Part shown: positions 1 to 64,000 of the stretch, one piece after another | Layout of the letters: every line of letters begins with the position of its first letter | Numbering within the stretch: position 1 is the stretch's first letter | Source: a virus | Direction: 5' to 3' (one strand) | Length of the DNA: 64,000 bases | Virus record (IMG/VR): IMGVR_UViG_3300020036_002522 | Notes under the pieces: generated by a model | The model's input: the letters and a program-made list of their open reading frames with translations, nothing else | What the model was told of the DNA's origin: nothing | The model's database searches: none | Translations under genes and position numbers: made by a program

Positions 1-2
1 CT

Positions 3-224
3 CACCCAATCTCAGGTGAACCAGTTTGGCGTGATTCGTCGCCAACGTGGAACGGGCAGTGTGTGCAGGAAGTACAACCGTTGTTCGCCGCCCCAGTCCC
101 GCCAGTGCGGGAGCCGCTGAGTTACCGGGACATTCTTAGAATTTACAACGAAGTCGGACCAGAAGACGGCGTGCCATACCGATTTGCAGGGGCTATCGAA
201 GCCATCACCAAGGAGCAAGCATGA
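3..224 (+). CDS. C-terminal part of an ORF entering from upstream (hypothetical)
   Basis: Frame is open from the window edge to TGA 222-224. The stop overlaps the next start as ATGA (221-224), a junction type used repeatedly in this genome. Confidence 0.4.
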   Translation, partial: HPISGEPVWRDSSPTWNGQCVQEVQPLFAAPVPPVREPLSYRDILRIYNEVGPEDGVPYRFAGAIEAITKEQA

Positions 225-484
225 GTACATACAGACGTGGTGCCATGGGGCACGATCTAGCTACTGGGTCCGATAGGGGCCTACCAGACCAAACCACAGA
301 TCAAAAAGCAGGGGTGGGCCGAGTACCACCGCTTAAGCTTTCTGAGCTTAAAAGCAGACCCTGTAGTTTAGAAGAGCTACAGGCAGCGTTGGTGGAGCTG
401 ATTGAACTCTACAACCAACAGGGGAAGGTCATGAACGACGCTATCAATCGTAAACAGGACAAAGAATGGAGGGCTACCTTATGA
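221..484 (+). CDS. hypothetical protein (87 aa)
   Basis: ORF track; ATG start; ATGA junctions at both ends; same-strand tight packing. Confidence 0.5.
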   Translation: MSTYRRGAMGHDLATGSDRGLPDQTTDQKAGVGRVPPLKLSELKSRPCSLEELQAALVELIELYNQQGKVMNDAINRKQDKEWRATL

Positions 485-822
485 CACAGCGCGAAGCATT
501 TGAAGCGTGGTGGGGATGGTGGGGACAAGCGCCGGTTGAGTTGCAACCCTTGCAACCGCGAACCAGAGAAGATACATTGAGCGCATGGGTTTGGGAGGCA
601 TGGCAAGCAGCCCAAGCCGCGCAACCAGCACAGGTGCCAGCCGAGCTATCTCTGAACATCATTCGCAAATGGCCTGACGGATTCCAAAAACGCTTGGATC
701 ACGTTTGGAAAGACGTAGACGGATTCATCCCAAACGTGAAGCTGTACGACTTGCAACGGACGCTTGCAGAGTTTGGTTTCACTATGAAGGTTTACGAGCA
801 AGCCGCACCGGAGGTGAAGTAA
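481..822 (+). CDS. hypothetical protein (113 aa, Trp-rich N-terminus)
   Basis: ORF 466-822 trimmed to ATG 481, which overlaps the previous stop (ATGA) and follows GGAGGG. Confidence 0.55.
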   Translation: MTQREAFEAWWGWWGQAPVELQPLQPRTREDTLSAWVWEAWQAAQAAQPAQVPAELSLNIIRKWPDGFQKRLDHVWKDVDGFIPNVKLYDLQRTLAEFGFTMKVYEQAAPEVK

Positions 823-1071
823 ATGAGCACCAACGCCGAATACTACCCAACGCATGACCGCACATCGTGCAGTGACACCGACGCATGCAACGCCACGGCA
901 GAAGGAAGCACGGGTTGTGCACGGTGTACTGCAATTGCAATGGATCAGGCTGACACACTCGTTGACCTGATTAACAAAGTCCACAAAGCCAAGGGTCGGT
1001 ACCACACGCAGATCGCTATGTGCGACCTGTTTGACGCTGTGGGACTGGCAAACGAAAGGCCGACGAAATGA
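823..1071 (+). CDS. hypothetical Cys-rich protein (82 aa)
   Basis: ORF track; ATG directly follows TAA of the previous gene. Confidence 0.5.
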   Translation: MSTNAEYYPTHDRTSCSDTDACNATAEGSTGCARCTAIAMDQADTLVDLINKVHKAKGRYHTQIAMCDLFDAVGLANERPTK

Positions 1072-1214
1072 CCGACGAACGAATCTTGGAACTGGCGCAC
1101 CGCATAGCGACAAAGTACACGCATCGCAGCGACCCGACTTATTGCAGCTACGGGTTTGTCAAACACACGATGATTGATTTTGCGCGGGCTATTGAGAGGG
1201 AGATACGGGGATGA
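1068..1214 (+). CDS. small hypothetical protein (48 aa, below ORF-track cutoff)
   Basis: Read by eye: MTDERILELAHRIATKY... ATG 1068 overlaps the stop of 823-1071, and TGA 1212-1214 overlaps ATG 1211, giving two ATGA junctions. Confidence 0.4.
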   Translation: MTDERILELAHRIATKYTHRSDPTYCSYGFVKHTMIDFARAIEREIRG

Positions 1215-1435
1215 TCCATATTCACATCAACAGGCCAGCGCATCACTTCATTGGTCAGATTCGTAGATACGGCCATCAGCGATGGGAAACTGTCACCGGC
1301 AAATGCAAGACGCATCAGGCCGCAATGTGCAAAGCCATCAACGCAATGGCAGCAGATCACAACCGCGCTCGGGTGCTGCTGATAGCTGATTGCGGGTACT
1401 ACGAACCAACCGTTGTGCTGGAGGCACGCGAATGA
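1211..1435 (+). CDS. hypothetical protein (74 aa)
   Basis: ORF track; ATGA junctions on both sides. Confidence 0.5.
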   Translation: MIHIHINRPAHHFIGQIRRYGHQRWETVTGKCKTHQAAMCKAINAMAADHNRARVLLIADCGYYEPTVVLEARE

Positions 1436-1701
1436 CCGCATTACCAACCATGGCCGACGCACTAGCAGCAGGGGACGGGTGTCTGCATGCGCTGATTGAC
1501 GCCCTTGACGCGCAAGTGGCTGCTGATAAAAAGTACATCAGAGAGCTTGAAGACGCCAATACACCAGAGCTTGTCAGTCTGCGTGAGCAAGTGTCCGTAC
1601 TGCGCAATGCACTCAACGGCTTTATTGCAAACAGTTGCCGCGTCGATTGGCCTGCTGATATTTATGATGCAGCCGTTGCTGCGCAGAAAGACACGGTATG
1701 A
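1432..1701 (+). CDS. hypothetical coiled-coil protein (89 aa)
   Basis: ORF 1390-1701 trimmed to ATG 1432 (ATGA overlap with previous stop). Confidence 0.5.
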   Translation: MTALPTMADALAAGDGCLHALIDALDAQVAADKKYIRELEDANTPELVSLREQVSVLRNALNGFIANSCRVDWPADIYDAAVAAQKDTV

Positions 1702-1898
1702 CACCATTAAATGCCCTGATGCTTGGCGTGTTTATCGGCTGCGTGGGCGGGCTGGTCATTGGCTGGTTTGCATGGAGACTGCCGATGGTTTTTGCAGAGC
1801 AACGCGGCCAAGAGCTTGATGCAGACGGACTGACGATTTGCAGCAAGGAGGTCGCCGATGCTGGACGCGAAGCTATGGCGCAGAAAGGCAAGTCATGA
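1698..1898 (+). CDS. small membrane protein (66 aa)
   Basis: Hydrophobic helix LMLGVFIGCVGGLVIGWFAW; ATGA junction at 1698-1701. Confidence 0.5.
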   Translation: MTPLNALMLGVFIGCVGGLVIGWFAWRLPMVFAEQRGQELDADGLTICSKEVADAGREAMAQKGKS

Positions 1899-2221
1899 CC
1901 GCCCGCAAGCCCGGTGTACAGCACATCGACCAGCTGGCCTATCTGCGTTGCCTAGACGGGTGGACTGCGGTGCGCGACATCGCTCCGACAAAGCACAGCC
2001 GCAATCATATTCTGAAGTGTTTCCGGGACATGCTGGCCAAAGGCTGGGTGGAGAAAGCACCAACGCGTAAGTCACAGCCCGTTGCGTACCGCATCACGCC
2101 GCTGGGACAGCAGCAACTGGACGACAACAAGCCGAACCCGTGGTTAGCGCTGGGCAAGCGCATTGACCTAGGCCCCGAGAAACACAAATCAACAGGACCG
2201 AAAGCGAGCTTCTACATATGA
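1895..2221 (+). CDS. putative winged-helix DNA-binding protein (108 aa)
   Basis: ORF 1838-2221 trimmed to ATG 1895 (ATGA junction). wHTH-like segment KGWVEKAPTRKSQPVAYRITPLGQQQL. Confidence 0.45.
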   Translation: MTARKPGVQHIDQLAYLRCLDGWTAVRDIAPTKHSRNHILKCFRDMLAKGWVEKAPTRKSQPVAYRITPLGQQQLDDNKPNPWLALGKRIDLGPEKHKSTGPKASFYI

Positions 2222-2433
2222 CCCCCGAGCACACCGTCAACGCCGACAACATCGCCGTGGCTACCGCGTTCACCACCTTCCCAATGAGCACATGCCCGGT
2301 GGGCGTCGAGGTGCTGTTGGAGAACCCGGGCGGGGTGCTGGTGCGAGGCGCGTGGGACGGGCGATCGACAGTATGGCGGAGCTGGTTTCCGTTTCCGAAA
2401 CGATACAAAGGAGAAGAGAATGGCAAGACCTAA
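2218..2433 (+). CDS. hypothetical protein (71 aa)
   Basis: ORF track; ATGA junction 2218-2221. Confidence 0.45.
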   Translation: MTPEHTVNADNIAVATAFTTFPMSTCPVGVEVLLENPGGVLVRGAWDGRSTVWRSWFPFPKRYKGEENGKT

Positions 2434-2578
2434 GCCGAAAGAGGAGCTGATACCGGTGACGTACCGGTTGACGCGCAAGCAGATCAACAAAGTGAAAACC
2501 CGCGGCGGTGTTACGTGGCTACGCAAGCACATCAACGCTGCACGCAAACCGAAGGAGAACGTAGATGCAAGAACTTGA
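2420..2578 (+). CDS. small basic protein (52 aa, below ORF-track cutoff)
   Basis: AAGGAGAAGAGA precedes ATG 2420. Lys/Arg-rich: MARPKPKEELIPVTYRLTRKQINKVKTRGG... Confidence 0.35.
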   Translation: MARPKPKEELIPVTYRLTRKQINKVKTRGGVTWLRKHINAARKPKENVDART

Positions 2579-2909
2579 CCCCAACGGGATCGACCCCCAT
2601 ACACCCGGCGCGAAACTAGACGACGCGAAGCCGCTACCTTGGTTGTGTATCTCGGGCTTCGCCAACGCGCTGGAAGCCGTGGCCGACGTGACCACGAAAG
2701 GCGCTATCAAGTACACGCCCAATGGGTGGATGCAGGTACCCAACGGATCGGCGCGTTACATGGAAGCCTTCGGCCGCCACATGCTGGCGCTGGGGCGCGG
2801 TGAGGTACGGGACAAGGATACCGGCTGCTTGCATAAAGCGCAGTGTGTTTGGAACCTGATGGCCAGCCTTGAGCTGGATATTCGTGATGCAAAGGATGGA
2901 AAACTATGA
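2565..2909 (+). CDS. dATP/dGTP diphosphohydrolase N-terminal-like domain protein
   Basis: ALEAVADVTTKGAIKYTPNGW ... RYMEAFGRHMLAL ... TGCLHKAQCVWNLMASLE resembles, from memory, the small phage domain with AL-VA-V-GA-KY-NW / RH / H-A-N-L motifs. Confidence 0.5.
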   Translation: MQELDPNGIDPHTPGAKLDDAKPLPWLCISGFANALEAVADVTTKGAIKYTPNGWMQVPNGSARYMEAFGRHMLALGRGEVRDKDTGCLHKAQCVWNLMASLELDIRDAKDGKL

Positions 2910-3058
2910 AACAGTTTTACACCGACGAAGAACTTATCCGCATGGTGGACAACAAACCCGACGCTACCGAGCTTGAGCGGGAGCTGGCGGAGCGCTTGAA
3001 TAAGACGCTGCAAGAGAAGCAGGAGCGGAGGGGCACATGGCAACCAAAGAAAGCATAG
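2906..3058 (+). CDS. small hypothetical protein (50 aa, below ORF-track cutoff)
   Basis: ATG 2906 overlaps stop 2907-2909 (ATGA). Charged helical sequence MKQFYTDEELIRMVDNKPDATELERELAERL... Confidence 0.35.
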   Translation: MKQFYTDEELIRMVDNKPDATELERELAERLNKTLQEKQERRGTWQPKKA

Positions 3059-3324
3059 TCAAGGCGCGAGTAAAGAGACTGCTGGAGACATCACACGTCT
3101 ACTTCTTTTTCCCGGCAGCCAACGGGTACGGGCATGCCGGTATCCCCGACATCATTGCCTGTAAAAACGGCCACTTCTTTGGCATCGAATGCAAGGCCGG
3201 AAAAGGCAAGACTACAGCGCTACAGGACCGGGAGCTGGAGCGCATAGGCGCGGCGGGTGGGACACCACTCATAATCCGCGAAGACAATTTACATGAACTC
3301 AAGGAGGCACTTGATGCACACTGA
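3037..3324 (+). CDS. VRR-NUC domain nuclease
   Basis: GIPDIIACKNGHFFGIECKAGKGKTTALQ fits the PD...(D/E)xK core of VRR-NUC proteins; about 95 aa as typical. Confidence 0.75.
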   Translation: MATKESIVKARVKRLLETSHVYFFFPAANGYGHAGIPDIIACKNGHFFGIECKAGKGKTTALQDRELERIGAAGGTPLIIREDNLHELKEALDAH

Positions 3325-3574
3325 AAACATACCAAAAGACGCACCGCGTGTTGAATCCCGTGATGATGCGCGTGACATGGTGCACGCTGCACTGGAAGCC
3401 TGCTTCGCTACACCCCCAACGGCCGGCGCGGTGGTGCTGCTCAACGACATACGTGGTACGCGCATGTTCAACATCAACATGGATGCCGAAGAACTGGTGA
3501 CTACATTGTGCAGCAGCGGTGCGAAGCTGGCCGATGACCTCGGGTTCACGGATGTGGAAAGGGTTCTGCAATGA
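3314..3574 (+). CDS. hypothetical protein (86 aa)
   Basis: ORF 3293-3574 trimmed to ATG 3314, preceded by AAGGAGG. Confidence 0.45.
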   Translation: MHTENIPKDAPRVESRDDARDMVHAALEACFATPPTAGAVVLLNDIRGTRMFNINMDAEELVTTLCSSGAKLADDLGFTDVERVLQ

Positions 3575-5613
3575 GTAAACCTTATAAGACCCTGCTTTGT
3601 CTGGACGCGGAAACGAGGTGGTCTAGCAAGCCAACGCTATGGCGCGAGGAGCCGCTGACTTTGAGCAAAATGACAACCGAAGCGTACATCCGCGATCCGC
3701 TGTTCAAAGCGTTCGGGTTCTGCATCCACGAGTACGGTACGGACAAGGCAACGCAATGGTATCGGCACGACGAGCTGCCCCACATCTTCTCCATGTACGA
3801 CTGGAAGACAACGGCCGTTCTGGCACACAACGCGCAGTTCGATGTGGGCATTCTGTCGATGATCTACGGTATTCAACCGTGCTTCATCTTCGATTCCCTG
3901 TCGATGGCGCGGGCGCTGCGTGGCGTGGAGGTTGGCAACTCGCTGATGAAGCTGGCCGAAGTGTTCGGGCTACCGCCAAAGGGGCGTGCCGTGCACAGCA
4001 CCGACGGGTTGTACGAGTTGACGCCAGAGATCGAGCACGAGCTGGCCGAATACTGCAAGCATGACGTGTTCTTGTGCGAAGAGATTTTCACAAGACTGTT
4101 GACCGGCATGCACGGCGGCGGCAAGATTCACGACGCGTACCCAACCAAGGAGCTGCGCCTGATCGACATGACCATCCGCATGTTCACGAAGCCCCAGTTG
4201 ATTCTCGACGTGCCCATGCTGGAGAAGGCCCGCGACGAAGAGAACGAGAAGCTGCGCGTGGCACTGGAGCGCACCGGGGTGCAGGAGTCCGACTTGGCCA
4301 GCAACGACAAGTTTGCCGAGATTCTGGAGAAGATGGGCGTGCTACCACCAACCAAGAAGAAGCGCCCGACACTGAAGACGCCCAACCCTGTCGGTGAGAA
4401 CTTCGCGTTCGCCAAGAACGACGCCCACTTCCAGCAGATGCTCAACGGTGACGACGAAGATGTGGCGCTGCTGTGCGAAGCAAGGCTGCGGGTGAAGTCC
4501 ACACTGGAGCGCACCCGGGCCCAACGCTTCATCGACATCGCATCACGCGGGGCGCTGCCGGTACCCTTGGCCTACTACGGTGCGGAGACCGGGCGCTGGC
4601 AGGCCGCCAAGGGCAGCAGCATCAACTTCCAGAACATGAAGCGGGGCTCGTTCCTGCGTAAGTCAATCATGGCGCCGGATGGGTACGTGATTGTGGTTGG
4701 TGACTTGTCCCAGATCGAGCCGCGTGTGCTTGCATGGATTGCGGACTACCACAACATGCTGGAGATATTCCGCGCGGGTGGTGACCCCTACGCTACGTTC
4801 GGTTCGCAGATGTTCAACATACCGGGACTCAACAAGGACACACACCCCCTGCTACGTCAGAGCGCGAAGTCGGCTTTGTTGGGCTGCGGTTACCAGCTTG
4901 GCTGGGCGTCGTTCAGCGCGCAGTTGTTGGTCGGGTTCCTTGGCGCGCCACCCAAGCGCTACACCAAGGCTGAGGCGCTGCAGCTCGGGGTCACTGGTGA
5001 ACACGTTAAGCGCTTCATCAACAACAAGTGGCATATGGAGAAGATGTTCGAGATCGCGCGCACCTGCACCGACGAAGAACTGCTGATCCACTGCCTTGCT
5101 GCCAAAGCTATTGTGGAGAAGTACCGGGCTGCAGCGGAGCCGGTGGTGGGCTTTTGGAAGCTCTTGCAGGAGCGTATTACCAGCAGCCTTATCGGCGGTG
5201 AGGTGTACGAACACAAAGGCGTGTTCACCATGAAAAAAGAAGAAATAGTGCTTGTAAACGGCATGAGTTTGAAGTATCCTAACATTGAAATCTGCAAGGA
5301 CGAACGCGGGCATACCGAGTTTCGTTTTGGCACAGGGGATAAGAAAGGTAAGCTGTACGCGGGACGTATTTGCAACAACATAACGCAGGGTCTTGCGCGT
5401 ATCGTCATGTCTGACGGGATGCTGCGCACTGCGAAGCGTTATGACGTTTTGGGAACGGTGCACGACGAGCAGCTTGACTTGGCACCAGAGGAGGAAGCAG
5501 AAGCAGCGAAGGCATGGGTTCACGCGCAGATGATCGTGGAACCCAAATGGATGCCGGGCATTCCGCTCAATGCGGACGTCGGCTACAACAAACGATACGG
5601 GTTAGCAAAATAG
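3571..5613 (+). CDS. family A DNA polymerase with 3'-5' exonuclease domain
   Basis: Exo motifs LCLDAETRW, HNAQFDVGIL, YCKHDVF. Pol motifs DLSQIEPRVLAW (A), RQSAKSALLGCGYQLG (B), TVHDEQ (C). Confidence 0.95.
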   Translation: MSKPYKTLLCLDAETRWSSKPTLWREEPLTLSKMTTEAYIRDPLFKAFGFCIHEYGTDKATQWYRHDELPHIFSMYDWKTTAVLAHNAQFDVGILSMIYGIQPCFIFDSLSMARALRGVEVGNSLMKLAEVFGLPPKGRAVHSTDGLYELTPEIEHELAEYCKHDVFLCEEIFTRLLTGMHGGGKIHDAYPTKELRLIDMTIRMFTKPQLILDVPMLEKARDEENEKLRVALERTGVQESDLASNDKFAEILEKMGVLPPTKKKRPTLKTPNPVGENFAFAKNDAHFQQMLNGDDEDVALLCEARLRVKSTLERTRAQRFIDIASRGALPVPLAYYGAETGRWQAAKGSSINFQNMKRGSFLRKSIMAPDGYVIVVGDLSQIEPRVLAWIADYHNMLEIFRAGGDPYATFGSQMFNIPGLNKDTHPLLRQSAKSALLGCGYQLGWASFSAQLLVGFLGAPPKRYTKAEALQLGVTGEHVKRFINNKWHMEKMFEIARTCTDEELLIHCLAAKAIVEKYRAAAEPVVGFWKLLQERITSSLIGGEVYEHKGVFTMKKEEIVLVNGMSLKYPNIEICKDERGHTEFRFGTGDKKGKLYAGRICNNITQGLARIVMSDGMLRTAKRYDVLGTVHDEQLDLAPEEEAEAAKAWVHAQMIVEPKWMPGIPLNADVGYNKRYGLAK

Positions 5614-5622
5614 GAAAACACA

Positions 5623-5910
5623 ATGAAAATCAAAGTCGGTAAATCGCGGTACACGGTGACATTCCCAGATGTCGTCGAACCTAGCTGTATTGTTCACGGG
5701 CGCGTGAACTATGTCGACAAGACGATACAGATCGCACAACGCGCAGGTTGGCCCCTGCGCAAGATCAGCGACAAGCAGAAAGACGCTACGTTGTGGCATG
5801 AGCTGACCCACGCTATCCTCAAGGACATGGGTTCGCGCAAAGCAGCGGACGAGGTGTTTGTGGATGAGCTGTCCAAGCGGATGCAACAAGTAGCGGAGCA
5901 ACTGGAATGA
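5623..5910 (+). CDS. small protein with HExxH zincin-like motif (95 aa)
   Basis: TLWHELTHAILKDMG. No other domain recognised. Confidence 0.45.
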   Translation: MKIKVGKSRYTVTFPDVVEPSCIVHGRVNYVDKTIQIAQRAGWPLRKISDKQKDATLWHELTHAILKDMGSRKAADEVFVDELSKRMQQVAEQLE

Positions 5911-6584
5911 CAACGCCTGTTAATGTGACGTTCAGCCACTCTTCACTGAAGGACTTCCAAAACTGCCCAAGGAAATACTACGAGGTCAAGGTACTTGAGA
6001 AGTACCCGCGTGAGGAGACGGAGGCCACAGCCTACGGCACGCAACTGCACGAGCAATGTGAACTGCACATTCGTGATGGTCGCCCGCTGGATCAGAACTT
6101 CCGCTTCCTGCAACCTGTTCTGGACAAGCTAAAGGCCATGCCGGGGCGCAAGTATCCCGAGTATGAGATGGCGCTCACCAAGGACTTGCGGGTGTGTAAT
6201 TTCCATGCTCCCGACCGGTGGGTGCGGGGTATCGCAGACTTGATCATCGTGGACGACGACAACCTCACAGCGCGCGTCTTCGACTACAAATCCGGTAGCG
6301 ACAAGTACCCCGACACGTCACAGCTTGAACTCATGGCGCTGATGATTTTCAAACACTTCCCTCACATCCGCAGCGTGTCGGGCGGGCTGCTGTTCGTGCT
6401 CAAGAACTCTGTGCGCAAGTGCAAGGTCGAGCTGGATATGCAGGACAAGATGTGGTGGAAGTACCGCGAAGAGGTGGCGCGTATCGAGCAGGCCCACGCC
6501 ACCGGTGTGTGGAACCCGAAGCAGTCGGGATTGTGCCGCAAGTGGTGCCCTGTGTTGGACTGTAGTTTTAATGGAAGGAACTGA
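5907..6584 (+). CDS. PD-(D/E)XK Cas4-like exonuclease
   Basis: N-terminal Cys (FQNCPRKYY) plus C-terminal CRKWCPVLDC, the four-Cys Fe-S arrangement of Cas4/AddB-type nucleases. Core GIADLIIVDDD...VFDYKSG. Confidence 0.8.
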   Translation: MTTPVNVTFSHSSLKDFQNCPRKYYEVKVLEKYPREETEATAYGTQLHEQCELHIRDGRPLDQNFRFLQPVLDKLKAMPGRKYPEYEMALTKDLRVCNFHAPDRWVRGIADLIIVDDDNLTARVFDYKSGSDKYPDTSQLELMALMIFKHFPHIRSVSGGLLFVLKNSVRKCKVELDMQDKMWWKYREEVARIEQAHATGVWNPKQSGLCRKWCPVLDCSFNGRN

Positions 6585-6586
6585 AA

Positions 6587-6847
6587 ATGCCCAAGTCAAG
6601 TAAACAAAAGCTCGCGTTCCAAAAGGCCTACAACGCGCGCCCCGAAGAGATTCGGAAACGTATTCTCAACAACGCGGCCCGCGCAGAAGCCCTCAAGAAA
6701 GGTCTCGTGCACGTCGGTGACAACAAGGACGTTGCGCACATCAAAGCGCTTGAGAACGGTGGCGGCAACACACCGGGCAACACCAAGGTGCAGAGCGAGA
6801 AAGCGAATCGCGGCTGGCGCAAAGGCAAGTCCGGATACAACCCGTAA
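6587..6847 (+). CDS. small HNH-like endonuclease domain protein
   Basis: DVAHIKALENGGGNTPGNTKVQSEKANR has H...N...N spacing typical of HNH. Confidence 0.45.
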   Translation: MPKSSKQKLAFQKAYNARPEEIRKRILNNAARAEALKKGLVHVGDNKDVAHIKALENGGGNTPGNTKVQSEKANRGWRKGKSGYNP

Positions 6848-6868
6848 CGTAGAAAGGAAAAACACAAC

Positions 6869-7348
6869 ATGGCAATGACAAAAAATGAATCGTACGACAG
6901 AGAACGCAATAAGCTAGAAGAACATTTCGGCACCGCAAGGTCACGTGCTATGCGTGACCTTGACGACAGGCAGCTACAGAGTTTAGATAGGCAGTACCGC
7001 CGTGCACGCGAGGCGCTGGAGCGTGAGTTTGCGAACCCCGCATTTGATGACTTCAACGATGCGCTGCGTTATGGGTTGGAGAATAAGTTCAACGTCCAGC
7101 CTATGCCGAAGGCTGCAGTACCGACCTTTGATCCGAACAAGGTCGCCTCACTGACGATGGAGTTGACTGAGCTTGAGGTTGCATGGGCTGCACGGTTCGC
7201 CCGTTGTTGGATCAAGGAGTCCGACTTCGAGAACCCAGAATCAACAAGCGAAGAACAGCGCTTCTGGCACCACGCGTTTAAGCGCCTTCGTATGCACAGC
7301 AAGTTCGAGTCTTACAACGCTTGGTCCCGGTTAAAGGAGGGTGTGTGA
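6869..7348 (+). CDS. hypothetical protein (159 aa)
   Basis: ORF track; GGAAAAACACAAC-ATG ribosome-binding context. Confidence 0.55.
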   Translation: MAMTKNESYDRERNKLEEHFGTARSRAMRDLDDRQLQSLDRQYRRAREALEREFANPAFDDFNDALRYGLENKFNVQPMPKAAVPTFDPNKVASLTMELTELEVAWAARFARCWIKESDFENPESTSEEQRFWHHAFKRLRMHSKFESYNAWSRLKEGV

Positions 7349-7857
7349 TGGGAATACAAAACTACCAAGAATACGCCGAGCAGCAGGACCGGATATACAA
7401 AGCAGACCTCGAAGCGAAACGTATCCAGGGGATGCAGAACGCGTTAGCCAACGGGTACGATGGACGGTTGACGCAAGGCTTCGGTCAGACTGCTGTGGGG
7501 ATACAGCAGAACATAGCGCACACGCAAGGCCAACTGAATGCTATCAACAACGCCATGATGCATAACGCGGGCATGAGCAACAACGCCCGCTTCACTACGT
7601 TCCCCGGCGGTATGTTGGAGGAAAGTCGTACAAACACCGTAATCGATCCCAACAAAAATCCCGCGCTTGTGCCGCCGTTGTCCGCGATTATTGATATGTG
7701 GCGTGCAGCGTTCGGTGATACGTGGGTCGGCATAAACGATCTCAAAAGCGAGAGGGACTTCTGGCGTGCCGCCGCATCGCGCATGCAGTCGCAGAAGCTG
7801 ATGGAGACATGGGGCTCTTGTGCCCGACTTCTTGAGGAGCAATTTTGGAAATCCTAG
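7348..7857 (+). CDS. hypothetical protein (169 aa)
   Basis: ORF 7321-7857 trimmed to ATG 7348 after AAAGGAGGG; overlaps previous stop by 1 nt. Confidence 0.5.
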   Translation: MGIQNYQEYAEQQDRIYKADLEAKRIQGMQNALANGYDGRLTQGFGQTAVGIQQNIAHTQGQLNAINNAMMHNAGMSNNARFTTFPGGMLEESRTNTVIDPNKNPALVPPLSAIIDMWRAAFGDTWVGINDLKSERDFWRAAASRMQSQKLMETWGSCARLLEEQFWKS

Positions 7858-9407
7858 AAAACAAAGCTGTCCGATTCAGGACACGTGATCCCCACAAATA
7901 CAGCGTCATCCCCAAGCACCATGTGCAGGCCATCCCCGGGGGTTACGAGGTTACTGTCTACTGGTCTTTGGATGAAATGCGTGTACTCAAGAACCTTGGT
8001 GTCAAGAACGCACCATCGCCTATCGAGCGCACATACAACTGGCCCGGACGTTACAAGCCGATGTCCCACCAGAAAGCTACCGCAGGGTTCCTGACGCTAC
8101 ACCGCAGGGCGTTCAACTTCGGGGACCCGGGTACCGGCAAGACGATCAGTGCGTTATGGGCTGCCGACTATCTGATGCAGCGGGGCGAAGTGCGCCGGGT
8201 ACTGGTAGTGTGCCCGTTGTCGATCATGCAGAGTGCGTGGATGGGGGACATCAACCGCAGTGTTATCCACCGTAGCGCAGTGGTAGCGCATCATGCACAG
8301 GCCTCCCGGCGTATTGAGCTCATCCAAGGCGATTACGAAATCGTAATCATCAACTACGACGGTCTCAACCTGTGCGCTGACGAGATCAAGGCAGACGGGC
8401 GCTTCGATCTGGTCATCATCGACGAGGCAAACGGCTACAGCAACGCGCAGACAAAGCGTTGGAAGTCGCTGGCCAAGATCATTCAGCCCCACACCTTTCT
8501 GTGGATGATGACCGGCACACCCGCTGCGCAGTCCCCGCTGAATGCGTACGGCTTGGCCAAACTGGTGAACCCCAACGCGGTACCAAGCTATTTCACCGGC
8601 TGGCGCGACAAGGTGATGAACAAGATCACGACGTTCAAGTGGGCACCAAAGCCCGGTGCCAAGGACTTGGTGTTCAGTGTGCTGCAACCTGCAATACGTT
8701 TCACCAAAGCGCAGTGCCTTGATCTGCCGCCCGTCGTCAAGCAGACGCGTGAGGTGGCGTTGACTGCCCAACAGTTGAAATACTACCGGTTGATCAAAGA
8801 CCAGATGCTGGCCGTGGCCGCAGGAGAGTCGATCAGCGCCGTGAACAAGGCGGCGGTGGTGTCCAAACTGCTCCAGATCAGCGCCGGTGCAGCGCTCACC
8901 GATGACAAGGACGTTGTGGAGTTCGACGCCACCCCAAGGCTCAACGTGTTGCTGGAAGTGTTGGAGGAGACGCAGCGCAAGGTGATCATCTTCGCCCTGT
9001 TCCGGGCCAGCATCGACGTCATCTCGACATTCCTGAAAAAGCACGGCATCGCCACGGAAGAGATTCACGGGGGCGTCACCGCAACCAGACGCGGCGACAT
9101 CATCCAGCGCTTCCAGAACGCGCAGGACCCACGGGTACTGGTCATGCAGCCGCAGGCCACAGCTCATGGTATTACGTTAACAGCAGCCGACACCGTGATC
9201 TTCTTCGGCCCGCTGATGTCCGTGGAGCAGTACGTGCAGTGCATCGCCCGGGCGGATCGCCAAGGACAGGACTCTGACAAGGTTACCGTTATCCACATTC
9301 AAGGGAGCCCAATCGAGAAGAAGATGTTCGACGCCATGGATTTGAAGGTTGACGACCATGCCGTACTGACACAGATGTTTGATGAAGAAATGGGGGTTAA
9401 AAAATAA
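7845..9407 (+). CDS. SNF2/SF2 family helicase
   Basis: Motif I GDPGTGKT, motif II IIDEANGY, motif III MMTGTP, motif VI QCIARADRQGQ. Confidence 0.9.
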   Translation: MEILENKAVRFRTRDPHKYSVIPKHHVQAIPGGYEVTVYWSLDEMRVLKNLGVKNAPSPIERTYNWPGRYKPMSHQKATAGFLTLHRRAFNFGDPGTGKTISALWAADYLMQRGEVRRVLVVCPLSIMQSAWMGDINRSVIHRSAVVAHHAQASRRIELIQGDYEIVIINYDGLNLCADEIKADGRFDLVIIDEANGYSNAQTKRWKSLAKIIQPHTFLWMMTGTPAAQSPLNAYGLAKLVNPNAVPSYFTGWRDKVMNKITTFKWAPKPGAKDLVFSVLQPAIRFTKAQCLDLPPVVKQTREVALTAQQLKYYRLIKDQMLAVAAGESISAVNKAAVVSKLLQISAGAALTDDKDVVEFDATPRLNVLLEVLEETQRKVIIFALFRASIDVISTFLKKHGIATEEIHGGVTATRRGDIIQRFQNAQDPRVLVMQPQATAHGITLTAADTVIFFGPLMSVEQYVQCIARADRQGQDSDKVTVIHIQGSPIEKKMFDAMDLKVDDHAVLTQMFDEEMGVKK

Positions 9408-9420
9408 ATTCAAAAACCGC

Positions 9421-9449
9421 TTGCAACCGCCAAAGTCCAGAGTTATACT
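9421..9449 (+). promoter_or_regulatory. sigma70-type promoter candidate (TTGCAA-17-TATACT)
   Basis: TTGCAA 9421-9426, 17-bp spacer, TATACT 9444-9449, in the only real gap of this module. Inverted repeat CCAAAGT (9430-9436) / ACTTTGG (9447-9453) overlaps the -10. Confidence 0.5.
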
Positions 9450-9474
9450 TTGGACAGTCACAAGGAGAAAACAC

Positions 9475-9879
9475 ATGACAGATGACATTGTTCCCATGGA
9501 CAGACTTGCAAAAGTCTACGTGAAGATTCGTGAAAAGATCAGTGAACTGACGAAGGATTATGAGTCCCAAGTCGAAGCGCTCAAGGCGCAACAGGCCACG
9601 GTGGCCAGCACTATGAAGGACCAGTTGCGCGCTATGGGCTCGCTGTCCTCCAAGACCGAATACGGCACCGTATCGCTGATCACCAGTGTGCGTTACGTTG
9701 CGATGGACAAAGACGCGTTCAAGCAGTTCGTGTTGGATCAGGCCATGCCCGACCTCTACGAGCAACGTATTGCGCAAAAGAACATGGCGGAGTTTATCGA
9801 CAAGAACCCCACCATTGCCGTGCCCGGACTCAATGTGATGTCCGAAGTAACCATCTCCGTAAGGAAACCAACGAAATGA
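9475..9879 (+). CDS. Mu Gam-like (host nuclease inhibitor-like) protein, tentative
   Basis: ORF 9379-9879 trimmed to ATG 9475 after AAGGAGAAAACAC. N-terminal coiled coil, then KTEYGTVSLITSVRYV...AFKQFV...PGLNVMSEVTISVRKP, which resembles the Gam-family layout as remembered. Confidence 0.45.
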   Translation: MTDDIVPMDRLAKVYVKIREKISELTKDYESQVEALKAQQATVASTMKDQLRAMGSLSSKTEYGTVSLITSVRYVAMDKDAFKQFVLDQAMPDLYEQRIAQKNMAEFIDKNPTIAVPGLNVMSEVTISVRKPTK

Positions 9880-10205
9880 TCACCCCGACTATTGGCCGCA
9901 AAATCTGGTTCTGGCCCAACCAAACTGCCGACGCAAGCTATACCGTGCTCGACGCCAAACAAGCGTTTGATGCATCGGTTGTGTTTGTCGCGAAGGACGA
10001 ACGCGTGAACATCACCTTCAGTGACCACACGGGCACCCCTTTCATTCGTCATAACGTGTTGGTACATCAAGGCGGCGAGCCGGTAGCAGCGGGCACGTGC
10101 TACTGCGCGTGGATGCCGTACCAACAAAGCGCTGCAGCCGCAGCAGCACCCGCCGCTTTCGTGTCAGAGAAAACTACCACTTCCCGTAAAACAACTTCCA
10201 AGTAA
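9876..10205 (+). CDS. hypothetical protein (109 aa)
   Basis: ORF track; ATGA junction 9876-9879. Confidence 0.55.
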   Translation: MITPTIGRKIWFWPNQTADASYTVLDAKQAFDASVVFVAKDERVNITFSDHTGTPFIRHNVLVHQGGEPVAAGTCYCAWMPYQQSAAAAAAPAAFVSEKTTTSRKTTSK

Positions 10206-10219
10206 CCCGAGAAAAAATC

Positions 10220-11272
10220 ATGGCCACAAACCAAGTAACAGTTTTCAATCCTTCCGCAATGCGTCCCGCCTTCGCTACCAAAGGCGCTGTGTCTGCAGTC
10301 ACCAAGGCCTTGGCCGGCGGTGCCAACTCCGGCAAGCGTGTGTCGGTGCGCGGCGGCGTGTTCCGCCTGATCGCTGATGGCAAAGAAGTCGCCGCCATCG
10401 ACGAGCGCTACCTCGACGTGGTGTTGGTCAACGCGGCGCCCAAGGTCAGCCGTTCGTTCTACACCGGCACGTTCGATGCGGACAACCCAACCCCTCCTAC
10501 CTGCTGGTCCGCTGACGGCGACAAGCCCGACGATGCCGTGAAAGCCAAGTGCGCACCAACCTGCGCAAGCTGCCCCAACAACCAGAAGGGTTCGGGTCAG
10601 GGCGACTCCCGTGCCTGCCGCTTCAACCAACGTGTTGCCGTGGTGTTGGCTAACGACATCGAAGGCGACGTCATGCAGCTCACACTGGCCGCGACATCCA
10701 TCTTCGGTAAGGCCGAAGGCGAGAACCGTCCGCTGCAAGACTATGCGCGTTTCCACGCCGCACAGGGCAACGACATTACCATGATGGTAACTCGCCTGCG
10801 CTTCGACACCACGGCTGCAACGCCTAAGCTGTTCTTCAAAGCCATGCGCTGGTTGACGGAAGACGAGTTCGCCATCACCTCCGAGAAGGGTTCGTCGGTC
10901 GAAGCCATTCAGGCTATCACCATGACGGTATCGCAGCAAGACGGTGTGGCTCCTGCCGCTGCCGCGCCGCTGCCGGCGCCCAAGCCAAAGGCAAAACCTG
11001 CGCCCGAGCCAGAGCCCGAGGAAGAAGCGGAGCCGCCCGCACCAGCGCCCAAGGCGAAGGCAAAACCCGCACCACTGCCGGACGACGAGGAAGCGCCCGC
11101 ACCCGCACCGAAGCCCCGCGCCAAGGCCGCAACGAAGCCCGCTCCCAAGGAGTATGCGCAGGGCGGTGAGGAAGAGGAGGCCGCACCGGTGGTCAAGAAG
11201 GCCGCTGCAACTCCGGCACCCGTGGCCAATGCGAGTCTTGCCGCTGTGCTCGACGGTTGGGATGACGAGTAA
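10220..11272 (+). CDS. putative ssDNA-binding protein with Cys cluster, Pro/Ala/Lys-rich linker and acidic tip
   Basis: Sits inside the replication module. Cys cluster PPTCWS...CAPTCASCPNN...ACRF; about 100 aa of PAPKPKAKPAPEPE low complexity; C-terminal LDGWDDE like SSB acidic tails. Confidence 0.45.
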   Translation: MATNQVTVFNPSAMRPAFATKGAVSAVTKALAGGANSGKRVSVRGGVFRLIADGKEVAAIDERYLDVVLVNAAPKVSRSFYTGTFDADNPTPPTCWSADGDKPDDAVKAKCAPTCASCPNNQKGSGQGDSRACRFNQRVAVVLANDIEGDVMQLTLAATSIFGKAEGENRPLQDYARFHAAQGNDITMMVTRLRFDTTAATPKLFFKAMRWLTEDEFAITSEKGSSVEAIQAITMTVSQQDGVAPAAAAPLPAPKPKAKPAPEPEPEEEAEPPAPAPKAKAKPAPLPDDEEAPAPAPKPRAKAATKPAPKEYAQGGEEEEAAPVVKKAAATPAPVANASLAAVLDGWDDE

Positions 11273-11349
11273 GTTAGTAGCCACTAACATAGTTTCTAGG
11301 GTGCGTCACACTTAACCGCAGCTGACGACTGCAGCCCTAGTTCTACATC

Positions 11350-11652
11350 ATGCGCTACTACTCAAAAATCGTAAAGCAGCGCGTCAAGGCCGGGCCTAAC
11401 ACACCCGGCCTTGAACTTGCCCGTCTCGCTATCCTGCGGGACATCTCAATAAAAGAGATTGCTTATCTACTAGGCGCGTCGAGAATGACGGTCTACAATT
11501 GGTTTGCTGGCAGACAGACAACCAACGCCTACCGGCAGCGCGTAACACAACTTGTCAACATATTGAAGACAGCGCCCGACAATGACGCTGCATGGAGTAA
11601 AGCATGCGAGACCTTTCACCCCCAAACACAACCGGTAACCAACCAGAAGTAA
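11350..11652 (+). CDS. helix-turn-helix DNA-binding protein (100 aa)
   Basis: IKEIAYLLGASRMTVYNWFAGRQ is a classic HTH segment. Confidence 0.65.
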   Translation: MRYYSKIVKQRVKAGPNTPGLELARLAILRDISIKEIAYLLGASRMTVYNWFAGRQTTNAYRQRVTQLVNILKTAPDNDAAWSKACETFHPQTQPVTNQK

Positions 11653-11677
11653 GTATCGCGCGTCGTCGCTCCGTCGT

Positions 11678-14551
11678 TTGATCGGGGCCAATATGAACAC
11701 CCAAGATTTTCTAACGGTTGTATTACCGACAGCCGGAAGGGGTTTCTATTGCGCCGTCGAGCTGCCGACCAAAGCGCAGACCTTTGTGAAAGATGTCGCC
11801 ACGCTGGATAACACCACGCTGCTGGCCTCAATCGGACAACGGGAAGCGTATTTTGCGTTGGCAACTTTCCAGAACGAGGGCAATCGCCGGGCGGCAAATG
11901 CGCTGGCGGTGCGCTCTCTCTTCGTTGACATCGACTGCGGACAGGGCAAGGCCTACGCCACCAAGCGCTTGGCCATCACTGCGCTACAGGACTTTCTCAC
12001 CACCACTGGACTTGTGCACCTTGGGCAGCCGTGGCTGGTTGATTCAGGTGGCGGGGTGCATGGGTACTGGCCGTTCGATGAAGATGTCTGCATTGAAGAT
12101 TGGCGCCCCGTGGCGGAGGCGTTCAAGCGCACCGCAAGCAGGCTGGGCCTCAAGATCGACATGACCGTAACCGCCGACGCCGCTCGAATACTGCGGCCAC
12201 CCGGCACCCACAACTACAAATACAACCCCCCAAGACCCGTCACCCTCAAACAGCAAGGCGCGCTGTTTGCTCTGCAAGATATTGCGGACAGACTTGACAC
12301 CGCCACCGCCGCCTCCCCCGGGGGCCCGACAGCCATCTCCCTACCCAGTCTGCGCCCCGCCGGTACACCCCCGGCGAAGATGTCCACCACCATGCGGGCA
12401 CTGGCTGGCAACAGCGTGACGTATTTCAAGAACATCGTAGTGCGCACCATGCAGGGCACCGGGTGCGGGCAGCTGCAGCACTACCTCGACAACGCACAAG
12501 ACGATGGCATGGAGCCGTTGTGGCGCGGTATGCTGTCTTTGGCTAAGGTGTGTGAAGATGCCGATAAAGCTGTTGTGCGCATAACTGATGCGCATCCTTA
12601 CCCACACAGTAGGATGCTGCAGAAACTGGGGGAGATCAAGGGGCCATACCCTTGCACCAAGATCGACTCCGAGAACCCCGGGATATGCGGGACGTGCACA
12701 CACTGGGGCAAGATCACGAACCCGTTGGCGCTGGGGCGCGAGGTGTCGGTCGACAACGCCGAGAAGGTGATCGAGATCGAACCCACGGATGCAGCGCCCA
12801 TCGGCACGCACCTGATACGCCCGGAACCCCCGCACGACTTCTCTTTCGGCACCCATGGCGGCGTGTACCGCACCGTGGAAAAGACCAACGCCAAAGGTGA
12901 TGTCACCACGGAAGAGAAGCTGATCATGCCCTATGAGTTTTTCATGGTTGATCTGCTTCAGGAGAACGAAACCTATATCTCCCGCTTTGCCGCCGTGCGC
13001 TCCAAGAGCGTCACCTACGTGGCCGTGCCCAGCGAAGTGCTGGCCAGCAAGGACTCCACGATCAAGTGCCTGTCAGCGCAAAACATCATGGCCTCGTTCG
13101 GTGCGGGCAACGACCAACATCTTTACGCCTACGTGCGAGCCAGCGTGGAAGCAGCAAGCGTCAACGACAGCGCATTGCGGGTGCCGCCCCGGTACGGTTG
13201 GCAGCCAGATCACAGCTTCGCGGTGGGGGAGCGCGTCATTCAGGAGAACCAGCAGGGGTACACCTTCCCGTCGAAGAACCTGCGCAACCTGATCAACGTG
13301 ACGCAGCAGAAGGGCGCCTTGGGGGACTGGCAGCGCTACGTGCAACTTATTCAGGACAAGCAGTTGTGGGACATGCTGGGCTTTCTGGGCGTGGGCTTCG
13401 GGTCACCACTCATGGAGTTCGCCGGTGCGGCCACGCCGGCCATGATGTTCCACGCTTGCAGCAAGGATTCCGGCCGGGGCAAGACCTTGGCATTGCAGTT
13501 GTGCGTGTCTGTGTGGGGGAACCCCTCAACGTACCCGGTCAAGCCCTCCACTTCTGAGCGCACGATGATGCAGCGGGCGGGCCTCTTGGGCAGTCTGCCA
13601 CTGGCGGTTGACGAGGTGACCGATGCGCAGCGCAAGTCAAAAGGCGAGTTCATCCCCACGTTGGTATTCGATCACTCGCAAGGTGGGCACAAGGTCAAGG
13701 GCAGCGGCGCGGCCAACGCCGAGCTCATCAACGACCTGTACTGGCGGGCGCTCGGCATCATCACATCGAACGAGCCTGCCATGGAGAAGATGCTGACGAT
13801 GCGCGACACCACGTCGTTCGGGGAGCTATACCGCATGCTGGAGTGGCAGGGTAAGGATGCCATAGCGTGGACCGACGCGGAGTTCCCCCTGAAGGACTTT
13901 CTCGAACATAACCACGGGCACGCCGGACGCATCTACGCAGAATGGCTTGTCAACAACCGGGCCGTCGCGCAGGAGATGACCGTACGCTGCATCGAGAAGG
14001 TGCGCAAGAAACTCAATTCCCCTGATGTCGAGCGCTTCTGGGTGGCCGGTGTAGGCGCCTGTCTAGCTGGGCTGATCCTTGCCGGACCCAAGTACGCGAA
14101 CATCTTCGACTTCAAGGTGCCTGCCATCTTCGACAACGCTTATGCACAGTGGGTTATGAACGCGCGCTCCCTTATGGCTGCCAACGTGCAGACCGCACAG
14201 GACTTGCTCAATTCCTACACACAAGAGTTCCATGGCAAGTTCGTCACGCTGGAACTGAAGAAGGGGCCAATGGCTGTGTTCCAAGACAACCGCAACGTGA
14301 CCCCGCAGAGCACCCGCGGCAGGGTAGCGGGACGCATCGAGTACGACATCCGCCCGGGTTGGGTCGACTACTTCATCGAGCTGACCACATTCAAGCGCTA
14401 CTGTGGTGAGCGCAACCACGGGTTCAACGCGGTGCTGACGGAGCTGCGCCAGTCAATGGTGGTGCGCGAGGGGCGCAAGGATTTGCTGGCCAAGACCGGC
14501 GGGCCGAAGATGTACGTGAAATGTCTTCTCATAAGCCACCCGATCGTTTGA
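11678..14551 (+). CDS. bifunctional primase-polymerase (AEP) / SF3-type helicase
   Basis: AEP motifs LFVDIDCG, SGGGVHGYW, RILRPPGTHNYK. P-loop SKDSGRGKT and Walker B LAVDEV. Alternative start at ATG 11693. Confidence 0.9.
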   Translation: MIGANMNTQDFLTVVLPTAGRGFYCAVELPTKAQTFVKDVATLDNTTLLASIGQREAYFALATFQNEGNRRAANALAVRSLFVDIDCGQGKAYATKRLAITALQDFLTTTGLVHLGQPWLVDSGGGVHGYWPFDEDVCIEDWRPVAEAFKRTASRLGLKIDMTVTADAARILRPPGTHNYKYNPPRPVTLKQQGALFALQDIADRLDTATAASPGGPTAISLPSLRPAGTPPAKMSTTMRALAGNSVTYFKNIVVRTMQGTGCGQLQHYLDNAQDDGMEPLWRGMLSLAKVCEDADKAVVRITDAHPYPHSRMLQKLGEIKGPYPCTKIDSENPGICGTCTHWGKITNPLALGREVSVDNAEKVIEIEPTDAAPIGTHLIRPEPPHDFSFGTHGGVYRTVEKTNAKGDVTTEEKLIMPYEFFMVDLLQENETYISRFAAVRSKSVTYVAVPSEVLASKDSTIKCLSAQNIMASFGAGNDQHLYAYVRASVEAASVNDSALRVPPRYGWQPDHSFAVGERVIQENQQGYTFPSKNLRNLINVTQQKGALGDWQRYVQLIQDKQLWDMLGFLGVGFGSPLMEFAGAATPAMMFHACSKDSGRGKTLALQLCVSVWGNPSTYPVKPSTSERTMMQRAGLLGSLPLAVDEVTDAQRKSKGEFIPTLVFDHSQGGHKVKGSGAANAELINDLYWRALGIITSNEPAMEKMLTMRDTTSFGELYRMLEWQGKDAIAWTDAEFPLKDFLEHNHGHAGRIYAEWLVNNRAVAQEMTVRCIEKVRKKLNSPDVERFWVAGVGACLAGLILAGPKYANIFDFKVPAIFDNAYAQWVMNARSLMAANVQTAQDLLNSYTQEFHGKFVTLELKKGPMAVFQDNRNVTPQSTRGRVAGRIEYDIRPGWVDYFIELTTFKRYCGERNHGFNAVLTELRQSMVVREGRKDLLAKTGGPKMYVKCLLISHPIV

Positions 14552-14742
14552 AGAAATACCCTTGGCCGCAGACGCAGCCCGGGGAAAGTTTCTTTGTGCC
14601 GGCGCTCGACACGGACAAGGCGGTGCTGGAGGGGCGGCAAGCTGCCGCGCACTACGATGTGCGCGGCTACTCCTACAAGGTGTGCGTCTACAAAGGCATA
14701 CTGGGCGTCATGTTCAAACGTCGATCGCGTCAAGCTCTTTGA
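14521..14742 (+). CDS. hypothetical protein (73 aa)
   Basis: ORF track; overlaps the end of the primase gene and converges on the giant ORF. Weak support. Confidence 0.3.
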   Translation: MSSHKPPDRLKKYPWPQTQPGESFFVPALDTDKAVLEGRQAAAHYDVRGYSYKVCVYKGILGVMFKRRSRQAL

Positions 14743-17700
14743 ACGCCTGCTCGACTGTTTCAGCAATCTCATTCCGCACCTTCTCCAACTCCCGTATACG
14801 CTGCGTCTTCTCGGTGGCAGGCATATCCGCATTACGCAGACGCTCCATGGCGGTATTGATGGCCCCCAACTTCTGCACGAATTTACCTGCCAGCGGTTGC
14901 GCACGTAAGTCTTTTATGTGGGAATCAATGAAGTCCTTGATTTCTTCCGCCGACGCCCCTCTGTTTCGCATGTTGCCAAGCGTCTGGTGTGCGACCGTCG
15001 CCTCCGATGCCCGGGCAAAAGCCATTTCGGAAGCGGCGCTGGTGGTTGGGTTCTGGAACAGCGACTTGATGAACGGCACCTGATCCAGCCGCTTCTCCGC
15101 TTGGGCTACGCCGCCCATCATTGGGTTGACCGCATCAAGCGTACCCATCACAACACTAACGATACCACCCATAACCTGATCGACAAACCATGCCAGTTTC
15201 TTGGGGGATGTCCCGGTGGCCTCGCCCAAAAGTTTGAACGCCTCCGGTGTGTTCGCATCGAACTGCTTCTCAGGAGTAAGCGAGGACAGACTGCGCGACA
15301 CGATCGGTATCGGTTTCCACGTATCCATGTTGCTGTTCAAGGACACGCCGATTGCCTGCTTCAGCCCCTGCGGGATAGGCAGGTTGCCTTGGTTTGGTAG
15401 TGCGCGCACACCGTACATGAACAGGGCTTTCAGCAACTGGTTTGCCTCAGCATTGTCCTTGAACCCCTCCACCAACGCCTGACCCATGGCGATGGCCATA
15501 CCGCCGCCTTCGGCGTATGTGTACGGCAGTTTCAGCAGCGTGTCAGTGCCCGGTAACGGGATGTGCAGGAAGCCGAACTTGTCGCTCGGTTTGAGCTTGG
15601 CGTACTCGTCGTTGTCCCCCATCATGGTGGCGTATGCCACGCCGCCGATGGCCAGCATCATCATGTTGTTGAGGTATGTTTGCCGGACTTTAAGCTCCTC
15701 CTCAAACGGCATCTTGCCTTGCAGCGCCTTGATGCTTACGTTGATAGCCTGAATGCCCGCGTTGAAGAACGGCAGCAGGCGGTTGGCGTGCTGGATAGTG
15801 GCCCATGCGCCGCGCTTGTGAAAATTCATGGACTCCATGACCCGGCGCTCGGCTTCGACTTCGGACAGCCCCCGCTTGATCGAGTCGTTGTACACCTGTA
15901 CCCGGGTAGCGGCGTCGGCCATGTGCGCGCTCTTGTCCAGCAGATTCAGGAACTGCCGCGTCTTGGAGGGGTTCGCCCCGTCGGCCAGCATGTGCGTTAG
16001 CTTTATGAAGTCGTCAAAATCTCCTGTCAATATGTTGCTCTGAACAAGCGCGCGGCGGTTCATGTCGTCGATGTCCGCGTTGCGGTTCGCCATCCCCTTA
16101 CCATACTCCTTGAACGCACGGGCAACGGCCGTCAGCGGGTTCGCCTCAAGCCCTGAAGTCGACGCAATGCTGGACGGGTCTTTGATGAGCTGGCGCAGCG
16201 TGTAAGCCGGCACCCGTGTAACACCTGCACGCAGCAAGTCGTTCAGATAGGACGACCACTTCAGGTACGCAGGCATGGTGGCGTGGTGCCCCTCGATGCT
16301 CTGTGCCAGCATATCAGTAGGAATACCTGCCAGCGCCGTGTTCTCGGTGTCGATCTCCAGAAAGCGGTCCCCTCTATCGCTGCTCCCGAGTGGCGTCTGC
16401 TTCCACTTCAGGTACTGGCGCCCTGCGGGGGGAATACCGGCTATGACGGACATCTTGTTCTTGCCGTTCGCAGCCTTGCCTTTTCCTGCCGCCTGCAGCA
16501 CGTAAGCGATGTTGCGCTTCGCCATGTTGACTAGCGCCATGTCAGTCAACAGCTTGGTGTTGTACATGATGGACTCGTTGATCGGCATGATGGCCTCGTC
16601 GCCGCCTTTCAACTTGTGCATGAACGGCGTGTTGGCAATGTCGCCGAGCCGGTGCCACTGACTGTCACCAAAAGCAATCTGCAAGATGCCCCCGTTGTTA
16701 CGGTACATAGGCACGTAGTCCTTGTGGCGTAGCATCTCGCTGGCCAGATCAGGCGTTATGGCTCCGGACTCCATGGCCCATGTAACAAGCGCTTCGTTGT
16801 ACTTGTCGTACAGGTTGTTGAAGTTGTTAAGCGCCGCCTTCAGTTCCGGGTCAGCGTTAACCTGTTGCAGAACAGCCGTCAGTTGTGCGGGGGTTGTGTT
16901 GAACGAGATTTTGTTGGCCCCCACCCGCAGCCCGCGCTTTGCCAGCCGGTACGATGTGGCCAGCTCGAATTTCGCAGCAGAGTTACCCCCGGGGATACCT
17001 TCGGCAGCCGCCAGAACTTCCATTGCGCTCGGAGCGCCACCCGCACGCTGACTGATGAGCCCTTTGCTGTCACGCACAGTCTCGGGTCCGCCGTTGGTCA
17101 TAAACTGCGATACAAGCGAGCTGCTGTACCCGGTACGCACCAGCGAATGCAGCGCCTGTTCTACCAGCTTGCCGTCCACACCCGCGCCCTTGGCCAGCTC
17201 CATGGCGTTCTTAACCGGGGCGTGCATGTCGACAACGCCAGTGTTCCACGCTTCAGATATGGAGTCCAGCACCCGCTGCATGGTTGTACGCGAGTCAGGC
17301 GGAACTACGTTTCCCACTTTGGTGATTGGCGTTCCAGCGAGGCGTCCGTAGTCAGGCGCAGCAGTACGGTACACCGCTTCACCCCCCGCGCTGTCGCCGC
17401 GCGCTTCCCCTCGTTTCACGTGTCTGCGAGCGTTGGCCACGATCTGGCGAACCTCACCATCGGTGACGCCCTTGAGCCCCAGCTTCTTCCACAGCCATTG
17501 TTTGACTGCGTAGAACACGCGGGACAGCGCGGCAGACACCCCCTCTTTACCCGGGGTGGTTTCCGACATATCGGCCAGCGTTTCTTCTACAGCAATCTCT
17601 TTTGACAAGCGGGGGTCTGCGGCCATCAGCTTGTCCGCCGCCTGCGCGACACTTGCGTTACCCTCATACAGCCGGTTCATAGTGTCGGTGTACGCGTCGC

Positions 17701-20700
17701 CCATCATGTCGCGAAGCCCGTAGTGGCCGGCTACCTCGTGTACGATAGTGAGCGCTACATCCCGCCCGTTATGCAGGTTGGCTGCGACCAAATAAACCGT
17801 CTTGCTGTCGGGGTCGAACAGACCGGGTACCTTGCCGGTCATGCCGTCCCGTGCCGCTTGGTCTTGCAGACGTTGGGGCAGTTGGGCTTCCGTGTCCACC
17901 ACCACGGTGTTCGGCGTGTTCGTCCACCCTTCCGTGATTCTGTTTGCAAGACGTGTAACTTCTGCCGCCTTCATACCCGTACCAGTAGTGGTAGACGTGC
18001 GATAGACGACGGGCGGTCCTGCAATATCCTCCCGACTGTCTTTTTCCAAGCGCTGCACGGCCGTACTGGCGGCAGGCAACGAGGTGTCTTTCTTGAGTGC
18101 TGCGTCGGCCGCTTTGACTGCCGCTATCGCATCCTTCAGCCGCTGCGCTGCAGCCGCTTTAGCAGGGGCGCCTGCCTTGGATTTCTGCACAGCATCGTTG
18201 GACAGCTTGGCCTCGGCGCGCTCCTTGATCGCTGCTTCCAAGTCGCGTGCCAGTTTAGCCCACACCATCTCGCTGCGCAGGGCGTTGCTCTCCCGCATGT
18301 CGTCGTTTGCCTGCGCCACGGCTTGTTCGGCAGTTACCTTGGGGTGAATCAGCTTCTCGGTAACCTTGTTACGCGTGCCGACCTTGGACTCTTTAGTGAC
18401 CGTTGTGGCTTCGCCAACGGAGCCGTCGGCCTGACGTTTCCCCGCCACAGCAGTGACGTCCCCGGAGATCATATCCCCTGCATTCAACGCGGTCTTGGTG
18501 GCCACGCCGCGCCGTACGGCCGGGCCCTGCGTGGCGGCAATGGTGGCAACGGACTGTCCGCGCTCTACCCGCGATAGGCGCTCGGTTATCGTAGTGATCT
18601 TCTCTTCCAGCGCTGCTTTCTTCTCCAGCAACCCCATACGAATGTTGGTGTCCTTGCCCCGCACCATGTCTAAGCGCTTCCAGTCCTCTTTGGCAGCGGC
18701 TATTTCTTCTTGGGCGTTGGCAATGGCCTTTGTTATGCGTGTGGGGATTAGTCCGTTAACCGCGTCGCGAGCCTTCTCTGCAGCATCCAGCTTGCGCTGG
18801 CCGTCCGCCATGCGGCGCTGTATATCAGCGCGTAACTGGGCAGCAGCTTCGGGGCTCATGTGGTTACGCTGTTTGAGCGTACTGCTCTTTTCCCGCAAGC
18901 CTTTGATACCGTTCTCCAGCCGGGTACGTTCTAGTTGCACGCGCGCTTGCACGTTGGTTATGGCCTTTTCCAAGTCTGCTTTTGGTAGCGACCTGTCAAA
19001 GAAAGAGGGCTTGTACATCTTTTCCAGCAGCGCTTCAGCTTCGGCCAGATTCTTCCGGAGCAGCTTTATCATAGGGTGCTGCATGTCTGTCTTGGCAGCA
19101 AGCCCTTCTATCTCGGCCTCAATGTTGGCCACGTCACCTTCGTAGCCGCCAAGTTCTTTACGCAACGCTGCGGGGTCGTCCGTGGTGTTGACACGTTCCT
19201 CAAACGCAGCACGCTCGGCGGCGGTCTCCGTTTGTTCTGGCCCGCTTACTACACCTTCTTTCAGTGCCTGTGCGGTGGTGGCTACCGCCGCGGGGTTGGC
19301 TTCCGCTACGGGGGCAGGCGAATTGAAGAACGCGTTCTGCGGTGTCGGAGCCGTACGCTCCATGGCTGGCAGTGACTTGACCAGTTCAATCTGGTCGCGC
19401 ATCATCTGCAAGGAATGGTCGTACACCCGCGCGCGGGCCGCAACAGCCTCGTCGTACACCTTGCGCGCGGTGCGGTACTCCTGCATAGCGTCAAGGTCCG
19501 TGTAGCCTTCTTCCTTGACGCGCGCAATGGCCGCGTTGACGATGCCTTCGGCAGCAGCAATCTCCTTGTCTGCGCGTTCCTCCAGCACCCGTTGGTCGTT
19601 TAACATTTCGCTCAACTTGGCGCGGGTATCTGCGTTGCGTACGTCGTCGGTGGCCGCGCCAAGCTCCCGCGCAGTCTTCATCACGTCTGTTTGTTTCTGC
19701 CGCTCGGCAGCCACCAGTTCCGCACGTTCGGCCCGGATGCTGTCGATGCCGGCCGCAATAGAATCGAGCTGGGCTTGTACTGCTTCACGCCGCACTTTAA
19801 GATTCGTCAACTGCTCCAGCGCCCACCCTTTGGAGTCGGGGTCGGGAGCCGTCTGGGACTCTTCCCCCATCTGCGCTTTTTCTGCCCGTGCAGCTTGCAA
19901 CCGCTCCCGGTACAGGTCGGCGGTCGCGTTCATCTGCTTGATGATGCGGTTCTGGTGTTCCAGCAGAGCGCTGCGGTGCGATGCAGACTGCGGGTTCTTC
20001 TGCAGATCGGCATTCTCTTTAAGACGTTCACGCAAGGGTTTCAGCGCATTGTCAAGCTCCGACATCAGCGTTGCTTCTTCAGCGGCAGCGGCACGTGCAC
20101 CCCCGACGAGTTCGGCCTTGTCCAGCGCCCGATTGGCGTCGATCATCTGTGTGTCGTAGACCGTGGGGGCCAGCAGCGCAGCAGCGTCAATGAGGGTGGC
20201 GGCTTCGCTCTCCATATCAACCGTAGAGGACGCGTGCCCGGCCCACAGGTCTGCAAGCGCGGCTTCGGTGCGCGCCAGATCGGCAAGCAGGTTCTCAAAA
20301 GACATGACGTCTTCTGTCAGCTCTGCGCGCGCATCGGCACGGGTGTCCCACGCCCCGCGAAGTGCGGCTTCCGTGCTGTTGTAGATTGCTTCTGTGTTCT
20401 TGACGTTGGCGGCGATACTGGCCTGCAGTGGCGACGGCTTCCCGCTGCGCAGCGCTTGCTCGTTCTCCATCACCAACTTGCGCGTCTCCTTAGCGCGGGC
20501 CACGTCAGTACGGGCCTTGGTCACGCGATCCAGCGAGGTCTTCTGGAGCTGCTCTATTTCGGAGGTCTTCCCCGCTACGGCTTTGCTCGCGGCCTTAGCC
20601 TTCGGGTCGGTGGCAGTGAAGTCGTCTATTTTCTTCAGCAGTGCCTGATACGCTTCCTGCTTCGCCGTCGCTTCCGCACGCGCGATGTCAGCCTTGATCG

Positions 20701-23700
20701 TTGCGGCGGTGGTGGTCTTGTCTCCGGCAGCGGCCTGCTTCTGCGCGGCCTTAACGGCTGCCTCACGCGCACGGGGCAGTGTGGTGGCTAGTGCCTCTTC
20801 CGAATACTGAATGTACGACGTCAAGCGCTGTACGGTGCCCATGATATTGTTTGCGGCCTTCACGCGCAGCAGCGTTTCCACCAGCGTAGCGACACGCGGG
20901 CCCATGAGCCTGCGTACGTCAGGAATCGTATTTTGGATAAGGGATTGCACTTGCAGCGCGGAGGTTGCCTTGGCGGCAGCACCGCCCATTCCATCAGCCA
21001 GTATGCGTACGTTGTTGGCGTTGCCGGAAGTGGAACGGTTCAGTACATCGGCAACTGCGGCTGTCGCCTTTTCAACTTCTGCCTCCAGATTACTGTCACC
21101 GATAAACTGCATGAACTCCGGCGACAGCTCGCCCGTAGCCTGCAGCCGTTTCATCTCCGCGTCGAGTTCCCCTTTTGCCCGTTCGAGACGCTTTGTGGCA
21201 GCAACTATTTTCTGCCCGATGCCCTGCACCTCGCCCTGCGCCGCGTCGAATTTGGCGTCTTCCGTGGCCTTGACGTCGGCGGCGTATTTCTCCATTGCTG
21301 CGGCATGCGCTTCGCTGGATTCTGCGGCGCGTTTGACGGGAAGTACGTCGCCGATAACAGCCTTGATTGGCGTGAGCGCTTCTTCCAGCGCGGCTTTGAG
21401 CCCTGCCAGCTCTCCGTTGGCCACGTCGACAGCACTCTGAGCCTTGGCCAGCCCTGCCTCTGCGTCGCGCACAAGGCGGTTCGCTGCACTACCTTCCCCA
21501 AACACGTTGTCCCAAAGGTTCAGTGTCTGCTTGTCAGCAGGCGACAGCTCCTGCATGGCGGCGGTAACTTCCGTATCGCTTGGCAGCGCACGTGTCATAC
21601 CAACCCCGCGCTCAACCCCGCGCTCAACGCGGGTGATACCCCTATCCATAACACCGGAACCCGGGGGTGCAACGCGCTCGACCGTTGACTGTGCTCCGTC
21701 TTCATCTACCGCGCCTAAGAAGCTACTCTGCTCCTGTACGGTGTCGGGGTTGGCGTTAACAGCGATGACTTCCCGGCCCAGTTCGGAAGGCCGCGGGGCG
21801 GGGCGTTTGAACGGCTGGTTGCGCGCAACTACCTCGCCGGTAGCAGGGTCGATCTCGTTAGCGCGGGCGACACCATCCGCTGTCTCGGCCGCAGGCACTC
21901 CGGTCTCCTTGACCAGCTCACCTTTGGGGCGCACCATCCGGGCGTTGGCGATCTGTTCCGGTGTGGCTTCTCCGGCAATATCGGTACTGGTCCCGGTACC
22001 AACGGTAGTAAGCTGCTTTTGCTGACGGTCGTACGGCGTCATGTTCACACCCAAACCGGAACTGCGCAGGCGCTCGCGCTCGGCCAGCAATGCGGTGGGG
22101 CGCAGCAGGTTGTCCAATTCCCGTTTCAAGACCGCTTGCCGGTCGAATGCCGTTTGGTTGCGTGCAACAACCTTGCCTGTAGCGGGGTCCACGGCGTTAG
22201 CGCGTATCACCCCGTCGGCGGTTTCGGTCTTTGCAGCTTGCAGCGCAGCGCGCGCTTGCGCGATAGCCTCCGGGTCCGGGCGCCATGCGTTGAGTTTGGC
22301 GTCAACCGCAGCGATACGTGCATTGACTTCGGCACGATTGAGTGCGCGTTCCTCGCCCTGTCCGTACCCTTGGTACGCGATCTTGTTGATGTTTTCCGCG
22401 AGGCGCATCAGTGCGTTCTGGGCGCCGATATTAGTTACCCCTACCATGTCTGGGTGCGTCGCGACTTTGCCTGCGTTTTTAAGCGCTGTATCGTAATCTT
22501 GCTGCGTGATGCCTTCAAATGCGGGGTTGGCCAGCGCCTTGGCGTAATTCTCCAACGCCCGCTGCGTTTCCGGTGGCATGTTGGGCCGATTCTGCAACTG
22601 CTCTATCTGTGCCAGCAACTGCGAAGCCTTACCGACACGCGGGTCTGCGCCGCCCGGCTCGATGTCACCGAACATTTGCTCCTGCTTCAGTGCCAACGTG
22701 TTGTTGGTTGTGCTGTCGGGCGTACGTTCAGCCGCTGTCGGGTTACGGTACAGGTCACGAGACTTGGCATCTTCCTCGGCTGCTGCGACGTCTGTCCCAA
22801 AAACCTGCCGCAGCAAATCGTTGGTTTGGTTGGGCGCGGCAGGCGGCGCTGCTGGAGGTACGGTGGTGTCCGTAGCAGCGGCTGCGGGCGGTGCGAAGGG
22901 GTTGGGCCCTGCCGTTTGGTTACCCGGGACAGCACCTTCGGCGGATGGAAACGCCTGCCGTGTAGCCTGCACCTGCGTGTGCAACCGGCCTATTTCGGGC
23001 AGTAGTTCCGCTGCCTTGGCCCCCCGCCCGCCATCAATGTGCGCGGCGTACTGTTTCTGCATTTTTGCTAACAGCGCTTCGGGGTCAGAAACAGTGGGCG
23101 GGGCCGCATCCTGCAGCTTCGTAATAGTGGGTGCGAGCCCTTTTAGCTGCTCCGCCAACGCATCCATCGTCTCCTGTGCTTTGGCAGCCCCCTCTATGTT
23201 GCCTTCTGCAGCAGCGGTCTTAGCAGCTTTTTTAGCTTCCACTAGCTGTATCTGCAGCGTATCGCGCTGTCCTGTCAATGCGGCCAGCCCTTGTGCCTCC
23301 AGCGCTTCTTTTTCTTCCTTGGCTTTTAGCGCATCCGCAGCGGCGGTTTCCGCAGCACGCTTCTTCAGCAACGGGGCGACCTCTTCGTACTGCTCCTGCA
23401 GTGGGCGCAAGGACGTCTCGAATGCGTTGTACTCCTTCCATGCCTGCGCGTGTTCGATCTTCTCCGCGAGCGTGGCATCTTTCTTCCGTTTGCCCGGATT
23501 CATCGCCTCAAGCTGCGCGTTGGCTTCTGCCATTTGCTTCGCGATACCTTCGGCATACGCCGGGTCAGCGAGCTTCGTCAGTTTCGACTGCGTTTCTGCC
23601 TCAAGCGCAACCTTCTGCTCCTCGGCAACACGCTTGCGCCCCAACGCCTCGCCTTGGGAAATCTCACGCCCACGGTCGGAGTAATGACCAACGGGACTCA

Positions 23701-24559
23701 TCGCCCCGCCCAAGACCGCACCACCAATAAAGTTGTCCACGTACTCAGCGCGGGCCTTTTCGTCCGTGATACTGAGCCCTGCCTGCGCGCGCTCGAACAC
23801 CTGCTGCGCGGCTTCCGTAATCCCTTCAGTCCCCATTGCGCGGCCCGTGGCCTTCAGGTAATCCGCAGCAATAGCTTTCAAGGACTGTTGGGCCATTGCC
23901 TTGGCCGTCTCTTCCGTAACCTCTTTACCGACGGAGCCGAGTAGCCGCCCTATACCGGGTAATAGTTTCATGGACAGCGTATCCAACGCTGCCTGCGGGA
24001 TGGCCGACAAAGCGGCTTTGCCAAGTCCCAAGTCTTCGTACTTGGTGCCTTCCTCCATCTGCCGTCCAAGATTGGAGCCGGTGAACTGGCCTACGCCAAT
24101 ACCGAAGCCCCCGGCAAGACCGGCAATACCTGCCGCACCCGCAAGCGCTGGAGCAGCGGCAGCGGCCCCTGTAGCAACCGCACCGGCTGCCAGAGGACCG
24201 ATCATGTACGCCGCACTGCCCCCGGCAGTCTCTTTGAACTTGTTCCAGAAATCGTCCGTCCAGCCACCCTTGGTAGGCGTGAAACCTGCTTCTGATTCGG
24301 CCTTCTTCTTGGCGTAAATGCTCTTGGCCTCCTCGTCATCGAGCAAACCCATCTTTCCGCGGGTCAGCGCGAACTGGCCTTGCAGGTCTTTGAGCCCGGC
24401 ACCGAACGCAGCGCCGAACCCGGACGTGTCGCCGGTGGGAGCGGGCGGTCCTAAGTCGGGTCTGCGCGCCAGTATCTGCTTTTTTGCTTCTTCGGGAGAC
24501 AGCTCATCGGGGATGTTATCTACCGAAGTGCCGTCTGGGAGCTGTATCGAGTAAGGCAC
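14714..24559 (-). CDS. giant virion-associated protein (3281 aa) with zincin HExxH motif; polyvalent ejected-protein candidate
   Basis: Uninterrupted 9.8-kb ORF with GTG start 5 nt after AGGGGA. N-terminal Gly/Ala-rich hydrophobic segment, more than 1500 aa of Ala/Glu/Lys/Gln-rich coiled coil, LTIVHEVAGHYGLRDMMGDAY, and a roughly 1000-aa C-terminal globular region. Last gene of the late block. Confidence 0.9.
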   Translation of the reverse strand: MPYSIQLPDGTSVDNIPDELSPEEAKKQILARRPDLGPPAPTGDTSGFGAAFGAGLKDLQGQFALTRGKMGLLDDEEAKSIYAKKKAESEAGFTPTKGGWTDDFWNKFKETAGGSAAYMIGPLAAGAVATGAAAAAPALAGAAGIAGLAGGFGIGVGQFTGSNLGRQMEEGTKYEDLGLGKAALSAIPQAALDTLSMKLLPGIGRLLGSVGKEVTEETAKAMAQQSLKAIAADYLKATGRAMGTEGITEAAQQVFERAQAGLSITDEKARAEYVDNFIGGAVLGGAMSPVGHYSDRGREISQGEALGRKRVAEEQKVALEAETQSKLTKLADPAYAEGIAKQMAEANAQLEAMNPGKRKKDATLAEKIEHAQAWKEYNAFETSLRPLQEQYEEVAPLLKKRAAETAAADALKAKEEKEALEAQGLAALTGQRDTLQIQLVEAKKAAKTAAAEGNIEGAAKAQETMDALAEQLKGLAPTITKLQDAAPPTVSDPEALLAKMQKQYAAHIDGGRGAKAAELLPEIGRLHTQVQATRQAFPSAEGAVPGNQTAGPNPFAPPAAAATDTTVPPAAPPAAPNQTNDLLRQVFGTDVAAAEEDAKSRDLYRNPTAAERTPDSTTNNTLALKQEQMFGDIEPGGADPRVGKASQLLAQIEQLQNRPNMPPETQRALENYAKALANPAFEGITQQDYDTALKNAGKVATHPDMVGVTNIGAQNALMRLAENINKIAYQGYGQGEERALNRAEVNARIAAVDAKLNAWRPDPEAIAQARAALQAAKTETADGVIRANAVDPATGKVVARNQTAFDRQAVLKRELDNLLRPTALLAERERLRSSGLGVNMTPYDRQQKQLTTVGTGTSTDIAGEATPEQIANARMVRPKGELVKETGVPAAETADGVARANEIDPATGEVVARNQPFKRPAPRPSELGREVIAVNANPDTVQEQSSFLGAVDEDGAQSTVERVAPPGSGVMDRGITRVERGVERGVGMTRALPSDTEVTAAMQELSPADKQTLNLWDNVFGEGSAANRLVRDAEAGLAKAQSAVDVANGELAGLKAALEEALTPIKAVIGDVLPVKRAAESSEAHAAAMEKYAADVKATEDAKFDAAQGEVQGIGQKIVAATKRLERAKGELDAEMKRLQATGELSPEFMQFIGDSNLEAEVEKATAAVADVLNRSTSGNANNVRILADGMGGAAAKATSALQVQSLIQNTIPDVRRLMGPRVATLVETLLRVKAANNIMGTVQRLTSYIQYSEEALATTLPRAREAAVKAAQKQAAAGDKTTTAATIKADIARAEATAKQEAYQALLKKIDDFTATDPKAKAASKAVAGKTSEIEQLQKTSLDRVTKARTDVARAKETRKLVMENEQALRSGKPSPLQASIAANVKNTEAIYNSTEAALRGAWDTRADARAELTEDVMSFENLLADLARTEAALADLWAGHASSTVDMESEAATLIDAAALLAPTVYDTQMIDANRALDKAELVGGARAAAAEEATLMSELDNALKPLRERLKENADLQKNPQSASHRSALLEHQNRIIKQMNATADLYRERLQAARAEKAQMGEESQTAPDPDSKGWALEQLTNLKVRREAVQAQLDSIAAGIDSIRAERAELVAAERQKQTDVMKTARELGAATDDVRNADTRAKLSEMLNDQRVLEERADKEIAAAEGIVNAAIARVKEEGYTDLDAMQEYRTARKVYDEAVAARARVYDHSLQMMRDQIELVKSLPAMERTAPTPQNAFFNSPAPVAEANPAAVATTAQALKEGVVSGPEQTETAAERAAFEERVNTTDDPAALRKELGGYEGDVANIEAEIEGLAAKTDMQHPMIKLLRKNLAEAEALLEKMYKPSFFDRSLPKADLEKAITNVQARVQLERTRLENGIKGLREKSSTLKQRNHMSPEAAAQLRADIQRRMADGQRKLDAAEKARDAVNGLIPTRITKAIANAQEEIAAAKEDWKRLDMVRGKDTNIRMGLLEKKAALEEKITTITERLSRVERGQSVATIAATQGPAVRRGVATKTALNAGDMISGDVTAVAGKRQADGSVGEATTVTKESKVGTRNKVTEKLIHPKVTAEQAVAQANDDMRESNALRSEMVWAKLARDLEAAIKERAEAKLSNDAVQKSKAGAPAKAAAAQRLKDAIAAVKAADAALKKDTSLPAASTAVQRLEKDSREDIAGPPVVYRTSTTTGTGMKAAEVTRLANRITEGWTNTPNTVVVDTEAQLPQRLQDQAARDGMTGKVPGLFDPDSKTVYLVAANLHNGRDVALTIVHEVAGHYGLRDMMGDAYTDTMNRLYEGNASVAQAADKLMAADPRLSKEIAVEETLADMSETTPGKEGVSAALSRVFYAVKQWLWKKLGLKGVTDGEVRQIVANARRHVKRGEARGDSAGGEAVYRTAAPDYGRLAGTPITKVGNVVPPDSRTTMQRVLDSISEAWNTGVVDMHAPVKNAMELAKGAGVDGKLVEQALHSLVRTGYSSSLVSQFMTNGGPETVRDSKGLISQRAGGAPSAMEVLAAAEGIPGGNSAAKFELATSYRLAKRGLRVGANKISFNTTPAQLTAVLQQVNADPELKAALNNFNNLYDKYNEALVTWAMESGAITPDLASEMLRHKDYVPMYRNNGGILQIAFGDSQWHRLGDIANTPFMHKLKGGDEAIMPINESIMYNTKLLTDMALVNMAKRNIAYVLQAAGKGKAANGKNKMSVIAGIPPAGRQYLKWKQTPLGSSDRGDRFLEIDTENTALAGIPTDMLAQSIEGHHATMPAYLKWSSYLNDLLRAGVTRVPAYTLRQLIKDPSSIASTSGLEANPLTAVARAFKEYGKGMANRNADIDDMNRRALVQSNILTGDFDDFIKLTHMLADGANPSKTRQFLNLLDKSAHMADAATRVQVYNDSIKRGLSEVEAERRVMESMNFHKRGAWATIQHANRLLPFFNAGIQAINVSIKALQGKMPFEEELKVRQTYLNNMMMLAIGGVAYATMMGDNDEYAKLKPSDKFGFLHIPLPGTDTLLKLPYTYAEGGGMAIAMGQALVEGFKDNAEANQLLKALFMYGVRALPNQGNLPIPQGLKQAIGVSLNSNMDTWKPIPIVSRSLSSLTPEKQFDANTPEAFKLLGEATGTSPKKLAWFVDQVMGGIVSVVMGTLDAVNPMMGGVAQAEKRLDQVPFIKSLFQNPTTSAASEMAFARASEATVAHQTLGNMRNRGASAEEIKDFIDSHIKDLRAQPLAGKFVQKLGAINTAMERLRNADMPATEKTQRIRELEKVRNEIAETVEQAFKELDAIDV

Positions 24560-24568
24560 TGGCGTCCC

Positions 24569-26422
24569 CTATATTGGTTTTAGCGTATTGAAGTCTAACC
24601 GAGTTCCCGGGGCTGCGGCCCCCGCGTCCTTAAAGGATATGTCGCCATACCCGGCGTCCTTGTACAGCGTAGGCAGCAGGCTGTCCTCGGCTTTGAGTTT
24701 CTTCAGCACCTGTGCAAAGTAGGTGCTCGCGTCAGGAACTACCAGTTTCGGGTTTATCAGTGCCTGCTCTTTAAGCTGCTTCAACTGCTGCTCTGCAAGC
24801 GTAAGTGCGTTGTTGTGTAGCTGTTCAAGGTGCCCTTTCAGCCGGTTCGCTGCGGCCAATTCTTGTCGCTGCAATCCACTTTCTGTCCGGCCTTCGCGTC
24901 TATCCGCCAAGGTGTCTTCGGCAAGCCGGTTAGAAATGCGGTGCTGTTCCGCAGTAGCCTCCCTTTGCGCGGCAGCGGAGTCCAACTGCGCCCCGGCATT
25001 GAGCCCTGTTAGCACACGGCCATCCGCTTTTTCCTGCGATGCCTCGCCGGCAGCAGCACGTTTCATCCCCACTTCGACACCGAGCTTGCTGATGTCCACA
25101 TCGGCATCGAGCAGGCGCTTCGCCCACGCGGCGTCGGACTCTTTGCGTTTCTGCTGTGCTGCTTCGTAACTTAGGGTAGACCCTAACAACGCCTGCGCCC
25201 AATCACCTTTGGTGGCCACTGCGGTACCCGCAGCAAGCGCGTTGATGATGTCACGGATAGGACTACGACCGGCAACTTCCTTCTCGTGATCCGCTTTTAG
25301 GGCTTCCAGTCCGGAGCGCTGCCGCGCCTGCAGCTCGCGGGCTTCCTTGCCGTACATGCTATCGGTGTACAGATCGGACGCATCCCGCGCTTTCGTGTTG
25401 AAGGTACCGTCGCCAATCATCCCCTTAACCCGTTCCCTCAACATATCGGAGAAGGAGTCGCCCGCTTTTGCGGCCGCTGCCGTAGCGAGTCCGCCGGGTA
25501 GCGTACCCGGCGGGGCAGAGGGCGCGCCCGACTGCACCACATCCTTCGGTGCTTGTACTCTTGCTATCGCTTCGTTAACCACATCAACGCCTAGTTGATC
25601 GCGCATTTGTGCGAGGATGCCATCGCGGGCTTCGGGGTTTTGCAGCGCAAGGGCGACCAGTCGGTCTATGGAGGTTCCTGCCAAATTAAACCCCTTACCT
25701 CCGCCAATATCTGTTCCCCAAGAAGCTGCCCCGGGGCCTGCTGTCGGTGGTGTGTACTCCTTCTCTTTCGGGCTGTTGATCCCGTACCCCGGTGCGCTGA
25801 CCATCTTTTTGAAAGACTCCACAGGCGACGCGAGCGCTTGCGCTATAGGAGACAGTACCGCTTTGGGAACGACTCCTAAAAACTCCGCTACCTTGTCCAT
25901 GTCCTGCAGATATTTACTGTCCTTTGCTTTTTCCGCTTCACGAATAGCATCTTGATACGATGTGCCTGCAACAAGCCCGGGGATACTATAGTCATCTACG
26001 TAGCTGTTGTCCTCCCCGTTGAACGACACAATCCCCCCGCCGGCATACTTCGTCGGCAGATTCGTCTGCAGTTTCGTCAGCCCGCCTTCGGCGGCGCCTT
26101 GGACTTGCGCGGCAGCCTGCAACCCGCCCGGTGCCTGCGCTTGCTGTTGCTGGCTTTGGGCAGGGTGGTTCTGGGCGAACTGCTGCACAAGCTGCTGCTG
26201 CATGACCTGCTCGGCTTTCTGGCCTGCAGTCTGCGCCACGGTCGGAGGTGTCTGCCCCTGTGCCAATGCCTGTTGTTGCTGCCAGTGCTCCGCCGCTTTG
26301 TCGACAGCCATCTTGGACAACAGCGTCAGCAAGTCCGGCGTAACCCCCGTCTTGGGGTCAGGCGGCGCCACGGGTTTGCGCGCCATGAGGGATTGCGTTG
26401 GGGTAGGGGCGCTATTCATCAT
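24569..26422 (-). CDS. virion (internal/ejection?) protein, 617 aa
   Basis: ORF track; GAGGA before ATGATG. Gln/Ala-rich, placed between two other large virion genes. Confidence 0.65.
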   Translation of the reverse strand: MMNSAPTPTQSLMARKPVAPPDPKTGVTPDLLTLLSKMAVDKAAEHWQQQQALAQGQTPPTVAQTAGQKAEQVMQQQLVQQFAQNHPAQSQQQQAQAPGGLQAAAQVQGAAEGGLTKLQTNLPTKYAGGGIVSFNGEDNSYVDDYSIPGLVAGTSYQDAIREAEKAKDSKYLQDMDKVAEFLGVVPKAVLSPIAQALASPVESFKKMVSAPGYGINSPKEKEYTPPTAGPGAASWGTDIGGGKGFNLAGTSIDRLVALALQNPEARDGILAQMRDQLGVDVVNEAIARVQAPKDVVQSGAPSAPPGTLPGGLATAAAAKAGDSFSDMLRERVKGMIGDGTFNTKARDASDLYTDSMYGKEARELQARQRSGLEALKADHEKEVAGRSPIRDIINALAAGTAVATKGDWAQALLGSTLSYEAAQQKRKESDAAWAKRLLDADVDISKLGVEVGMKRAAAGEASQEKADGRVLTGLNAGAQLDSAAAQREATAEQHRISNRLAEDTLADRREGRTESGLQRQELAAANRLKGHLEQLHNNALTLAEQQLKQLKEQALINPKLVVPDASTYFAQVLKKLKAEDSLLPTLYKDAGYGDISFKDAGAAAPGTRLDFNTLKPI

Positions 26423-26434
26423 TTTCAGTTCCTC

Positions 26435-29400
26435 TTATGGCTGTACGGCATAGTTCAGAGCGGGCAGTGCGGTGAGCCCGTAGGTGGCCGCGGCCTTCGG
26501 TGCGTCGCGTGCGGCCAACCAATTAGCGTAGTCGGCGTTGAGGCCGGCTTGCGTAGTTGTCTGCTGCACATTGCCCGCATTGAGTGTTGCGTTGATGGCC
26601 GCCAACCCGTAATTCTGGTTGGCGATGGCTGCGCTGGTGCCGTTGTTCGCGCTCGACACACTGGCCTGCGTCTGGTTGCCAGCATTGGCGATGCTTGCCG
26701 CGTTGGCGGCGCCTGCCGTGAACTGGCTTGCCTGATTGGTAGCACCGGTGTTCGCCAGATTGACTTGCGTGCCCAACTGCGCGTTGTTGTTGTTGGTCGC
26801 GTTCTGGTAGCCCGCATTTGCAATGGCCGCGTTGTTTTGGAATCCAGCATTCGCCAACGTGTTCTGGTTGACGGAACCTGCATTGAACTGCGTTGCGTTG
26901 TTGATCGCGCCCGCATTGCTGATGTTGGCCTGCTGTTGGAACCCGGCGTTGGTGGCATTGACCGTATTGTTGGCGTTGGCCACGAACTGGCCTGCTTGGT
27001 TCTGGAACCCGGCGTTGGCGATACCGACCTGATTGGCCGCGTTGGCATTGGCGAGCCCTGCCGTATTGTTGGCATTGGCCCCGAACTGGCTGGCGGCAGA
27101 CTGCAGCCCGGCGTTGGCGATACCTGCTTGGTTGCTGGCGTTGGCCCCGAACTTCGCCGCTTCGTTTTGCGCTGCCTGATTGGCCAAGCTGAACTGGTTT
27201 TGCTGCCCCGAGTTGAACATGCTAACCTGATTGGACTGCTGTGCGTTCTGCAGATTTGCCGTATTGGCGGCGTTGGCCGTGAACTGACCGGCCTGATTCT
27301 GGAACCCGGCGTTAGTCAGATTGGTTTGGCTGGCCAGCTGTGCGTTCTGCATGTTGCCCGCGTTGTCCATCTGCCCCTGCGCCAGCCCGTATTGCCCTTG
27401 CAGGTTCTGGTTTGCCAAGGACTGCTGCAGTCCGACTTGCGTACCGAGCCCCTGCGTTTGCAGATTTGCTCCAAGGTTGGCAGTTCCTGTTTGAATCCCT
27501 GCCTGCTGATTGGCTACCTGTGCACCGACCCCCCGCGCCTGATCGGCGTTGTACTGTGCCTGTGCGTTGGTGTAAGCCGACTGTAAGCCTGCGGCCTGAA
27601 TGTCACCCTTCTGTGCGGCCAGATTCTTCGCGGCTTCTGCATCCATGACAGCCGTGCGGGAACCGCCGAACGCGCCTTGTTTCATCTGATTGCTCTGGCG
27701 CTGTGTCGTGGCCACGTCGGCTTGGCGCTGCGCATCGCGCTGCTGATTCTCCACAACCTGCTGCATGTAAGGCGTCATGTACGCCGTGGAGTTCCCATTG
27801 TCGATGAAGCGATCGGTGTTGACCTTCTCTGGCCCCGCCATCTGGTACGAATTAAGGTTCGCTTGATAGTTGCTGGTGGGTGCGGCGCCCAGCGTCGTCT
27901 TTTCCACTGTCGGTGCAGCACCGGCCAGCGTAGCGTTATAGCCCTGCGAAGTAGCGTCGCGTGCAGTAGCGCGTTCTGCTGCGCCCAACAGGTTGGCGGT
28001 GTAGCCCTGCGATCCGGCCAGCGAAGACTGGTACCCCTGCGTCGGCGCTACGTTGGTGGCGCTGGCTGTGTTGACGTTGTACCCCTGCGCAGCAGCCTGC
28101 TGTGCGGGCGTGGCTTGCGTGGCAATGTACTGGGCGGCGGGCCCGGCGTTGATGGCCTGCGCTTGTGCAGCGTCGGCTTGCTGTGCGGTGCTCTGTGCCG
28201 CGGTGTATCCTTGGGAAGTGGCCGTACCCGCTGCCGCGCCACCCCCGCCAACGGTACCGGAAGCACCCAGATTACCGTACGCGTCGAATGCCTTTTGCTG
28301 TAACGCAGATGTACCCGCTGTGAGCTGCCCACCGTATGGCTGCCAGAGTGCCGGATTGTTGGCCACGGCCGTGATATTGGATGCGGCACCGGTAGCGAGG
28401 TCTCCACCGGTGGCGAAGTGTTGCACCGCCCCGCCCTTGGCGTAGTTGGCGGCTTTCGCAAGTCCACCAGCTTTCGCAGTGAACGTCTCGGGATTGATCT
28501 GCTTACCCTGCTTTTTGGTACCGGTGCGCGCGGTGCGAATGTCGTCCATCATCTTGTACAAGTGCTGCGCGCCTGCGTCAGAGTTGCCATTACCAAGGTG
28601 GGACACCACGTCGGCCGGCACGACGAACTCGCCGTGCGCCATTGCCGCAGGCTGCTTGCCATCGATCACCGCCGGGATTTGGTCGGCCATGCCATCAGTT
28701 GCACCTTGCAGGTAACGAGCAGGTAGGGGTTGCTGTGGTGCCATGGGGGCTCCTTGCTGTGGTGCCATACCGCCGGCGGCAGCATTCCACGTGTTCATAT
28801 AGTCTTCGTCAGTCAACGGGTTGCGATACACCGGCACCGTGTAGGGGGCGGTCAGCGACTGTGCGGCCAGATTGGACTTGTAGGTGTCCGTGTTTTTGGC
28901 GTTGAGCGCACCTAGTCCAGCCACACGCTTCGCGTCTTTCGCTTGGGCGGCGGATAAAGCAGCGGTGTCTCCGCTGTTGACGAAGGAGTGGGGTGTGAAC
29001 CAACTGACCCCGCCCGATCCCGGGACGTGTCCGGCAGGCGTAGCAATTGGCGTATGCCCGACCATAGTGCGGTCAGGAACCTGTACGTTGTACGTGCCAT
29101 TTTTGACCTCCGGGCCTTCGGACAGTTTCTTGATGACAGCAGCAACGGTCAACCCGTCTTTCAAGATGTCTGCGATCTTGAATGAGCCGTCGGCGTTGAC
29201 GTACTGTTTCGTCAACGCTGCTTTTGTGGAGTCCCACAGACTGGGGGAGCCGACCGCTTCCTTGCCCAAATCCATGCCCCATCCTGCGGAGCCGGGGCCA
29301 GCGGTGGGGGCGGACCAAGCGCCTGCGCCTGCCGCAGTCGCTTCCGTGCCTATCCCACTCAGTGCCGCCGCGTCGGCGGTGTTCATGGCTGCCCACGCGT

Positions 29401-30067
29401 CCGCAGTTAGTGCCTCGGGGGCCAAGGAGGTAAGCCCCGCCCCTGCTGCAGCAGGGAGCCCGCCCGCTGCAGCAGGCACCGCACCAAGATCGATACCGGT
29501 TGCAATTTGTTCTGGAACACCAAACGAAAACGGTGCGGAACCCCCCGCAGATGCGGCAGGGCCTACCCCTGTACTCGCGCCCCCAGCCGTACCCCCCAGT
29601 GCTCCGCCGAGGGCGTTAACACCTGCATACATGCTGGCTGCCATTGCCGCTGGGCGACCGAGCGTGCGCCACGCCTCGCCAAGACCACCAAGGTCTTGAC
29701 TTTCAGGATGCGGGTTTACGTTGTCCCATGCGTTGAAATATGGATTCTGATCGCGATAACGATACCCGTCGCCCCAGCCCATCCCGGCGCTGGAAGCGTT
29801 AGCCTTCGGGTCAAGATACTTGTCGTAGTAGTCCGCTACCGACATCCCCGCGACTTCAGACGCCGCGTTACCGCCGCGGTCGTTTGCAACGAACACATCA
29901 CCGTACTTCTTCAGGAAATCGTCCCGCGACATGAACTGCTTTTCGGTGTACGCCTTCTGCGCTGCTTCCCGGGCGAGACGCGCTGCCTCGATCGACGGGT
30001 CTACCCAGTTTTCTCCTCCAGAGCTTGTGTAGCCTGTACCGGGGGTGTTGTAGTCATCGTACGGCAT
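26435..30067 (-). CDS. large virion protein (1210 aa) with Asn/Gln/Ala/Gly-rich degenerate repeats
   Basis: ORF track; AAGGAA before the ATG. C-terminal ~400 aa built from NAGFQNQAGQF(x)ANA(x)NT-like units. Confidence 0.8.
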   Translation of the reverse strand: MPYDDYNTPGTGYTSSGGENWVDPSIEAARLAREAAQKAYTEKQFMSRDDFLKKYGDVFVANDRGGNAASEVAGMSVADYYDKYLDPKANASSAGMGWGDGYRYRDQNPYFNAWDNVNPHPESQDLGGLGEAWRTLGRPAAMAASMYAGVNALGGALGGTAGGASTGVGPAASAGGSAPFSFGVPEQIATGIDLGAVPAAAGGLPAAAGAGLTSLAPEALTADAWAAMNTADAAALSGIGTEATAAGAGAWSAPTAGPGSAGWGMDLGKEAVGSPSLWDSTKAALTKQYVNADGSFKIADILKDGLTVAAVIKKLSEGPEVKNGTYNVQVPDRTMVGHTPIATPAGHVPGSGGVSWFTPHSFVNSGDTAALSAAQAKDAKRVAGLGALNAKNTDTYKSNLAAQSLTAPYTVPVYRNPLTDEDYMNTWNAAAGGMAPQQGAPMAPQQPLPARYLQGATDGMADQIPAVIDGKQPAAMAHGEFVVPADVVSHLGNGNSDAGAQHLYKMMDDIRTARTGTKKQGKQINPETFTAKAGGLAKAANYAKGGAVQHFATGGDLATGAASNITAVANNPALWQPYGGQLTAGTSALQQKAFDAYGNLGASGTVGGGGAAAGTATSQGYTAAQSTAQQADAAQAQAINAGPAAQYIATQATPAQQAAAQGYNVNTASATNVAPTQGYQSSLAGSQGYTANLLGAAERATARDATSQGYNATLAGAAPTVEKTTLGAAPTSNYQANLNSYQMAGPEKVNTDRFIDNGNSTAYMTPYMQQVVENQQRDAQRQADVATTQRQSNQMKQGAFGGSRTAVMDAEAAKNLAAQKGDIQAAGLQSAYTNAQAQYNADQARGVGAQVANQQAGIQTGTANLGANLQTQGLGTQVGLQQSLANQNLQGQYGLAQGQMDNAGNMQNAQLASQTNLTNAGFQNQAGQFTANAANTANLQNAQQSNQVSMFNSGQQNQFSLANQAAQNEAAKFGANASNQAGIANAGLQSAASQFGANANNTAGLANANAANQVGIANAGFQNQAGQFVANANNTVNATNAGFQQQANISNAGAINNATQFNAGSVNQNTLANAGFQNNAAIANAGYQNATNNNNAQLGTQVNLANTGATNQASQFTAGAANAASIANAGNQTQASVSSANNGTSAAIANQNYGLAAINATLNAGNVQQTTTQAGLNADYANWLAARDAPKAAATYGLTALPALNYAVQP
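26480..27600 (-). repeat. degenerate tandem coding repeats (NAGFQNQAGQF-type units)
   Basis: Recurrent DNA strings such as ggaacccggcgttgg (about 26940, 27003, 27301) and cccggcgttggcgatacc (about 27008, 27108). Confidence 0.6.
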
Positions 30068-30076
30068 AATCGTTCC

Positions 30077-30331
30077 TTAAACCTTGACTTTCAGCACGTT
30101 GCTGGCCGTCGTATCCCTGTAGACATCGCCAGCCCGTAGGGTAGCAACATCCGCTTCTGTTGGCAATGTATTGAGGTCAAAACTGAGCGTTGCGGCCGAG
30201 AGCCCCTGCGGGCCTTGCAGAGCGGCAAAGTACAACCGCAAGATGTTGTTCAGCTCGTTAACGTACTTCTGATTGTATTCGCGCGGGGCGACTGGTAGTG
30301 CCGGCGGCGCGGTGCGTTGAAAGGTTCCCAT
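30077..30331 (-). CDS. hypothetical protein (84 aa)
   Basis: ORF 30077-30385 trimmed to ATG 30331, 2 nt after the stop of the upstream gene. Confidence 0.5.
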   Translation of the reverse strand: MGTFQRTAPPALPVAPREYNQKYVNELNNILRLYFAALQGPQGLSAATLSFDLNTLPTEADVATLRAGDVYRDTTASNVLKVKV

Positions 30332-30333
30332 GG

Positions 30334-32475
30334 CTATTTGCGGCCGTCTACACGGGTATCGATTCGCGGGGTGCCGAGCTGCCACGTGGTACCGACCGTA
30401 TTGGAGCTGACGCCTATGGCCAACTGCCTACCGCGCACGCGCGTGCTCACCTGTCCGGTGAACTGGTCTACGTTGTAGGCACCAACCCGGGTGACTGCTG
30501 CGGAGCTGCTACCTCCAACGGAAGGCGGGACGGTATACCCCGAGCCGGAGTTCTTGGCCGGATACAGCGTGAATGTCGCCGTCGGTGTGATGCCCGTAGT
30601 AGACGAACCGGCGAACGTAATGTCAGGCAGCAAGCGCCAAATGAAGGCGAAGTTGTGGCCATCGTCAATGTCGAACTGCGCACTGATGACATACGCGTTG
30701 ATAGCGGTGGCTGGCGTCGTCTCGCCGTCGTCCGTACCGACCTCGTGCTGCACCAAGTTGTTACTGTAAGTGGCTGCAATCGGGTTTGTGTTGAGCCCCG
30801 TGTCCAACCATGCAGTGCGCGCCATGGTGCCGTAGTACCAAACATCTTCTGCGTAGTTGTAGACCACATAGCTGTCCACCGTGGTACTGCCTTCGGTACA
30901 GTAGAACCACCACACCTCATTGAACCCCTCGTTAGTAGCCGCGAAAATCTGATACCCCTGATCGTGGTCGAGGTCGTCGAACACATACGCGCGCAGGTCG
31001 CAGCGCAGCGTCGAAACGGTTCCGTCGTACTTATAGAACTTGTCGATACCCATCCAGTAGGTGACTCCTGCCGCTACGGCGACGCAGTTGGGCCCCGCGC
31101 ACGAGATGTTGCTGGCAAGGATGTTGAAGCCGTAGACCTCCGGCGCACCCAAGAACTGTTGGGAATACAGCGCGTTGTCCGTCCACACCAGAATCTCTTG
31201 GCGTACCTGCATCGCGGCGTAGATCAGGGACCCCGACGACAGGCGATAGCTGCCGGCCAGATTCGTTATCTCCGGGTACCACGACAGCGCGTCTTCTGAG
31301 TCAGACCACCGGATCAGTAGCGGGTCGAGCGTTGTGGAATCGATCTCATTGGTGCCATACGCGATGACGATGCGTGTCGAATCGGACACCAGCAGTACGT
31401 TTTGCACAACCGGGACGTAGGAGGCGCCGGAAGAAAGGGCGAGGTTCGTCGCTCGTGTGCCGGTGCCGGCGCTGGAGTCCCAGTAGTAAATCCCGCCTCC
31501 GCGCGGGCCGAACACAAGGTCTTCCCCGTAATTCATCTGCGACCAGACACGCAGCGGCACCCCCGCCGCTTGCGCCGAGCTGCCCCAAGTGCTGGAACTC
31601 CAAGGCCCTGCGCCCCACCCGTAGGCAGGCTGCTGCACTTCCGTACCAGTGTTGATCTGATAGTCGGGCTCGACGTTGGCCCCGCCGCCAGACGCCGTGG
31701 CGTTGGACGCGGATGCGGCTGTGATGGTGTATGTGTTGACGTCCGTCACCGATGTGATCTGGTACTCGCCGCTGATCGTCAGCCCGCCGATAGCCGTGGC
31801 TCCGCTGAAGGTAACGAAATCATTGACCCGCGCGCCGTGCGCGGCGGCCGTAACAGTTACCGTGGTGCTCCCGTTGACAACCGCAAAGGGGTTGTTGGCC
31901 AGCTTGACGTTGTAGAAATAGTAGACCACCGTTACCGCCGCGCCGCCGGCGCCCGCCACTGTTGACGTGGCTGCCGTAGCCACGGTAATGACGTAGTTGT
32001 TGGCATCCGTGATGGACGTGATGATGTGTGTCTGATTCAGGTCGAGCGCGGGCACGCCGCCGATCAACTCACCGCCGGTGAACGAAACAAGGTCTCCAGC
32101 AGCTGCCCCGTGCGCTGTATCTGCCACGCTAACGGTGGTGAGCCCGTTGGAGGTCGTGAATGGATTGGCCAGCGCCGCAGTGGCAGTCGGCAAGCGCAGC
32201 GGCGTGATGTCGTAATAGGTCGTGTTCTGCAGCGTATAGAACTTCAAGTTCGTACCGACACCGGTGTTCTTGAGCTGGTTGAGCGCCGTCCATGTCCAGA
32301 GCGAGCGGCAGACACCGAGGTACGTCGAAGACGTGACCTGCTCCCAGCCACCGATTACTTCAGGGGTACCTTGGCGAAAACGTATTTTGTCGGACTCAAA
32401 CCACCCGCCTTCTGACTGGTATCTTAAATTTTCCCGGTTGATCCCCGGCTTGAGTCGAAGCGCTTTGAGGGGCAC
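30334..32475 (-). CDS. tail/virion structural protein (713 aa)
   Basis: GTG start 5 nt after AGGAGA. N-terminus MPLKALRLKPGINRENLRYQSEGGWFESDKIRFRQGTPEVIGGWEQ resembles podovirus tail proteins as remembered; Thr/Ala/Gly-rich beta-type body. Confidence 0.7.
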   Translation of the reverse strand: MPLKALRLKPGINRENLRYQSEGGWFESDKIRFRQGTPEVIGGWEQVTSSTYLGVCRSLWTWTALNQLKNTGVGTNLKFYTLQNTTYYDITPLRLPTATAALANPFTTSNGLTTVSVADTAHGAAAGDLVSFTGGELIGGVPALDLNQTHIITSITDANNYVITVATAATSTVAGAGGAAVTVVYYFYNVKLANNPFAVVNGSTTVTVTAAAHGARVNDFVTFSGATAIGGLTISGEYQITSVTDVNTYTITAASASNATASGGGANVEPDYQINTGTEVQQPAYGWGAGPWSSSTWGSSAQAAGVPLRVWSQMNYGEDLVFGPRGGGIYYWDSSAGTGTRATNLALSSGASYVPVVQNVLLVSDSTRIVIAYGTNEIDSTTLDPLLIRWSDSEDALSWYPEITNLAGSYRLSSGSLIYAAMQVRQEILVWTDNALYSQQFLGAPEVYGFNILASNISCAGPNCVAVAAGVTYWMGIDKFYKYDGTVSTLRCDLRAYVFDDLDHDQGYQIFAATNEGFNEVWWFYCTEGSTTVDSYVVYNYAEDVWYYGTMARTAWLDTGLNTNPIAATYSNNLVQHEVGTDDGETTPATAINAYVISAQFDIDDGHNFAFIWRLLPDITFAGSSTTGITPTATFTLYPAKNSGSGYTVPPSVGGSSSAAVTRVGAYNVDQFTGQVSTRVRGRQLAIGVSSNTVGTTWQLGTPRIDTRVDGRK

Positions 32476-32484
32476 GGCAGTCTC

Positions 32485-32931
32485 CTATTTAGGCCAAGCC
32501 TCTATTATCGTTCGGATGTCGCTGGAATGGAGCGAAGCCTTTGCCGCCAAGATTCGATAGCTTTCTGTGCTTGCGTCGAATAACTCTCCGAGGGTATTGG
32601 CTCGGAGAGTGCAGGCATCGAGGGAGGCGGAGGCATCTCGCACGGTGCGGGTGATTTCGTCGCGCAAGCTGTCAGCAGCAGCACGAGCACTATCAGAATC
32701 CCGGCGGAGAGCAGTGCTTCTGGCCACTCCGTTGTTGACCGCATTGATAACGGCTTGATCGTTGCGAGTGCGAGTCGCTCCAATGAGGCGCTGATTTTCG
32801 AGAGTAGCTTCAACACGATCTTTCTCCTCAGAATCTGCACGCCATGATTGAATCTGCCAAGCTACACCGAACCCAGTGGCCGCGCTGGCTACGGCGATGA
32901 TGCCTGCAACAATTAACTGCGGGGGCAACAT
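32485..32931 (-). CDS. i-spanin (Rz-like)
   Basis: N-terminal TM helix LIVAGIIAVASAATGFGVAW followed by a charged coiled coil. Lies downstream of the endolysin. A TTG at 32958 is an alternative start. Confidence 0.7.
   Translation of the reverse strand: MLPPQLIVAGIIAVASAATGFGVAWQIQSWRADSEEKDRVEATLENQRLIGATRTRNDQAVINAVNNGVARSTALRRDSDSARAAADSLRDEITRTVRDASASLDACTLRANTLGELFDASTESYRILAAKASLHSSDIRTIIEAWPK
32505..32744 (-). CDS. o-spanin (Rz1-like lipoprotein) embedded in the i-spanin gene
   Basis: Alternative frame entirely inside 32485-32931: MRSTTEWPEALLSAGILIVLVLLLTAC, a lipobox, then Pro-rich ATKSPAPCEMPPPPSMP. Confidence 0.7.
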   Translation of the reverse strand: MRSTTEWPEALLSAGILIVLVLLLTACATKSPAPCEMPPPPSMPALSEPIPSESYSTQAQKAIESWRQRLRSIPATSER

Positions 32932-33641
32932 TGGGCAAACTTCATCAACGCGGGCCAAGTGCCAGTTTCCTGCGCCGCCGCGATGAGCGCATCGTCGTCC
33001 AACCCGCCGGACAGCTTCCGCAAACCGTCGACCAGCCCGGTATCAATCGCGCACTGCAGCAGCCGCTGCTCGTACGGTTCTGGTGGCGCAGCAACCGGAT
33101 TGCCCTCGGCGTCCCATGTTGCGCTGGCATACCAATCAAGGTAAGCCGCCTTGTCCGACCGCACATAGGTGGTCAGCTCGTAGATCATGTTGCCGGGAAC
33201 CTGCAGCGCGGTGATATACAGCCATGCGCCTTCTGTGATGACGACAGGAGAATCCAGCTGGCCATCGCTCAACTTCATGGCGCCTGCCGACGCAGGGGTA
33301 TAGCAGGGTATCTCCGCACCTTGCTGCAACAGTGTCAGAACGGCGCTACGGTCGATGGCGGCTGCGTTCTCTGGTGTTACATCGGCTACAGTGCCCGTCG
33401 GGGGCTGGCCCAACCGCATCAGCGCCTTGCTCTCTGGCGGGCTGGCGTAGGTGAACATCGTTGACTGCAAGCAGTTGGTACCGGGCGGCAGCCATACGCG
33501 CCACTGCAACTGCGTGGTGCTACCAACCTTGCTCGACATAGATACCGCGCCGCTTTCGTCTGCGAGAAACGGGGAGCCCGGTGCGAAGACGTCTTTGAAA
33601 TCTGTGGTGCCCCGGTTAACGAGGGCTAAGCAGTCAGTCAT
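32913..33641 (-). CDS. hypothetical protein (242 aa) between endolysin and spanins
   Basis: ORF 32913-33659 trimmed to ATG 33641 (ATGA overlap with the endolysin stop; AAGGGGA upstream). Confidence 0.6.
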   Translation of the reverse strand: MTDCLALVNRGTTDFKDVFAPGSPFLADESGAVSMSSKVGSTTQLQWRVWLPPGTNCLQSTMFTYASPPESKALMRLGQPPTGTVADVTPENAAAIDRSAVLTLLQQGAEIPCYTPASAGAMKLSDGQLDSPVVITEGAWLYITALQVPGNMIYELTTYVRSDKAAYLDWYASATWDAEGNPVAAPPEPYEQRLLQCAIDTGLVDGLRKLSGGLDDDALIAAAQETGTWPALMKFAQCCPRS

Positions 33642-34111
33642 GCAATTCCCCTTAAACAAAGTTCTGTTTCCATGGCCCGGCGCTTCGTCAGTCCGGGCAG
33701 CTCAACCGAAACTCCTGCAACGCGAGCGCGGTTCCATCGTCCAAGCTGCATGCAGGCTCCGATGATGTTTCTTTCGGCAAGGAATCGGGCGGCGGTACTT
33801 CGCTTGGAGTCGCAGGCAATGTGCTCTCCGATGTTGTAGGCTGCGTCTGAGAAAGCCGCGAGGACTTCGGGTGGCAGTCCCGGTCGACAGCGGTCCACTG
33901 CTTCAATGACATTTGACATCTCCTTGGTAAGCAAGGCTTTGCATTCTGGTACGGTGCGGAAATCGCCCATCTTTACACCTGTGGTGCTACCGAAGCAGAT
34001 GGTAGGCAATCCAATGGGGTCGCGGTACGCCCACTGTCGCAGCCCTTCTGCCGGAACCGCGAGCGCGGTTGCCAGCACAAGAGCTATGGCTTTGCGGTTG
34101 TCAGTCGCCAT
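33638..34111 (-). CDS. SAR endolysin, GH24 (T4/P21-type) lysozyme
   Basis: Start at ATG 34111: MATDNRKAIALVLATALAVPAEGLRQWAYRDPIGLPTICFG. A weakly hydrophobic N-terminal SAR-like helix leads into E-x8-D-x5-T catalytic spacing. C-terminal GLTKRRAMETELC. Confidence 0.85.
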   Translation of the reverse strand: MATDNRKAIALVLATALAVPAEGLRQWAYRDPIGLPTICFGSTTGVKMGDFRTVPECKALLTKEMSNVIEAVDRCRPGLPPEVLAAFSDAAYNIGEHIACDSKRSTAARFLAERNIIGACMQLGRWNRARVAGVSVELPGLTKRRAMETELCLRGIA

Positions 34112-34202
34112 TGTTCCGCAGCTCGTAAATTGCAAGCGCAAGGATGCCGAAGCCGCAAACGGCAATGGCCCAGCTAAGAATGCAGAGTGCTTTTTCAATC
34201 AT
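34101..34202 (-). CDS. 33-aa single-pass membrane peptide (holin/pinholin-type candidate), below ORF-track cutoff
   Basis: Read by eye: MIEKALCILSWAIAVCGFGILALAIYELRNNGD. ATG 34202 overlaps the upstream stop (ATGA), and the 3' end overlaps the endolysin start. Confidence 0.4.
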   Translation of the reverse strand: MIEKALCILSWAIAVCGFGILALAIYELRNNGD

Positions 34203-34624
34203 GGTGGGGGTTTTCCGTACTTGAATGTGAGCCACAAGCCGATGGCCGCAGTTGCGATACCGGCAATCCATTTGAATACTTTGCCGAACAGTTCGGCAAG
34301 GCGAAAGAACGATTTACCGAGCGTGAGGATGTCGAGGATTTCCTCGGTATCCGCAGCGGTCTTGTCGGTCTTGGCCGTGTTGGCGTCCAATTTTTCCTCA
34401 AACCGCTTGTGCGTTATGGCCATCGCCTGCTGCCCCTGATGTAACTCTTCGATCTTTCCGGCGGTTACCATTTTCAACTCGTTGATGATGCCTTCGATTC
34501 GATGCATTCTGACCGTCCCGTCTGTGAATCGTTTTTCAACCAGCAGCATGTTTGGACAACTGTCCGGCGTGTGCCCGGCAGTTCGGCGCTCAGGGCCCGT
34601 GTAATTCAGCGGTGCTGCAATCAT
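34199..34624 (-). CDS. C-terminally membrane-anchored coiled-coil protein (141 aa), lysis-cassette member?
   Basis: ORF track; ATGA junction at 34621-34624; C-terminal TM WIAGIATAAIGLWLTF. Confidence 0.55.
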   Translation of the reverse strand: MIAAPLNYTGPERRTAGHTPDSCPNMLLVEKRFTDGTVRMHRIEGIINELKMVTAGKIEELHQGQQAMAITHKRFEEKLDANTAKTDKTAADTEEILDILTLGKSFFRLAELFGKVFKWIAGIATAAIGLWLTFKYGKPPP

Positions 34625-35481
34625 GCTTCATCCTTTTCGTAAGTCCAGACCACACCCTTCACGATCACGCCTTTGTAGATCGTGCCGTAGAAATCAAGCG
34701 TTGGCAGGTGCAGCTCTTTAGCTGCGACCTTCCACATCGGTTCATCGGTGCTTAGGTCTTGATCCCAAACGGCACTGGCCAGATCGGTGATCGTCCCCAC
34801 CACATTCAGCACTTCCACAGCAGGCGTTTGCCAGTCGGTGTACTCCAGCATCAACGGGATGGTAAGTTTGCCGTTGTCGAACTTCGGCGGGTCTGCGGGG
34901 GTGTACCCTGGAAACGGAATGAACCCGAATGGGGACTTTGTGTACTTGTGCAGCTGGGTGAACTTAGGCAATTCCTCCCAAGGCCAGTAGTCAGTGACTA
35001 GCCCCGAACCTTGTATCAGGAACCCTTTGTCTTTGTCGTAACCGATGCAGGCTTCTACATGCTCCATGGCTACACCGTAGCGGTCGGTGATAATGGCCGA
35101 ACCTTGGCAGATGGCGCGCATCAGTCCCTTCTTGCCGTTGATGCGCTCGGTGGCGAACCCGTCCGCGTGCAGCGAGCCGTACTGGAGTGCATCCAGCCCC
35201 GGGGGCTGCAATGGGAACCCTGCAAAAGGATAAAGACCGTCTGGGCAGTAGCCGACGCGGTTGGCCGTGCGGATGGCCTCTTCGACCGACACCCGCCGCT
35301 TGTCCATGTAGTAGTAGCAGAAGTAGGGGCTGATCTGGATGTTGATGCCTGCTCGGTGTGCCGTGGCTTCGGCCGACGAGCTGAAACCAAAGCACGTGCA
35401 AGTGTCACCCGCTTGCATCTCCTGCCGCGTCCACGGGTTCAGGAACGATGCGCTGTCGGGGAAAACTTCTTGTTGCATCAT
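34621..35481 (-). CDS. papain-like (peptidase C1-type) cysteine peptidase
   Basis: QAGDTCTCFGFSSS resembles Q...C(G)SCWAFS. EHVEACIGYD resembles the His block (H-A-V-x-x-V-G-Y). A trailing DYWPW aromatic block is also present. Confidence 0.6.
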   Translation of the reverse strand: MMQQEVFPDSASFLNPWTRQEMQAGDTCTCFGFSSSAEATAHRAGINIQISPYFCYYYMDKRRVSVEEAIRTANRVGYCPDGLYPFAGFPLQPPGLDALQYGSLHADGFATERINGKKGLMRAICQGSAIITDRYGVAMEHVEACIGYDKDKGFLIQGSGLVTDYWPWEELPKFTQLHKYTKSPFGFIPFPGYTPADPPKFDNGKLTIPLMLEYTDWQTPAVEVLNVVGTITDLASAVWDQDLSTDEPMWKVAAKELHLPTLDFYGTIYKGVIVKGVVWTYEKDEA

Positions 35482-36389
35482 GTGATGTTACCGGTGATGG
35501 TGCCAACGGCATCGTACGTTATGTAGCTGTTGCCGTTTATGGCGTTGCCTGTTATGCCGGAAGTACCACTGGAACCGCTGCTCCCAGCACTATCCGCGCC
35601 GTTGGCCCCCGCCCCGCCGCCCGCGCCGCCTGCACCGCCGACAGTCCAGTAAATTGGTGGAGGAGGGCTGTTTGGCCCCGTCGTAGTGCCCGCACTACCG
35701 GTACTACCGGCGCTACCAGACCCTGTGGAGCCCGCAGCCCCCGCCGACCCGTCGTACGGAAAAGTTTCGTTTACCGTTGGGTACGTCGTGTATGAAACGT
35801 AATTCGTGTACCCGCCATTACCGCCGTTACCGCCACCCCCGCCTGTACCGCCGGCAGCAAAACCGCCTGCGCCTCCACCACCCCCTGCCCCGCCGAGGCC
35901 GCGAATGATGGTTCCGAGATTGTTTAGCGTGACTGCGTACGCGGCTACAAAAGCCGTTCCGCCGTCGGTGCCGTTTGTGCCATCACCCCCGTTTGTAGAA
36001 CCCGACGCGTCGCCCCCGGGACTGCCCGGACTGCCTGCACCGCCCGCACCTCCTGCGACACCCGCCGCACCACCTGCACCTCCTGCACCGGGAGTGCCGG
36101 GAGTTCCGTTACTACCCGGACTGCCCGGACTACCCGGAACTCCCGTTGCCCCTGCAATAGTGGCGTTGTTGGTGACATAAAGCGTACTGCCCGGTGCCCA
36201 TCCGCTGCCGGTAGTAAAGGCCGGAGACGCGCCACTGCTTGATCCGATGTTGGAGTTGATTGTGCAGGTCACTATCACCGGATAGCCGGGGCTGCCTGCG
36301 GCGGCAAACATATCGTAATTGTTCGTCGCCCCCGGGGCCAGATTTATCGTCGTAGGCCCCTCCATCATGGTGATAAGCGCGCCGAGCAT
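35478..36389 (-). CDS. glycine-rich (collagen/PGRS-like) tail fibre protein
   Basis: ORF 35478-36422 trimmed to ATG 36389 (TAATG overlap, AGGAGA 4 nt upstream). Long GxPGxPG / GGAGG tracts. Confidence 0.7.
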   Translation of the reverse strand: MLGALITMMEGPTTINLAPGATNNYDMFAAAGSPGYPVIVTCTINSNIGSSSGASPAFTTGSGWAPGSTLYVTNNATIAGATGVPGSPGSPGSNGTPGTPGAGGAGGAAGVAGGAGGAGSPGSPGGDASGSTNGGDGTNGTDGGTAFVAAYAVTLNNLGTIIRGLGGAGGGGGAGGFAAGGTGGGGGNGGNGGYTNYVSYTTYPTVNETFPYDGSAGAAGSTGSGSAGSTGSAGTTTGPNSPPPPIYWTVGGAGGAGGGAGANGADSAGSSGSSGTSGITGNAINGNSYITYDAVGTITGNIT

Positions 36390-37657
36390 TATGTCTCCTG
36401 CTTCGCGGCTACCAAGTCCCATTTGGAATCGGTAGCGTTCCAGATAAGCCCGAGATACAGCGTCTTGCTCAACACCGTTGTCGTCGGCAGCGAGGTACCC
36501 ATGGCGCGGAACTGTGAACCGTACGTCAGCGCGCGGGCGGTGCCGTTGTCCTTGATGCGTATGAGCAGTGGTTGACCCTGCGTAGGCGTACCTGAGGGGT
36601 TGTTGAACAAAAGCGCCCCGGCTTGCGCGGTGACTATGAACATGTCCAGCGTGTCGCAGTCAAGGCTCGTGCCGGTATCCGTCGTGTAACTTGCCGCCGC
36701 TAGGGTGCGTGGTGTGACTCGTTTGTTTGTCAGCGTCTGTGTGCCGTCGAGCGTGGCCATTGTGGCGGTGGCGGCAGGGAACGTTAGCGTGTAATTCGAA
36801 GCCCCGGCGTTGGCGCTGGCAAAAGTGGTAACCCCTGTGCTGGAGCCGGTCAGAATGATGCCTGACGCGGGGAATGTCTGCGCTGCGCTCCATGTGTTTG
36901 CACCGAGTAGCGCGACCGTGCCGGTGGCTGCGGGGAACGTGATCGTGTAATTTGACGCCCCTGCGTTGGCGCTGGCGAAGGTGGTGACCCCCGTGCTGGA
37001 GCCGAGCAGCTTCAATAGGCTATTCGTGAATGTGTTGGAGCCTGTCCAGACGTTGGTGGCACTCAACAAGCTCAGCGGGGCGGAGGTCCATGTTGTGCCG
37101 TTCGACGTCAGCACATTCCCGCTGGTGCTCGGGGCAACCGCCTGCGGCGCCGACGTACCATTTCCCAGTAACACGTTGTTGAGTGTCAGCGTGGAGGCCC
37201 CGGTGCCGCCAGAAGCTACAGGAAGTGCAGTGCCAAGCGTCAGCGCCGAGAGGTACGTTTCAGCCGAGACCACATCCGTCCCGTCGCAGTACAGCACCGC
37301 GCGGGAGCCGTTGGGCACCGAGATACCTGTGCCGGCCGAAGTCTTGACCGTCTGGGCGTAGCCCCCGGTTGAATTGTTGTAGACGATGTACAGCTTCGAC
37401 AGTGCCGGCACAATGATGCTGCGCGCTGCACCGGGCGTACCTCCGATGGTCAGAAACATGCACCGCGCTTCGTCGGTGGCGCCGTTGGCGGTCGAGAGGG
37501 TGTAATCCGCGGTGGTCATGGACAGACTGGCGAGCCCGGTGATCGCTGTGTCCACCAGCGTAGTGATGCTGTTGTTTACCGTGTCACCCCATGTGCCAGA
37601 TTCGGCCCCGGTAGTGGGCAGTGCCAGTCGCAGGTTGCTTGTAAATACCGTGGCCAT
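36389..37657 (-). CDS. tail fibre protein with 52-aa tandem repeat
   Basis: N-terminus MATVFTSNLRLALPTTGAESGTWGDTVNNSITTLVDTAITG. Repeat GSSTGVTTFASANAGASNYT(I/L)TFPAAT present twice. Confidence 0.8.
   Translation of the reverse strand: MATVFTSNLRLALPTTGAESGTWGDTVNNSITTLVDTAITGLASLSMTTADYTLSTANGATDEARCMFLTIGGTPGAARSIIVPALSKLYIVYNNSTGGYAQTVKTSAGTGISVPNGSRAVLYCDGTDVVSAETYLSALTLGTALPVASGGTGASTLTLNNVLLGNGTSAPQAVAPSTSGNVLTSNGTTWTSAPLSLLSATNVWTGSNTFTNSLLKLLGSSTGVTTFASANAGASNYTITFPAATGTVALLGANTWSAAQTFPASGIILTGSSTGVTTFASANAGASNYTLTFPAATATMATLDGTQTLTNKRVTPRTLAAASYTTDTGTSLDCDTLDMFIVTAQAGALLFNNPSGTPTQGQPLLIRIKDNGTARALTYGSQFRAMGTSLPTTTVLSKTLYLGLIWNATDSKWDLVAAKQET
36771..37004 (-). repeat. 156-bp-period direct repeat inside the fibre gene (2 copies, about 85 percent identical)
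   Basis: gggaacgt...gctggagcc at 36777 and again at 36933; the offset of 156 nt equals 52 codons. Confidence 0.7.
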
Positions 37658-37673
37658 AAGGGCTCCTTAATGT

Positions 37674-37781
37674 TCAAATTATAGTTGTCCACCCCGGCGT
37701 TTGGGTAGTATCTATCGGCCCCCACACGAGTACGCTTCCAACAGCACCCGTAGCAGCCACTCCTGTAACGGCGACGCTCAT
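37674..37781 (-). CDS. possible 35-aa ORF (below ORF-track cutoff)
   Basis: ATG is 1 nt after the upstream stop: MSVAVTGVAATGAVGSVLVWGPIDTTQTPGWTTII. Fills an otherwise non-coding 125-bp gap. Weak. Confidence 0.25.
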   Translation of the reverse strand: MSVAVTGVAATGAVGSVLVWGPIDTTQTPGWTTII

Positions 37782-37782
37782 T

Positions 37783-38202
37783 TCAGGCCACCCGGATCAC
37801 GGCAGTTGCCGCAGCAGCGGCAGGGAATACGACAACGAAATCAGTAGCGGTAGCGGTCTTGTCCGCGCCGAAGTCCAGTACGGCAATAGCCCGGTTTGCT
37901 TTGGTCGAGTTGTAAATCAGCGCCCCGCGTGCCGTAAAACTGGCCCCGGCCCATGTAGCATCGGTGAAGTCACAGATGCCGGTCGTACCGTCAAGCGAGA
38001 TGGTAGCCCCCGCGAGCGTGGCGCCCCCGGCCGAATACCCCGTCCCCGAGACCTCGTTGGTAGCGGAGTATGCAGTCGTTGCCGCACTGAGCGTAGCGCT
38101 GCTGGTGTACAGGGCGATCTTGATGACGTCGGTGTCGAGGGCATGGATGCCGCCGAGCAGCTCACTTTTGAAGCTGGAACAAAGCGCTTGGGATATAGCC
38201 AT
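37783..38202 (-). CDS. virion/tail-associated hypothetical protein (139 aa)
   Basis: ORF track; AGGAGAACCCC-ATG. Confidence 0.6.
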   Translation of the reverse strand: MAISQALCSSFKSELLGGIHALDTDVIKIALYTSSATLSAATTAYSATNEVSGTGYSAGGATLAGATISLDGTTGICDFTDATWAGASFTARGALIYNSTKANRAIAVLDFGADKTATATDFVVVFPAAAAATAVIRVA

Positions 38203-38216
38203 GGGGTTCTCCTAAA

Positions 38217-38870
38217 TTACTGCACGGGTATCCGCGCCTGCCCATTACGGTAATTGTCTTGGCGTTCTTGGCCATCACAGAGCCGTTTGAGCTGTGCCAG
38301 CGCTTCCATGTACTTCTTCTCGTACAGCGCCAGCAGGTCTGCTTCGCCTTTCAGGAAGGTGTACGCCTCGACGATCGTTCCGTAGAGCAGCACCGGGTCA
38401 TAGTTGTCCCCGAGCCATGTCGTGCTGGCCGTAACAATCGACTCAGGGTAGTAGAAGTAGTGCAGCTCCGTGCTGTACGCAGCGTCGGGTGTTGGACCCA
38501 AGATGAAGGTCAGCTCTGTCGGTGCGTCAGAACGGCTGCCGAACAGGGCGTAGTATTTTGGAGTACCGGTGGCCGTTGGGATGGGGTACGCTTCGCGGAT
38601 GAAGCTGACATCCTTGTTGAGCAGGTACGTGTAGGCACCTGTTGTCGGGGAAATGACTGCTATCGAAGCTGTGGCAAGGTAGTCCGTGGGGCATGTCAGG
38701 TAGGTGTTGCCAGAGGTTGTCGTTCCGGTGACGTTCTTGCGCAGCGCCGGGATGCTGCTCATGTTGTAGATTCTTGTCTCTGCTTGACGCACGAACGTGT
38801 TCATGTCCACCGTCTCGAAGGTTTCTTCTAAAAAATCAGAAACTGCTATTACGAGTTCAGAGTAATTCAT
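38217..38870 (-). CDS. structural hypothetical protein (217 aa)
   Basis: ORF 38217-38963 trimmed to ATG 38870 (ATGA overlap). Confidence 0.6.
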   Translation of the reverse strand: MNYSELVIAVSDFLEETFETVDMNTFVRQAETRIYNMSSIPALRKNVTGTTTSGNTYLTCPTDYLATASIAVISPTTGAYTYLLNKDVSFIREAYPIPTATGTPKYYALFGSRSDAPTELTFILGPTPDAAYSTELHYFYYPESIVTASTTWLGDNYDPVLLYGTIVEAYTFLKGEADLLALYEKKYMEALAQLKRLCDGQERQDNYRNGQARIPVQ

Positions 38871-39205
38871 GTCGTTGTAACCGTAACGGTCCCCACGTAG
38901 CCTGTTGCCAGTAGTGTATCCGGCGTAAGTGGGTTCGTCACCCCTACCGGATTCCATCCCCAAGCGATGTCGCGACTCTCTTCAGGGTAGTCGGGCCGGG
39001 GGTTGCGCAAGGCCTGCGGATCATAGACCGGGAAGGTACCAAGCATCAGCTGCGGCTGATCGGGCGTCCAGCACTGCCGGCACAACAACATGCCCGTGAC
39101 TTTTGTCTTTACCACCTCTTGCTTCAGTCGTGCGAGCGGATAACGGAAACTGCACATATCGCAGTAGCCGTATGCGTACTTGCCTGAAGCGTATGGTGCG
39201 CTCAT
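38867..39205 (-). CDS. structural hypothetical protein with CxxC...CxxC zinc-ribbon (112 aa)
   Basis: ORF trimmed to ATG 39205 (ATGA overlap); YCDMCSF...LCRQCW. Confidence 0.55.
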   Translation of the reverse strand: MSAPYASGKYAYGYCDMCSFRYPLARLKQEVVKTKVTGMLLCRQCWTPDQPQLMLGTFPVYDPQALRNPRPDYPEESRDIAWGWNPVGVTNPLTPDTLLATGYVGTVTVTTT

Positions 39206-39882
39206 ATACGTCCTGTGCGCGGAACCAATCTGAGCGTTGCCTTTTCCCGGTCCTCCGAAATTGCGGCATCCCACGCGGCATCGTACTGTTGCTGTAGTAC
39301 AGGCAGGCGATCTATACCGCCGGGTATCTTCAAGGCCAAGTAGTATGCCAACCCCGCAACCAAAGCAGGTAGAAAGCGGTACGGAACATCTTGTGTCGTC
39401 GCCCCCGCATCCTGAATGCGCCGTAAGCGCCAGTACACCAGCGTGTAGGTTGACGCAGCGTCAGGAACTGGCCACACCGTAATCTGTGGCGCTATGAGCC
39501 GTTGAATCCATAACTGCAACGGGCGTCCCGTGGATAGTTTGTTTGGTATCGCAGCATATGTCGACGCGCTGATGCGCTGCATGGACAGGTCGGCTTGTGT
39601 CGATACGCTTCCGGCACCGGTGCGGATTACATATTCCATGAGATCAACAGTGTCCGCTGGCAATACGTACGTCGCGGTACCCGCAACCATCGCGATGGTT
39701 CCTGAGTCAATGGTCCATAAATTCAGCCCTTGGTTTGCCCACGCGGCAAATAATAGGTTCAGCGATATGCGGGTGGTACGTAGGTCATATCCTGAACGAA
39801 TTTCTGCGCCGCAGCGAGCCCACGCTTCATCCGCCAGTTCCGTAAAGTCTAGGTCAAACGTGGTGGTGCCCGAGGTAGCCAT
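39202..39882 (-). CDS. structural hypothetical protein (226 aa; adaptor/tail?)
   Basis: ORF track; TAA-ATG abutting the upstream gene. Confidence 0.6.
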   Translation of the reverse strand: MATSGTTTFDLDFTELADEAWARCGAEIRSGYDLRTTRISLNLLFAAWANQGLNLWTIDSGTIAMVAGTATYVLPADTVDLMEYVIRTGAGSVSTQADLSMQRISASTYAAIPNKLSTGRPLQLWIQRLIAPQITVWPVPDAASTYTLVYWRLRRIQDAGATTQDVPYRFLPALVAGLAYYLALKIPGGIDRLPVLQQQYDAAWDAAISEDREKATLRLVPRTGRI

Positions 39883-40101
39883 TTAGCACCCGCCTTTGAA
39901 ACCCTTGCCGCGTACTGCCGCACCGGTACCGCGCACCGCGCCGCCGGCGGCGAACGGCTTGCCCTTCTTAGCGTCTTCGGACTTCTCGCCACGCGCGTAC
40001 TGCGCCGGTGAAATCTTGCCGGATTTGATGGCGCGGGCTTCCTTCATTTCTTCCTTGAAGTTGTCCTTGCCTTTGAACAGGCTACTCATTTTGGTTGCCA
40101 T
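39883..40101 (-). CDS. small basic Gly-rich protein (72 aa)
   Basis: ORF track; ...KGKPFAAGGAVRGTGAAVRGKGFKGGC. Confidence 0.5.
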   Translation of the reverse strand: MATKMSSLFKGKDNFKEEMKEARAIKSGKISPAQYARGEKSEDAKKGKPFAAGGAVRGTGAAVRGKGFKGGC

Positions 40102-40103
40102 GA

Positions 40104-40364
40104 TTAAATGTACCTTCCACGGGTTTTACCCTTTGCTTCCACACCGCCGCCTTTGGCGTATTTCTTGACCTTGCCTCCGCAAGCCATGCCTCCCGTACGC
40201 TCGGGAAGCTGCGCTGGTGGGGCGCTCTGGCGCCCTTGCAGCATCTGTTGAATCCGGGCCCGCTGCACTGCACCGACGGTGCGCGTATCCGCTTCCGGCT
40301 CCGCTGCGCGCGTCTTGGCAGCCAGTGCTGCCAGTACCCGGGGGTCAATCTGCTTACGTGCCAT
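40104..40364 (-). CDS. small basic Gly-rich protein (86 aa)
   Basis: ORF track; ...GGKVKKYAKGGGVEAKGKTRG. Confidence 0.5.
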   Translation of the reverse strand: MARKQIDPRVLAALAAKTRAAEPEADTRTVGAVQRARIQQMLQGRQSAPPAQLPERTGGMACGGKVKKYAKGGGVEAKGKTRGRYI

Positions 40365-40367
40365 ACG

Positions 40368-40739
40368 TTACTCCAAAAGGGGGGTTTCCGCCACCGGCGC
40401 AGGTATCACCGAAGCGCAAAAGCTCTCGCACTCAGCAAGCGTTGGCGGAGTCTCGTCGGGCCAGCGTGCGGCGTAGTCTTGCGCGACAACAGCATGCAGC
40501 ATTGCCGGGTTTGCGATCAGGATTGGGACTTGATCGTGAAATTCCTGCTGACACGGCGTGCTGACAAAGATCGTGTCACCGTAAATAGGCTCGGGCATTT
40601 CGCCTTCGGTGTAGCCGATGATCGTTCGGTTCCAGCTTGCAGCGCCGCCGCTATCAGGATCAAGCGCGGCACCGATCTTCGCGGCAATTTCTGCTTGGCT
40701 TGCCGGGACTTCGATACGTACTGCGTAGTTGTAGCTCAT
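40368..40739 (-). CDS. hypothetical protein (123 aa)
   Basis: ORF track. Confidence 0.55.
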   Translation of the reverse strand: MSYNYAVRIEVPASQAEIAAKIGAALDPDSGGAASWNRTIIGYTEGEMPEPIYGDTIFVSTPCQQEFHDQVPILIANPAMLHAVVAQDYAARWPDETPPTLAECESFCASVIPAPVAETPLLE

Positions 40740-40740
40740 A

Positions 40741-41037
40741 TCAATGCACCCATCCGAAACAGTGTTTTGTCTCCTCCGCGACGATCCAATCCGGACTATC
40801 TTCTGGCATCCTGATAGTGCATTGCGTGAAGTCTGCGTTGTTGGTCGCGCAGGCGTTGATGCGGCCGGGAGCGTTGCCGCAAGACTTTGGAGTCTCTTTG
40901 ATCCAAGTGATCGTTATGGTGTCTACGTTCTGCTTGCGGGTCATTGGCAGCTTGTCACAACCAGTTATCCCGGTCACGAGAATCAGCACGGCCAGTATCA
41001 GGTAAACAGTGGCGGCGAATTTGATGTATTGAGTCAT
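40741..41037 (-). CDS. lipoprotein (98 aa)
   Basis: Signal peptide plus lipobox: MTQYIKFAATVYLILAVLILVTGITGC. Four further Cys in the mature part. Confidence 0.65.
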   Translation of the reverse strand: MTQYIKFAATVYLILAVLILVTGITGCDKLPMTRKQNVDTITITWIKETPKSCGNAPGRINACATNNADFTQCTIRMPEDSPDWIVAEETKHCFGWVH

Positions 41038-41039
41038 GA

Positions 41040-42737
41040 TCAGAACGTAGCCATTCCGGGGAACTGTGAACCGACGAGTCTTTCAACTGTGAGGCAATCA
41101 GCGTCGCTCAGTGCTACCGGGAGTGCGACTACCCAACCGAATGCGCCGTTGGTTGGAAAAGATGTGCCGTCAAACGCAGTGCCGATTCGTGCGCCGGTTG
41201 TTGCTGCGAATACCTGTGCTGTGGCGGCAGTTGCGACTTGCGTTCCTAGCTTGCGAATCACTGCTGTGCCCGCAGAAAGCCTGCATGTAAGTACAAAAGG
41301 AACACCCGCGACTATCATCCACGCAGCCGTTGTTACAAGAATGACAACGGATTTTTTCGTGAACGAAACTTCACCGTTTGACGCCATGGAGATTTGGACG
41401 CCATTAGCATCCTCTCCAAATAGCACGGTGTTGGCAGGCAATGTATTAACCCTCCCCGCGATCACAATCGTGCAAGCATTCGTGATCCCGAGATTGCCGG
41501 ATAGCAAGCTGTCATTGCTACCGTCGAATGACCACCAGTATTTACCTGCGCTTGGGTTGCTGGCTGCTGTTGTGGTTGTGCTGGTTATCCCACCCTCGGC
41601 AACGATCTGAGCCGCAGTCCATGCCCCATCGAATAGCCCACCACCCCAAGCATAAAAATAGAGTCCGTTTGTAATCGTTCCGCCTGCTCCGAAGTACAGC
41701 CCAAGCGAGTTACCAATCGTTATCCCGGAAGTGCATGTAATTCGGCAAATCTTCCAGCCGTTGCTTCTGTAATCAGTAAATTCATACGTCCCGTACGCAC
41801 TCGAACCCGAACTGTTTGCTCCCGCGTAGGAAACATCGACAAGAATTGTGGCCGTCGTTGCGTTGCGGAAAACAAATCTAGGAGTTGTGTAGGTGCCGTC
41901 TTTGAAGACAAACACAAAGGTTTGCGTCGTGCTCGTTGCAACTTTGTCAGTACGTAACAAAGGGGCTCCAACCGCAGTGGCGGTAAGTTTTCTGCCGCTT
42001 GAATCTCCAGTTGGAGACAATATATCGCTCGCTGCATTTGTCCAGTTTGTTGCAGGCCAAGCATCATTGCTTACATCAAGCGAGTAGGTGAGCAAATTCA
42101 GCATCCCCCTTCTCACAAGCGGTTTGTTTGCTGTCGTGGGTTGGGTTAGGTGGGTGCCTGTGTAGGGCTTACATGAAAACGAAGTGATCGTAGTGAAGCC
42201 TGCGGTTGTGTTCATCAAATAGATATTTGCAACGTCCGTCCAAGCACAAGTGAGCGTTAGGGTGAATGCTCCAGTAGATGCAGCAGTTGAATTTGTCAAC
42301 GTGCTGGGGTTTCTGAGATATATCTGCGTCGCTGTCGTAGTACCCGTGACCGTAATCGTGTAAGTGACCCCGAGAGATATAAGACCGTTCACCGTTAAAA
42401 CGCCGCCGGCAGAGGTTGTCGTGAACGTGTTTGTGGTTCTGGCAGAAACACCACCGGCAGTACCGTAAGTTGTGAAGTCATAAGTACCAACCAGCTCACT
42501 CCCCAGACTCCCCATCCCATCCAGATCAAGCCCAACAACACCATCAACCGTGCTGTAGCCTGTGCTGCCGTCACTGAGCAGGTAGTTATTGCTGGGCAGC
42601 GATGCGACTGATACGCCGTTTGCGCCGGGGAGCCAGACGTGGGCGGAGGTGCCAAGGGAGCGCAGGAGGGCGATGGCTCGCTGTGCTAGAGACAAGCCGC
42701 GGGTTGCCACAATACTGAAACCAAAGCCGAACGACAT
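41040..42737 (-). CDS. tail fibre / receptor-binding candidate with LamG (concanavalin-like) type region
   Basis: ORF 41040-42785 trimmed to ATG 42737, just after the upstream stop. Thr/Ser/Gly-rich beta protein; C-terminal KYWWSFDGSNDSL...CTIVIAGRVNTLPANTVLFGE...FVLTCRL looks jelly-roll/LamG-like. Confidence 0.6.
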   Translation of the reverse strand: MSFGFGFSIVATRGLSLAQRAIALLRSLGTSAHVWLPGANGVSVASLPSNNYLLSDGSTGYSTVDGVVGLDLDGMGSLGSELVGTYDFTTYGTAGGVSARTTNTFTTTSAGGVLTVNGLISLGVTYTITVTGTTTATQIYLRNPSTLTNSTAASTGAFTLTLTCAWTDVANIYLMNTTAGFTTITSFSCKPYTGTHLTQPTTANKPLVRRGMLNLLTYSLDVSNDAWPATNWTNAASDILSPTGDSSGRKLTATAVGAPLLRTDKVATSTTQTFVFVFKDGTYTTPRFVFRNATTATILVDVSYAGANSSGSSAYGTYEFTDYRSNGWKICRITCTSGITIGNSLGLYFGAGGTITNGLYFYAWGGGLFDGAWTAAQIVAEGGITSTTTTAASNPSAGKYWWSFDGSNDSLLSGNLGITNACTIVIAGRVNTLPANTVLFGEDANGVQISMASNGEVSFTKKSVVILVTTAAWMIVAGVPFVLTCRLSAGTAVIRKLGTQVATAATAQVFAATTGARIGTAFDGTSFPTNGAFGWVVALPVALSDADCLTVERLVGSQFPGMATF

Positions 42738-42739
42738 AA

Positions 42740-42997
42740 TTAGTAAATCCGTAGCATGTACGTGGCCGTAGTGCCCGTACTCCACACACGGATTACTTGC
42801 ACGGGTAGCACGCCACCCGAAATAACGCCGACAAAGGTTACTGTATCCCCCTGCGCCGTTGTCACTTTGACGTCTCCGGAACCCCCGACATAAACCACGG
42901 AAGGGGTAGTCAGGTCTGCGGAGTCACTCGGCGTGATAGCCGTCGCACCCCCCGGGAACATGGGGAATGTCGGGCTGTAGTTCGTTTGGCGTCCCAT
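42740..42997 (-). CDS. hypothetical structural protein (85 aa)
   Basis: ORF track; AAGGAGTTCCC-ATG. Confidence 0.55.
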   Translation of the reverse strand: MGRQTNYSPTFPMFPGGATAITPSDSADLTTPSVVYVGGSGDVKVTTAQGDTVTFVGVISGGVLPVQVIRVWSTGTTATYMLRIY

Positions 42998-43006
42998 GGG
43001 AACTCC

Positions 43007-43486
43007 TTACGCGGTGCGTGTGAACGTATAGGCAGTAGCGCTGGAGAACATCAGCGTGAAGCGCCCCTGCCCTGTAACGCCGGAGGCAATGGTGAGGTCA
43101 CCGAAGCTGGTTTCCGCTGAGTCATCGGCGCCTGTAGACAGGATACCGTTGGTTGCCACTGCGATCGTCACCGTGTTGGCCCCAGCCGTGTTGTCGATGT
43201 ACAGATCAAAGGTTGTACCCTGCACCGCGCCCAGCTCAGTCCCCAACAGCGTGCCTGTGGGCAGCGTGATGGTCGTTGCGGCAGCCGACGTGGAGGTGAT
43301 GTAGCCCGTCGCGACTTCTGCGGCCGTAGCGGTCGCTGTGGCATTGATGGCGGCGGTCAGACGCGTGATGGCGCCTTTTGTGCTGGTACTGTAGGGGACG
43401 GTGATGGCGCCGGTGGTGGCGTTCTTCACGATATTCTGGAAGCCGTTTTCCGAGCGTACTGGGCCGTTGAAGGTGGAGGAACCCAT
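43007..43486 (-). CDS. hypothetical structural protein (159 aa)
   Basis: ORF track; AAGGAAAAAATC-ATG. Confidence 0.6.
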   Translation of the reverse strand: MGSSTFNGPVRSENGFQNIVKNATTGAITVPYSTSTKGAITRLTAAINATATATAAEVATGYITSTSAAATTITLPTGTLLGTELGAVQGTTFDLYIDNTAGANTVTIAVATNGILSTGADDSAETSFGDLTIASGVTGQGRFTLMFSSATAYTFTRTA

Positions 43487-43609
43487 GATTTTTTCCTTAC
43501 AAGCAAGTAGGCGTATCTGTCTGCTTGTCGTCAGCCGGACCTGTCAGATACACCGGAAGTTCCGGGGTATCTGAGTTATATCACACCCCCGCTAGGGGTG
43601 CAAGGGATT

Positions 43610-43698
43610 TGGTGGAAGTGATAGGAATCGAACCTATTCACCCTTTACGAGAACGGGGTTACAGCCCGCTGCGCCTCTCCAAACTGCGCCGCACTTCC
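43610..43698 (-). tRNA. tRNA-Tyr (anticodon GTA), class II with long variable arm, CCA encoded
   Basis: Folded by hand from the reverse complement: acceptor GGAAGTG/CACTTCC, D stem GCGC/GCGC, anticodon stem GCGGG/CCCGT with loop CTGTAAC, variable arm TCTCGTAAAGGGTGA, T arm ATAGG-TTCGATT-CCTAT, ACCA. Confidence 0.85.
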
Positions 43699-43716
43699 GT
43701 GCGGATCAATATCGGG

Positions 43717-43794
43717 TGGTCTGTGCGGCTGGATTCGAACCAGCGACCCCGCGCTTCCAAAGCGCGAACTCTGACCAAACTGAGCTACGCACAG
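43717..43794 (-). tRNA. tRNA-Pro (anticodon TGG), CCA encoded
   Basis: Folded by hand: acceptor CTGTGCG/CGCACAG, D arm GCTC-AGTTTGGTCA-GAGT, anticodon stem CGCGC/GCGCG with loop TTTGGAA, T arm GCTGG-TTCGAAT-CCAGC, ACCA. Confidence 0.9.
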
Positions 43795-43845
43795 AGGTCT
43801 TGGGTCGCGGGGAAGATGGAGTTTTCATGGTGAAGGGGGAGTGTA

Positions 43846-44757
43846 CTACACCTTCTTCCGGGCAGCAAGCATTTTCGCCCGCCATACGGGGTCGGCCCAC
43901 TTCGCCTTGATCGCCGCTGCTTTTGCCGCCTTCACCTCCGGGCGATTGGCCAGCTCCTTGTTGTTTGCGGACTGCATGGCGGCATAGCCGGGGTCGGCCC
44001 ACTGTGCCTTGGATTGGGCGCTTGTCTTGGCTTTGGAAGCGTCAGTATTGCGCGCGGCTTTTATGCCTGCGGCCATTTTGTCGCCCACCGCTACCCACCG
44101 CGCCTTGCTGGCAATGGACTTCTTCTCCAGCACTTCGGGGCGCTGCTGTGCGACGCTCTGTGAAGCGCGCACCTTCGCCACATACTCCGGGTCTTGCCAC
44201 ATCTTTTCGGTAGCGGCCTTCATAGTTTCCCTGAAGGCGTCGGTGTGGATGAACGCGGCCTTGCCGGCTTCGCGGCGCGCGATAACTTCTGGGTCTTTCA
44301 GGGCGAGGCGAATGGCTGCGGTTGTTTTCTCCCTGTATTCTGCGTTATTCCAGCGTACGCCGACGGCCATCGCATTACGCTGCTTTTGGGCATCCGTGCT
44401 CAACGCTGCAGATATTCTGGCAGCCCACTCCGGCGTGCGCACGATGCCGCCAAAGCCTTCGCCGCCGTCGGTAAGGTTGAGCAGCGTGCCGGTCTTTAGG
44501 TCGCGGCGTCCGTACAGCGCTATCAAGCGTATTTCCTCGAAGAACGCCTCGGCCTCGTCCATGCCCTCACGGGTTATTTCGATCACTGGCTCCAACCCCT
44601 CGCGCCGCAGCACCGCCAGCAAATTACCGAAGCCCGGGTTGTGCTTAACCTGTTTCTCCCAATGCATCCATGCGCGGCGGCCTTGGCCTTTGCCCGCATA
44701 GACGACCTGCATGTTCTTTGTGGGGCGAGGGTCTTTGTAAACGTATGTGTAAAACAT
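43846..44757 (-). CDS. GIY-YIG homing endonuclease with NUMOD3-like C-terminal repeats
   Basis: MFYTYVYKDPRP...VVYAGKGQGRRAWMH...EAEAFFEEIRLIALYG...LLNLTDGGEG covers the GIY-YIG, R, E and N elements. C-terminus has repeated (D/R)PE(V/Y/W)...A helices. Confidence 0.85.
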   Translation of the reverse strand: MFYTYVYKDPRPTKNMQVVYAGKGQGRRAWMHWEKQVKHNPGFGNLLAVLRREGLEPVIEITREGMDEAEAFFEEIRLIALYGRRDLKTGTLLNLTDGGEGFGGIVRTPEWAARISAALSTDAQKQRNAMAVGVRWNNAEYREKTTAAIRLALKDPEVIARREAGKAAFIHTDAFRETMKAATEKMWQDPEYVAKVRASQSVAQQRPEVLEKKSIASKARWVAVGDKMAAGIKAARNTDASKAKTSAQSKAQWADPGYAAMQSANNKELANRPEVKAAKAAAIKAKWADPVWRAKMLAARKKV

Positions 44758-44782
44758 TTGATACTCCGGTTGTTATGCCTGA

Positions 44783-44810
44783 AGTATACATGATCTACGG
44801 AGATTGTCAA
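44783..44810 (-). promoter_or_regulatory. sigma70-type promoter (TTGACA-16-TATACT) for the HEG
   Basis: Minus strand: TTGACA (44810-44805), 16-bp spacer ending in TG, TATACT (44788-44783). ATG 44757 lies 25 nt downstream, after GGAG. Confidence 0.55.
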
Positions 44811-44841
44811 ATTTATGTAGTTTTACATAAAATACCGACGT

Positions 44842-44868
44842 AAAAAAGGGAGCCGTAGCTCCCTTTTT
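44842..44868 (-). terminator. intrinsic terminator after the major capsid gene (symmetrical, could act both ways)
   Basis: GGGAGC-cgta-GCTCCC stem flanked by A6 and T5. On the minus strand the stem is followed by TTTTTT, 19 nt after the capsid stop. Confidence 0.75.
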
Positions 44869-44886
44869 GATAGCAGCAAACCCTTA

Positions 44887-45804
44887 TTAGGAGCTGCCTG
44901 GGGACCCAAACAGGCCCAACGGGTCCGAAACTCCAAAAGAATACCTCGCACGCGATTTATAGCGGCAATTTCCAGTTTCAAAATCTCCGTCCATGGAGTT
45001 CGAAACCGCCACACGGTTGAAGTGCTTCAGTCCGTTTGGTACGTCTGTGAGCAAGAACCACGCATTGGTGTCGGTCAAGAAGTGATTCACGGTGTAGCCA
45101 CCGGGAATGCTTCCATTGGACTTCAACGCATTGATGTCGTTGTCGGCCGTACCCACGCGGTTCTGGGTTTCCAGCAAACGTGTTGCTGTAAACATCAGCG
45201 CAGGTGGGATCACCAGCTTCTTGGGCTTGGCAGCCAGCAGCAAACCGCGCTCGTCTGTCCAAGCAGCGATCTGAATCACAGCGTTTTCCAACGACGTTTC
45301 ATTCAGGTCAGTACCCGTGGTAGGACGATTGCTGTTGGTGCCGCCGGAGACCAGTGGGTGTGCCGTAGAGCACAGAACCACGCCGTCGCCATAGGTTGGA
45401 TTGCCGGAGCCTGTGAACGCTGCATTCAGGATGTAGGCGCCCTTGACTTCCTTGGTGTAAGCCATTGCACGGGCCAAAGCCTTGGTGTAACGGGCCGACA
45501 GGGAGTCGTACAGGTTGTCTTCCATGGCCTCTTCGGTGATGGAGAACCCCATCGCGATGGTTTCATGGTTGTAACGAGCAGTCCACGCTTCTTGCGCGTT
45601 GTCGTAGCTGATGGCCTGACCCTCGTTTTTCACGGGGGCTGCACCAAAGCCGGACAGCTTGGTTTCTTCTTCGAAGGAACGCTCCGAACTTTCGGTTTCG
45701 TAGATTTCCTTGTACTCTTCGCCGTAGCGTTTGTACTCAAGACCAAACAAAGCATTCAGTCCGGGGAGAAGCTCCTTCAGGAGCTGGGCACGAGAAATAG
45801 CCAT
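44887..45804 (-). CDS. major capsid protein (305 aa)
   Basis: Strong RBS (AAGGAGA) and a terminator immediately downstream. Position after scaffold and decoration genes; sequence style of HK97-fold/Mu gpT-size coat proteins. Confidence 0.75.
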   Translation of the reverse strand: MAISRAQLLKELLPGLNALFGLEYKRYGEEYKEIYETESSERSFEEETKLSGFGAAPVKNEGQAISYDNAQEAWTARYNHETIAMGFSITEEAMEDNLYDSLSARYTKALARAMAYTKEVKGAYILNAAFTGSGNPTYGDGVVLCSTAHPLVSGGTNSNRPTTGTDLNETSLENAVIQIAAWTDERGLLLAAKPKKLVIPPALMFTATRLLETQNRVGTADNDINALKSNGSIPGGYTVNHFLTDTNAWFLLTDVPNGLKHFNRVAVSNSMDGDFETGNCRYKSRARYSFGVSDPLGLFGSPGSS

Positions 45805-45816
45805 GGTCGTTTCTCC

Positions 45817-46446
45817 TTACAGGCCGATTGGGCAAGAGTTGCTGTGGTAGCCCGCGTTGAACTTGACCAGCACGTCTGTGTAGGCGTCGCCCACAACAGA
45901 GAAACCAACCATATCAACAAAGCCGACGATACGGAACGCGGCAGAACCTGCCTGAACCGTGGCATCCAGCGCGGACGTTGAGTTGCCCGTGGTGGTAGAC
46001 CCTGTGCTGGTGCTCTGCACCGCAGCGAGACCGGTGTTCGTTCCGAGTGCGGCTGCGGGGACGGTGCCGTCACATTGCGCTTGGAAAATCACACGGTCAT
46101 CATCCACGACGTAGGCAACAGCGTCCGACGCAACCGTGCCGGTGGGCCAGTATTGCGAGAAGATTTTCTGCTTGGTCGTGGGCTGTGTGTACGAACAGCC
46201 AACAAACACACCAGCGGCACCCGTGCGAGCGGTGGAGCCCGTGGGGAAGTCGTTGGTCGTTGCATCCATGCCGGTAGCAGTCACGATGGCGCAGGCGCCA
46301 GCGGCATTCGTGTAAACGATGCTGCCGTTAAAGATGTTCGTTCCGTAGCCGGAGGCGATCGGAATCATGCGGGTGCTGCCAGCGTATGGCAGACCCCCGA
46401 CAAGGTTTACGGGTTTCAATCCGTAAGGGGTAGCAGTTGCAGACAT
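45817..46446 (-). CDS. capsid accessory/decoration-like protein (209 aa)
   Basis: AGGAGG RBS; lies between the scaffold region and the capsid gene. N-terminus MSATATPYGLKPVNLVGGLPYAGSTRMIPIASG. Confidence 0.5.
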   Translation of the reverse strand: MSATATPYGLKPVNLVGGLPYAGSTRMIPIASGYGTNIFNGSIVYTNAAGACAIVTATGMDATTNDFPTGSTARTGAAGVFVGCSYTQPTTKQKIFSQYWPTGTVASDAVAYVVDDDRVIFQAQCDGTVPAAALGTNTGLAAVQSTSTGSTTTGNSTSALDATVQAGSAAFRIVGFVDMVGFSVVGDAYTDVLVKFNAGYHSNSCPIGL

Positions 46447-46466
46447 ATTTCAGTCCTCCTATGAAG

Positions 46467-46922
46467 TTAATTGCCCTTACCGAACGACGTTACCTTGGTA
46501 CTACGCTCTTTGAAAAGCGGCATACGGGGGTCGTTCTCACGCATAAAGTTGTTGTCCACGGACTCCATCTGCGCCGACGCCAGTTGGCGAAAGTGCGCGT
46601 CACGTTGTTCAGTGAACTCAACCGGGGTTTTGCAAAGCAGCAGTCCGCCGATTTCAACGCTGTCCGGAAAGCGGTTCGAGGTGCCTCCGAGCAATGTGAT
46701 TTCAGGGTGTTCCGACGCCTTGACGGGTTCCCATCCCTCGCGCATCTTTGAGGAAATGTTGATGGCATCTGGTGCATTCAGCGTACTCAGACGAATCCAG
46801 CGAAACGCGAAGCCGGGCTCCGGTGTTGGATCAGGCAGCAGTGCCGGGGGCGACCATTTGGTCATCCGTTCCATGTTGCTCCGTTTGTCGAGTTCCCTTG
46901 GTGTACGTTCAGTGGTTGCCAT
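46467..46922 (-). CDS. head-module hypothetical protein (151 aa)
   Basis: ORF 46467-46928 (TTG) trimmed to ATG 46922, 2 nt after the upstream stop. Confidence 0.55.
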   Translation of the reverse strand: MATTERTPRELDKRSNMERMTKWSPPALLPDPTPEPGFAFRWIRLSTLNAPDAINISSKMREGWEPVKASEHPEITLLGGTSNRFPDSVEIGGLLLCKTPVEFTEQRDAHFRQLASAQMESVDNNFMRENDPRMPLFKERSTKVTSFGKGN

Positions 46923-46924
46923 TT

Positions 46925-47860
46925 TCAATTCCTGTTCAGTTCCGCTACCGAGCGTGCATAGACATCCAGAGAGAGGCCCAGCTTCTTGGCGAGATTTACC
47001 TGCGTTTGAGTAAGTACGACTTTTGAAGACGCTGTACTACGACTCGCTGGTGCTACGTTTGACCTGCTTTGCCGCGAAGGGGGTGCTGCGGCATTCCCTG
47101 CAAACGCTTCAGGGAATCTCTTTTGGACGTCAGCGTCGATACGTTTGTAGTATTCGTCACTGTCGACCTGAATGCCTGACTCAACAACCTTTTTGTGCAA
47201 CGCCAGCGAATACGCTGTCATTCCTTCATCAGTGCCAAACCAACGGTTTTGGTCTTTCCACGCACGTGTCTTGGCGCTGAGGACGGGTTGCTGAACCTGT
47301 GGGGCTGGTTGTATCACGTTTTGCTGTGGTTGTCCAGCGGGTGGCGTGAAATTACTTACACGTTCTGCGTTGATCGTGGCACGAGTAATTTGCTCCTGTG
47401 CCTCCATCATTGCGTCGGTGTCGAAGCTCTCGGACGCCGCCTTAAACGCGCGCTTGGCCTCTTCCAGCTTGGTCTTGGCCGTCTCCTTGGCCTGCTCCAG
47501 CAGCACCGTCTGGTTCTGGGTCAACGAACCCTGTAGCCGCTGGTTCTCCGCAACGACCTGCTGGGCCACGCGCACGGCTTCTTCACGCTCGCGCAGCGCC
47601 GCTTCCTTGGCCCGGCGTTCCTCGTGGTAGCCCTTGCCCAGATGGGCCAGCCGGTCTTTCAGCTTCTGGTCACTGTACTTTGTAAGTTCCTCGTCAGTAA
47701 CGTCGGCCGGAGCCTGCGCCATTGGTGTGCGACCCTTGTCCTCGTCCGGGGTGTCGTCGATGACCTGAATCTCGGGCTTGTCGGTGTCAAGGATCACACC
47801 GTCCGCGATTTCGTATTCGTATTTGTCTTCGGTTTTGTCGGTTGGGTCGGTCATGTTCAT
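46925..47860 (-). CDS. scaffolding protein candidate (311 aa)
   Basis: Acidic N-terminus then long Glu/Lys/Ala/Gln helices, between portal and capsid genes. ATG 47860 makes an ATGA junction; ATG 47854 is the alternative. Confidence 0.55.
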   Translation of the reverse strand: MNMTDPTDKTEDKYEYEIADGVILDTDKPEIQVIDDTPDEDKGRTPMAQAPADVTDEELTKYSDQKLKDRLAHLGKGYHEERRAKEAALREREEAVRVAQQVVAENQRLQGSLTQNQTVLLEQAKETAKTKLEEAKRAFKAASESFDTDAMMEAQEQITRATINAERVSNFTPPAGQPQQNVIQPAPQVQQPVLSAKTRAWKDQNRWFGTDEGMTAYSLALHKKVVESGIQVDSDEYYKRIDADVQKRFPEAFAGNAAAPPSRQSRSNVAPASRSTASSKVVLTQTQVNLAKKLGLSLDVYARSVAELNRN

Positions 47861-48252
47861 GCCTCCGAAAGTTTTTGTTTCAGCGCGTAGCCCATCAGGG
47901 GCCACATCTTGTTGACCGCGTTTTCACGGGCGATCTTGCGACCCAGCTCGGCATCGAAGTTCTCGGGGCTGGCACAGGCGGACTCACCGGTCACAGTGAA
48001 GCCGTTCTTCAGGACGAGGACGCAGAAGGTGAGTAGCTTTAAGCTGTCGATGGCATCGAATGTTTCTTCCCCAGCGTTCCAAACTTCGACTGCAGCAGCT
48101 CCATTTTTCCCTTCATCCGCAGTGAAATAGAACTCTGCGCTTATGCTCTCTTTGATGTCAGCCGGTGTAACCCGGGGTGCGGTCAGGCCCTTGGCCTGAA
48201 TCATTTGCTCGATGGCCGTATCGTCGGTGCGGGGGGATGGGATGTTATACAC
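47857..48252 (-). CDS. N4 Gp49 / Sf6 gp66-family-like protein
   Basis: LLTFCVLVLKNGFTVTGESACASPENFDAELGRKIARENAVNKMWPLMGYALK matches the family signature as remembered. Start uncertain: GTG 48252 or ATG 48204. Confidence 0.6.
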   Translation of the reverse strand: MYNIPSPRTDDTAIEQMIQAKGLTAPRVTPADIKESISAEFYFTADEGKNGAAAVEVWNAGEETFDAIDSLKLLTFCVLVLKNGFTVTGESACASPENFDAELGRKIARENAVNKMWPLMGYALKQKLSEA

Positions 48253-48652
48253 GGCTGATACCCCGCGGGTCCTGCACGGTGGCCTCAACCGAGTCGTCAT
48301 TCAAAAGGCGCCATTCCGTGCCGTGAATCTTCATGCGGGTACCGGAGTTCGGGCGCACGATCACGAAGTCACCAACCTTGCAGGACGGGCCGGACGGGAA
48401 GCGTTTCTCGTCCTTGAATGCGTCGGGGCCCATCTTGGCCACGAACAGCACCGGTGACAGCAGCTCTTCGAACTGCATGGTCTTGTCGGCTTTGAGGATG
48501 CCGCTGTCGTACGACTCCTTGGCCTGTGGCAGCATGCACAGCAGGTGGTACGTTTTGGGCTCGGGCACCTGCGAGGCTTTCACCTCGTCGGTCTCGGTCG
48601 GCACAGCGGAGGTTTCCCCCACCGCCGCGAACTCGGGTAACGCGTATTTCAT
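48245..48652 (-). CDS. GroES/cpn10-like co-chaperonin candidate (135 aa)
   Basis: By-eye alignment to GroES: ...SGILKAD...LFVAKMGPDAF...CKVGDFVIVRPNSGTRMKIHGTEWRLLNDDSVEATV. Confidence 0.45.
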   Translation of the reverse strand: MKYALPEFAAVGETSAVPTETDEVKASQVPEPKTYHLLCMLPQAKESYDSGILKADKTMQFEELLSPVLFVAKMGPDAFKDEKRFPSGPSCKVGDFVIVRPNSGTRMKIHGTEWRLLNDDSVEATVQDPRGISRV

Positions 48653-48713
48653 GATTTTCCTTCACGCATGGGGTTAAAAACATGGCGGAGAACCCCAGAA
48701 AACTCCATCCAAT

Positions 48714-48914
48714 TCATTCCTGCTGACGCCGCAGCCTGTCAGCCATCTCGTTGATGCGCGCCTGCGCCACGGCCAGCCCGTGAATCCGCCCGCACATACC
48801 CTTGTAGTCGGCAAAATCCTTGGCCCCGCCGGAAACCATCGCATCGACGGTTGCCTGCTTCTCGTCTTCGCACTGCTTATGCAGGAGACCGAGTACGCTA
48901 TCTTCTTCGTTCAT
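48714..48914 (-). CDS. hypothetical protein (66 aa)
   Basis: ORF track; abuts the upstream gene (TAA-ATG). Confidence 0.5.
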   Translation of the reverse strand: MNEEDSVLGLLHKQCEDEKQATVDAMVSGGAKDFADYKGMCGRIHGLAVAQARINEMADRLRRQQE

Positions 48915-49154
48915 TTAGACCTCTCCGTTATGTAGGCACGCCAGCAGATGCGAGACCGCGCCCATCGAGCGCAGGCGGCTTACGCGCATCGTCGCTCCTG
49001 ACCACGTAGCCACGTTATCGTCGGCGTCGATCGTTACGCCCATGAAGCAGGTAACCGTACCCGCCTCCACTTCTTCACGCAGCCGCTCCAGCACTGCCAG
49101 CGCCGCCCGCTTCTCGTCAAGCGCCTGATGGTTTATGACTTGTGCAAGGGCCAT
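48915..49154 (-). CDS. hypothetical protein (79 aa)
   Basis: ORF track; TAATG overlap with the portal stop. Confidence 0.5.
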   Translation of the reverse strand: MALAQVINHQALDEKRAALAVLERLREEVEAGTVTCFMGVTIDADDNVATWSGATMRVSRLRSMGAVSHLLACLHNGEV

Positions 49155-51778
49155 TACGTAGTCTCCTTCTTCACGGGTTTTGGTTTCGCCCCGGCGCCGG
49201 CAGCCTTCGCCGCGGCCTTGACCTGCTTCTGCTGCTCCAGCCGCTGGCGGTGCAGCTCCTGCTTGTGGGACAGCGCCTGCACGTGGGTGACTTCCTTCTG
49301 CTGGCGCTCCTGCGCTGCGCGTGCGGCCTGCGCCTGCGTGTTCTGCTCCGCCATCCGGCGCTGGCTCTCGGCCTGCTGCGCCTGCGCGACCAACTGCTGC
49401 TGATGTGCCTGCGCCGCCTGTGCTTGCTGTTGCTGGGCCGTGGCCGCGTCCTGCTGTGCCTTCTGCTGTGCGGCGGCTACCTTGATCTGCTCGGCAGCCC
49501 CGGGGTTCTCGGCCTGCATCTTGGCCTGCGCCAGCGCCAGCTCGCCCTGCACCTTCTGACCTTTGATCTGCACGTCCTGCTCTTTGATGGCCAGCTCTTT
49601 CTGCTGCATCTGGATGATCGGGTCCTGCGCCATCTGCTGGGCCTGCTGCTGCGCGGCGGAGGCTTGGTTCATCGTCAGCAGCTGCTGCGCGGCCATGGCC
49701 ACTGCGCGTGACAACTGCACTTCGATCTCGGGCGGCAACTCGGCATCTGGCATCGGCATCGTGACGCCCATGCGCTCCTCTATCTTCTGACGGTACAGGA
49801 AGCCAAGGTGTTGGGCGATGTGCGCTTGCACGGCGGCAGCCATCTGCTGCGCCTGCGGGTTCTGCCCAATCGTCTGGGCAATCATTGGGTCTTGGATAAA
49901 CGTACTATGGACAGTGATGTGGCTCTGGTGATCCTGCGCCAAGAACGCCTTGGTCGGTTTGCCGCTCAAGAACGCCATGTTCTCGCTGATCGGGTCGCGT
50001 GGGGTCTGGTCCTCGTCGGTGGGCACCAGCTTGGCCGCGTTCTTGATACCGAGCACTTCCAGCATCTGCCGATGAAGCTGGGGTAGGTCGTAAATCTGCG
50101 GGGCCCCTGCAGCCAGCTGGACGGCCGCTTGGTACTGCATGATCCGCTGTGCCATCGTGGATGAGTTCGGGTCACTGACCGGGATGACCGACACCAGCGA
50201 ATAGTCTGCACGTTTGACACTTGGCGGGCCATCGACCGGCTCGTAGCCGTAGTCCTCTGGCTTGCTGTCGCGAATGATCGCCGCCAGCAGCTTGAACTCC
50301 TGCTTCATGGAGTAGTGGACACGCGCCTGCACGGCCGACATCGTTTTAAGCGTACGCTCCAGCAGTGCCAGCGTGGTGCCCACCGGGGCATTGGCGCTCA
50401 TGTCGCTGATGTTCATGTCGCTGATCGCCCCCAGCCGACGGGCTTCTTCGGTGAGCTTGTCCAGCAGCAACAACAGTACGTTGGACGGCTCCTTGTACGG
50501 CAGCGGCATGATGTTGTCGCGCAGTGTACCGGAGGCAATATCCACGTCACGGAACTCGCCGGGCCCGATCGGCGTGTCGTCGCCCTTGATCCGCAGCCCC
50601 CGGGTTTTCATCCCGCCGGGCAGGTTGGACAACTGGCCGGCATCAACCAGCTCGCGGATGATGGAGGTGCCCGAGCGCGCGTAGCCGCCGATCAGGTGGA
50701 TCAGGCCAAGGCCGTAGGCGCCGAACCCGGGAATGTATGTGTACTGGACAAAGTGCTGCCGTTTCAGTTTGCGACTGTCGGTCTCTTCCCAGTTACGATA
50801 CACGGACATCACCGTGCCGGTGCCCTTGTCGATGGTCACGATGTACGGCACGGCCAGCTCATCCGGCTCCTCGAAGCCCTTCAGGTTCAGGTCGACCTGA
50901 ATCTCGTAGAACTGGTAGCGCTCGTCGTTGTTGAGGGTGTACCCCTGCTGCTCGGCCTTGCGCTTCTCGATGTTCGTGCTCGCCGGTGCCGGGTCGCCCA
51001 AGTCCTTGTCTATATAGAACCCCGCCGCCTGCAGCCGCTTCACCTCGTTCTTGGTCTTGCGCATGGCATGTGTCACGCGCTCGGCGGTCTGCGCTCCGGC
51101 GGAGCCCCAAGGGATGATGACGTCCTCGGCCGGCACGAACAGCGACACCTGTCGGTCAAGCCGTGTGTCCTTGTAGATTTTCTTGAACGCCGCGCCGGCA
51201 AGGCCAAGGGAGAACAGCATGCGCTCGTGCTCCGGGCGGTACTCCTGCATCACCTCGGTGATCTCGTGGTTCATGTCGTCGCGCACGCGCACGGCCGCTT
51301 CGCGCTTCTCATCGGTCTCTTCACCGATGATCTCGGTCTTGACGGGCCCGGCGGCGGGGAACGTCTCCATGATGGTCTCGCTCTGAAAGCGTATGGCCGC
51401 CTCCGCAAGCACCGTAGAGTAAACCCCGCACGCGCCGACCCACGGCTCCGTGCGCTCGTCGTAGTTCATCCCCAGCACCTCAAGACCCTTGACAAAGGTC
51501 TCTTCCCACTCCTTGCGGCTGCTCAAATCCTCCTCAACCTGCTCCAAAAGCTCGGAACCGAGCATGGAAAGCACCCCTTTGTCCAGCTTTTCGGCCAGAT
51601 TTGAGTCAAAACCGGTGATTATTTGGGTTTCTTCCTTGATCACGATGGTCACGGTGCCATCCGGATTGACCGTATGCGTGTCATCTTCACCCTCCACCTC
51701 GAACTCAAACGGCTCCGCACCGGTTATATCGTCCTCAATATCGAGGCCGCGGGGGGCTGGATTCAGGGTTTTTTCCAT
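49154..51778 (-). CDS. portal protein with ~200-aa Gln/Ala-rich C-terminal extension
   Basis: An 874-aa ORF directly downstream of the large terminase. C-terminus AAAQQKAQQDAATAQQQQAQAAQAHQQQLVAQAQQ... Confidence 0.75.
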   Translation of the reverse strand: MEKTLNPAPRGLDIEDDITGAEPFEFEVEGEDDTHTVNPDGTVTIVIKEETQIITGFDSNLAEKLDKGVLSMLGSELLEQVEEDLSSRKEWEETFVKGLEVLGMNYDERTEPWVGACGVYSTVLAEAAIRFQSETIMETFPAAGPVKTEIIGEETDEKREAAVRVRDDMNHEITEVMQEYRPEHERMLFSLGLAGAAFKKIYKDTRLDRQVSLFVPAEDVIIPWGSAGAQTAERVTHAMRKTKNEVKRLQAAGFYIDKDLGDPAPASTNIEKRKAEQQGYTLNNDERYQFYEIQVDLNLKGFEEPDELAVPYIVTIDKGTGTVMSVYRNWEETDSRKLKRQHFVQYTYIPGFGAYGLGLIHLIGGYARSGTSIIRELVDAGQLSNLPGGMKTRGLRIKGDDTPIGPGEFRDVDIASGTLRDNIMPLPYKEPSNVLLLLLDKLTEEARRLGAISDMNISDMSANAPVGTTLALLERTLKTMSAVQARVHYSMKQEFKLLAAIIRDSKPEDYGYEPVDGPPSVKRADYSLVSVIPVSDPNSSTMAQRIMQYQAAVQLAAGAPQIYDLPQLHRQMLEVLGIKNAAKLVPTDEDQTPRDPISENMAFLSGKPTKAFLAQDHQSHITVHSTFIQDPMIAQTIGQNPQAQQMAAAVQAHIAQHLGFLYRQKIEERMGVTMPMPDAELPPEIEVQLSRAVAMAAQQLLTMNQASAAQQQAQQMAQDPIIQMQQKELAIKEQDVQIKGQKVQGELALAQAKMQAENPGAAEQIKVAAAQQKAQQDAATAQQQQAQAAQAHQQQLVAQAQQAESQRRMAEQNTQAQAARAAQERQQKEVTHVQALSHKQELHRQRLEQQKQVKAAAKAAGAGAKPKPVKKETT

Positions 51779-51813
51779 GATTTGTCCTGTATTTGAGGGG
51801 TTTTAGCGGGCCG

Positions 51814-53352
51814 TCAACCGTAATACGCCTTCTGCCGGGCCCGGAAATCCTCAACATTATCGTCAAAATCATTCGCGAGTCGAATAAATCCGCCGTCCCG
51901 GTACCGCGATATGCACATCTGCAGGCAGTCAACCTCGTCGTCGTTGGCGCCGAACGGGAACTCCGCCACCACGTCGATCAGCGCGTGGGCCCACCGCGTA
52001 TCGGGCGCGTACACCAGCCCGGACGAGAAAATGTCGGATATGGCGTTCACCCGAGCGTACTTGTCGTTGGAAATGCCGTTGCCCTTGCGGCTCGGGCTCA
52101 CTTCCTGCACGACGATGTTCATCCGACGCAGTTCCTGTATCAGCGGAGCGCCGGCAGCCTTCTTTTCAACGATAAGCGAGTCAGGTTCCCATTGTTTCCA
52201 GTGCTCCAGTACCTTGATCTTCAGCTCTGGGAACTCCCAGCGCCCTTTGATGCAGTCCAAAACGATAATTCTGCTCTCGTTGTCCTCGGTTGTCCACACT
52301 CCGACGGTCACGCACGCTGAGTAGTCGGCCCGGGTCTTCGCTTCGTGCGCCGTATCCCACGCCTGGATGATGAACTCTACCTTCGGCGGCTTCTCGTGCG
52401 GCCAAATCTTCCACCATTCGCGTTTTATGAGCGCGCCCTCCTCGGAGGTAGGTTCTTGCATGTACTGCGCGGACCAAAACTGCTGCAACATCGACGCCTT
52501 TTTGGAGAGTAGCTGCTCAACAGGCCACTGTTCTGGCCATAACGACTTACCAGAAGGCAAAATCGCCGGAAAGCGTACTTCCAACCACTGCGGTGAGTCC
52601 GGATTGTCGATCGCCCACTGCAGCGCGCGCCCGATCGGGTCTTTTTTGCCCCAGCGCGTGCCGATCATCACTATTTTACCGTCCGGCATCAGCCGCTGCA
52701 GCGGGCCGATCTGCATGTACTCCCACGCATTGGCGAACTGCACCTCCGGATTGGCCAGCATCGCCTGCTCCGACACCAAGTCATCACAAATCAGCAGGTG
52801 GGCGCCGTGGCCGGCCACGTTGGCCCCGATACCGATGGCCAGATATTTCCCGCCGAGCGTCGTCGCCCAGTTGGATGAAGCGCTCTTGTCCTTGGAGACG
52901 ATGGTGTCGGGGAAAATCTCCTTGTACTTGGCGTCGTCGATCAGGTTGCGCACCTTGCGCCCGAAGTCTGCGGACAGGTCGGCCGTGTGCGTCACCATCA
53001 TGATGTGGTGGGACGGGTTGTGCCCAAGGTACCACGCGACGAACAGAAAGGCGACGGTCTCCGACTTGGAGAAGCGCGGCGGCATGCTCACGGTAACCCG
53101 CGGCTCGGTGCCGTCTTTGGTGCGGTGCAGGATCGGTTTCAGGAACCGGTGATGTGGCCCCTCTTTGAAGTTCGGGTAAACGTAATGGCAGAACGCCATG
53201 AAGTCATCCTTGGCCGCGCGTATCGTGCGCGAATGCTGCCACTTCTCGATGTCGCCCAGCAGCGCCTCCTGCTCCTTACCCTGCATCCCCGGTACGGCCG
53301 CAAGAAGCGCCTCGATGTCCGCTTCGGTAAGGTCGTGCTGCTCGTCCATCAT
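51814..53352 (-). CDS. terL: terminase large subunit
   Basis: P-loop-like VSMPPRFSKSE, Walker B HLLICDDLVSE, and nuclease acidic residues IIQAWDTAHE and FGANDDEVDCL. Size and position are typical. Confidence 0.9.
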   Translation of the reverse strand: MMDEQHDLTEADIEALLAAVPGMQGKEQEALLGDIEKWQHSRTIRAAKDDFMAFCHYVYPNFKEGPHHRFLKPILHRTKDGTEPRVTVSMPPRFSKSETVAFLFVAWYLGHNPSHHIMMVTHTADLSADFGRKVRNLIDDAKYKEIFPDTIVSKDKSASSNWATTLGGKYLAIGIGANVAGHGAHLLICDDLVSEQAMLANPEVQFANAWEYMQIGPLQRLMPDGKIVMIGTRWGKKDPIGRALQWAIDNPDSPQWLEVRFPAILPSGKSLWPEQWPVEQLLSKKASMLQQFWSAQYMQEPTSEEGALIKREWWKIWPHEKPPKVEFIIQAWDTAHEAKTRADYSACVTVGVWTTEDNESRIIVLDCIKGRWEFPELKIKVLEHWKQWEPDSLIVEKKAAGAPLIQELRRMNIVVQEVSPSRKGNGISNDKYARVNAISDIFSSGLVYAPDTRWAHALIDVVAEFPFGANDDEVDCLQMCISRYRDGGFIRLANDFDDNVEDFRARQKAYYG

Positions 53353-54005
53353 GTGTCTTTAGCGTACGTGGGCGCTACGCGCGCCACGATGGCGATCTCT
53401 TTCACCTCGGCGTCCTGCACCTCGATTGTTGGCGGGAGCAAGGACTTGAGTTTAGCGCGTAACCGTTCTTCGATGACACTTGAGTCTTCGTTCTTGTGCG
53501 TGACCTCGGAGCGTTCGGTGAAGGCGGCTACCTCCGTTATCTTGCCGATAAGCTCCAGCGCCTTGAGCCGGTTGCGCGCCACGGGGTCCTTGGTCTCCTC
53601 CAGCAGCTTGGCCACCACGAAGCCGCGAAGCTGTTTGGCCTGCTCCACGAAGTCCCAGTCGTAGGCACTGAGCATCCCCACGAGATGGCGTACGGCCGCC
53701 GGTGTACGGAGGTTCTTGATGTCGGTGAGCTGCTTGTCCGGGGGTGCGCCGGCGGTGAGCGCTGCGAAGGCCTGCTGGGCGAGCGCACTGTCGCGTGGTT
53801 TGGGTGGGGCGCCGGTTACTGGTGCGGTGTCGTCATCCAGCCAGTCGAGCGTTTCCACCTGCGCGTTGAAGATGGCTTCCGCGGGTAGGTCGTCGATGTC
53901 GGTAAACTCTGGCGATAGAAGGTGCTCGAATAACATGCAAAGCCCTTGTAATATACGAAATGTAGCATATAATGGCGGCGTGGGGTTTAGTTGTGTTTTC
54001 CTCAC
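53349..54005 (-). CDS. terminase small subunit candidate
   Basis: First gene of the late block; ATGA overlap with terL. Start is either GTG 54005 (AAGGAG 10 nt upstream) or ATG 53936. No motif recognised. Confidence 0.45.
   Translation of the reverse strand: MRKTQLNPTPPLYATFRILQGLCMLFEHLLSPEFTDIDDLPAEAIFNAQVETLDWLDDDTAPVTGAPPKPRDSALAQQAFAALTAGAPPDKQLTDIKNLRTPAAVRHLVGMLSAYDWDFVEQAKQLRGFVVAKLLEETKDPVARNRLKALELIGKITEVAAFTERSEVTHKNEDSSVIEERLRAKLKSLLPPTIEVQDAEVKEIAIVARVAPTYAKDT
53946..53973 (+). promoter_or_regulatory. sigma70-type promoter (TTGTAA-16-TATAAT) pointing away from the late genes
   Basis: TTGTAA 53946-53951, 16-bp spacer, perfect TATAAT 53968-53973. Confidence 0.5.
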
Positions 54006-54060
54006 AAACGTGATGCTCCTTGAATTAAGCCCCGGCGCGCAATGCTCCGGGGCTTTTTTT
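53980..54060 (+). ncRNA. candidate ~80-nt cis-antisense RNA opposite the 5' end of the late operon
   Basis: Bounded by the promoter at 53946-53973 and the terminator at 54028-54060. No ORF on this strand. Complementary to the AAGGAG/GTG 54005 initiation region of the minus-strand gene. Confidence 0.4.
54028..54060 (+). terminator. intrinsic terminator (+ strand)
   Basis: AGCCCCGG (54028-54035) / CCGGGGCT (54047-54054), 11-nt loop, run of seven T (54054-54060). Confidence 0.6.
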
Positions 54061-54110
54061 CGTCCGTGGTGCTATGTTTTTTATAGCAAAAAAATTTATG
54101 AAATTAATAG

Positions 54111-54139
54111 TTGACAAAATTACTATGGATTGGTAATCG
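54111..54139 (+). promoter_or_regulatory. early-arm promoter candidate (TTGACA-17-TGgTAATCG)
   Basis: Perfect -35 TTGACA 54111-54116, 17-bp spacer ending in TGG, weak -10 TAATCG 54134-54139. Confidence 0.3.
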
Positions 54140-54189
54140 TTCTTCTGACACAGTGTTCTATATCGGCGCCGTCGTGGCACATAGCAAGT

Positions 54190-54225
54190 GGGGGTAGGGG
54201 GGTAGTGGGGTCAACCGAGGGAGGG
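54190..54225 (+). other. G-tract cluster (G5, G6, G4, G3, G3) in the leader of the first early gene
   Basis: gggggtaggggggtagtggggtcaaccgagggaggg read directly. Confidence 0.4.
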
Positions 54226-54302
54226 TTGCCGACCCCCATTCCTACAATTGAGGTATCGAAAGACGCTAGGGTGTTACCAAGCATTCGGTATAGGAGGCCA
54301 TC

Positions 54303-54734
54303 ATGGCTGCTAAGACTCTCTCCCCCACAGTTTCCACAACAACACTGGCTCACGTCAACACGTTGGTGCTTGCCGCACTGTCCTACCAAGACGCTGTGCA
54401 AATCGTGCGCAAGGACTACAACGAAGGCAAGCTCTCGAAAAACAATGCCAAAATCGCATTGGCCACGGCATACGTGCATCACAAGAAGTCCTATGCCGAC
54501 CAACGTGATGCTGAGACTGGCAAGGCATTGCGTAGCACAGCCTTGGAGCAGCAGGTTAACCGCATGCTTCGAGACATCACCGCAGACGATGCAGACAAAA
54601 TGTCTGCAAAGGTTGCAGACAAGATCGTGCTGACTGCCGCACAAGTACGCTTACTCAAGGAGCTGGACGCGACCTTCGACACATACGCATCAATGCGTAA
54701 GGGCATCCTGTCATACATCGCAACTGCACAGTAA
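54303..54734 (+). CDS. first early-arm protein (143 aa, hypothetical)
   Basis: TAGGAGG 5 nt before the ATG. Contains palindrome copy 1 plus two half-sites. Confidence 0.65.
   Translation: MAAKTLSPTVSTTTLAHVNTLVLAALSYQDAVQIVRKDYNEGKLSKNNAKIALATAYVHHKKSYADQRDAETGKALRSTALEQQVNRMLRDITADDADKMSAKVADKIVLTAAQVRLLKELDATFDTYASMRKGILSYIATAQ
54590..54608. promoter_or_regulatory. 19-bp palindrome copy 1 (TGCAGACA-AAA-TGTCTGCA)
   Basis: Read directly; inside ORF 54303-54734, where it encodes ADKMSA. Confidence 0.9.
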
Positions 54735-54956
54735 GCGTATATACGTTTATTCAATCACCGTCGGATTCCTGCTACGGAGTTATCTGAGCGCGGGGATTCG
54801 GCGGGTTCAATACCCCTCGTACAGTAGCGGGCGCAACAGAGTAGGCCGGCACAGTAGCGGGCGTACAGGTTTGTGCGCCGCGCGCCACACCAAAGCGTTC
54901 CCATCCTGTAGCCTTGCGAGTCAGGGCTATGTGGTGCGTCGCATGTCGCGAACACT

Positions 54957-54975
54957 TGCAGACAATATGTCTGCA
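54957..54975. promoter_or_regulatory. 19-bp palindrome copy 2 (centre ATA)
   Basis: Read directly; ends 20 nt before ATG 54996. Confidence 0.9.
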
Positions 54976-54995
54976 CAACACGTTAAGGAACTATC

Positions 54996-55295
54996 ATGTC
55001 AAAAGCAAACTACAACTACACCGTCACCCGCGCTGCTCGTATGGCCCTGGCCCTCAAGCGCGAATGGACTCGTGAGCACTTCCACATGGCAGCGCACGAC
55101 CTCGGACAACTGACCACTCATGCAGACATTTTGTCTGCACCTGTCGTTACGGTGGAAACGCTCCCAGACTTCGGCCCGTGGGCACGTGCATGGGTCAACG
55201 GTACAGTAAGCGTACATCCCACCTACGAGGCGATTCGAGTCATCAAGGTGCCCGGAATCCGCACGCGGCGCCTCGTTGAGCATCAGTTCCGCTAA
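54996..55295 (+). CDS. early hypothetical protein (99 aa)
   Basis: AAGGAA RBS; contains palindrome copy 3. Confidence 0.6.
   Translation: MSKANYNYTVTRAARMALALKREWTREHFHMAAHDLGQLTTHADILSAPVVTVETLPDFGPWARAWVNGTVSVHPTYEAIRVIKVPGIRTRRLVEHQFR
55121..55139. promoter_or_regulatory. 19-bp palindrome copy 3 (centre TTT)
   Basis: Read directly; in-ORF, encodes ADILSA. Confidence 0.9.
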
Positions 55296-55432
55296 TAGAA
55301 GGCATTCAAAAGTACATACGCATAAGGTATTCTTATAGCGTATGTACGCTTTCTCGTGGTTTTCATGATTTTCAATGTGCGTATGCCATTACCTTACGCC
55401 GTGCCGCGTTTGAGCGTTGATTTGTATGGCTT

Positions 55433-55500
55433 TTCTCTTTTACTTCTCTTTATTTATCTATATCTAATTAAATTAAGGTAAGAAGGAGAATAAAAGAGAA
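55433..55500. repeat. imperfect ~68-bp AT-rich inverted repeat
   Basis: TTCTCTTTTACTTCTCTT...AAGAAGGAGAATAAAAGAGAA; the outer 10 bp are perfectly complementary. Confidence 0.55.
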
Positions 55501-55651
55501 TACGTACGCTCGCCCTTCTCGCTCTCGGACTTACGTAAAGTCCTTCCCATAGATCAATGCTTGCTCTTTTTTTCTGCGAGGTAATTTATGTGAAGCTCGG
55601 GAGAGCTAGTATCCATGCGGGTTCCGCGAGGAAGGCCTCGGTTTACGTGCA

Positions 55652-55679
55652 TCGAAATCACGGAAATATCACGTATACT
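55652..55679 (+). promoter_or_regulatory. promoter candidate (TCGAAA-16-TATACT) with palindrome copy 4 at about +7 to +25
   Basis: TATACT 55674-55679; TCGAAA 55652-55657. Confidence 0.3.
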
Positions 55680-55685
55680 GTGTGA

Positions 55686-55704
55686 AGCAGACATTTTGTC
55701 TGCA
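55686..55704. promoter_or_regulatory. 19-bp palindrome copy 4 (AGCAGACA-TTT-TGTCTGCA)
   Basis: Read directly; ends 12 nt before ATG 55717, immediately 5' of AAGGAG. Confidence 0.9.
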
Positions 55705-55716
55705 CTAAGGAGTCCT

Positions 55717-56565
55717 ATGAAAGCATCTAAAACCTTCCGGCTGCTCCGTGAGAATGGACTGTCGGTTACAGAGGCAGAACGCTTGACAAAGCAGATTTGC
55801 AAGCAAAACGACGTACGCATTAAGCTGACCGCTGCGCGCGACTGGTCGCGGCTGCTGGAGCCGCTAAACGCTGACATCAAGAACAAGCAGTCCAACATGG
55901 CGCGTTGGCGTAAGGATGCACAGTGGGCGGAGAAGGGGCCGGTATATGAACCGTACCTGACCGTGCTGTTGCGTACCAAGCAAACCATCCAGCAAGCGTA
56001 CACGCTCAATCTGGACAACCTCACCATACCCGAGATCGCCGCTAAGCGGGGGCTGCCGGGCGACGGGCTGCACTGGAGCAACTGGGTGCCGCGAAGAGTG
56101 CACTCCGCATTCATGGAGGCGTTCGACGTACTGTACGCCAAGATCGAGTGTCGCGGTAAGCGTATCGTCCCGTTCAGTGCGTCGATGGAGCAGAGCGCAT
56201 CCGATGTGCGGTGGGACAAGCTCATCGCTTGGCTTGCCAAGGAGCTGTCTGCGCGTACCACGGTCACCATGGAGCACACCGGACGCTACGACGGTGACGC
56301 CATCCTCATAGACACGCTCAACGAAGCGCTAGACGTTGCCTACACTAGGGGCGTGGACGACGTGGCCCCGGTGAATTGGGTGCACTTGCTGCCGCCTGAA
56401 CGGCAGAAAGAACTGGCCGACTGGCGCGCGGCAACGCTCAACGGACTGCGCGACCCCGACAAACTACACGCAGCGACCGAAGCCCTGCACGACGCTACCG
56501 CTGCCCGCGAGAAAGAGCGCACCGAGAAGCGCCGGGCAGCGGCCGGCCGTGCGCACCACTCATAG
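55717..56565 (+). CDS. early hypothetical protein (282 aa)
   Basis: ORF 55615-56565 trimmed to ATG 55717 after CTAAGGAG. Confidence 0.65.
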   Translation: MKASKTFRLLRENGLSVTEAERLTKQICKQNDVRIKLTAARDWSRLLEPLNADIKNKQSNMARWRKDAQWAEKGPVYEPYLTVLLRTKQTIQQAYTLNLDNLTIPEIAAKRGLPGDGLHWSNWVPRRVHSAFMEAFDVLYAKIECRGKRIVPFSASMEQSASDVRWDKLIAWLAKELSARTTVTMEHTGRYDGDAILIDTLNEALDVAYTRGVDDVAPVNWVHLLPPERQKELADWRAATLNGLRDPDKLHAATEALHDATAAREKERTEKRRAAAGRAHHS

Positions 56566-56581
56566 TCCCGCACCGAACACA

Positions 56582-56600
56582 TGCAGACAAAATGTCTGCA
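56582..56600. promoter_or_regulatory. 19-bp palindrome copy 5 (centre AAA)
   Basis: Read directly; intergenic, 53 nt before ATG 56654. Confidence 0.9.
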
Positions 56601-56653
56601 TACCGAACCCCGCCGCCTGTCGGTTACAGGCAAACAACGTAAGGAGTGCCATC

Positions 56654-57001
56654 ATGGCCAAAACAAACACAACACCGCTTCCCGCAGAAGTCACCGACGC
56701 CTGCATCCGGTTTTTCAAACTGGTGGCGACACACAAGCCCGCCATCCTGAACGTACCCGATGCGGAGCCCTTCCTGCGCCTGATCAACAGCATGGATGTG
56801 CTGGACTTCAAGATACCCCTATTGACGCTCGACACCGCGCACGAGTACATCCGGGCCCGTGAGCAGCAGTTCACCGAGCGCGAGAACAAGCTGCGCGAAC
56901 GTGAGGCCGGCATCGTGCTGTGGCAGAAACAGTTGGACGCGGAGTGCAAAGCGATCTCCAAGCAGGTGCTGTCTCTCCCCAAGCTGCGGATGAAGGAGTA
57001 A
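56654..57001 (+). CDS. early hypothetical protein (115 aa, C-terminal coiled coil)
   Basis: ORF 56549-57001 trimmed to ATG 56654 after TAAGGAG. Confidence 0.6.
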   Translation: MAKTNTTPLPAEVTDACIRFFKLVATHKPAILNVPDAEPFLRLINSMDVLDFKIPLLTLDTAHEYIRAREQQFTERENKLREREAGIVLWQKQLDAECKAISKQVLSLPKLRMKE

Positions 57002-57005
57002 CACA

Positions 57006-57209
57006 ATGATCACACTCACGAAACCACAACGCAAAGCGCTCCACAAGGTGTGGCTGCGCACATGTGCCACGCTGCCAGCCCCAGCGTACCAGTCATACCG
57101 GCCCTATCGCGCTTTCCGACGCACGGTGCAGCACGGGCCCGGATGTGTCATGGTGCAGTTTGCCGGGATGTGGCTGGGCATCGAGCCCGACGGCTACACC
57201 CATAGCTGA
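57006..57209 (+). CDS. early hypothetical protein (67 aa)
   Basis: AAGGAG RBS. Confidence 0.55.
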   Translation: MITLTKPQRKALHKVWLRTCATLPAPAYQSYRPYRAFRRTVQHGPGCVMVQFAGMWLGIEPDGYTHS

Positions 57210-57211
57210 CC

Positions 57212-57526
57212 ATGCAAGGCAACGGCAACGGCGACGGCGGCTACGGCGGCTACGGCGGCTACGGCTACGGCTACGGCAACGGCAACGGCGACGGCTACGG
57301 CAACGGCAACGGCTACGGCAACGGCAACGGCTACGGCAACGGCTACGGCAACGGCTACGGCTACGGCAACGGCGACGGCAGCGGCTACGGCGACGGCGAC
57401 GGCAACGGCGGCTACGGCAACGGCAATCCCCCACGCTGCCTCACCTACGACGCACCCGTAGACCCCTTGCCAGCCCTCTTCTTGATAACGTATTTTTTGA
57501 ATCCGCCACTGGTCGGCCACCAGTAA
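57212..57526 (+). CDS. Gly/Tyr/Asn/Asp-rich low-complexity protein, paralog 1 (104 aa)
   Basis: ATG is 2 nt after the upstream stop. Shares the conserved tail NPPRCLTYDAPVDPLPALF with paralog 2, with synonymous divergence in this frame. Confidence 0.65.
   Translation: MQGNGNGDGGYGGYGGYGYGYGNGNGDGYGNGNGYGNGNGYGNGYGNGYGYGNGDGSGYGDGDGNGGYGNGNPPRCLTYDAPVDPLPALFLITYFLNPPLVGHQ
57218..57426 (+). repeat. GGCNAC hexanucleotide array (about 35 units)
   Basis: ggcaac/ggctac/ggcgac/ggcagc units read directly. The array leaves several frames open on both strands. Confidence 0.85.
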
Positions 57527-57541
57527 CTTAGGAGAACCACA

Positions 57542-57802
57542 ATGTCAAAAGTAATAAACCACAACAAACGCATCGTAGTCCTGCAAGCGGGTTGGGTGTT
57601 CATCGGCAACTACCACGCCGCAACCGATACGAAACCCGCGTACATCACCGACGCATACAACATCCGAAAGTGGGGCACAACCACAGGCCTTGGCGAAATC
57701 GCGCTCAACGGACCCACTAAAGACACCGTGCTGGACCCTTGCGGTATCGTCCTGCTTGATACGCCCGCCAACGTCCTGTTTACCATCCCTTGCGAGCAGT
57801 AG
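57542..57802 (+). CDS. early hypothetical protein (86 aa)
   Basis: AGGAGAACCACA-ATG. Confidence 0.6.
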   Translation: MSKVINHNKRIVVLQAGWVFIGNYHAATDTKPAYITDAYNIRKWGTTTGLGEIALNGPTKDTVLDPCGIVLLDTPANVLFTIPCEQ

Positions 57803-58027
57803 ATGCAAGGCGACGGCAACGGCAACGGCAACGGCTACGGCTACGGCTACGGCTACGGCGACGGCGGCTACGGCGGCTACGGCTACGGCGACGGCGACGG
57901 CAGCGGCTACGGCGACGGCAGCGGCAGCGGCAGCTACGGCAGCGGCAATCCCCCACGCTGCCTCACCTACGACGCGCCGGCGGACCCACTCCCTTCCCTT
58001 TTCGTAATTTCAGGAGCACTGACATGA
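57803..58027 (+). CDS. Gly/Tyr/Asp/Ser-rich low-complexity protein, paralog 2 (74 aa)
   Basis: ATG abuts the upstream TAG. Tail NPPRCLTYDAPADPLPSLF. Confidence 0.65.
   Translation: MQGDGNGNGNGYGYGYGYGDGGYGGYGYGDGDGSGYGDGSGSGSYGSGNPPRCLTYDAPADPLPSLFVISGALT
57809..57948 (+). repeat. GGCNAC hexanucleotide array (about 23 units)
   Basis: Read directly. Confidence 0.85.
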
Positions 58028-58221
58028 GCAAAATTTCACCACTCACGAAGCAAGAACAGTTGGCACTCGACCGGGAACGGCTGGCCATATTCGTGCGAGA
58101 GATCAAGCACTACAAAACGCGCTGGGGCCTGCAGCCCGATCGCATCGCTTTCCGAGACGCTTGGAAGGCAACCCAATTGCAGACATTTTGTCTGCATCAA
58201 CCAGAAGGAGTATCGAAATGA
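58024..58221 (+). CDS. early hypothetical protein (65 aa)
   Basis: ATG 58024 overlaps the stop of paralog 2 (ATGA). Its 3' end contains palindrome copy 6. Confidence 0.55.
   Translation: MSKISPLTKQEQLALDRERLAIFVREIKHYKTRWGLQPDRIAFRDAWKATQLQTFCLHQPEGVSK
58178..58196. promoter_or_regulatory. 19-bp palindrome copy 6 (centre TTT)
   Basis: Read directly; ends 21 nt before ATG 58218, 5' of GAAGGAG. Confidence 0.9.
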
Positions 58222-58586
58222 AAGTCAAAGTATCAACCGCGTCCGGCCCCGTGCTGGACAGGATGGTGGCGAAGCTCGTTGGGAAGTCCTATGTTAAGGG
58301 CGATACCGACTATGCGCCTGACGGCCGCATTTATCAGCGCGGCACTGCACAACCAACCGGGCCACACTACTCCACTGACTGGGCACAAGGCGGGCCGATC
58401 ATTGAGCGGGAGGGCATCTGTTTTGCCTCTATTCGAAAGGGCAGAAAGATAGCCGGGTGGCGGGCGGCATATAGAAAGGACGGCGTATTCGGATTCGACA
58501 GTTCTACCACACTGATCGCAGCGTGCAGATGCTTCGTGACATCGAAATTGGGTGATGAAGTCGAGGTGCCTGATGAACTCGCCTAA
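58218..58586 (+). CDS. DUF2591 (NinX)-like protein (122 aa)
   Basis: MKVKVSTASGPVLDRMVAKLVG...HYSTDWAQGGPIIEREGI resembles the LD-x-x-VA ... YS-x-DW-x-x-GGP-I-IE pattern of that family as remembered. Confidence 0.55.
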   Translation: MKVKVSTASGPVLDRMVAKLVGKSYVKGDTDYAPDGRIYQRGTAQPTGPHYSTDWAQGGPIIEREGICFASIRKGRKIAGWRAAYRKDGVFGFDSSTTLIAACRCFVTSKLGDEVEVPDELA

Positions 58587-58884
58587 CCCCACGCAGCCAC
58601 GCACCGCTCATATCGCCAACAACGCGACGCTATTTGTCAACCGCAAGGGCCAGATCACACTGGACCCACGCATCGTGTACCGGGAAGGGGCGCCGGTGAT
58701 CGAGGTACGCACGCGCTACACCCACGGGGTGGCATCGCAGGGGCCCTTCTACTACATCACGACTACCTACCCGTTGACGGTCATACCCACCACACCCAAG
58801 GATCGCAAGGAGTTGCTACGCAACATGGCCACGCTCCACGCTATGACCTTGGGACACCCACACAAACTAAGGGGAAAGCTATGA
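58573..58884 (+). CDS. early hypothetical protein (103 aa)
   Basis: ORF 58552-58884 trimmed to ATG 58573 after GAGGTG. Confidence 0.5.
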   Translation: MNSPNPTQPRTAHIANNATLFVNRKGQITLDPRIVYREGAPVIEVRTRYTHGVASQGPFYYITTTYPLTVIPTTPKDRKELLRNMATLHAMTLGHPHKLRGKL

Positions 58885-59546
58885 CAACCGACGTCGAAGA
58901 AAAGACCGTGTTCAAGTTCACCGAACTAAGCCAACGCGCAAAAGAGAGCGCCATCGGCCGCTACGCCATGCCTGGCTACGACTGGTGGGACGCCACCATC
59001 GACGACTACAAGTCCGACCCGGACGTCAAAGCCAAGGGCTACGACATCGACGAGATTTATTTCTCGGGCTTCAGCTCGCAGGGTGACGGGGCTTGCTGGA
59101 AGGGGCGTGTATTCCTGAAGCCGTGGATCACCACGCATATGGTGGCGCCCGAGGATGCTGTGAAGCGCGAGATACTGCTGGCGCTGATCGAGGAGGGTTG
59201 GATTTCATCGTCTGCCAAGATCACCACGGCGGGGCGGTACAGCCATAGCTACACGATGTCTATAGACGACATCCCGCAGTACACCGAGGACAACGACGGT
59301 GACGGGCTGCTGGCCATAGAGGGGCTGTTCAAAGATGCGCGTGTCGGAGACCTGTTCGACGCCATCGGCGGGCAGGCCGCGATCGACGCACTGGAGGCAG
59401 ACATTTTGTCTGCATGCCGGGAGCTGGCCGACACGATATACAAAGACCTTGAGGACGAGTACGACGGGTACTTTGAAGAGGATGCGTTTGCCGATACCGC
59501 CGCGGTGAACGAATGGGAGTTCGACGAGAACGGCGTTTTAATCTAG
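58881..59546 (+). CDS. acidic early protein (221 aa)
   Basis: ATGA junction. Asp/Glu-rich; ...DWWDATIDDY...IYFSGFSSQGDGACWKG... Contains palindrome copy 7. Confidence 0.65.
   Translation: MTTDVEEKTVFKFTELSQRAKESAIGRYAMPGYDWWDATIDDYKSDPDVKAKGYDIDEIYFSGFSSQGDGACWKGRVFLKPWITTHMVAPEDAVKREILLALIEEGWISSSAKITTAGRYSHSYTMSIDDIPQYTEDNDGDGLLAIEGLFKDARVGDLFDAIGGQAAIDALEADILSACRELADTIYKDLEDEYDGYFEEDAFADTAAVNEWEFDENGVLI
59396..59414. promoter_or_regulatory. 19-bp palindrome copy 7 (GGCAGACA-TTT-TGTCTGCA)
   Basis: Read directly; in-ORF, encodes ADILSA. Confidence 0.9.
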
Positions 59547-59555
59547 GAGAAAAGT

Positions 59556-59747
59556 ATGGACGCTTTTGAAAACGAAGATGACGTGCGCTGCGCTAGGTGC
59601 GGTGCAATACCAGAAGAAATCGTTTGGGACTGCGATTTCGATTATGACGGCAACGACCGTGTGCACGAGTACGGCAAGTACGACTGCCAGTGTGGGCACA
59701 GCGAGAAGTTCCAGACCAACGATCCTTATGCTGGGGACGAAGACTAA
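59556..59747 (+). CDS. small acidic zinc-ribbon protein (63 aa)
   Basis: CARCG...CQCGH; AGGAGA RBS. Confidence 0.55.
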   Translation: MDAFENEDDVRCARCGAIPEEIVWDCDFDYDGNDRVHEYGKYDCQCGHSEKFQTNDPYAGDED

Positions 59748-59764
59748 CTTAAAAGGAGCAACAC

Positions 59765-59992
59765 ATGAATGAAGACCTAAACCCCCTGCAACTGTTGGTT
59801 GCGCAGCACTACGCCAACGGCATATACGCCAGCGTGAAGGACACCAACGACGTGGCGCACGTTGACGAACCCCTGTTCACGCGCTTGATCGCGTCTGCTG
59901 CCGAGTGCAGCGGGCCCTACGATCTGACCGGACAGTTGTACCGCGCCCGCGATGCCATCAGTGCGCTGGCCACCATCTTTGAAACCCTTTAA
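59765..59992 (+). CDS. early hypothetical protein (75 aa)
   Basis: AAAGGAGCAACAC-ATG. Confidence 0.55.
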   Translation: MNEDLNPLQLLVAQHYANGIYASVKDTNDVAHVDEPLFTRLIASAAECSGPYDLTGQLYRARDAISALATIFETL

Positions 59993-60004
59993 GGAGAAAA
60001 CACA

Positions 60005-60898
60005 ATGTTATCAAACACACGCAACCTGCAACGCGCAAACTCATACGAAGACTGCCTTGATCTTTTCGCCAAGATCAGCAAGCCCCGAGGAAGCGGCTGG
60101 AGCGAGAACGAGCGTCCACTGGGCAGCAAGTACCAGCGCCACTACCGCGTCGAGCGCCGCTACAACGGGGACTGGTTCGACGTCATCCTGTACCACACCA
60201 CAATGGCACGCTTCTACAAGCCCGAGGCGGACGGCAGCTACCGGGTGCAGTATTCGTGGGACAGCCGGACAACCAGCAGCCAATTCATGCACCACGTGGT
60301 GCATGTCAATCAGGTGGAGATGTACCGTACCAAAGACGGAGAACGCAAGGTGCCAATCGGCCCGGGTGAACTGAGCACCGACCTGTGGATAACGCCCCTT
60401 GGCACGCTGGATATGGCCCGGAGTCACCACTCACAAGTGTACGTACCCAAGGTAAGCGAGGAGTTCAAGGCGTGGCGCAAGGCGTTTCGAGAGAACCTGT
60501 CCAATATCTGTTTCCTGTTGGAGCAGACGGTGCCGGAGGTGATCGCTACCCACACCCCGGATGCAAATGACGGGCACCCGTTCAGAAGTAGCAAGACAAG
60601 CACGTGGGAGCTGCGCTATTGGGACGGGGAGACGCTGCAGGAGAGCGTTATCGAGCACTTGCGCACCATGTATGCACAGGCAACGCGCAGCCTCATGGAC
60701 AAGCGGGAGTACAAGGCCACGCCCCGCAGGTATTCATGGAGGCAGAAGGAACTGGCGGATTATGTCGATCCTACTCCACAAGAGGTTACACGTAGCGTGC
60801 TGGCCCTGCTGGAGGCGGGTACGTGGGCTCCGAAGCGCCACGACGCAGTACCGCTGCCGATGTTTCCCACGGAGCTGCCAAAGAACTGGACACTCTGA
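60005..60898 (+). CDS. hypothetical protein (297 aa)
   Basis: AAGGAGAAAACACA-ATG. Confidence 0.65.
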   Translation: MLSNTRNLQRANSYEDCLDLFAKISKPRGSGWSENERPLGSKYQRHYRVERRYNGDWFDVILYHTTMARFYKPEADGSYRVQYSWDSRTTSSQFMHHVVHVNQVEMYRTKDGERKVPIGPGELSTDLWITPLGTLDMARSHHSQVYVPKVSEEFKAWRKAFRENLSNICFLLEQTVPEVIATHTPDANDGHPFRSSKTSTWELRYWDGETLQESVIEHLRTMYAQATRSLMDKREYKATPRRYSWRQKELADYVDPTPQEVTRSVLALLEAGTWAPKRHDAVPLPMFPTELPKNWTL

Positions 60899-60924
60899 TT
60901 TTAGGGTGTACACTAACACGACGG

Positions 60925-60943
60925 TGCAGACATAATGTCTGCA
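60925..60943. promoter_or_regulatory. 19-bp palindrome copy 8 (centre TAA)
   Basis: Read directly; intergenic, 62 nt before ATG 61006. Confidence 0.9.
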
Positions 60944-61005
60944 CCTGAAAGCCAAGGGTCAGCCGCCCCTATAACAGCGGTCAAACACAACTTAGAGTAA
61001 ACATT

Positions 61006-62142
61006 ATGACTACTATTGACATCCTGTCCCACAAGCAAATCTCCAACCTGATCAAGGCTACGGGCCACGAGCAGACCATCCTGATCGAAGGCGAGGCCGG
61101 CGTGGGCAAGACCGCTATTGCACACGAGTTCGCAACTGACCCGTTCTTCGCCAACCATCTGATCGTCAAGCCCATCGACTGCACCCAGTTGAGCGACGGT
61201 TCTGTGTGGATGCCGGACATCGACCGTGATGCAGGCGTGTCCCGAGAGTTGCCAAACGAGCGGTTCGGAGTGCATAACGCCAACCAGCGCAGCGTGCACG
61301 GTAGCGTGCCGATTGTGGTGTGCTTGGACGAGATCGCCAAGGCGCGGCAGTTCATTAAAGACGTCTTGGCACCCATCGTCTACGAGCAGCGTATCGGCCA
61401 GTACCACATGCCAGAGGGGTCGGTGGTGTTCGGCTGTACCAACCTGAGCGAAGAGGGTTTGGGCGACGCTATGCAGGCACACTTGCGTAACCGTATCACC
61501 ATCGTGCGCATGCGCAAGCCAACGCAGAAGGAGTGGGTCAACGACTTCGCCATCCCCAAGAAGCTGAGCCCTGAGTTGATCGCTGCCACGGAGATGTTCC
61601 CCCAAATCTTCGATTCCTTCCTCGACTACGAGCCGGGCGGCAAGTTCGAGGGCAAGTCCATCGGCAAGCACAACGCATGGATCGCCAACCCCAAGGACGC
61701 AGGCCAAGGGCAGGTGGTGACGCCGCGCTCGCTGCACAGCGCATCGAAGATCATCAACAACAGCAAGCGTGCCGGTACCGTAGATGATCAGACGCTGCAA
61801 GCCGCGCTCAATGGTACCGTGGGGCCAGCGTTCGGTAGCGAGCTGACATCGTTTATCCGCTTCGGGCGTGACATCCCGTCGTTCGAGCGCGTTGTCAAGG
61901 ACCCCGCTGGTTGCCCGATGCCGGAGTCCCCCGTTGCGCAAATTGTCCAGACGTTCCAGCTCATCACCCAGACCAGCAACTACGAGCAGGCCGAAGCCGT
62001 GACCGAGTACGTGGCGCGTCGCAAGGGCGAGATGCAGTCCCTGTTCATCAGCAGCATCGCCAACAGCAGCGCCATCAGCATGTTCGCGACGTCGAAAATC
62101 TTCGGAAAATTATTGGGCGAGAACCGCAAGTTCTTTAACTAA
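61006..62142 (+). CDS. MoxR/CobS-like AAA+ (AAA_5-type) ATPase
   Basis: Walker A ILIEGEAGVGKT, Walker B VVCLDEIAKA, sensor-1 FGCTNL, Arg-rich NRITIVRMRKP. Confidence 0.8.
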   Translation: MTTIDILSHKQISNLIKATGHEQTILIEGEAGVGKTAIAHEFATDPFFANHLIVKPIDCTQLSDGSVWMPDIDRDAGVSRELPNERFGVHNANQRSVHGSVPIVVCLDEIAKARQFIKDVLAPIVYEQRIGQYHMPEGSVVFGCTNLSEEGLGDAMQAHLRNRITIVRMRKPTQKEWVNDFAIPKKLSPELIAATEMFPQIFDSFLDYEPGGKFEGKSIGKHNAWIANPKDAGQGQVVTPRSLHSASKIINNSKRAGTVDDQTLQAALNGTVGPAFGSELTSFIRFGRDIPSFERVVKDPAGCPMPESPVAQIVQTFQLITQTSNYEQAEAVTEYVARRKGEMQSLFISSIANSSAISMFATSKIFGKLLGENRKFFN

Positions 62143-62153
62143 GGAGAAAACAC

Positions 62154-63413
62154 ATGGCTTGGAAAGATTTGACCCCGCGCGAGCGGATCACTGCTGCGTC
62201 GTTCGACATCATGCGCGACGACGAGTTCTGCCTTATGGGTGGGGCTACACAAATCGGCAAGGTGGAGATGGTGGGTGACGACGTGATGCCTACTGCCGGC
62301 ACCGATGGCCGCGACGTGTTCTACAACACGGACTTCGTTACGGGCTTGACGCGCAAGATGGTGCGCATGTTAGTTGCGCATGAAACACTACACAAGATGC
62401 TCATGCATTGCGTGGAGTACACGTCCATTGTCGAGAAACACCCTGACGCGTCCAACATGGCGATGGATCACGTGGTCAACCTGATGATCGAGGACTTGGA
62501 CGCCGGGCGCGGGTTCATCGAATGGATTGTGGAGCCACCACCACTCATGGATGCCAAGTACCGTGGCATGTCGTTCCTCGAAGTTCTGCAGGACCTGTTG
62601 AAGAACCCCCCACCGCAGCAGCCGCAGAACGGTAGGCCGCAGGCCGGTGCAGGTAAACCCGGACAGCCCGGCGGTACCTTGGATCAGCACATCCCGGGCA
62701 AGAAGCAGGGTATGCCGGGTGCAGACAAAATGTCTGCAGAGGAGGTCGACAAACTCAAGCAGGATATGCAGGACGCCAATGCCCAAGGCCAGATCGTGCG
62801 CGAGAAGATGCTGGCCAAGAAGCGCGGTGCAGCCGGTAGCGGCGGGCGTGTCGGTGGGTTCCAAGAGCGGCGCACGGATTGGAAAGGACCGTTGCGCCGG
62901 TTCATACAGGACTTGGCCGAGGGTGACGAGATGTCCCGATTCAGCCCGCCCAACAAGCGCTTGCAACCGCTTGGGATTCTCCTGCCATCACACTACAGTG
63001 AGGCAGTGGGCGAGATCATCATAGCCTGCGACACATCAGGCTCCATGACCGGGGTGTACCCCACGGTGTTCGGTGAGGTGGCGCGCATCTGCCAGCAAGT
63101 CAAGCCGGCCAAGGTGCGGATGATCTGGTGGGATACCAAGATCGCGGGCGAGCAGACGTTCACTGCGCGCGACTACGACAAGATCGCCAAGCAGCTGAAA
63201 CCTGCCGGGGGTGGGGGCACCACGGTGTCGTGTGTAGCGGAGCACATCAAGGCCAAGAAGATCAAGGCCCGGTGCATCATCATGCTGACCGACGGGTATA
63301 TCGAGCACCAGTACAGCATGGCGCCCATCCCGCATCTATGGGGTATCGTCGACAACACCGGCTTCAAGCCGCTCAAGGGCAAGAAGATCGACATCCAGTC
63401 GGTGGGGCTATGA
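62154..63413 (+). CDS. VWA-domain protein with N-terminal HExxH putative metallopeptidase domain (DUF2201-like)
   Basis: LVAHETLHKMLMH; MIDAS IIACDTSGSM with downstream IIMLTDG. Gly/Pro/Gln-rich linker carries palindrome copy 9. Confidence 0.75.
   Translation: MAWKDLTPRERITAASFDIMRDDEFCLMGGATQIGKVEMVGDDVMPTAGTDGRDVFYNTDFVTGLTRKMVRMLVAHETLHKMLMHCVEYTSIVEKHPDASNMAMDHVVNLMIEDLDAGRGFIEWIVEPPPLMDAKYRGMSFLEVLQDLLKNPPPQQPQNGRPQAGAGKPGQPGGTLDQHIPGKKQGMPGADKMSAEEVDKLKQDMQDANAQGQIVREKMLAKKRGAAGSGGRVGGFQERRTDWKGPLRRFIQDLAEGDEMSRFSPPNKRLQPLGILLPSHYSEAVGEIIIACDTSGSMTGVYPTVFGEVARICQQVKPAKVRMIWWDTKIAGEQTFTARDYDKIAKQLKPAGGGGTTVSCVAEHIKAKKIKARCIIMLTDGYIEHQYSMAPIPHLWGIVDNTGFKPLKGKKIDIQSVGL
62720..62738. promoter_or_regulatory. 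19-bp palindrome copy 9 (centre AAA)
   Basis: Read directly; in-ORF, encodes ADKMSA. Confidence 0.9.
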
Positions 63414-63655
63414 GAATCGGCTGGATCAACATACCCCCGCACCTGCAGCTGCTGCATGAGTACAACTTCATATTAGGTAGCGTCGCAAACCTGTATATGT
63501 TTGGGCGGGTGTTTAACCCAGAGGTGGGCGGCACCAGCGAGACGTACATAGCCTATGTTGTGGACATGCCGGAGGGTGCGGATATGGAGCAGCTGCAGTC
63601 CAACATGCTGATGATGGCAGAAGCGAGGTATAGCAATGGCACTCCCGCCACGTAA
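63410..63655 (+). CDS. hypothetical protein (81 aa)
   Basis: ATG 63410 overlaps the VWA stop (ATGA); internal start of ORF-track frame 63128-63655. Confidence 0.5.
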   Translation: MRIGWINIPPHLQLLHEYNFILGSVANLYMFGRVFNPEVGGTSETYIAYVVDMPEGADMEQLQSNMLMMAEARYSNGTPAT

Positions 63656-63962
63656 ACCCTTCACCCCCAAGCCACACCCCTACGACGCGCTGCGTGACAG
63701 TCTCAAGGCGCTCGACAACAGCCTGTTTGCTGTGAAGCTGTATACCGTCACGCTTAATGGCGTGGAGGTGACGGGGCCTTGGGGCGGCAGCGCTCCGATC
63801 ACTACATGGAAGCTGGCCAGAATGGGCTTCCCCGGCAGGCGCTTTGTGCGCTTTGTCTACGACTCAGGGCATACCGTGTATGTCCCTGATGAAAGCAACG
63901 AAGAACTGCATCGGCTGGCGCAGGTATTCGCAGACCTTCTCAACAGCCAATTTCAAAACTAG
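63636..63962 (+). CDS. hypothetical protein (108 aa)
   Basis: ORF track. Confidence 0.55.
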   Translation: MALPPRKPFTPKPHPYDALRDSLKALDNSLFAVKLYTVTLNGVEVTGPWGGSAPITTWKLARMGFPGRRFVRFVYDSGHTVYVPDESNEELHRLAQVFADLLNSQFQN

Positions 63963-63970
63963 GAAACATC

Positions 63971-64000
63971 ATGTCAAACACAAACACACAAGTTCATTCC
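63971..64000 (+). CDS. 5' end of a further ORF leaving the window
   Basis: AGGAAACATC-ATG at 63971; open to the window end. Confidence 0.35.
   Translation, partial: MSNTNTQVHS

Follow-up and report, generated by a model that had tools for sequence, protein, structure and literature searches.

A giant LPD38 protein encoded at the end of a viral structural operon is probably an internal virion protein and carries a zincin-like domain detectably related to that of N4 virion RNA polymerase

The window analyzed here is a 64,000-nucleotide stretch of viral DNA (IMG/VR record IMGVR_UViG_3300020036_002522). Its minus strand carries a structural operon coding for terminase, portal, capsid, tail, lysis and internal proteins, and this operon ends with a giant open reading frame of 3281 aa at positions 14714..24559 (minus strand; stop codon at 14714-16), as given by the ORF listing and its translation. 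A plus-strand primase-helicase gene converges on it. This bears out a first-pass annotation, made from the sequence alone, that had placed a 3281-aa ORF at the distal end of the late operon and had put its share of the window at about 15 percent, the calculated value being 15.4%. The giant ORF begins with a GTG codon located 9 nt past the stop of an upstream 617-aa ORF (24569-26422, minus strand). This start is well supported, since the GTG is preceded by AGGGGA and since the resulting N-terminus, (M)PYSIQLPDG, agrees with the N-termini of the orthologues P0045 and P0048. Further upstream lies a 1210-aa ORF (26435-30067, minus strand), and both of these ORFs are, by position only, candidate partner internal or ejection proteins. 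No Pfam or PHROG family was found in either of them. Segments of the 1210-aa ORF match genes that are separate, but equivalently located, in related contigs, and the upstream block of one relative contains an SLT-domain protein. A homologue of the giant gene is also the last structural gene in four related contigs, where the convergent neighbours are genes for a DUF927 primase-helicase, an SNF2 helicase, a PD-(D/E)XK nuclease and PolA.

The first 305 residues of the giant protein (23645..24559, minus strand) form a conserved N-terminal module with 38-55% identity to 29 homologues, for the most part ORFs ending at contig ends; for many environmental fragments the value is 45-55%. Conserved motifs of this module are PDG..IPD..SPEEA, GGS.PYM.AP, QFTGSN..RQ, IPQAALD and TEAAQQV.ER.QAGL, and its invariant residues are N163, R166, Q167, Q189, E249, Q252, Q253, E256 and R257. 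The relative P0022 carries the same module at its N-terminus, followed after a 420-aa spacer by the same C-terminal modules as in the giant. Within this module, aa 117-160 (24080..24211, minus strand) constitute the Gly/Ala-rich hydrophobic stretch that had been reported in the first-pass annotation, with 19-residue Kyte-Doolittle windows of up to 1.5-1.7. The position of this stretch is kept in homologues, and the only other strongly hydrophobic window of the giant lies in its C-terminal module. We regard aa 117-160 as a candidate membrane-inserting helical hairpin, which resembles, by analogy only, the helices with which the N-terminal domain of N4 gp50, the virion RNA polymerase (vRNAP) of that phage, spans the membrane (aa 224-278; PMC13434306). 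Profile comparison did not find sequence homology between the N-terminal module and this gp50 domain.

The central part of the protein falls into two regions. The first, aa 306-950 (21710..23644, minus strand), is rich in Ala, Glu, Lys, Gln and Pro, has a low alignment occupancy and shows mostly 15-30% identity among full-length orthologues (38% at aa 701-750); it is likely a flexible or extended linker. The second, aa 951-2150 (18110..21709, minus strand), is a conserved helical region with 28-75% identity to eleven orthologues of 2267-3277 aa and with motifs that include LSPAD..T.DLWD.VFG, MGPRVA.LV.T.LRLR, RTN..RAKETR..FENE.ALR.GK..PL and GTRN..TE. When analyzed in 50-aa windows, aa ~950-1800 and 2000-2150 exhibit 30-46% identity across the eleven orthologues, and the C-terminal module is equally conserved. 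The first-pass annotation had described more than 1500 aa of coiled-coil-like spacer. The composition agrees with that description, but the centre is not a plain spacer because aa ~950-2150 are conserved like the C-terminus. No Pfam family was detected in aa 951-2150 of any of the 12 proteins, and PDB sequence matches of the centre are weak and confined to coiled-coil proteins. Conservation of this strength hints at a specific role for the centre that a DNA conduit, as discussed below, does not explain.

Downstream of the centre, aa 2185-2405 (17345..18007, minus strand) form a zincin-like metallopeptidase (MPTase) domain with an HExxxH motif. It includes the stretch VYLVAANLH...HEVAGHYGLRDMMGDAY, which contains HEVAGH at aa 2274-2279 (17723..17740, minus strand). 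The earlier description of this motif as single and zincin-like holds, as it contains the sole HE dipeptide in 3281 aa, but its reading as HExxH does not, given that four residues separate the histidines and that a regular expression search for HE..H over the 3281 aa returned no match. Among 27 homologues H2274, E2275, H2279, D2309 and E2325/E2326 are invariant and G2278 is nearly so. H2274 and H2279 are predicted metal ligands and E2275 the predicted general base, with the third ligand predicted to be E2325 or E2326, located on a downstream helix within AVEE(T/V)LA (17582..17587, minus strand) and aligned with the invariant Glu of the A.NEFMAW motif of N4-like proteins. The AlphaFold2 model of the domain (pLDDT 80) begins with a helix and three strands, after which come a long helix that carries HEVAGH and a later one with E2325/E2326, a predicted topology that is the same as that of the zincin core described by Iyer et al. 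2017, who already report an HEXXXH subset among polyvalent metallopeptidases. Metal binding and catalysis by the giant are nevertheless uncertain because its motif differs from canonical HExxH. Regarding conservation in orthologues, each of the 12 full-length proteins carries a single such motif, always in the same slot, canonical HExxH in nine and HExxGH in three. The two types of cassette are interchangeable, as shown by P0007 and P0012, in which the flanks of the slot are 90% and 97% identical and the cassettes differ; the HExxxH domain and the HExxH cassette align with an hhalign value of 87%.

At the level of sequence profiles, the zincin-like domain of the giant also has detectable homology to C1 of the C-terminal region of N4 vRNAP. 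Specifically, the HExxGH domain aligns with N4-like C1 over 195 columns (hhalign 85%, P=6e-6), and the HExxH cassette aligns with the C-terminal domains of N4-like vRNAPs with a value of 97.6% (P=3.7e-12) versus P=0.31 for a reversed control. A plain HMM of the N4-like C-terminal domains matches P0012 (E=6e-13), and one orthologue matches the PHROG family "virion RNA polymerase" (E=1e-12). The first-pass annotation had raised the alternative that the giant is itself an N4-type virion RNA polymerase. For this or another virion-delivered polymerase, the catalytic domain would have to lie hidden in the conserved centre and early genes would be transcribed from hairpin promoters. The size of the giant, its gene position and its layout of N-terminal module, centre and C-terminal domains do parallel gp50, in addition to the homologous C1-type domain, and aa ~950-2150 sit in the slot of the gp50 polymerase (aa 1007-2101). 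Moreover, an RNA polymerase family was not found in any of the 24 other ORFs scanned, the one other long ORF (350 aa) being too short for a single-subunit RNAP, and the hairpin-capable palindromes that had been noted in the early arm are indeed present as nine perfect palindromes (7-bp stem, 3-nt loop) that occur in this arm only. However, apart from the named PHROG match above, no polymerase family from Pfam or PHROGs was detected in the giant or in any of the 11 orthologues, phmmer gave no match between gp50 and the giant, and a profile of the centre against gp50 aa 1-2100 gave P=0.55. A 12-protein profile searched against all PDB sequences, including full-length N4 vRNAP and T7 RNAP, retrieved coiled-coil proteins only (E>0.02). 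The invariant columns of the centre are mainly A, L, P, G, R, E and Q without YG, DxxGR or DxDxD, and the centre has no invariant or nearly invariant (>=90%) Lys before aa 2134. The GDFDDF mentioned in the earlier annotation is located at aa 2846-2851 and, as stated there, the giant has no DxDxD. Finally, the palindrome loops consist of A and T only, whereas N4 promoters require G at -11, and the palindromes occur in both orientations, which better suits a binding site for a dimeric protein. A polymerase thus seems highly improbable to us, and what stands from this alternative is the C-terminal parallel with gp50 through C1.

The roughly 1000-aa globular C-terminal region of the first-pass annotation is really two units, the zincin-like domain at aa 2185-2405 and a mostly helical module of ~750 aa at aa 2540-3281 (14717..16942, minus strand; BLASTP/tblastn and AlphaFold2), which are set apart by variable-length inserts in relatives. 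The helical module contains a match to Pfam LPD38 (PF18857) at aa 2984-3164 (15068..15610, minus strand; E=6e-12) that scores 46.5 bits against a curated cut-off of 27 bits, and 11 of the 12 full-length proteins have this domain. Its most conserved motif, D.ATR..Y....G.SE.EA....E.MNF.KRG......PFFNA.IQ, spans aa 2869-2950 (15710..15955, minus strand). Over only 82 columns this segment, a tentative counterpart of C2 of N4-like vRNAPs, aligns with that domain at P values of 8e-4 to 1.5e-2, exceeding reversed-sequence controls, while the rest of the module does not rise above such controls; Pfam LPD38 does not match the C-terminal domains of N4-like vRNAPs. Structure prediction, which had been proposed as a check, gave a model of aa 2174-3281 covering both units (pLDDT 71) that matches 77 polyvalent-protein models in BFVD at E<=1e-3, the best match having E=1e-62 and a TM-score of 0.71 (top TM-score 0.72). 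Foldseek against the PDB, using either the zincin-like domain alone or the whole C-terminal model, gave nothing significant, with two zincins among the noise at E=0.4-0.8. The C-terminal domain of gp50 is required for encapsidation, and aa 2540-3281 of the giant are a candidate encapsidation or portal-docking module.

Among cultured phages, the C-terminal 1100 aa of the giant match (BLASTP, tblastn) giant proteins described as "large polyvalent" or as virion proteins, namely those of phiARM81mr (p69, 3190 aa, annotated as "putative virion structural protein"), Vibrio phage 1.232.O (gene 28, 3292 aa), PTXU04, the Bacillus phages Page and Pony, and Pag-Yong1 (a 2772-aa "large polyvalent protein"); a homologue in Achromobacter phage CF418P1 is annotated as "putative portal". 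The phiARM81mr and CF418P1 annotations, along with the long helical region and the position of the gene directly after tail and lysis genes, would fit a structural part that is not delivered, such as a tail needle, a fibre, a tape-measure-like ruler or an internal core retained in the capsid. We consider such a part unlikely, as homologues range from 1305 to 3292 aa among phages of the same gene layout, which is ill-suited to a ruler, the conserved hydrophobic N-terminal module points to membrane interaction, and C1 has its homologue in a protein whose ejection is established. Furthermore, the LPD38 protein gp47 of phi24B (2811 aa), a proposed ejection protein, is abundant in virions by mass spectrometry yet does not appear in the cryo-EM model, belonging neither to the visible tail nor to the capsid shell. 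The presence of gp47 in virions also speaks against a late non-virion protein that would act in the producing cell as a scaffold or chaperone, or in anti-defence or host takeover, with the zincin-like domain as an active protease. Such a protein would account for the invariant catalytic-type residues, and host-directed RelA/SpoT, methylase, ART and lysozyme domains do occur in polyvalent-family relatives. In all relatives examined, however, the homologous gene lies within the virion module, and for Iyer et al. 2017 polyvalent proteins are factors that are delivered upon invasion, with LPD38 one of the domains restricted to the phage type, so that we give a non-virion role little credence. No second effector domain (methylase, helicase, ART, RelA/SpoT or lysozyme) was found in the giant or its 11 orthologues, and the label "polyvalent" is therefore not earned in the strict sense. 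PTXU04_00025, in which LPD38 is the only signature, is required for efficient infection and, together with phi24B gp47, favors a capsid-packaged ejection protein.

We favor, as the likely reading, that the giant is an LPD38 ("phage-type polyvalent") internal virion protein that follows the plan of gp50 minus the polymerase. It is a member of an established class of giant proteins that phages probably carry in their capsids and eject into the host. The leading proposal of the first-pass annotation, a delivered polyvalent-type zincin protein, gains support from LPD38, the C-terminal matches, the BFVD fold, the gene position, the invariant zincin residues and the phi24B virions. Its own presence in virions is inferred, as are its packaging and ejection, its insertion into a membrane, the formation of a conduit and any proteolytic activity. 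The giant would be made late, and a few copies would enter the procapsid via the zincin-like domain and the LPD38 helical module. At infection it would pass through the portal and the tail channel in a largely unfolded state, accompanied by both upstream gene products, after which the N-terminal module with its Gly/Ala-rich hairpin could insert into the host envelope and the ~1900-aa helical centre could form or line a trans-envelope DNA conduit. The zincin-like domain may cleave the giant itself or a partner, either in the course of maturation or following delivery; alternatively, it may be a purely structural docking domain, as in N4 gp50, which is not processed.

Several known systems resemble this arrangement. 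Like the T7 internal core/ejectosome proteins gp14-gp15-gp16 and N4 gp51-gp52, the block described here comprises large, in our case putatively internal, proteins encoded together and late, with a proposed trans-envelope channel; a sequence relationship to either set was not found, and the SLT (lytic transglycosylase) protein in the block of one relative recalls T7 gp16. phi24B gp47, PTXU04 00025 (2198 aa) and the giant are all giant proteins from the virion module, of podophages and of this virus respectively, and in each the large C-terminal helical module contains Pfam LPD38. PTXU04 matches the giant by tblastn (E=2e-7) and by predicted fold (E=3e-31, TM-score 0.6), whereas phi24B is absent from the tblastn matches and its gp47 has LPD1, LPD5 and an MuF-C-type metallopeptidase, none of which was found in the giant. 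N4 gp50 (3500 aa, Schitoviridae) and the giant are both encoded by the last late gene, converging on replication genes, and share N-terminal Gly/Ala-rich hydrophobic helices, long flexible linkers and, towards the C-terminus, a zincin-like domain that precedes a large helical one. C1 of gp50 (aa 2124-2375) is the homologous unit, for the cassette of the giant and for its sister HExxH cassette alike. The giant differs from gp50 in lacking a T7-like polymerase domain, in having HExxxH instead of HExxH, and in an N-terminal module without detectable relation to that of gp50. Finally, the phage-type polyvalent proteins of Iyer et al. 2017, such as the MinM2/Pag-Yong1 RelA/SpoT protein, Vibrio phage 1.232.O gene 28 with its methylase and P1 DarB, have in common with the giant its C-terminal 1100 aa and the zincin-like MPTase, the hub domain of that class, and in the giant a conserved helical region of ~1200 aa replaces their usual string of effector domains.

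The window is a phage genome, and the very long ORF reported in the first-pass annotation is present in it together with both peptides quoted there. This ORF, hereafter the giant, spans 14714-24559 on the minus strand and, by ORF listing and translation, encodes 3281 aa from a GTG start that is preceded by AGGGGA and located 9 nt past the stop of a 617-aa ORF. We consider this start sound because the resulting N-terminus, (M)PYSIQLPDG..., is the same as the N-termini of environmental orthologues. The late operon runs on the minus strand from ~54.0 kb down to 14.7 kb, beginning with the terminase large subunit, portal and major head protein, continuing with tail proteins, endolysin, spanin and a 713-aa virion protein, and ending with 1210-aa and 617-aa ORFs of no known family followed by the giant gene. 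The giant thus is the last late gene and converges, as had been claimed, on the replication genes, which form a plus-strand arm coding for DNA polymerase, exonuclease, helicase and a 957-aa primase-helicase. The same layout is found in four related metagenomic contigs, where a giant LPD38 gene (1635, 1838 or 1920 aa) is last and converges on genes for DUF927 primase-helicase, SNF2 helicase, PD-(D/E)XK nuclease and PolA. This late or virion-gene location is kept in contigs L004, L006 and L017 and in the cultured Planktothrix phage Pag-Yong1, where a 2772-aa ‘large polyvalent protein’ closes the operon and converges on opposite-strand genes. Pag-Yong1, Pelagibacter phages HTVC027P and HTVC023P, and phage DSL-LC04 have the closest terminases (38-44% identity). 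Megablast of the giant gene against 50,697 phage records gave zero matches, and an exact-sequence look-up of the protein in a collection of 15 billion proteins found it absent.

Two segments of the 1210-aa ORF (26435-30067, minus strand), aa 451-530 and aa 759-858, have their matches in distinct, smaller genes that occupy the same position in the related contigs L006 and L016, so that this ORF looks like a fusion of internal-protein genes. No matches in relatives were found for the 617-aa ORF adjoining the giant. A 303-aa ORF adjoining the major head gene (43846-44757, minus strand) has weak matches to homing-endonuclease PHROG families, and a 419-aa ORF in the early arm (62154-63413, plus strand) matches an HNH-endonuclease PHROG family with E=2e-69; judging from these matches, both are possible mobile endonuclease genes.

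Giant proteins with LPD38 occur widely among podophages. Pfam places LPD38 (PF18857) at aa 2984-3164 of the giant with 46.5 bits against a cut-off of 27 (E=6e-12), and the domain is present in 11 of the 12 full-length proteins (the giant and its 11 orthologues). The last 1100 aa also match the C-termini of giant proteins from Aeromonas phage phiARM81mr, Vibrio phages, Bacillus phages Page and Pony, phage PTXU04 and others. A 1108-aa C-terminal AlphaFold2 model (pLDDT 71) matched 77 polyvalent-protein models in BFVD at E<=1e-3, and in those proteins the C-terminal module (aa 2540-3281 of the giant) is fused to RelA/SpoT, lysozyme-like or methylase regions. The Foldseek check suggested in the first-pass annotation gave nothing significant for this model against the PDB (to 8 April 2026). 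Pfam searches of the giant, of six of its segments and of the 11 orthologues returned only LPD38 and hence no second effector domain, and PHROGs assigned the whole giant protein to no family.

We next consider the metallopeptidase-like domain located at aa 2185-2405. Its motif had been described as HExxH, which is incorrect, as HEVAGH is HExxxH, a search for HE..H in the giant finds nothing, and the motif contains the sole HE dipeptide of the protein; the canonical zincin HExxH on the active-site helix is not present. Conservation in the domain is strict, with H2274, E2275, H2279, G2281, D2309, E2325 and E2326 invariant in 27 homologues and G2278 nearly so. Modelling of aa 2185-2410 with AlphaFold2 (pLDDT 80) yielded a helix and three strands, then a long helix on which HEVAGH lies and, further on, a helix with the two Glu residues. 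This modelled order of elements is that of the zincin core, the topology of which was described by Iyer et al. (2017). HEXXXH occurs in a subset of the metallopeptidases of polyvalent proteins, with a helix bend proposed for it (Iyer et al., 2017), and the near-invariant Gly preceding the second His of HEVAGH fits this bend. The predicted third metal ligand would be E2325 or E2326, both of which lie on helix 136-149 of the domain model and align with an invariant Glu of the C1 domain found in N4-like virion RNA polymerases (vRNAPs). Foldseek of the 226-aa domain model against the PDB did not confirm the fold, returning collagenase T (E=0.38) and anthrax lethal factor (E=0.78) amid noise. Overall the domain is predicted to be a zincin-like metallopeptidase carried within the same polypeptide as LPD38.

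In each of the 12 full-length proteins a single zincin motif occupies the same slot, as HExxGHxG in three and as canonical HExxH in nine. How the two types are related is evident from two metagenomic LPD38 proteins, P0007 and P0012, which show 90% identity across their first 850 aa and 97% across their last 861 aa. Between these parts they diverge in a ~230-aa cassette that is of the HExxGH type in P0007 and of the N4-C1 type, with HELIH, in P0012. At the level of sequence, this difference is a clean recombinational swap of metallopeptidase-like domains.

The link to N4 was established with hhalign, which against a single N4 sequence initially gave only P=0.015 and became informative after the reference was built as an alignment of ten vRNAP C-terminal domains and the query alignments were restricted to the domain. 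With these alignments the HExxH cassette matches N4-like C1 at 97.6% (P=3.7e-12; reversed control P=0.31), a plain HMM of the ten N4-like C-terminal domains matches P0012 with E=6e-13, and one orthologue matches the PHROG family ‘virion RNA polymerase’. The HExxH cassette is thus clearly homologous to C1 of N4-like vRNAPs. The HExxGH cassette of the giant matches the HExxH cassette at 87% (P=3.8e-6) and N4-like C1 at 85% (P=6.2e-6, 195 columns), with HEVAGH pairing with HELVH and AVEE.LA with A.NEFMAW, while the reversed controls across the C1 comparisons are at P>=9e-4. By these profile matches, the HExxxH domain of the giant is homologous to C1 of gp50, the 3500-aa vRNAP of coliphage N4. The C2 domain of gp50 is helical and ~110 kDa. 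When the C-terminal module was compared with C2, only one 82-column motif (aa 2869-2950 versus gp50 aa 3358-3442) rose above the reversed controls with P of 8e-4 to 1.5e-2. Pfam LPD38 had no match on the ten N4-like vRNAP C-terminal domains, hhalign of the N-terminal module against the gp50 N-terminal domain found nothing, and no N4 vRNAP chain was among the matches listed by Foldseek from the PDB (library to 8 April 2026), which we assume to be devoid of full-length N4 vRNAP entries.

BLASTP against the gathered homologues delimits three conserved blocks at aa 1-305, aa 2185-2405 and aa 2540-3278. The 1838-aa homologue P0022 has all three, with a spacing of only ~420 aa between the first two. 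The first block, or N-module, has 29 relatives at 38-55% identity, mostly ORFs truncated by contig ends, and many of its invariant polar residues flank a Gly/Ala-rich hydrophobic stretch at aa 117-160. In contig L016 (JGI contig Ga0634391_04814, 10001-15846) the N-module is a standalone 452-aa gene, and the next gene, of 1491 aa, has matches to H-NS and DUF6884 and faint ones to acetyltransferase; the giant can therefore exist in split form, with real domains able to sit in its centre.

The centre at first matched none of 38 homologues. When 1.84 billion representative proteins were then searched exhaustively by HMMER with aa 560-1759 as the query, 11 proteins of 2267-3277 aa were recovered that are 28-75% identical to the query over nearly its whole length. 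In the resulting 12-sequence alignment identity is 30-46% at aa 950-1800 and 2000-2150, the same level as in the C-terminal module, and conservation is weak at aa 306-950 and 1800-2000. A reading of the centre as no more than a coiled-coil spacer is rejected on the basis of this conservation. LPD38 was the only Pfam family matched by the 12 full-length proteins, and their profile gave only weak coiled-coil matches among PDB sequences (myosin rod, designed helical bundles, seryl-tRNA synthetase arm, lamin). The centre is thus both helical and conserved. Similarly, phmmer with the C-terminal 1228 aa and searches with profiles A3 and A6 against all PDB sequences returned nothing beyond low-complexity or coiled-coil noise. 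Self-BLAST and Tandem Repeats Finder detected no internal repeats of note in the giant; by eye, there is a short duplicated peptide, ADGV.RAN..DPATG.VVARNQ.

The size and position of the giant had also raised the alternative that it is an N4-type vRNAP. The parallel with gp50 proved genuine in part, as true homology at C1, and the centre occupies the slot of the gp50 RNA polymerase, between an N-module whose hydrophobic stretch may insert into membranes and a gp50-type C-terminal domain. However, the polymerase itself was not found: Pfam and PHROGs detect none in the giant or any orthologue, phmmer with gp50 against the giant gives nothing, hhalign of the centre profile against gp50 aa 1-2100 gives no match (P=0.55), and the 12-protein profile finds no polymerase among all PDB sequences. 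Ala, Leu, Pro, Gly, Arg, Glu and Gln make up most of the invariant columns of the centre, and no Lys is invariant or nearly so (>=90%) before aa 2134. As noted previously, DxDxD is absent from the giant and GDFDDF is present, the latter in the C-terminal module. The alternative of an N4-type vRNAP therefore fails. No RNA polymerase family was found among 24 further ORFs scanned, and the window ORFs of >=150 aa outside that scan reach at most 350 aa, which is not long enough for a single-subunit enzyme. The phage should rely on host RNA polymerase during its whole cycle, unless such an enzyme is concealed in the giant.

Hairpin-capable palindromes had likewise been noted in the early arm. There are nine perfect copies of GCAGACA-NNN-TGTCTGC (7-3-7), all in the plus-strand early arm and none in the late operon or replication arm, at 54591-54607, 54958-54974, 55122-55138, 55687-55703, 56583-56599, 58179-58195, 59397-59413, 60926-60942 and 62721-62737. 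They are usually extended to T...A, giving 8-bp arms, and the spacer is 3 nt, with no copies having a 4-nt spacer. Those at 54958, 55687 and 58179 precede a ribosome-binding site and start codon by 3-10 nt, and at least two are inside the longest ORFs listed in the early arm. Early hairpin promoters of N4 have a 3-nt loop and need a G at -11, whereas the central triplets here are AAA, ATA, TAA or TTT, in both orientations and with G in none; no N4-type hairpin promoter is thus present among the nine. Most likely these sites are an operator for a dimeric regulator, but hairpin formation is also conceivable. The early arm additionally contains arrays of the hexanucleotide GCAACG at 57214-57426 (37 copies) and 57805-57932 (21 copies) that would encode Gly-Asn/Asp/Tyr repeats in one frame and Arg/Gln/Leu in another.

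It is highly improbable that the ~1200-aa centre constitutes a new, as yet unrecognisable virion-delivered machine, be it a polymerase, a DNA-handling enzyme or an anti-defence enzyme, perhaps acting at the nine palindromes. More likely, and still only a tentative proposal, is that LPD38 giants and the vRNAPs of Schitoviridae are built on one ancestral ejection chassis composed of N-module, C1 and C2 and differ in their central cargoes. On that view, the N4 polymerase would be one cargo carried by a chassis in more general use.

Our best reading is that the giant would be a capsid-packaged ejection protein, by analogy with characterized proteins. In gp50, the N-terminal domain contains membrane-spanning helices (PMC13434306) and has been implicated in injection, the gp50 C-terminal domain (C1 and C2) is required for encapsidation, and gp50, which has a related zincin-like domain, is packaged unprocessed and thought to traverse the tail as beads on a string. 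The LPD38 giant of phage phi24B (gp47, 2811 aa) is abundant in virions, and that of PTXU04 (PTXU04_00025, 2198 aa) is needed for efficient infection. It is the gp50-like parts, the phi24B virion protein and the infection role in PTXU04 that together lead to this reading, from which we infer packaging, ejection, membrane insertion, conduit formation and protease activity of the giant. The leading proposal of the first-pass annotation, an ejected polyvalent-type protein with a zincin-like module, accordingly holds, given LPD38, the conserved position, the C1 homology and the phi24B and PTXU04 relatives.

As an ejection protein of ~350 kDa, such a giant would have to be packed and then expelled through a ~3-nm channel. 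As the HExxxH domain is interchangeable with, and homologous to, gp50 C1, the recent N4 structures and genetics are transferable to the much larger and more diverse LPD38 family. A clade of ~3000-3300-aa proteins also keeps a ~1200-aa helical centre that has no known relative and is a defined structural target. New details are that the cassettes are swapped, that N4 C1 is explicitly linked to this family and that the centre is conserved; the basic classification is unchanged, which makes the finding solid, not surprising.

When compared with the phage-type polyvalent proteins of Iyer et al. (2017), the giant likewise has LPD38, a zincin-like domain and a late or virion-gene location, and differs in being devoid of the several unrelated effector domains that those polypeptides carry. 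When compared with gp50, the giant has an analogous hydrophobic N-module, a homologous C1 and a large helical C-terminal module. However, gp50 has a T7-like single-subunit RNA polymerase domain with catalytic motifs that all searches failed to detect in the giant, where a conserved helical centre takes the place of the polymerase.

Follow-up and report, generated by a model that had tools for sequence, protein, structure and literature searches.

In the Streptomyces phage phiC31, a 17-bp inverted repeat (the CIR) occurs in many highly conserved copies that are bound by the phage repressor and lie mostly in intergenic regions before early genes, with some inside ORFs. Dispersed perfect palindromes are also found as the KorB operators (OB) of plasmid RK2, the parS sites of ParB and the SopB sites of phage N15, which are bound by dimers and from which silencing at a distance is possible. 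The stoperators of Cluster A mycobacteriophages (L5, TipsytheTRex) are short protein-binding sites present in many copies within transcribed DNA, mostly where genes are separated by short gaps; they affect the host polymerase during elongation and not at a promoter, and site sequence and phage regulator co-evolve (PMC9283540, PMC6550527). The hairpin promoters of N4 and LUZ7 combine a short stem with a 3-nt loop and lie before early genes in the arm that enters the cell first (PMC4496689, PMC9163698). Finally, the PeSLs of T4-type phages are repeated intergenic stem-loop elements, set in the gap between stop codon and Shine-Dalgarno sequence at spots where small ORFans are gained or lost (PMC2839356, PMC4122927).

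The palindrome described here has something in common with each of these systems and is identical to none. Like the phiC31 CIRs, it is present in many copies, mostly before early genes and partly in ORFs; phiC31, however, is a temperate phage with a known repressor gene, and its CIRs stand beside a conserved early-promoter motif, none of which was found here. Stoperators are asymmetric, 13-14 bp long, read by a monomer, oriented with transcription and spread genome-wide in temperate phages with an identified immunity repressor, whereas the present sites are perfectly symmetric and restricted to one arm of a phage with no known repressor. Hairpin promoters share the genome layout of this phage but need a virion RNA polymerase and have one strand on which bases of the loop, the stem and the start site are conserved; here the polymerase is undetected, the loop unconstrained and the sequence downstream of the stem unconserved. 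PeSLs measure about 100 bp and include a consensus sigma-70 promoter and a stem-loop experimentally shown to terminate transcription, in contrast to the 19 bp that alone are conserved in this phage, where the promoter part and the T-run are absent. Sites of the KorB, parS and SopB type depend on a protein of the ParB family and on life as a plasmid or prophage, and neither was found.

Results

Nine copies of a palindrome in one arm

The window (the whole stretch of DNA analysed, 64,000 nucleotides) covers most of a 67.9-kb metagenomic phage that is uncultivated. Its layout is N4-like: small early genes are followed by homologues of N4 gp24 and gp25 and then by replication genes, while the late genes lie on the opposite strand, with a giant virion protein at their end. 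By appearance this is a virulent podovirus, and signs of lysogeny were not found. The gene layout suggests the labels "early arm" and "control region" for two parts of it:

53938-54302, unstranded: divergent non-coding region between leftward late and rightward early genes; no palindrome copies
54303-63413, + strand: palindrome-bearing arm of co-directional small ORFs of unknown function, ending with an ATPase/vWA pair

The divergent region holds an A/T tract, a consensus -35 element (TTGACA, 54111-54116) and a terminator-like hairpin (54029-54060).

An exact pattern scan with GCAGACAWWWTGTCTGC gave nine matches in the window (starts 54591, 54958, 55122, 55687, 56583, 58179, 59397, 60926 and 62721, that is, the coordinates listed below less the outer base), which bears out the nine copies reported in the earlier note. 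The element is a 19-bp palindrome, GCAGACA-WWW-TGTCTGC, with arms identical in 9/9 copies, and all copies lie in the one arm that adjoins the divergent control region. No match appeared in 100 dinucleotide-preserving shuffles. That positions 1-54500 contain half-sites only was likewise correct: a relaxed scan (free centre, up to two mismatches) added a single match in the window, at 29625, unrelated and due to chance, and lone arms occur elsewhere at background frequency (GCAGACA, n = 5; TGTCTGC, n = 11 in 54 kb; that at 1480 among these). The 3.9 kb of source contig beyond the window, covered by locus L271, contains no further copy. The sites are as follows:

54590-54608, unstranded: copy 1, TGCAGACA-AAA-TGTCTGCA; inside ORF g1 (54303-54734), in frame as A-D-K-M-S-A
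54614-54621, unstranded: isolated tenth arm TGCAGACA, 5 nt past copy 1, which together with the 3' arm of that copy makes a weaker second inverted repeat
54957-54975, unstranded: copy 2, centre ATA; in an intergenic gap, 20 nt before the g2 start at 54996
55121-55139, unstranded: copy 3, centre TTT; within g2 (54996-55295), where it is translated as A-D-I-L-S-A
55686-55704, unstranded: copy 4, with 7-bp arms, outer base A and centre TTT; 12 nt separate it from the g3 start at 55717
56582-56600, unstranded: copy 5, centre AAA, 9-bp arms; intergenic, 15 nt past the g3 stop and 53 nt short of the g4 start at 56654
58178-58196, unstranded: copy 6, centre TTT; 21 nt before the start of g10 (NinX-like) at 58218, in the 3' end of a 65-aa ORF (58024-58221)
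59396-59414, unstranded: copy 7, with 7-bp arms, outer base G and centre TTT; within g12 (58881-59546), whose frame reads it as A-D-I-L-S-A
60925-60943, unstranded: copy 8, centre TAA, 10-bp arms GGTGCAGACA; intergenic, 24 nt past the g15 stop and 62 nt before 61006, where the gene for an N4 gp24-like ATPase starts
62720-62738, unstranded: copy 9, centre AAA; inside the N4 gp25-like vWA gene (62154-63413), in a low-complexity linker, in frame as A-D-K-M-S-A

Centres and outer bases, the latter deviating in copies 4 and 7, agree with those previously listed. A promoter-like sequence, TCGAAA-16-TATACT, ends 7 nt upstream of copy 4. The four copies deep within genes all use one reading frame (GCA GAC AWW WTG TCT GCA, giving A-D-K/I-M/L-S-A), and the JGI gene calls on the source contig, made independently, match the ORFs. 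Five copies had been placed before start codons and four in gene bodies. The five start distances stand, but five copies overlap called genes, because copy 6 also sits in the 3' end of the 65-aa ORF.

A lineage-specific palindrome in every relative

The earlier note had suggested scanning related phages for the motif and its position. About 20 related contigs each carry a short palindrome of their own, in 3-10 copies, in the corresponding arm, and the elements obey a positional rule, lying mostly 0-10 nt past a stop codon and 16-30 nt ahead of the next start. The palindrome is a family-wide, lineage-specific feature; this is the main new result and had not been foreseen. An inner GACA-N-TGTC is common to the palindromes of many relatives, and the GCAGACA arms are kept in clade L001/L006 at only ~65% DNA identity, with different centres and flanks. 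The arm sequence is otherwise particular to each lineage. Some genomes have two classes, which are never mixed inside one site: L063 contains five CCGGGACA and three CTGTGACA sites, all unmixed (p ~ 0.006).

Centre length is 0, 2, 3 or 4 bp across the family. It is constant within each of 17 genomes (~110 sites), while the centre sequence is free and AAA<->TTT flips are seen at orthologous centres. In the L114/L115 clade, which has homologous CGGGACA elements, centre length varies in 3/19 sites.

In the window, centre positions are A/T in 27/27 cases, against an arm G+C of 51-62%. The statement that the centre is always A/T holds for these nine copies but not for the near-identical relative L112, which has CTT/AAG at one site. 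The earlier note had also proposed that the centre forms a -10-like promoter hexamer, CATAAT or CAAAAT. CATAAT is present in copy 8, where one promoter-scan match uses it; however, no -35 element lies at a suitable distance, the strand of the hexamer is random, and relatives of the same design have centres CGA, GAG, CCG, TGG and ACC. Because equivalent sites in relatives have such G/C-containing centres, the -10 reading was rejected, its probability being practically nil.

Conservation is confined to the arms

Beyond the first base outside the arms, pairwise flank identity among the nine copies is at background (0.2-0.3), as expected from the earlier description of the flanks as not conserved. 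Since the flanks are at background and the centre is variable, conservation is aimed at the arm bases and is no by-product of recent copying.

This bears on the view that the palindromes are readerless cassette boundaries, PeSL-like, at which recombination shuffles early cassettes among co-infecting relatives, short identical sequences being both kept alike by recombination and promoting it. Early-arm gene content differs greatly between relatives and the palindromes persist despite this turnover; a cassette bearing its own palindrome, located between copies 1 and 2, distinguishes the near-identical L008, L111 and L112 from the window; the phage encodes an exonuclease and a Hjc-like resolvase; and cassette exchange at such repeats has a precedent in T4-type phages (PMC2839356, PMC4122927). 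On the other hand, homology blocks end near palindromes only slightly more often than by chance (8/86 within 25 nt, 4.9% expected, p = 0.06), there is no promoter part, and 16 fixed bases are short for homologous exchange. Gene conversion would moreover homogenise the centre and adjacent flanks, both of which are unconserved. Shuffling of cassettes is improbable as the reason for the repeat.

Duplex or hairpin

A perfect palindrome alone reads equally well as a duplex site or as a hairpin. Pairing beyond the core at offsets 1-4 was, observed/expected, 90/89.6, 50/52.1, 49/50.1 and 47/46.3, where the expectation is for two independent arms each matching one symmetric consensus. These values are what independent arms predict, so that no covariation backs a stem. 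Arm mismatches show no strand bias (by my reading of the alignments, roughly 5-6 sense G.T against 7-8 A.C events), and compensatory arm changes were found neither among the nine copies nor between the window and L001 clades. Arm identity, a free centre of fixed length and unconserved flanks best fit a symmetric, sequence-specific reader of DNA.

The serious rival is a set of intercistronic RNA stem-loops (8-bp stem, 3-nt loop) in a polycistronic early transcript, serving as attenuators or pause sites, as barriers to 3' exonucleases or as 5' message stabilisers for each gene, whether or not a phage protein that binds or cuts RNA takes part. It is serious because the elements of the L114/L115 clade resemble intrinsic terminators: they are directly followed by T-runs (4.2-4.6 T in 10 nt, background 2.3) and have 3- and 4-nt loops within one genome. 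All copies belong to the arm whose genes are transcribed co-directionally, stable RNA hairpins are predicted for them (-10.8 to -17.4 kcal/mol, z-scores down to -6), the stop-to-start placement of the family elements suits them, and the L116 copies contain one sense-strand G.T pair. Repeated terminator hairpins between early ORFans, the PeSLs, are a tested precedent (PMC2839356). The window copies, however, lack the T-run (1.6 T in 10 nt), 4-5 of them lie within coding sequence, and G.U mismatches are not in excess over A.C. A purely structural hairpin would not need identical arms, and yet compensatory changes are absent, so the RNA reading, already raised in the earlier note, leaves the exact arm identity unexplained. 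It would be unusual for a perfect A-form stem to be read sequence-specifically when its loop is arbitrary, and a stem of this size is too short for RNase III. An RNA role is on balance unlikely.

The same hairpin could instead extrude from DNA as an early promoter of the N4 type, or act as another single-strand signal, with an unrecognised protein that enters together with the DNA as its reader, for instance part of the 3281-aa virion protein. The layout matches that of Schitoviridae, g16 and g17 (the gp24 and gp25 homologues) lie as far from the arm start as in N4, and the giant virion protein that ends the leftward late genes occupies the position of the N4 virion polymerase (vRNAP). The geometry, a 7-10-bp stem with a 3-nt loop, is compatible, and the A/T-rich centre may ease extrusion. 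In LUZ7, an N4-like phage, nine early starts have been mapped, most with a hairpin promoter, the start lying 13-14 bp from the hairpin centre (PMC9163698); this spacing applied here yields leaders of 12-26 nt that bear the Shine-Dalgarno sequence.

Nevertheless, no RNA polymerase gene was detected in this phage, nor were RNAPII genes. The giant protein has no polymerase match in PHROG, Pfam or PDB and lacks motifs of the DxDGD or T7 type; an Ala/Glu-rich coiled coil makes up its first 2200 aa, and its C-terminal 1100 aa show no polymerase fold in what is a poor model (pLDDT 57). A 1210-aa virion protein is of Q/N/A low complexity. N4 recognition depends on specific template-strand loop and stem bases (-11 purine, -10G, -8G, +1C; PMC4496689), whereas the template-strand loops here are TTT, TAT, AAA and TTA and flip from one orthologue to another, and conservation is absent at every base downstream of the stem, start site included. 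A many-copy identical palindrome is also absent from the N4-like RiverRider and Pokken. The earlier idea of hairpin promoters was right about the layout, but it fails because no polymerase is detectable and loop and start-site base are unconserved; its probability is low.

Discussion

I tentatively favour the view that the palindrome is the duplex recognition site of a homodimeric, sequence-specific protein, most probably phage-encoded, that acts arm-wide. One monomer would sit on each arm and read 7-8 bp, (T)GCAGACA, the arm centres being 11 bp, or one helical turn, apart. The 3-bp centre would be uncontacted and yet fixed at 3 bp, and its A/T composition in the window lineage hints at indirect readout, for example through a narrowed groove or a bend. 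The repeat itself, its restriction to the arm, its lineage-specific occurrence across the family, its placement and its conservation pattern are shown; duplex reading, a dimer as reader, the phage origin of that reader and a road-block are inferred. Centre lengths of 0, 2, 3 and 4 bp across the family are not easily tolerated by one protein family of fixed geometry. I also counted against an operator the absence of a site at the presumed main promoter and the variable centre length and T-runs of L114/L115.

The earlier note had put forward an operator for a dimeric phage regulator, and the pattern of arms, centre and flanks, with neither covariation nor strand bias, favours it; a cognate protein was not found. 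Early-arm proteins gave no match to any DNA-binding family, g15, the sole family-wide early-arm protein, has a confident structure model of no known fold, and no early-arm protein is common to the phages that share a palindrome. One candidate reader is speculative, being specific to the window lineage and not conserved in relatives:

1895-2221, + strand: 108-aa ORF with a weak MarR-type winged-helix match (E = 0.03)

The specific analogies with KorB, ParB and SopB fell away, because neither such a protein nor any other cognate one was found and the putative main promoter has no site. A system of that type for centromere function or silencing, with clamps loading at dispersed palindromes, would explain perfect palindromes of similar size; but the scanned proteins gave no family match to ParB-like, Walker/ParA partition, integrase or protelomerase proteins, the sites are limited to one arm and the genome is virulent-podovirus-like. 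Partition is very improbable.

For a dimeric reader of the duplex, the most likely action is a polymerase block, since no site covers the presumed main promoter and the sites lie inside the transcribed arm, typically at stop/RBS junctions. The reader would block or modulate host RNA polymerase as it transcribes through the arm, and early-gene expression would be shut off or graded at each gene junction, possibly with cooperating sites. Because family members each have their own palindrome in the corresponding arm, the element is most likely the docking site of a putative phage regulator, and lineage-specific arms, in two classes that stay unmixed within sites, are the pattern expected if operators and regulators co-evolve.

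A palindrome repeated nine times in the early arm

The repeated palindrome is genuine, departs strongly from chance and is found throughout the family. The pattern GCAGACAWWWTGTCTGC matches nine times in the window, at 54591, 54958, 55122, 55687, 56583, 58179, 59397, 60926 and 62721, and not once in 100 dinucleotide-preserving shuffles, which bears out the nine perfect copies of GCAGACA-WWW-TGTCTGC reported in an earlier note. Their confinement to the early-gene arm, claimed there as well, also held: when the centre was left free and up to two mismatches were allowed, the sole extra match, at 29625, was unrelated and due to chance, and the 3.9 kb of the 67,941-bp source contig lying outside the window contain no further copy. 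Single arms elsewhere in the window are at background frequency, and an extra lone arm is present at 54614-54621. The independent JGI gene calls on the 67,941-bp contig agree with the ORFs called here.

Numbered from left to right, the copies have arms of 7-10 bp around a centre of 3 nt, which reads AAA, TTT, ATA or TAA. The arms are of 8 bases in seven copies, through an outer T/A, and reach 9 bp in copy 5 and 10 bp in copy 8, while those of copies 4 and 7 are of 7 bp. Four copies are clearly intergenic, one lies at the 3' end of a small ORF, within its final 25 nt, and the four that lie deep in genes share one frame (GCA GAC AWW WTG TCT GCA). Five copies end 12-62 nt 5' of start codons, in agreement with the distances first noted. 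The flanks of the nine copies are not conserved past the first base; conservation therefore targets the arms, and recent copying does not account for it.

Genome setting

The minus-strand genes between 54.0 and 14.7 kb are late ones and include those for terminase (51814-53352), portal, major head protein, tail proteins, a 1210-aa Q/N-rich protein and a 3281-aa protein. Plus-strand genes run from 54303 past the window end into 1-14.5 kb, and encode small ORFs, an AAA ATPase and a vWA protein, a family A DNA polymerase, an exonuclease, a helicase and a DUF927 primase-helicase. Since the ATPase/vWA pair (g16/g17, 61006-63413, plus strand) is homologous to N4 gp24/gp25 and lies at a distance from the arm start comparable to that in N4-like phages, the gene layout is N4-like, and from this layout the early-arm end would be the one that enters the host first. 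No nucleotide relative was found among 50,697 phage records; by terminase, the pelagiphages HTVC027P/023P come nearest among cultured phages (44% amino-acid identity).

Several other features were recorded along the window. The tRNA scan gave two tRNAs, tRNA-Tyr and tRNA-Pro, within the late region, where the adjoining ORF, beside the major head protein gene, is a weak homing-endonuclease match:

43610-43794 and 43846-44757, minus strand: tRNA/homing-endonuclease-like stretch (tRNA scan; weak match)

In the divergent region (53946-54060, plus strand), a terminator-like hairpin, GCCCCGG...CCGGGGC and seven T, comes about 55 nt after a promoter-like TTGTAA-16-TATAAT (10/12 matches), and the two may produce a short RNA. 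A G-rich structured leader (54181-54240) lies upstream of g1, the first ORF of the arm. In the 420-bp A/T-rich non-coding gap between g2 and g3 (55296-55716) there are several small hairpins, and a promoter-like TCGAAA-16-TATACT ends 7 nt 5' of copy 4; the gap could harbour an origin, a small RNA or a cluster of promoters. Two small ORFs (57212-57526 and 57803-58027, plus strand) consist almost wholly of Gly/Tyr/Asn/Asp repeats (GYGNGN...) and have a common C-terminal tail, NPPRCLTYDAP.DPLP.LF; a similar repeat ORF is found at about 2125-2350 of a distant relative, L085. The ORF at 2565-2909 (plus strand) matches the N-terminal domain of dATP/dGTP diphosphohydrolase (MazZ-like, E = 6e-21), a likeness that hints at nucleotide-pool manipulation or base modification. 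That at 3037-3324 (plus strand) encodes a small Hjc/VRR-NUC-like nuclease kept in 20 relatives; cruciforms, if stably extruded, would be cut by an enzyme that resolves junctions.

Each lineage has its own palindrome

The earlier note had proposed that relatives be scanned for the motif and its position. About 100 related loci (L-numbers below) were collected by a motif scan of viral contigs and by terminase- and ATPase-based locus retrieval. The near-identical fragments L008, L111 and L112 retain the copies, plus one more within an inserted cassette. The clade of L001 and L006 (about 65% DNA identity) has the same GCAGACA arms, extended to AACTSGCAGACA, around the centres TCT, TTT, AGA and TGG. 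In the remaining clades, the same arm carries a recurrent palindrome peculiar to each, as listed below, and the inner GACA...TGTC is common to many of them.

Recurrent palindromes of the remaining clades (related viral loci; N, centre)
L113, L102: TGTGGACA-N3
L063, two together: CCGGGACA-N3 and CTGTGACA-N3
L070/L083: TAGGGACA-N3
L105: TTGAGGACA-N3
L101: TGGGGTGC-N3
L118: TAACTCCCGA-N3
L114/L115: CGGGACA-N1-2 (CGGGACA-N1-2-TGTCCCG)
L107: GGGGACA-N2
L089/L109: GGGAACA-N2
L081: CTCAGGTGCA-N2
L056/L057/L119: TTAGGCAATTGCCTAA
L095/L104: GGAGAGAATTCTCTCC
L116: CTCGGGTAG-N4-CTACCTGAG

In loci that also span late or replication genes, copies are present in the early arm only. Since each clade has its own version, and in the early arm only, the palindrome is a family trait whose sequence is lineage-specific: the scan found it family-wide in the same arm, with a sequence that differs by lineage. 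Over about 140 sites, the element most often begins 0-10 nt after the preceding stop, and its distance to the next start has a sharp peak at 16-30 nt; the gene caller behind these distances is crude, but the modes are clear.

Duplex site or hairpin

Centre length is fixed within 17 of 19 genomes, the exception being L114/L115, in which 3 of 19 sites are 1 nt shorter. The sequence of the centre, by contrast, is under no constraint in the family and flips between orthologues, with AAA against TTT in L006 and L001 and ATA against AAA at copy 2. A first impression of compensatory pairing beyond the core did not survive a formal test, in which pairs equalled the expectation for independent arms matching a symmetric consensus; the arms are invariant within a genome and therefore uninformative on compensatory change. 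In imperfect copies, sense-strand G.T mismatches show no clear preference over A.C mismatches. Together with the unconserved flanks, these results are those that a symmetric site on duplex DNA gives.

The T-runs and loop lengths of L114/L115, on the other hand, are those that an RNA terminator gives. The 10 nt after the stem hold 4.2-4.6 T in L114/L115, and 1.6 in the window copies against a background of 2.2; T-runs 3' of the element are found in L114/L115 and partly in L001, L072 and L109, and are absent in the window. A G+C-rich hairpin with a T-run directly behind it, the signature of an intrinsic terminator, is thus present in L114/L115 and lacking at the window copies. In L114 (7428-10700) and L115 (12557-17920; early-sense coordinates, the reverse complement of the stored loci), palindrome, T-run and Shine-Dalgarno of the next gene follow one another. 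Because the T-run comes directly after the palindrome, nearly every early gene in these two loci is preceded by an apparent intrinsic terminator. The predicted RNA hairpins are stable (-10.8 to -17.4 kcal/mol), which is compatible with either reading, and the Rfam scan found no RNA families at palindrome sites.

The proposal that the elements act as RNA stem-loops, made in the earlier note, therefore draws on their position and on the terminator-like form and loop-length variation of L114/L115. It is nevertheless rather unlikely, since the window has no T-run and a purely structural hairpin leaves unexplained the identity of the arms across nine copies and a 35%-diverged clade.

Another possibility is that the palindromes mark the boundaries of exchangeable cassettes, in the manner of PeSLs. 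There is one clear example, a cassette that carries its own palindrome. Mosaic junctions seemed at first to fall exactly at palindromes; the block-end statistics are weak: homology-block ends lie within 25 nt of a repeat in 8/86 cases against 4.9% expected (p = 0.06). Moreover, the definition of a PeSL includes a sigma-70 early promoter (PMC2839356), and this defining part is absent; a sigma-70 promoter scan rose barely above shuffles (9 matches against 4.5), and nothing beyond the 19 bp is conserved. I consider a role of this kind quite improbable.

Three further candidates were rejected. The analogy with dispersed ParB parS, RK2 KorB or N15 SopB sites, suggested earlier, falls because neither the scans nor the JGI Pfam table gave a ParB-family or partition protein, and the suggestion of a -10-like core is contradicted by the centres of the relatives. 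REP elements of a host were the third. REP/RAYT systems are characterized by an imperfect palindrome with a GTAG head, many copies in the host and a RAYT gene. The flanks do not match, and 185,579 bacterial genomes gave scattered single hits at chance level, unrelated REP-like repeats in a few MAGs, and no clue to the host. In those MAG loci (L151, L162, L194, L153, L201, L163 and L164), GCAGACA-N3-TGTCTGC stands within longer repeats of their own with GTAGC...GCTAC flanks; by sequence, these repeats resemble REP elements, and they are unrelated to the phage copies.

The N4-type promoter reading and the missing polymerase

The N4-like genome plan gives some appeal to the earlier proposal that the palindromes are extruded hairpin promoters for a virion polymerase, all the more as an inverted repeat with a 3-nt loop does lie upstream of early genes. 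N4 promoter recognition, however, depends on strand-specific loop, stem and start bases (-11 purine, -10G, -8G, +1C; PMC4496689). Here the loop is not conserved and its centres flip between orthologues, the start base is not conserved either, and nothing beyond the arms is kept. The N4-like phages checked, RiverRider and Pokken, have no many-copy identical palindrome.

The polymerase itself is also missing. No vRNAP, RNAPII subunit or other RNA polymerase was detected by PHROGs, Pfam, PDB sequence search and motif scans of the giant and other large virion ORFs, and tblastn for a virion polymerase was negative. The site held in N4 by the virion RNA polymerase is occupied by the following gene:

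14714-24559, minus strand: giant virion-type protein of 3281 aa

In this protein, some 2200 aa of Ala/Glu/Lys-rich coiled coil precede a conserved metallopeptidase-like block, HEVAGH, and an LPD38 domain. Polymerase motifs, PHROG matches and PDB matches are lacking, and only six homologues were found among 5.8 billion proteins. AlphaFold and Foldseek revealed no polymerase fold in its C-terminal 1101 aa, for which the model is poor (pLDDT 57). The layout thus fits and the polymerase and the conserved loop and start bases do not, which makes N4-type hairpin early promoters very unlikely. With its N4-like architecture and no detectable phage RNA polymerase, the family could be a lineage of N4 plan whose transcription depends on the polymerase of the host. 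Fainter still than that of N4-type promoters is the chance that the lineage-specific palindromes are early promoters or entry signals, as hairpins or as duplex, for an activity of no recognisable kind delivered together with the DNA, such as the 3281-aa protein if ejected, by which the first 8 kb of the genome would be transcribed or drawn in. Were they such signals, they would represent a second, non-homologous solution to polymerase-independent early expression.

A proposed operator and its putative reader

The reading ranked first, tentatively and at somewhat less than even chances, is that the palindrome is an operator, a symmetric site bound by a dimer on duplex DNA. The identity of 14-16 arm bases, kept through nine copies and the 35%-diverged clade against drifting centres and flanks, calls for a reader of specific bases. 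Known hairpin readers touch loop bases (N4, PMC4496689; LUZ7, PMC9163698), and a dimer on duplex DNA fits better than these because the centre is ignored in sequence and kept in length. Identical two-fold half-sites at a fixed spacing around a free spacer, as an operator has, are what is found (constant centre in 17/19 genomes). Operators also lie at or adjoining promoters, and here the control region (53938-54302) has no site and, of the nine copies, only 4 and 8 have promoter-like hexamers just upstream. Because the divergent control region holds no site, the regulator would be likely to act on polymerase already transcribing the arm.

The scans with Pfam, PHROGs and NCBIfam of all early and middle small ORFs revealed no DNA-binding family among early-arm proteins. 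Two ORFs were considered further:

1895-2221, plus strand: MarR-like candidate ORF of 108 aa, with a winged-helix signature and a weak match to HcaR (3k0l), E = 0.03
60005-60898, plus strand: g15, the sole early-arm protein conserved family-wide, always just upstream of the ATPase

The MarR-like ORF is lineage-specific, being present in near-identical contigs only, and its sequence makes it a candidate reader, only as a lead. The AlphaFold model of g15 is confident (pLDDT 86); its fold has no match in the PDB, and its matches in BFVD are uncharacterised phage proteins only. Comparison of phages with a common palindrome gave no early-arm protein common to them. Of the dimeric phage regulator proposed in the earlier note, then, the arm, centre and flank pattern speaks in favour and the cognate protein was not found. 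The missing reader and the terminator-like clade of L114/L115 are the weak points of the operator reading, and the mechanism may be that of a DNA operator or that of an RNA hairpin.

Discussion

Dispersed, lineage-specific recognition palindromes in a phage early arm are of a kind with known analogues; no description was found of this form, this setting or this phage family. The closest analogue is provided by the stoperators of Cluster A mycobacteriophages (PMC9283540, PMC6550527), which are asymmetric, oriented, distributed genome-wide and read by a monomeric immunity repressor (PMC9283540). The palindromes described here are, in contrast, symmetric and confined to one arm, and they belong to a virulent-looking phage in which the protein family scans found no repressor or integrase and any sign of lysogeny is absent.

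The succession of stop, palindrome, ribosome-binding site and start, together with the survey of palindromes, provides a marker with which the early arm can be found and oriented in metagenomic contigs of this group. The terminator-like form taken by the element in L114/L115 suggests that DNA site and RNA hairpin are interconvertible in evolution. If the palindromes are operator-like, a virulent-looking family would control its whole hypervariable early arm via one short site placed at nearly every gene junction. Their divergence between lineages would then offer a natural system for the co-evolution of a regulator and its many sites and, after identification of the reader, a ready-made collection of orthogonal site/regulator pairs.

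Follow-up and report, generated by a model that had tools for sequence, protein, structure and literature searches.

A widespread two-gene phage module pairs hypervariable (Gly-X)n proteins with a predicted Sm-like small barrel

Results

A pair of Gly/Tyr-rich paralogs around a small gene

ORF A and ORF B, two paralogous genes for Gly/Tyr-rich low-complexity proteins, and the gene located between them, hereafter the partner, constitute one copy of a widespread two-gene phage module, in which a DUF6948-type barrel is combined with one or more (Gly-X)n proteins and which is represented in hundreds of phages. The locus lies in a 64,000-nucleotide stretch of IMG/VR virus record IMGVR_UViG_3300020036_002522 (hereafter, the window), in which we delineated the following features.

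57212-57526, plus strand: ORF A, encoding a (Gly-X)n protein of 104 aa, acidic and with a tail at the C-terminus (from the ORF and its codons)
About 57218-57421, plus strand: period-6 repeat array of ORF A
57422-57481, plus strand: tail core of ORF A, GNPPRCLTYDAPVDPLPALF
57542-57802, plus strand: partner gene, encoding an 86-aa predicted small beta-barrel of a DUF6948-related branch (from AF2, Foldseek, and homologs)
57803-58027, plus strand: ORF B, encoding a (Gly-X)n protein of 74 aa that has the tail of ORF A
57944-58003, plus strand: tail core of ORF B
57421-57453 and 57943-57975, plus strand: 33-nt run common to both paralogs, encoding (G)NPPRCLTYDA in each

The large terminases closest to that of this phage come from Pelagibacter phages HTVC027P/HTVC023P and MinM2-type cyanophages (38-44% identity). 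A megablast search against the GenBank phage set yielded no match for this region or for 18 kb of the late arm. A tblastn search with ORF A was likewise empty, its sequence being masked by the low-complexity filter. The 3281-aa ORF, which had suggested an N4-like phage, contains only an LPD38 domain, and this identity was rejected.

Both ORFs were recovered with the coordinates, lengths, and N-termini (MQGNGNG in ORF A and MQGDGNG in ORF B) given in an earlier note on this DNA. The repeat parts comprise 71 residues in ORF A and 48 in ORF B, with a Gly content of 50-52%; X is Tyr, Asn, Asp, or Ser, and the DNA unit is a GGC-NAC hexamer, such that the codons are GGC, AAC, TAC, GAC, and AGC, with almost no others. 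Tandem Repeats Finder delimited period-6 arrays at 57214-57426 (36.7 copies) and 57805-57932 (21.5 copies); the 6-nt period corresponds to two residues, unlike the nonapeptide GGxGxDxUx of RTX beta-rolls and the Gly-X-Y triplet of collagen. The Tyr counts of 13 and 9 in the earlier note match the numbers of [GS]Y[GS] sites, the totals being 15 and 10. That X is confined to the NAY codon box may be a by-product of mutation or may, instead, point to a role at the level of translation.

The shared tail, GNPPRCLTYDAP(V/A)DPLP(A/S)LF, is present in both ORFs. The identical run within it is 33 nt long, one base more than previously counted; beyond it, tail codons 10-19 differ between the copies by six synonymous and two conservative changes. 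Locus L003 keeps the same codons over the 33-nt stretch, and L006 differs at synonymous sites (TGT, CTA), so that preferred codons or gene conversion account for the identity better than an element at the nucleotide level would.

ORF A starts 2 nt past the TGA of ORF 57006-57209, ORF B directly abuts the TAG of the partner, and the TGA of ORF B overlaps the next ATG (ATGA at 58024-58027). The spacing of 0-2 nt from a preceding stop thus agrees with the earlier description, but the gene before ORF B can no longer be called unrelated, as shown below. No Shine-Dalgarno sequence precedes ORF A or ORF B, whereas nearly all neighboring genes have (A)GGAG 7-9 nt upstream. There are no terminator-like sites between the genes. 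The locus is at the start of the plus-strand arm, approximately 3 kb downstream of a divergent low-GC region; only from this position do we infer that ORF A and ORF B may be early genes.

The ORF A product has a pI of 4.05 and a net charge of -6.4. It is predicted to be intrinsically disordered (AF2 mean pLDDT of 39.6; 30-35 in the repeats and 48-60 in the tail), although a low pLDDT is weak evidence for disorder when the sequence is repetitive and its alignment shallow. The arms contain neither Lys nor Arg and would thus escape tryptic proteomics. Pfam and PHROG scans of ten ORFs at 54996-59546 detected no modifying enzyme, protease, or exporter, and no signal or export features were seen in the sequences inspected. 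Matches of the Gly-rich ORFs to TrAA12, keratin head, and phrog_20392/18306 were below threshold and compositional, and were rejected.

Both genes are translated in the Gly/Tyr frame and vary in length in frame

The translated frame is the Gly/Tyr one, and both ORF A and ORF B are true genes. Purifying selection on the tail in this frame, which had been proposed from the comparison of the two copies, is borne out across five distinct sequences (dN/dS of 0.02-0.29). The Arg-rich and Ala/Val-rich alternatives are disfavored. The other sense frames have a stop or diverge. A (Val-Ala)n product of the antisense strand, for which the variable base would fall at a silent position, was rejected on account of stops and missing starts. 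Gene callers can produce such spurious Arg-rich and Ala/Val-rich ORFs over these arrays. No Rfam family matched, and RNA folding around the ORF ends was no better than that of shuffled sequences. In diverged copies from locus L001, Gly is kept at every second position and is coded by GGT, GGA, or GGG.

The tail is present in relatives, and array length varies only in frame, also in loci that were found with a frame-agnostic DNA pattern. The ORF A ortholog P0001, from a contig with 92% DNA identity, is 72 aa long and has an identical tail; the tails of the ORF B orthologs P0002 (60 aa) and P0075 (48 aa) are identical as well. Hence near-identical relatives differ in length (104/72 aa for ORF A and 74/60/48 aa for ORF B), and copy number varies too, with three (Gly-X)n genes in ERZ650303 vs two in the window. 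The hexamer array expands, contracts, and recombines in frame, so that arm length and gene copy number change quickly. Constraint on the (Gly-X)n proteins is confined to short terminal peptides.

Terminal peptides of the (Gly-X)n family

We defined the arm family by at least eight consecutive Gly-X units, with X mainly Y, D, N, or S, in a small ORF on the same strand beside a DUF6948-type gene. ORF A and ORF B belong to it by both composition and adjacency in the window. Across the family (n = 5397 repeat residues), X is Tyr in 34%, Asp in 29%, and Asn in 19% of the positions, and Y, D, and N jointly account for 83%.

The local form of the tail is PRCL[TI]YDAPxDP[LV]PxL[FM]. A wider tail family follows the pattern PPxxxxYD[AS]xDx[LM]PAL, continued by hydrophobic residues, and the NPPRCLTYDAP tail of the window is a clade-specific form of it. 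The terminal Phe is present in four sequences and replaced by Met in P0004, P0011, and P0153, and by L, I, V, or A in the wider tail family. In other phages, an N-terminal head, approximately K(R/K)TINFE(D/E)xQ(N/H)S(Y/I), takes the place of the tail, and the majority of the family members have no tail at all. Outside the clade, a degenerate DNA pattern search of IMG/VR for the tail motif gave no match and a word-seeded profile search found four proteins; an exhaustive profile search of 1.84 billion representatives retrieved only P0004, P0153, and an unrelated repeat protein, P0154. In these profile searches, the tail was not found in any host or non-repeat protein.

The type of terminal peptide tends to go with the type of partner. 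Long-type partners co-occur with head-type arms in 39 loci and short-type partners with tail-type arms in 14, vs 10 and 4 loci with mixed combinations, in an association that carries no phylogenetic correction and is sensitive to the automatic assignment of start codons. At locus L094, one arm located between a long-type and a short-type partner carries both a head and a tail of the type present in the window.

The partner is a predicted Sm-like small barrel related to DUF6948

The AF2 model of the partner (pLDDT of 89.3) consists of five strands and one helix. A Foldseek search of the PDB returned exclusively Sm, LSm, and SmAP structures among the top 50 matches (E from 6e-4; TM of 0.50-0.61). 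In BFVD, proteins named DUF6948 match the partner with TM of 0.78 (rmsd of 1.8, 32% identity), 0.72, and 0.70. At the sequence level, 77 homologs of the partner were identified, one of which, P0103 (E of 4e-15 to the window protein), carries the DUF6948 domain (PF22253). In contrast, neither the window partner nor its ortholog in L003 has any Pfam match at E <= 1 (the PF22253 gathering score is 27 bits). Thus, the partner shares the fold of DUF6948 but falls below its Pfam model. Furthermore, its signature is IRxWGTTxGLGE, whereas the canonical DUF6948 genes inspected have RR[IL]W[RY]W instead. The product of 57542-57802 belongs to its own branch beside canonical DUF6948.

The resemblance to Sm proteins is of moderate strength and confined to the fold. 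The only helix of the partner sits between strands 3 and 4, whereas in the Sm fold a helix at the N-terminus precedes a strongly bent five-stranded sheet; the Sm1 and Sm2 motifs are absent, with no Pfam LSM or Hfq match at E <= 1, and a profile of the partner family searched against PDB sequences matched nothing, including Sm proteins. We consider the partner a probable Sm-like small beta-barrel of the DUF6948 kind. The family is not basic (median pI of 6.6), which makes RNA binding doubtful. No paper mentioning DUF6948 was found in the literature searched, and Pfam records no function for it.

Near-obligate pairing across phages

About 400 relatives of the partner were identified in IMG/VR. 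A segment of at least eight Gly-X units lies within 600 nt on the same strand in 72 of 80 IMG/VR loci, against 6 such segments in 361 kb of far flanks. Similarly, a (Gly-X)n ORF adjoins a partner relative in 42 of 56 genome or MAG loci and is never seen in 78 kb of far flank. The pairing also holds when the search starts from the repeat side (L001 and L002). In L001, L002, Ralstonia phage NK-7, and Pectobacterium phage Ymer, (Gly-X)n ORFs come directly after canonical DUF6948 genes; among cultured phages, the pair is likewise found in Barba (gp018/gp017) and ctOK67. The two components can also be fused: P0005 is a (GX)n-DUF6948 fusion by Pfam scan, and P0057 bears a precomputed PF22253 match. 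A possible start codon was located from -40 to +5 nt relative to the partner stop in 97 of 110 cases, a count biased by picking the nearest start. The module is present in cultured phages of Rheinheimera, Ralstonia, Pectobacterium, Dickeya, and Vibrio and in prophage-like loci of isolate genomes.

Clustering of the neighbors within 3 kb in 81 loci identified the small barrel as the only universally conserved one; there was no third conserved gene and no recurrent enzyme, the next most common neighbors, a MoxR-like ATPase and a DUF2201 protein, being encoded in 13 loci only. The literature searched contained no relevant paper on DUF6948, phage Gly-Tyr proteins, or Sm-like proteins in conjunction with phages. 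The earlier statement that no described phage family resembles these proteins holds in this respect, but they do belong to a large uncharacterized family with an obligate partner gene.

In the Rheinheimera phage Barba, the gp017 and gp018 transcripts peak at the first or second time point (PMC9305737, supplementary tables) and belong to the first temporal cluster, which also holds replication genes (PMC9305737). The homologous pair is transcribed early. The repeats go unmentioned in the paper that describes the Barba genome.

Discussion

Relationship to known systems

Combinations of an Sm-type barrel with a low-complexity tail are familiar: the eukaryotic Sm proteins SmD1, SmD3, and LSm4 have Arg-Gly dipeptide tails, and Moraxella Hfq has Gly-rich C-terminal repeats. 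A glycine-rich C-terminal tail is also present in Acinetobacter Hfq (PMC5663733). The phage module resembles these systems in joining a small barrel, here predicted to be Sm-like, and a Gly-containing low-complexity repeat of variable length. However, the repeat of Sm proteins and Hfq is in the same chain and is basic or neutral, whereas here it is usually a separate acidic protein rich in Tyr, Asp, and Asn; moreover, those barrels have Sm1/Sm2 motifs, which are absent here, and bind RNA, the helix position differs, and the partner family is not basic.

FUS-type domains are Ser/Gln/Gly/Tyr-rich, nearly uncharged, and without a strict period. The comparison with them in the earlier note is plausible insofar as [GS]Y[GS] sites are very dense (13 in 71 residues and 9 in 48) and disorder is predicted. 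Unlike FUS and hnRNP domains, however, the phage proteins are acidic and strictly period-2, Asp and Asn occupying about 29% and 19% of the X positions, rather than uncharged and S/Q-rich. With lamprin, silk fibroin, and resilin, they share composition only; there is no homology, motifs and periods differ, and the phage proteins are small and cytoplasmic, without an apparent signal peptide. The pairing with the barrel explains the misleading names "lamprin" (MW202613) and "fibroin heavy chain-like protein" (PP919442) in GenBank.

A barrel hub with docked arms

The interpretation that we favor, tentatively and with less than even confidence, is that the barrel serves as a hub to which disordered arms are docked, forming a multivalent assembly that acts early in infection. 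The partner barrel, which AF2 modeled, like ORF A, as a single chain, would oligomerize to form the hub, and the head or tail peptides would dock the (Gly-X)n arms onto it. Stop-start translational coupling could ensure matched amounts of partner and arms. Many Tyr/Asn/Asp-Gly arms brought together in this way might then self-associate into a condensate, gel, or coat, and this assembly would act in the early or replication phase.

A broader version of this proposal is that phages of many bacterial phyla carry such a two-part scaffold, with a Sm-like hub, exchangeable docking peptides, and hypervariable arms, that provides the infected cell with a membrane-less compartment or gel while infection is in its early or replication phase. 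The length and copy number of the arms would be tuned by hexanucleotide slippage and recombination within the repeats. We consider this generalization speculative and, as formulated, rather improbable.

Alternative interpretations

A possible but unlikely alternative is that the acidic, aromatic, and flexible (Gly-Tyr/Asp/Asn)n chain on its own serves as a mimic of, or a sink for, some host component (a nucleic-acid-binding protein of basic character, a protease, or a defense sensor, for example), with the barrel serving only as a chaperone or anti-aggregation cap. The low pI and negative net charge of ORF A and the family-wide abundance of Asp and Tyr at X would suit a decoy of this kind, as would the location of the genes among early or replication genes, with early transcription of the Barba homologs; the quick change of length and copy number would fit an arms race. 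However, the charge density is modest (roughly one Asp every 7-10 residues), mimics built as period-2 Gly repeats are not known, and no host target is indicated by the present data. Furthermore, a decoy leaves the covariation of docking-like heads and tails with partner type unexplained.

Less probable still is a structural or ion-binding polymer, in which silk-like cross-beta sheets or Ca2+-binding turns, adopted upon assembly, would yield fibers or a shell, nucleated by the partner. Period-2 Gly repeats are a hallmark of silk-type beta-sheets, homologs have been given the silk- and lamprin-derived names in GenBank, and DGDGNG-type segments look, on reading the sequence, like Ca2+-binding loops. 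Against this, those annotations reflect nothing beyond composition, the residues at X are bulky or charged and not Ala/Ser, the nonapeptide RTX period is absent, and AF2 gives no ordered model. The early transcription in Barba also speaks against a virion component.

We regard as improbable a device acting at the level of translation, whereby an ORF made of GGC and NAC codons would report on or consume tRNAs and thus gate coupled downstream genes. Tyr, Asn, Asp, and His are the four queuosine-tRNA amino acids. Such a function would be compatible with the restriction of the repeat codons in the window to GGC, NAC, and AGC, the predominance of Y, D, and N at X across the family, the overlap of the ORF B stop with the next start, and the tRNA-Tyr encoded by the phage itself. 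But diverged copies preserve the Gly periodicity even though they use other Gly codons and a wide variety of other residues at X, heads and tails are kept as protein, and fusions to folded domains exist. NAC-only usage is, moreover, expected from recent slippage at the genome GC3 of about 0.75.

Two further ideas from the earlier note fared poorly, and we consider both highly unlikely. Phages are known to encode small proteins directed at the host replisome, and the near-C-terminal LPALF and LPSLF of the window copies had been compared to the beta-clamp motif QL[SD]LF; on this reading, they would bind host DnaN and block or hijack replication. The Leu-Phe pair is indeed close to the C-terminus in both copies, but Gln1 and Leu2 of the motif are missing, position 2 being Pro; the Phe is not conserved among orthologs; the hydrophobic run of the wider tail family extends past the pentapeptide; and most members are tailless. 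The other idea was that of a RiPP or microcin precursor, whose Gly-rich core would be modified under the guidance of a conserved leader or follower peptide. Small ORFs with a conserved head or tail and a hypervariable core would match this scheme, and the Gly-rich composition recalls microcin B17, but the 3-kb surroundings of the 81 loci contain no recurrent modifying enzyme, protease, or exporter, the barrel being the only universal neighbor, the cores have almost no Cys/Ser/Thr pattern for heterocyclization, and no signal or export features were seen. Finally, it is scarcely credible that the arrays are non-coding repeats and the ORFs by-products of a stop-free sequence: the array is free of stops in each of the three sense frames and in the antisense frames, which gives rise to the spurious ORFs, and neither ATG follows a Shine-Dalgarno sequence, but the low tail dN/dS holds in this frame only, the ATG is always at the 5' edge of the array, hundreds of loci show conservation of the heads and tails at the protein level, Gly codons vary synonymously, no Rfam family matches, and Barba gp017 is transcribed.

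Implications

The module is small, easy to recognize, and very common. Even if the model of a barrel hub with docked arms is wrong, what had been two "hypothetical proteins" can, owing to their near-obligate pairing, be studied as a single testable unit. If that model is true, the module would be a simple, genetically tractable example of the use of a disordered repeat protein by phages, with repeat length and number already varied by nature across isolates.

A two-gene unit of barrel and arm genes

ORF A and ORF B flank a gene for a small protein predicted to adopt a barrel fold, hereafter the partner.

57212-57526, + strand: ORF A, 104 aa, (Gly-X)n protein (arm)
57542-57802, + strand: partner, 86 aa
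57803-58027, + strand: ORF B, 74 aa, arm

The partner and its arm or arms form a two-gene unit. We identified 77 partner homologues, with tblastn matches in cultured or complete phages to Rheinheimera phage Barba gp018 and Myoviridae sp. ctOK67. The gene after the partner is, in each case, a (Gly-Tyr/Asn/Asp)n ORF, annotated in ctOK67 as 'lamprin'. The same arrangement was found in two metagenomic loci (L010 and L011), the latter having three arm genes in tandem, all of which bear their own conserved N-terminal peptide (head) and C-terminal peptide (tail).

Adjacent same-strand segments of at least eight Gly-X units at partner loci
IMG/VR (80 loci fetched from ~400 partner relatives): within 600 nt in 72/80 loci; 65 downstream, 15 upstream; far flanks, 6 segments in 361 kb
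Bacterial genome/MAG contigs (including isolate genomes of Nocardia and Glaciihabitans): within 900 nt in 42/56 loci, several negative loci ending just past the partner gene; far flanks, 0 in 78 kb

In the reverse search from the repeat, both matches (L001 and L002) contained a canonical DUF6948 gene amid arm genes. In Ralstonia phage NK-7 and the Pectobacterium phage Ymer group, too, canonical DUF6948 genes precede arm-type ORFs, one of which is annotated 'fibroin heavy chain-like protein'. A Pfam scan revealed a natural (GX)n-DUF6948 fusion (P0005), and P0057 has a precomputed match to PF22253. No third conserved gene was found near the module among 81 loci, the next commonest neighbors being a MoxR-like ATPase and a DUF2201 protein (13/81 loci, within 3 kb).

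Coding frame and translation of the arms

Both ORFs were found at the coordinates reported in the earlier note. Their products start with MQGNGNG (ORF A) and MQGDGNG (ORF B) and carry Gly at alternate positions over 71 and 48 residues, respectively, with Tyr, Asn, Asp, or Ser at the other position and a few GG irregularities. Both proteins are acidic, with a pI of 4.05 and a charge of about -6.4, and [GS]Y[GS] sites number 13 in ORF A and 9 in ORF B. The repeats are underlain by a GGC-NAC hexamer array (codons nearly all GGC, AAC, TAC, GAC, and AGC), with period 6 and 36.7 and 21.5 copies, respectively, according to Tandem Repeats Finder. Both proteins then share the tail GNPPRCLTYDAP(V/A)DPLP(A/S)LF, followed by 7-14 further residues. 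The identical nucleotide stretch previously described between the two copies exists, its longest exact run being 33 nt (57421-57453 and 57943-57975) rather than 32 nt.

In the ten codons past this stretch, ORF A and ORF B differ by six synonymous substitutions and two conservative ones; of the other sense frames, frame 2 is interrupted by a stop in copy A and frame 3 diverges. Pairwise dN/dS for the tail was 0.02-0.29 (20 codons, five distinct sequences). Further copies were drawn from the near-identical L004 (92% nucleotide identity) and L005 (90%), a phage ~72% identical in structural genes (L003, contig ERZ650250), and a more distant relative (L006/L007). An antisense (Val-Ala)n frame, in which the variable base would be silent, was rejected given stops in several copies and a start codon in none. 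Degenerate arm copies in the distant contig L001 retain alternate Gly despite GGT, GGA, and GGG codons, and across the arm family 17% of Gly codons are other than GGC. The tail dN/dS, the stops and divergence in the alternative frames, and the retention of Gly with varied codons show that the Gly/Tyr frame is the coding frame of ORF A and ORF B, as the earlier note had proposed.

No Shine-Dalgarno sequence was detected upstream of ORF A or ORF B; nearly all neighboring genes have one. ORF A starts 2 nt past the upstream stop codon, the ORF B start abuts the TAG of the partner, and the ORF B TGA overlaps the next ATG. The missing Shine-Dalgarno sequences, together with this stop-start juxtaposition, point to translational coupling. 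A putative start codon lies -40 to +5 nt from the partner stop in 97 of 110 pairs, a count biased by choice of the nearest start.

ORF A, the partner, and ORF B occupy one common reading frame (57212-58027), with in-frame gaps of TAA plus 15 nt (read as LRRTT) and a single TAG; the frame relation of first arm to partner differs in L003. The stop-free arrays also yield spurious long ORFs (57064-57531, +; 57194-57520, -; 57690-58007, +; 57790-58221, +) that are Arg/Leu/Gln-rich, Ala/Val-rich, or Ala/Thr-rich and could be mis-annotated by gene callers. A small hairpin, ACTGGT-CGGCC-ACCAGT, lies within the final codons of ORF A (57508-57524), with a folding energy no better than that of shuffles; its L003 counterpart, CAGGT-CGGCC-ACCTG, shows one compensatory change but lies downstream of the arm stop.

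Variable repeats and constrained ends

ORF A orthologues have 104 and 72 residues and ORF B orthologues 74, 60, and 48, with tails identical inside each set despite these differences. The earlier note had held that loss of the tail from relatives, or length changes other than multiples of 3, would count against its reading; the tail is kept in relatives, and every nucleotide length difference among orthologues is a multiple of six. Because protein searches reach in-frame alleles only, metagenome contigs were also scanned with a degenerate DNA tail pattern, blind to repeat frame, which recovered four additional genes with the tail, each having an in-frame ATG. Contig ERZ650303 carries three arm copies (GY-GY-partner-GY) versus two in the window and in L003.

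The tail turned up in four proteins when 5.8 billion clusters were screened with a word-seeded profile; exhaustive HMMER searching of 1.84 billion representatives yielded only P0004 and a new 52-aa member, P0153. No non-repeat protein with the tail was found in either database. The NPPRCLTYDAP-type tail is clade-specific. In the alignment of (Gly-X)n proteins, it is one version of a wider pattern, GxGxPPxxxxYD[AS]xDx[LM]PAL followed by a hydrophobic run. AF2 modeling of ORF A with its orthologues gave no secondary structure (pLDDT 39.6; repeats 30-35, tail 48-60).

Two layouts were identified among 105 arm ORFs: an N-terminal head, approximately K(R/K)TINFE(D/E)xQ(N/H)S(Y/I), with repeats to the end, or a 2-7 residue start, repeats, and a 25-30 residue tail. 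These end peptides track partner type: head-type arms are mostly found beside partners whose N-terminus carries a long extension (39 loci, 10 exceptions) and tail-type arms beside short, window-like partners (14 loci, 4 exceptions), in counts that ignore relatedness and depend on automatic start calls. A 68-aa arm in L094 (OFRF01002884.1, 2151-2357), flanked on one side by a long-type partner and on the other by an 86-aa partner that matches the window's exactly, combines a class-I head (MGRKTINFESAHSSV) with the exact window tail. This hybrid looks like the product of recombination inside the repeat. Head and tail therefore act as interchangeable modules, with the repeat linking them.

Arm copy number reaches extremes in L001 (IMGVR_UViG_3300049783_001343), which has no fewer than 14 Gly-X segments (His/Arg-rich variants) spread over 9 kb, and in L085, with seven tandem head-type genes; L082 belongs here as well. 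Around the partner, tail-type (MLDN/MRSS...IGINQ) arm genes number four in L022, two in L023, and three in L024. The same (Gly-Tyr/Asp/Asn)n repeat is also fused to another phage domain, DUF7666 (P0010, P0036, P0038, P0043, P0047, P0051, and P0060), C-terminally in P0010, the one sequence read; the repeat is thus a transferable module not bound to DUF6948 only.

The partner protein

AF2 modeling of the partner from a 46-sequence alignment yielded a confident model (pLDDT 89.3) comprising five strands and one helix. The top PDB matches were all Sm/LSm/SmAP proteins (E from 6e-4, TM 0.54-0.61), with 3by7, an 'Sm/LSm-like' marine metagenome protein, among the matches (rmsd 2.8); the best matches in a viral model library were the Barba homologue (TM 0.84) and DUF6948 proteins (TM 0.70-0.78). 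The partner matched none of the DUF6948, LSM, and Hfq HMMs, and sequence search with it found no Sm protein. Unlike in the Sm fold, its helix lies between strands 3 and 4, and the family is not basic (median pI 6.6). Considering the fold likeness along with these differences, we denote the partner a predicted Sm-like small barrel of the DUF6948 kind, and call it neither an Sm-family member nor an RNA binder.

Genomic context

The window represents most of a ~64-66 kb tailed-phage genome. Plus-strand genes occupy ~54.7-64 kb, continuing at 1-14.5 kb, and encode DNA polymerase A, SNF2 helicase, DUF927, PD-(D/E)XK nuclease, MoxR-like ATPase, and DUF2201 proteins; the minus-strand block holds the structural genes. 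The module lies ~3 kb into the plus-strand block; upstream of it is a divergent region of low GC that contains a sigma-70-like site. In Barba, the only carrier with an available transcriptome, transcripts of the arm gene gp017 and the partner gene gp018 reach their maximum at the first or second time point, in a cluster holding replication genes (PMC9305737). Position and Barba timing make the label 'early', used in the earlier note, a reasonable extrapolation to ORF A and ORF B.

Other features of this genome are as follows.

14714-24559, - strand: giant 3281-aa ORF; sole Pfam match LPD38 (large polyvalent protein-associated domain), near the C-terminus
43610-43698 and 43717-43794, - strand: tRNA-Tyr(GTA) and tRNA-Pro(TGG) genes
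58218-58586: NinX-like protein (PF10765, E 2e-13; phrog_4389), two genes downstream of ORF B
61006-62142 and 62154-63413: MoxR-like AAA ATPase and DUF2201 protein (metallopeptidase-like plus VWA), 3 kb downstream of the module

The giant ORF was rejected as an N4-type virion RNA polymerase because Pfam shows LPD38 only. NinX-like genes occur near the module in 6/81 loci, and the MoxR-like/DUF2201 pair directly follows the arm/DUF6948 genes in L001 and L002. ORF A and ORF B alone use 24 TAC codons.

Possible mechanism and novelty

The module combines a folded small barrel with disordered acidic Gly-Tyr/Asp/Asn chains in which the short end peptides are the only constrained parts. The most economical mechanism, which we favor tentatively, is a hub with arms: the arms would dock through their end peptides onto an oligomeric hub formed by the barrel, the arm:barrel ratio would be set by coupled translation, and the docked arms would form a multivalent, self-associating assembly (liquid, gel, or fibre). 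Ranked next is a decoy or sponge role for the arms with the barrel as chaperone, which is conceivable though rather unlikely, and then a silk-like or ion-binding polymer, which we regard as doubtful. Queuosine tRNAs serve four amino acids, Tyr, Asp, Asn, and His, and these are the main X residues; a codon-level device exploiting this NAY/queuosine codon box is improbable. The beta-clamp binder and RiPP precursor roles suggested in the earlier note are both highly improbable, and non-coding repeats, set against the evidence for the Gly/Tyr frame, come last.

By analogy, the module comes closest to Sm proteins that carry Arg-Gly tails, to Hfq proteins with Gly-rich C-terminal repeats, and to FUS-type [G/S]Y[G/S] domains; for none of these was a match in every defining feature established. 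The wider partner family is catalogued only as DUF6948, and the arms are unannotated or misnamed. No description of the module was found in the literature searched, a set with most subscription-journal papers outside it, such that absence is not proof. We rated the module as outside known kinds of system: the gene pair is widespread and clear-cut, with one unusual component that is hypervariable and disordered, and with a function that we infer.
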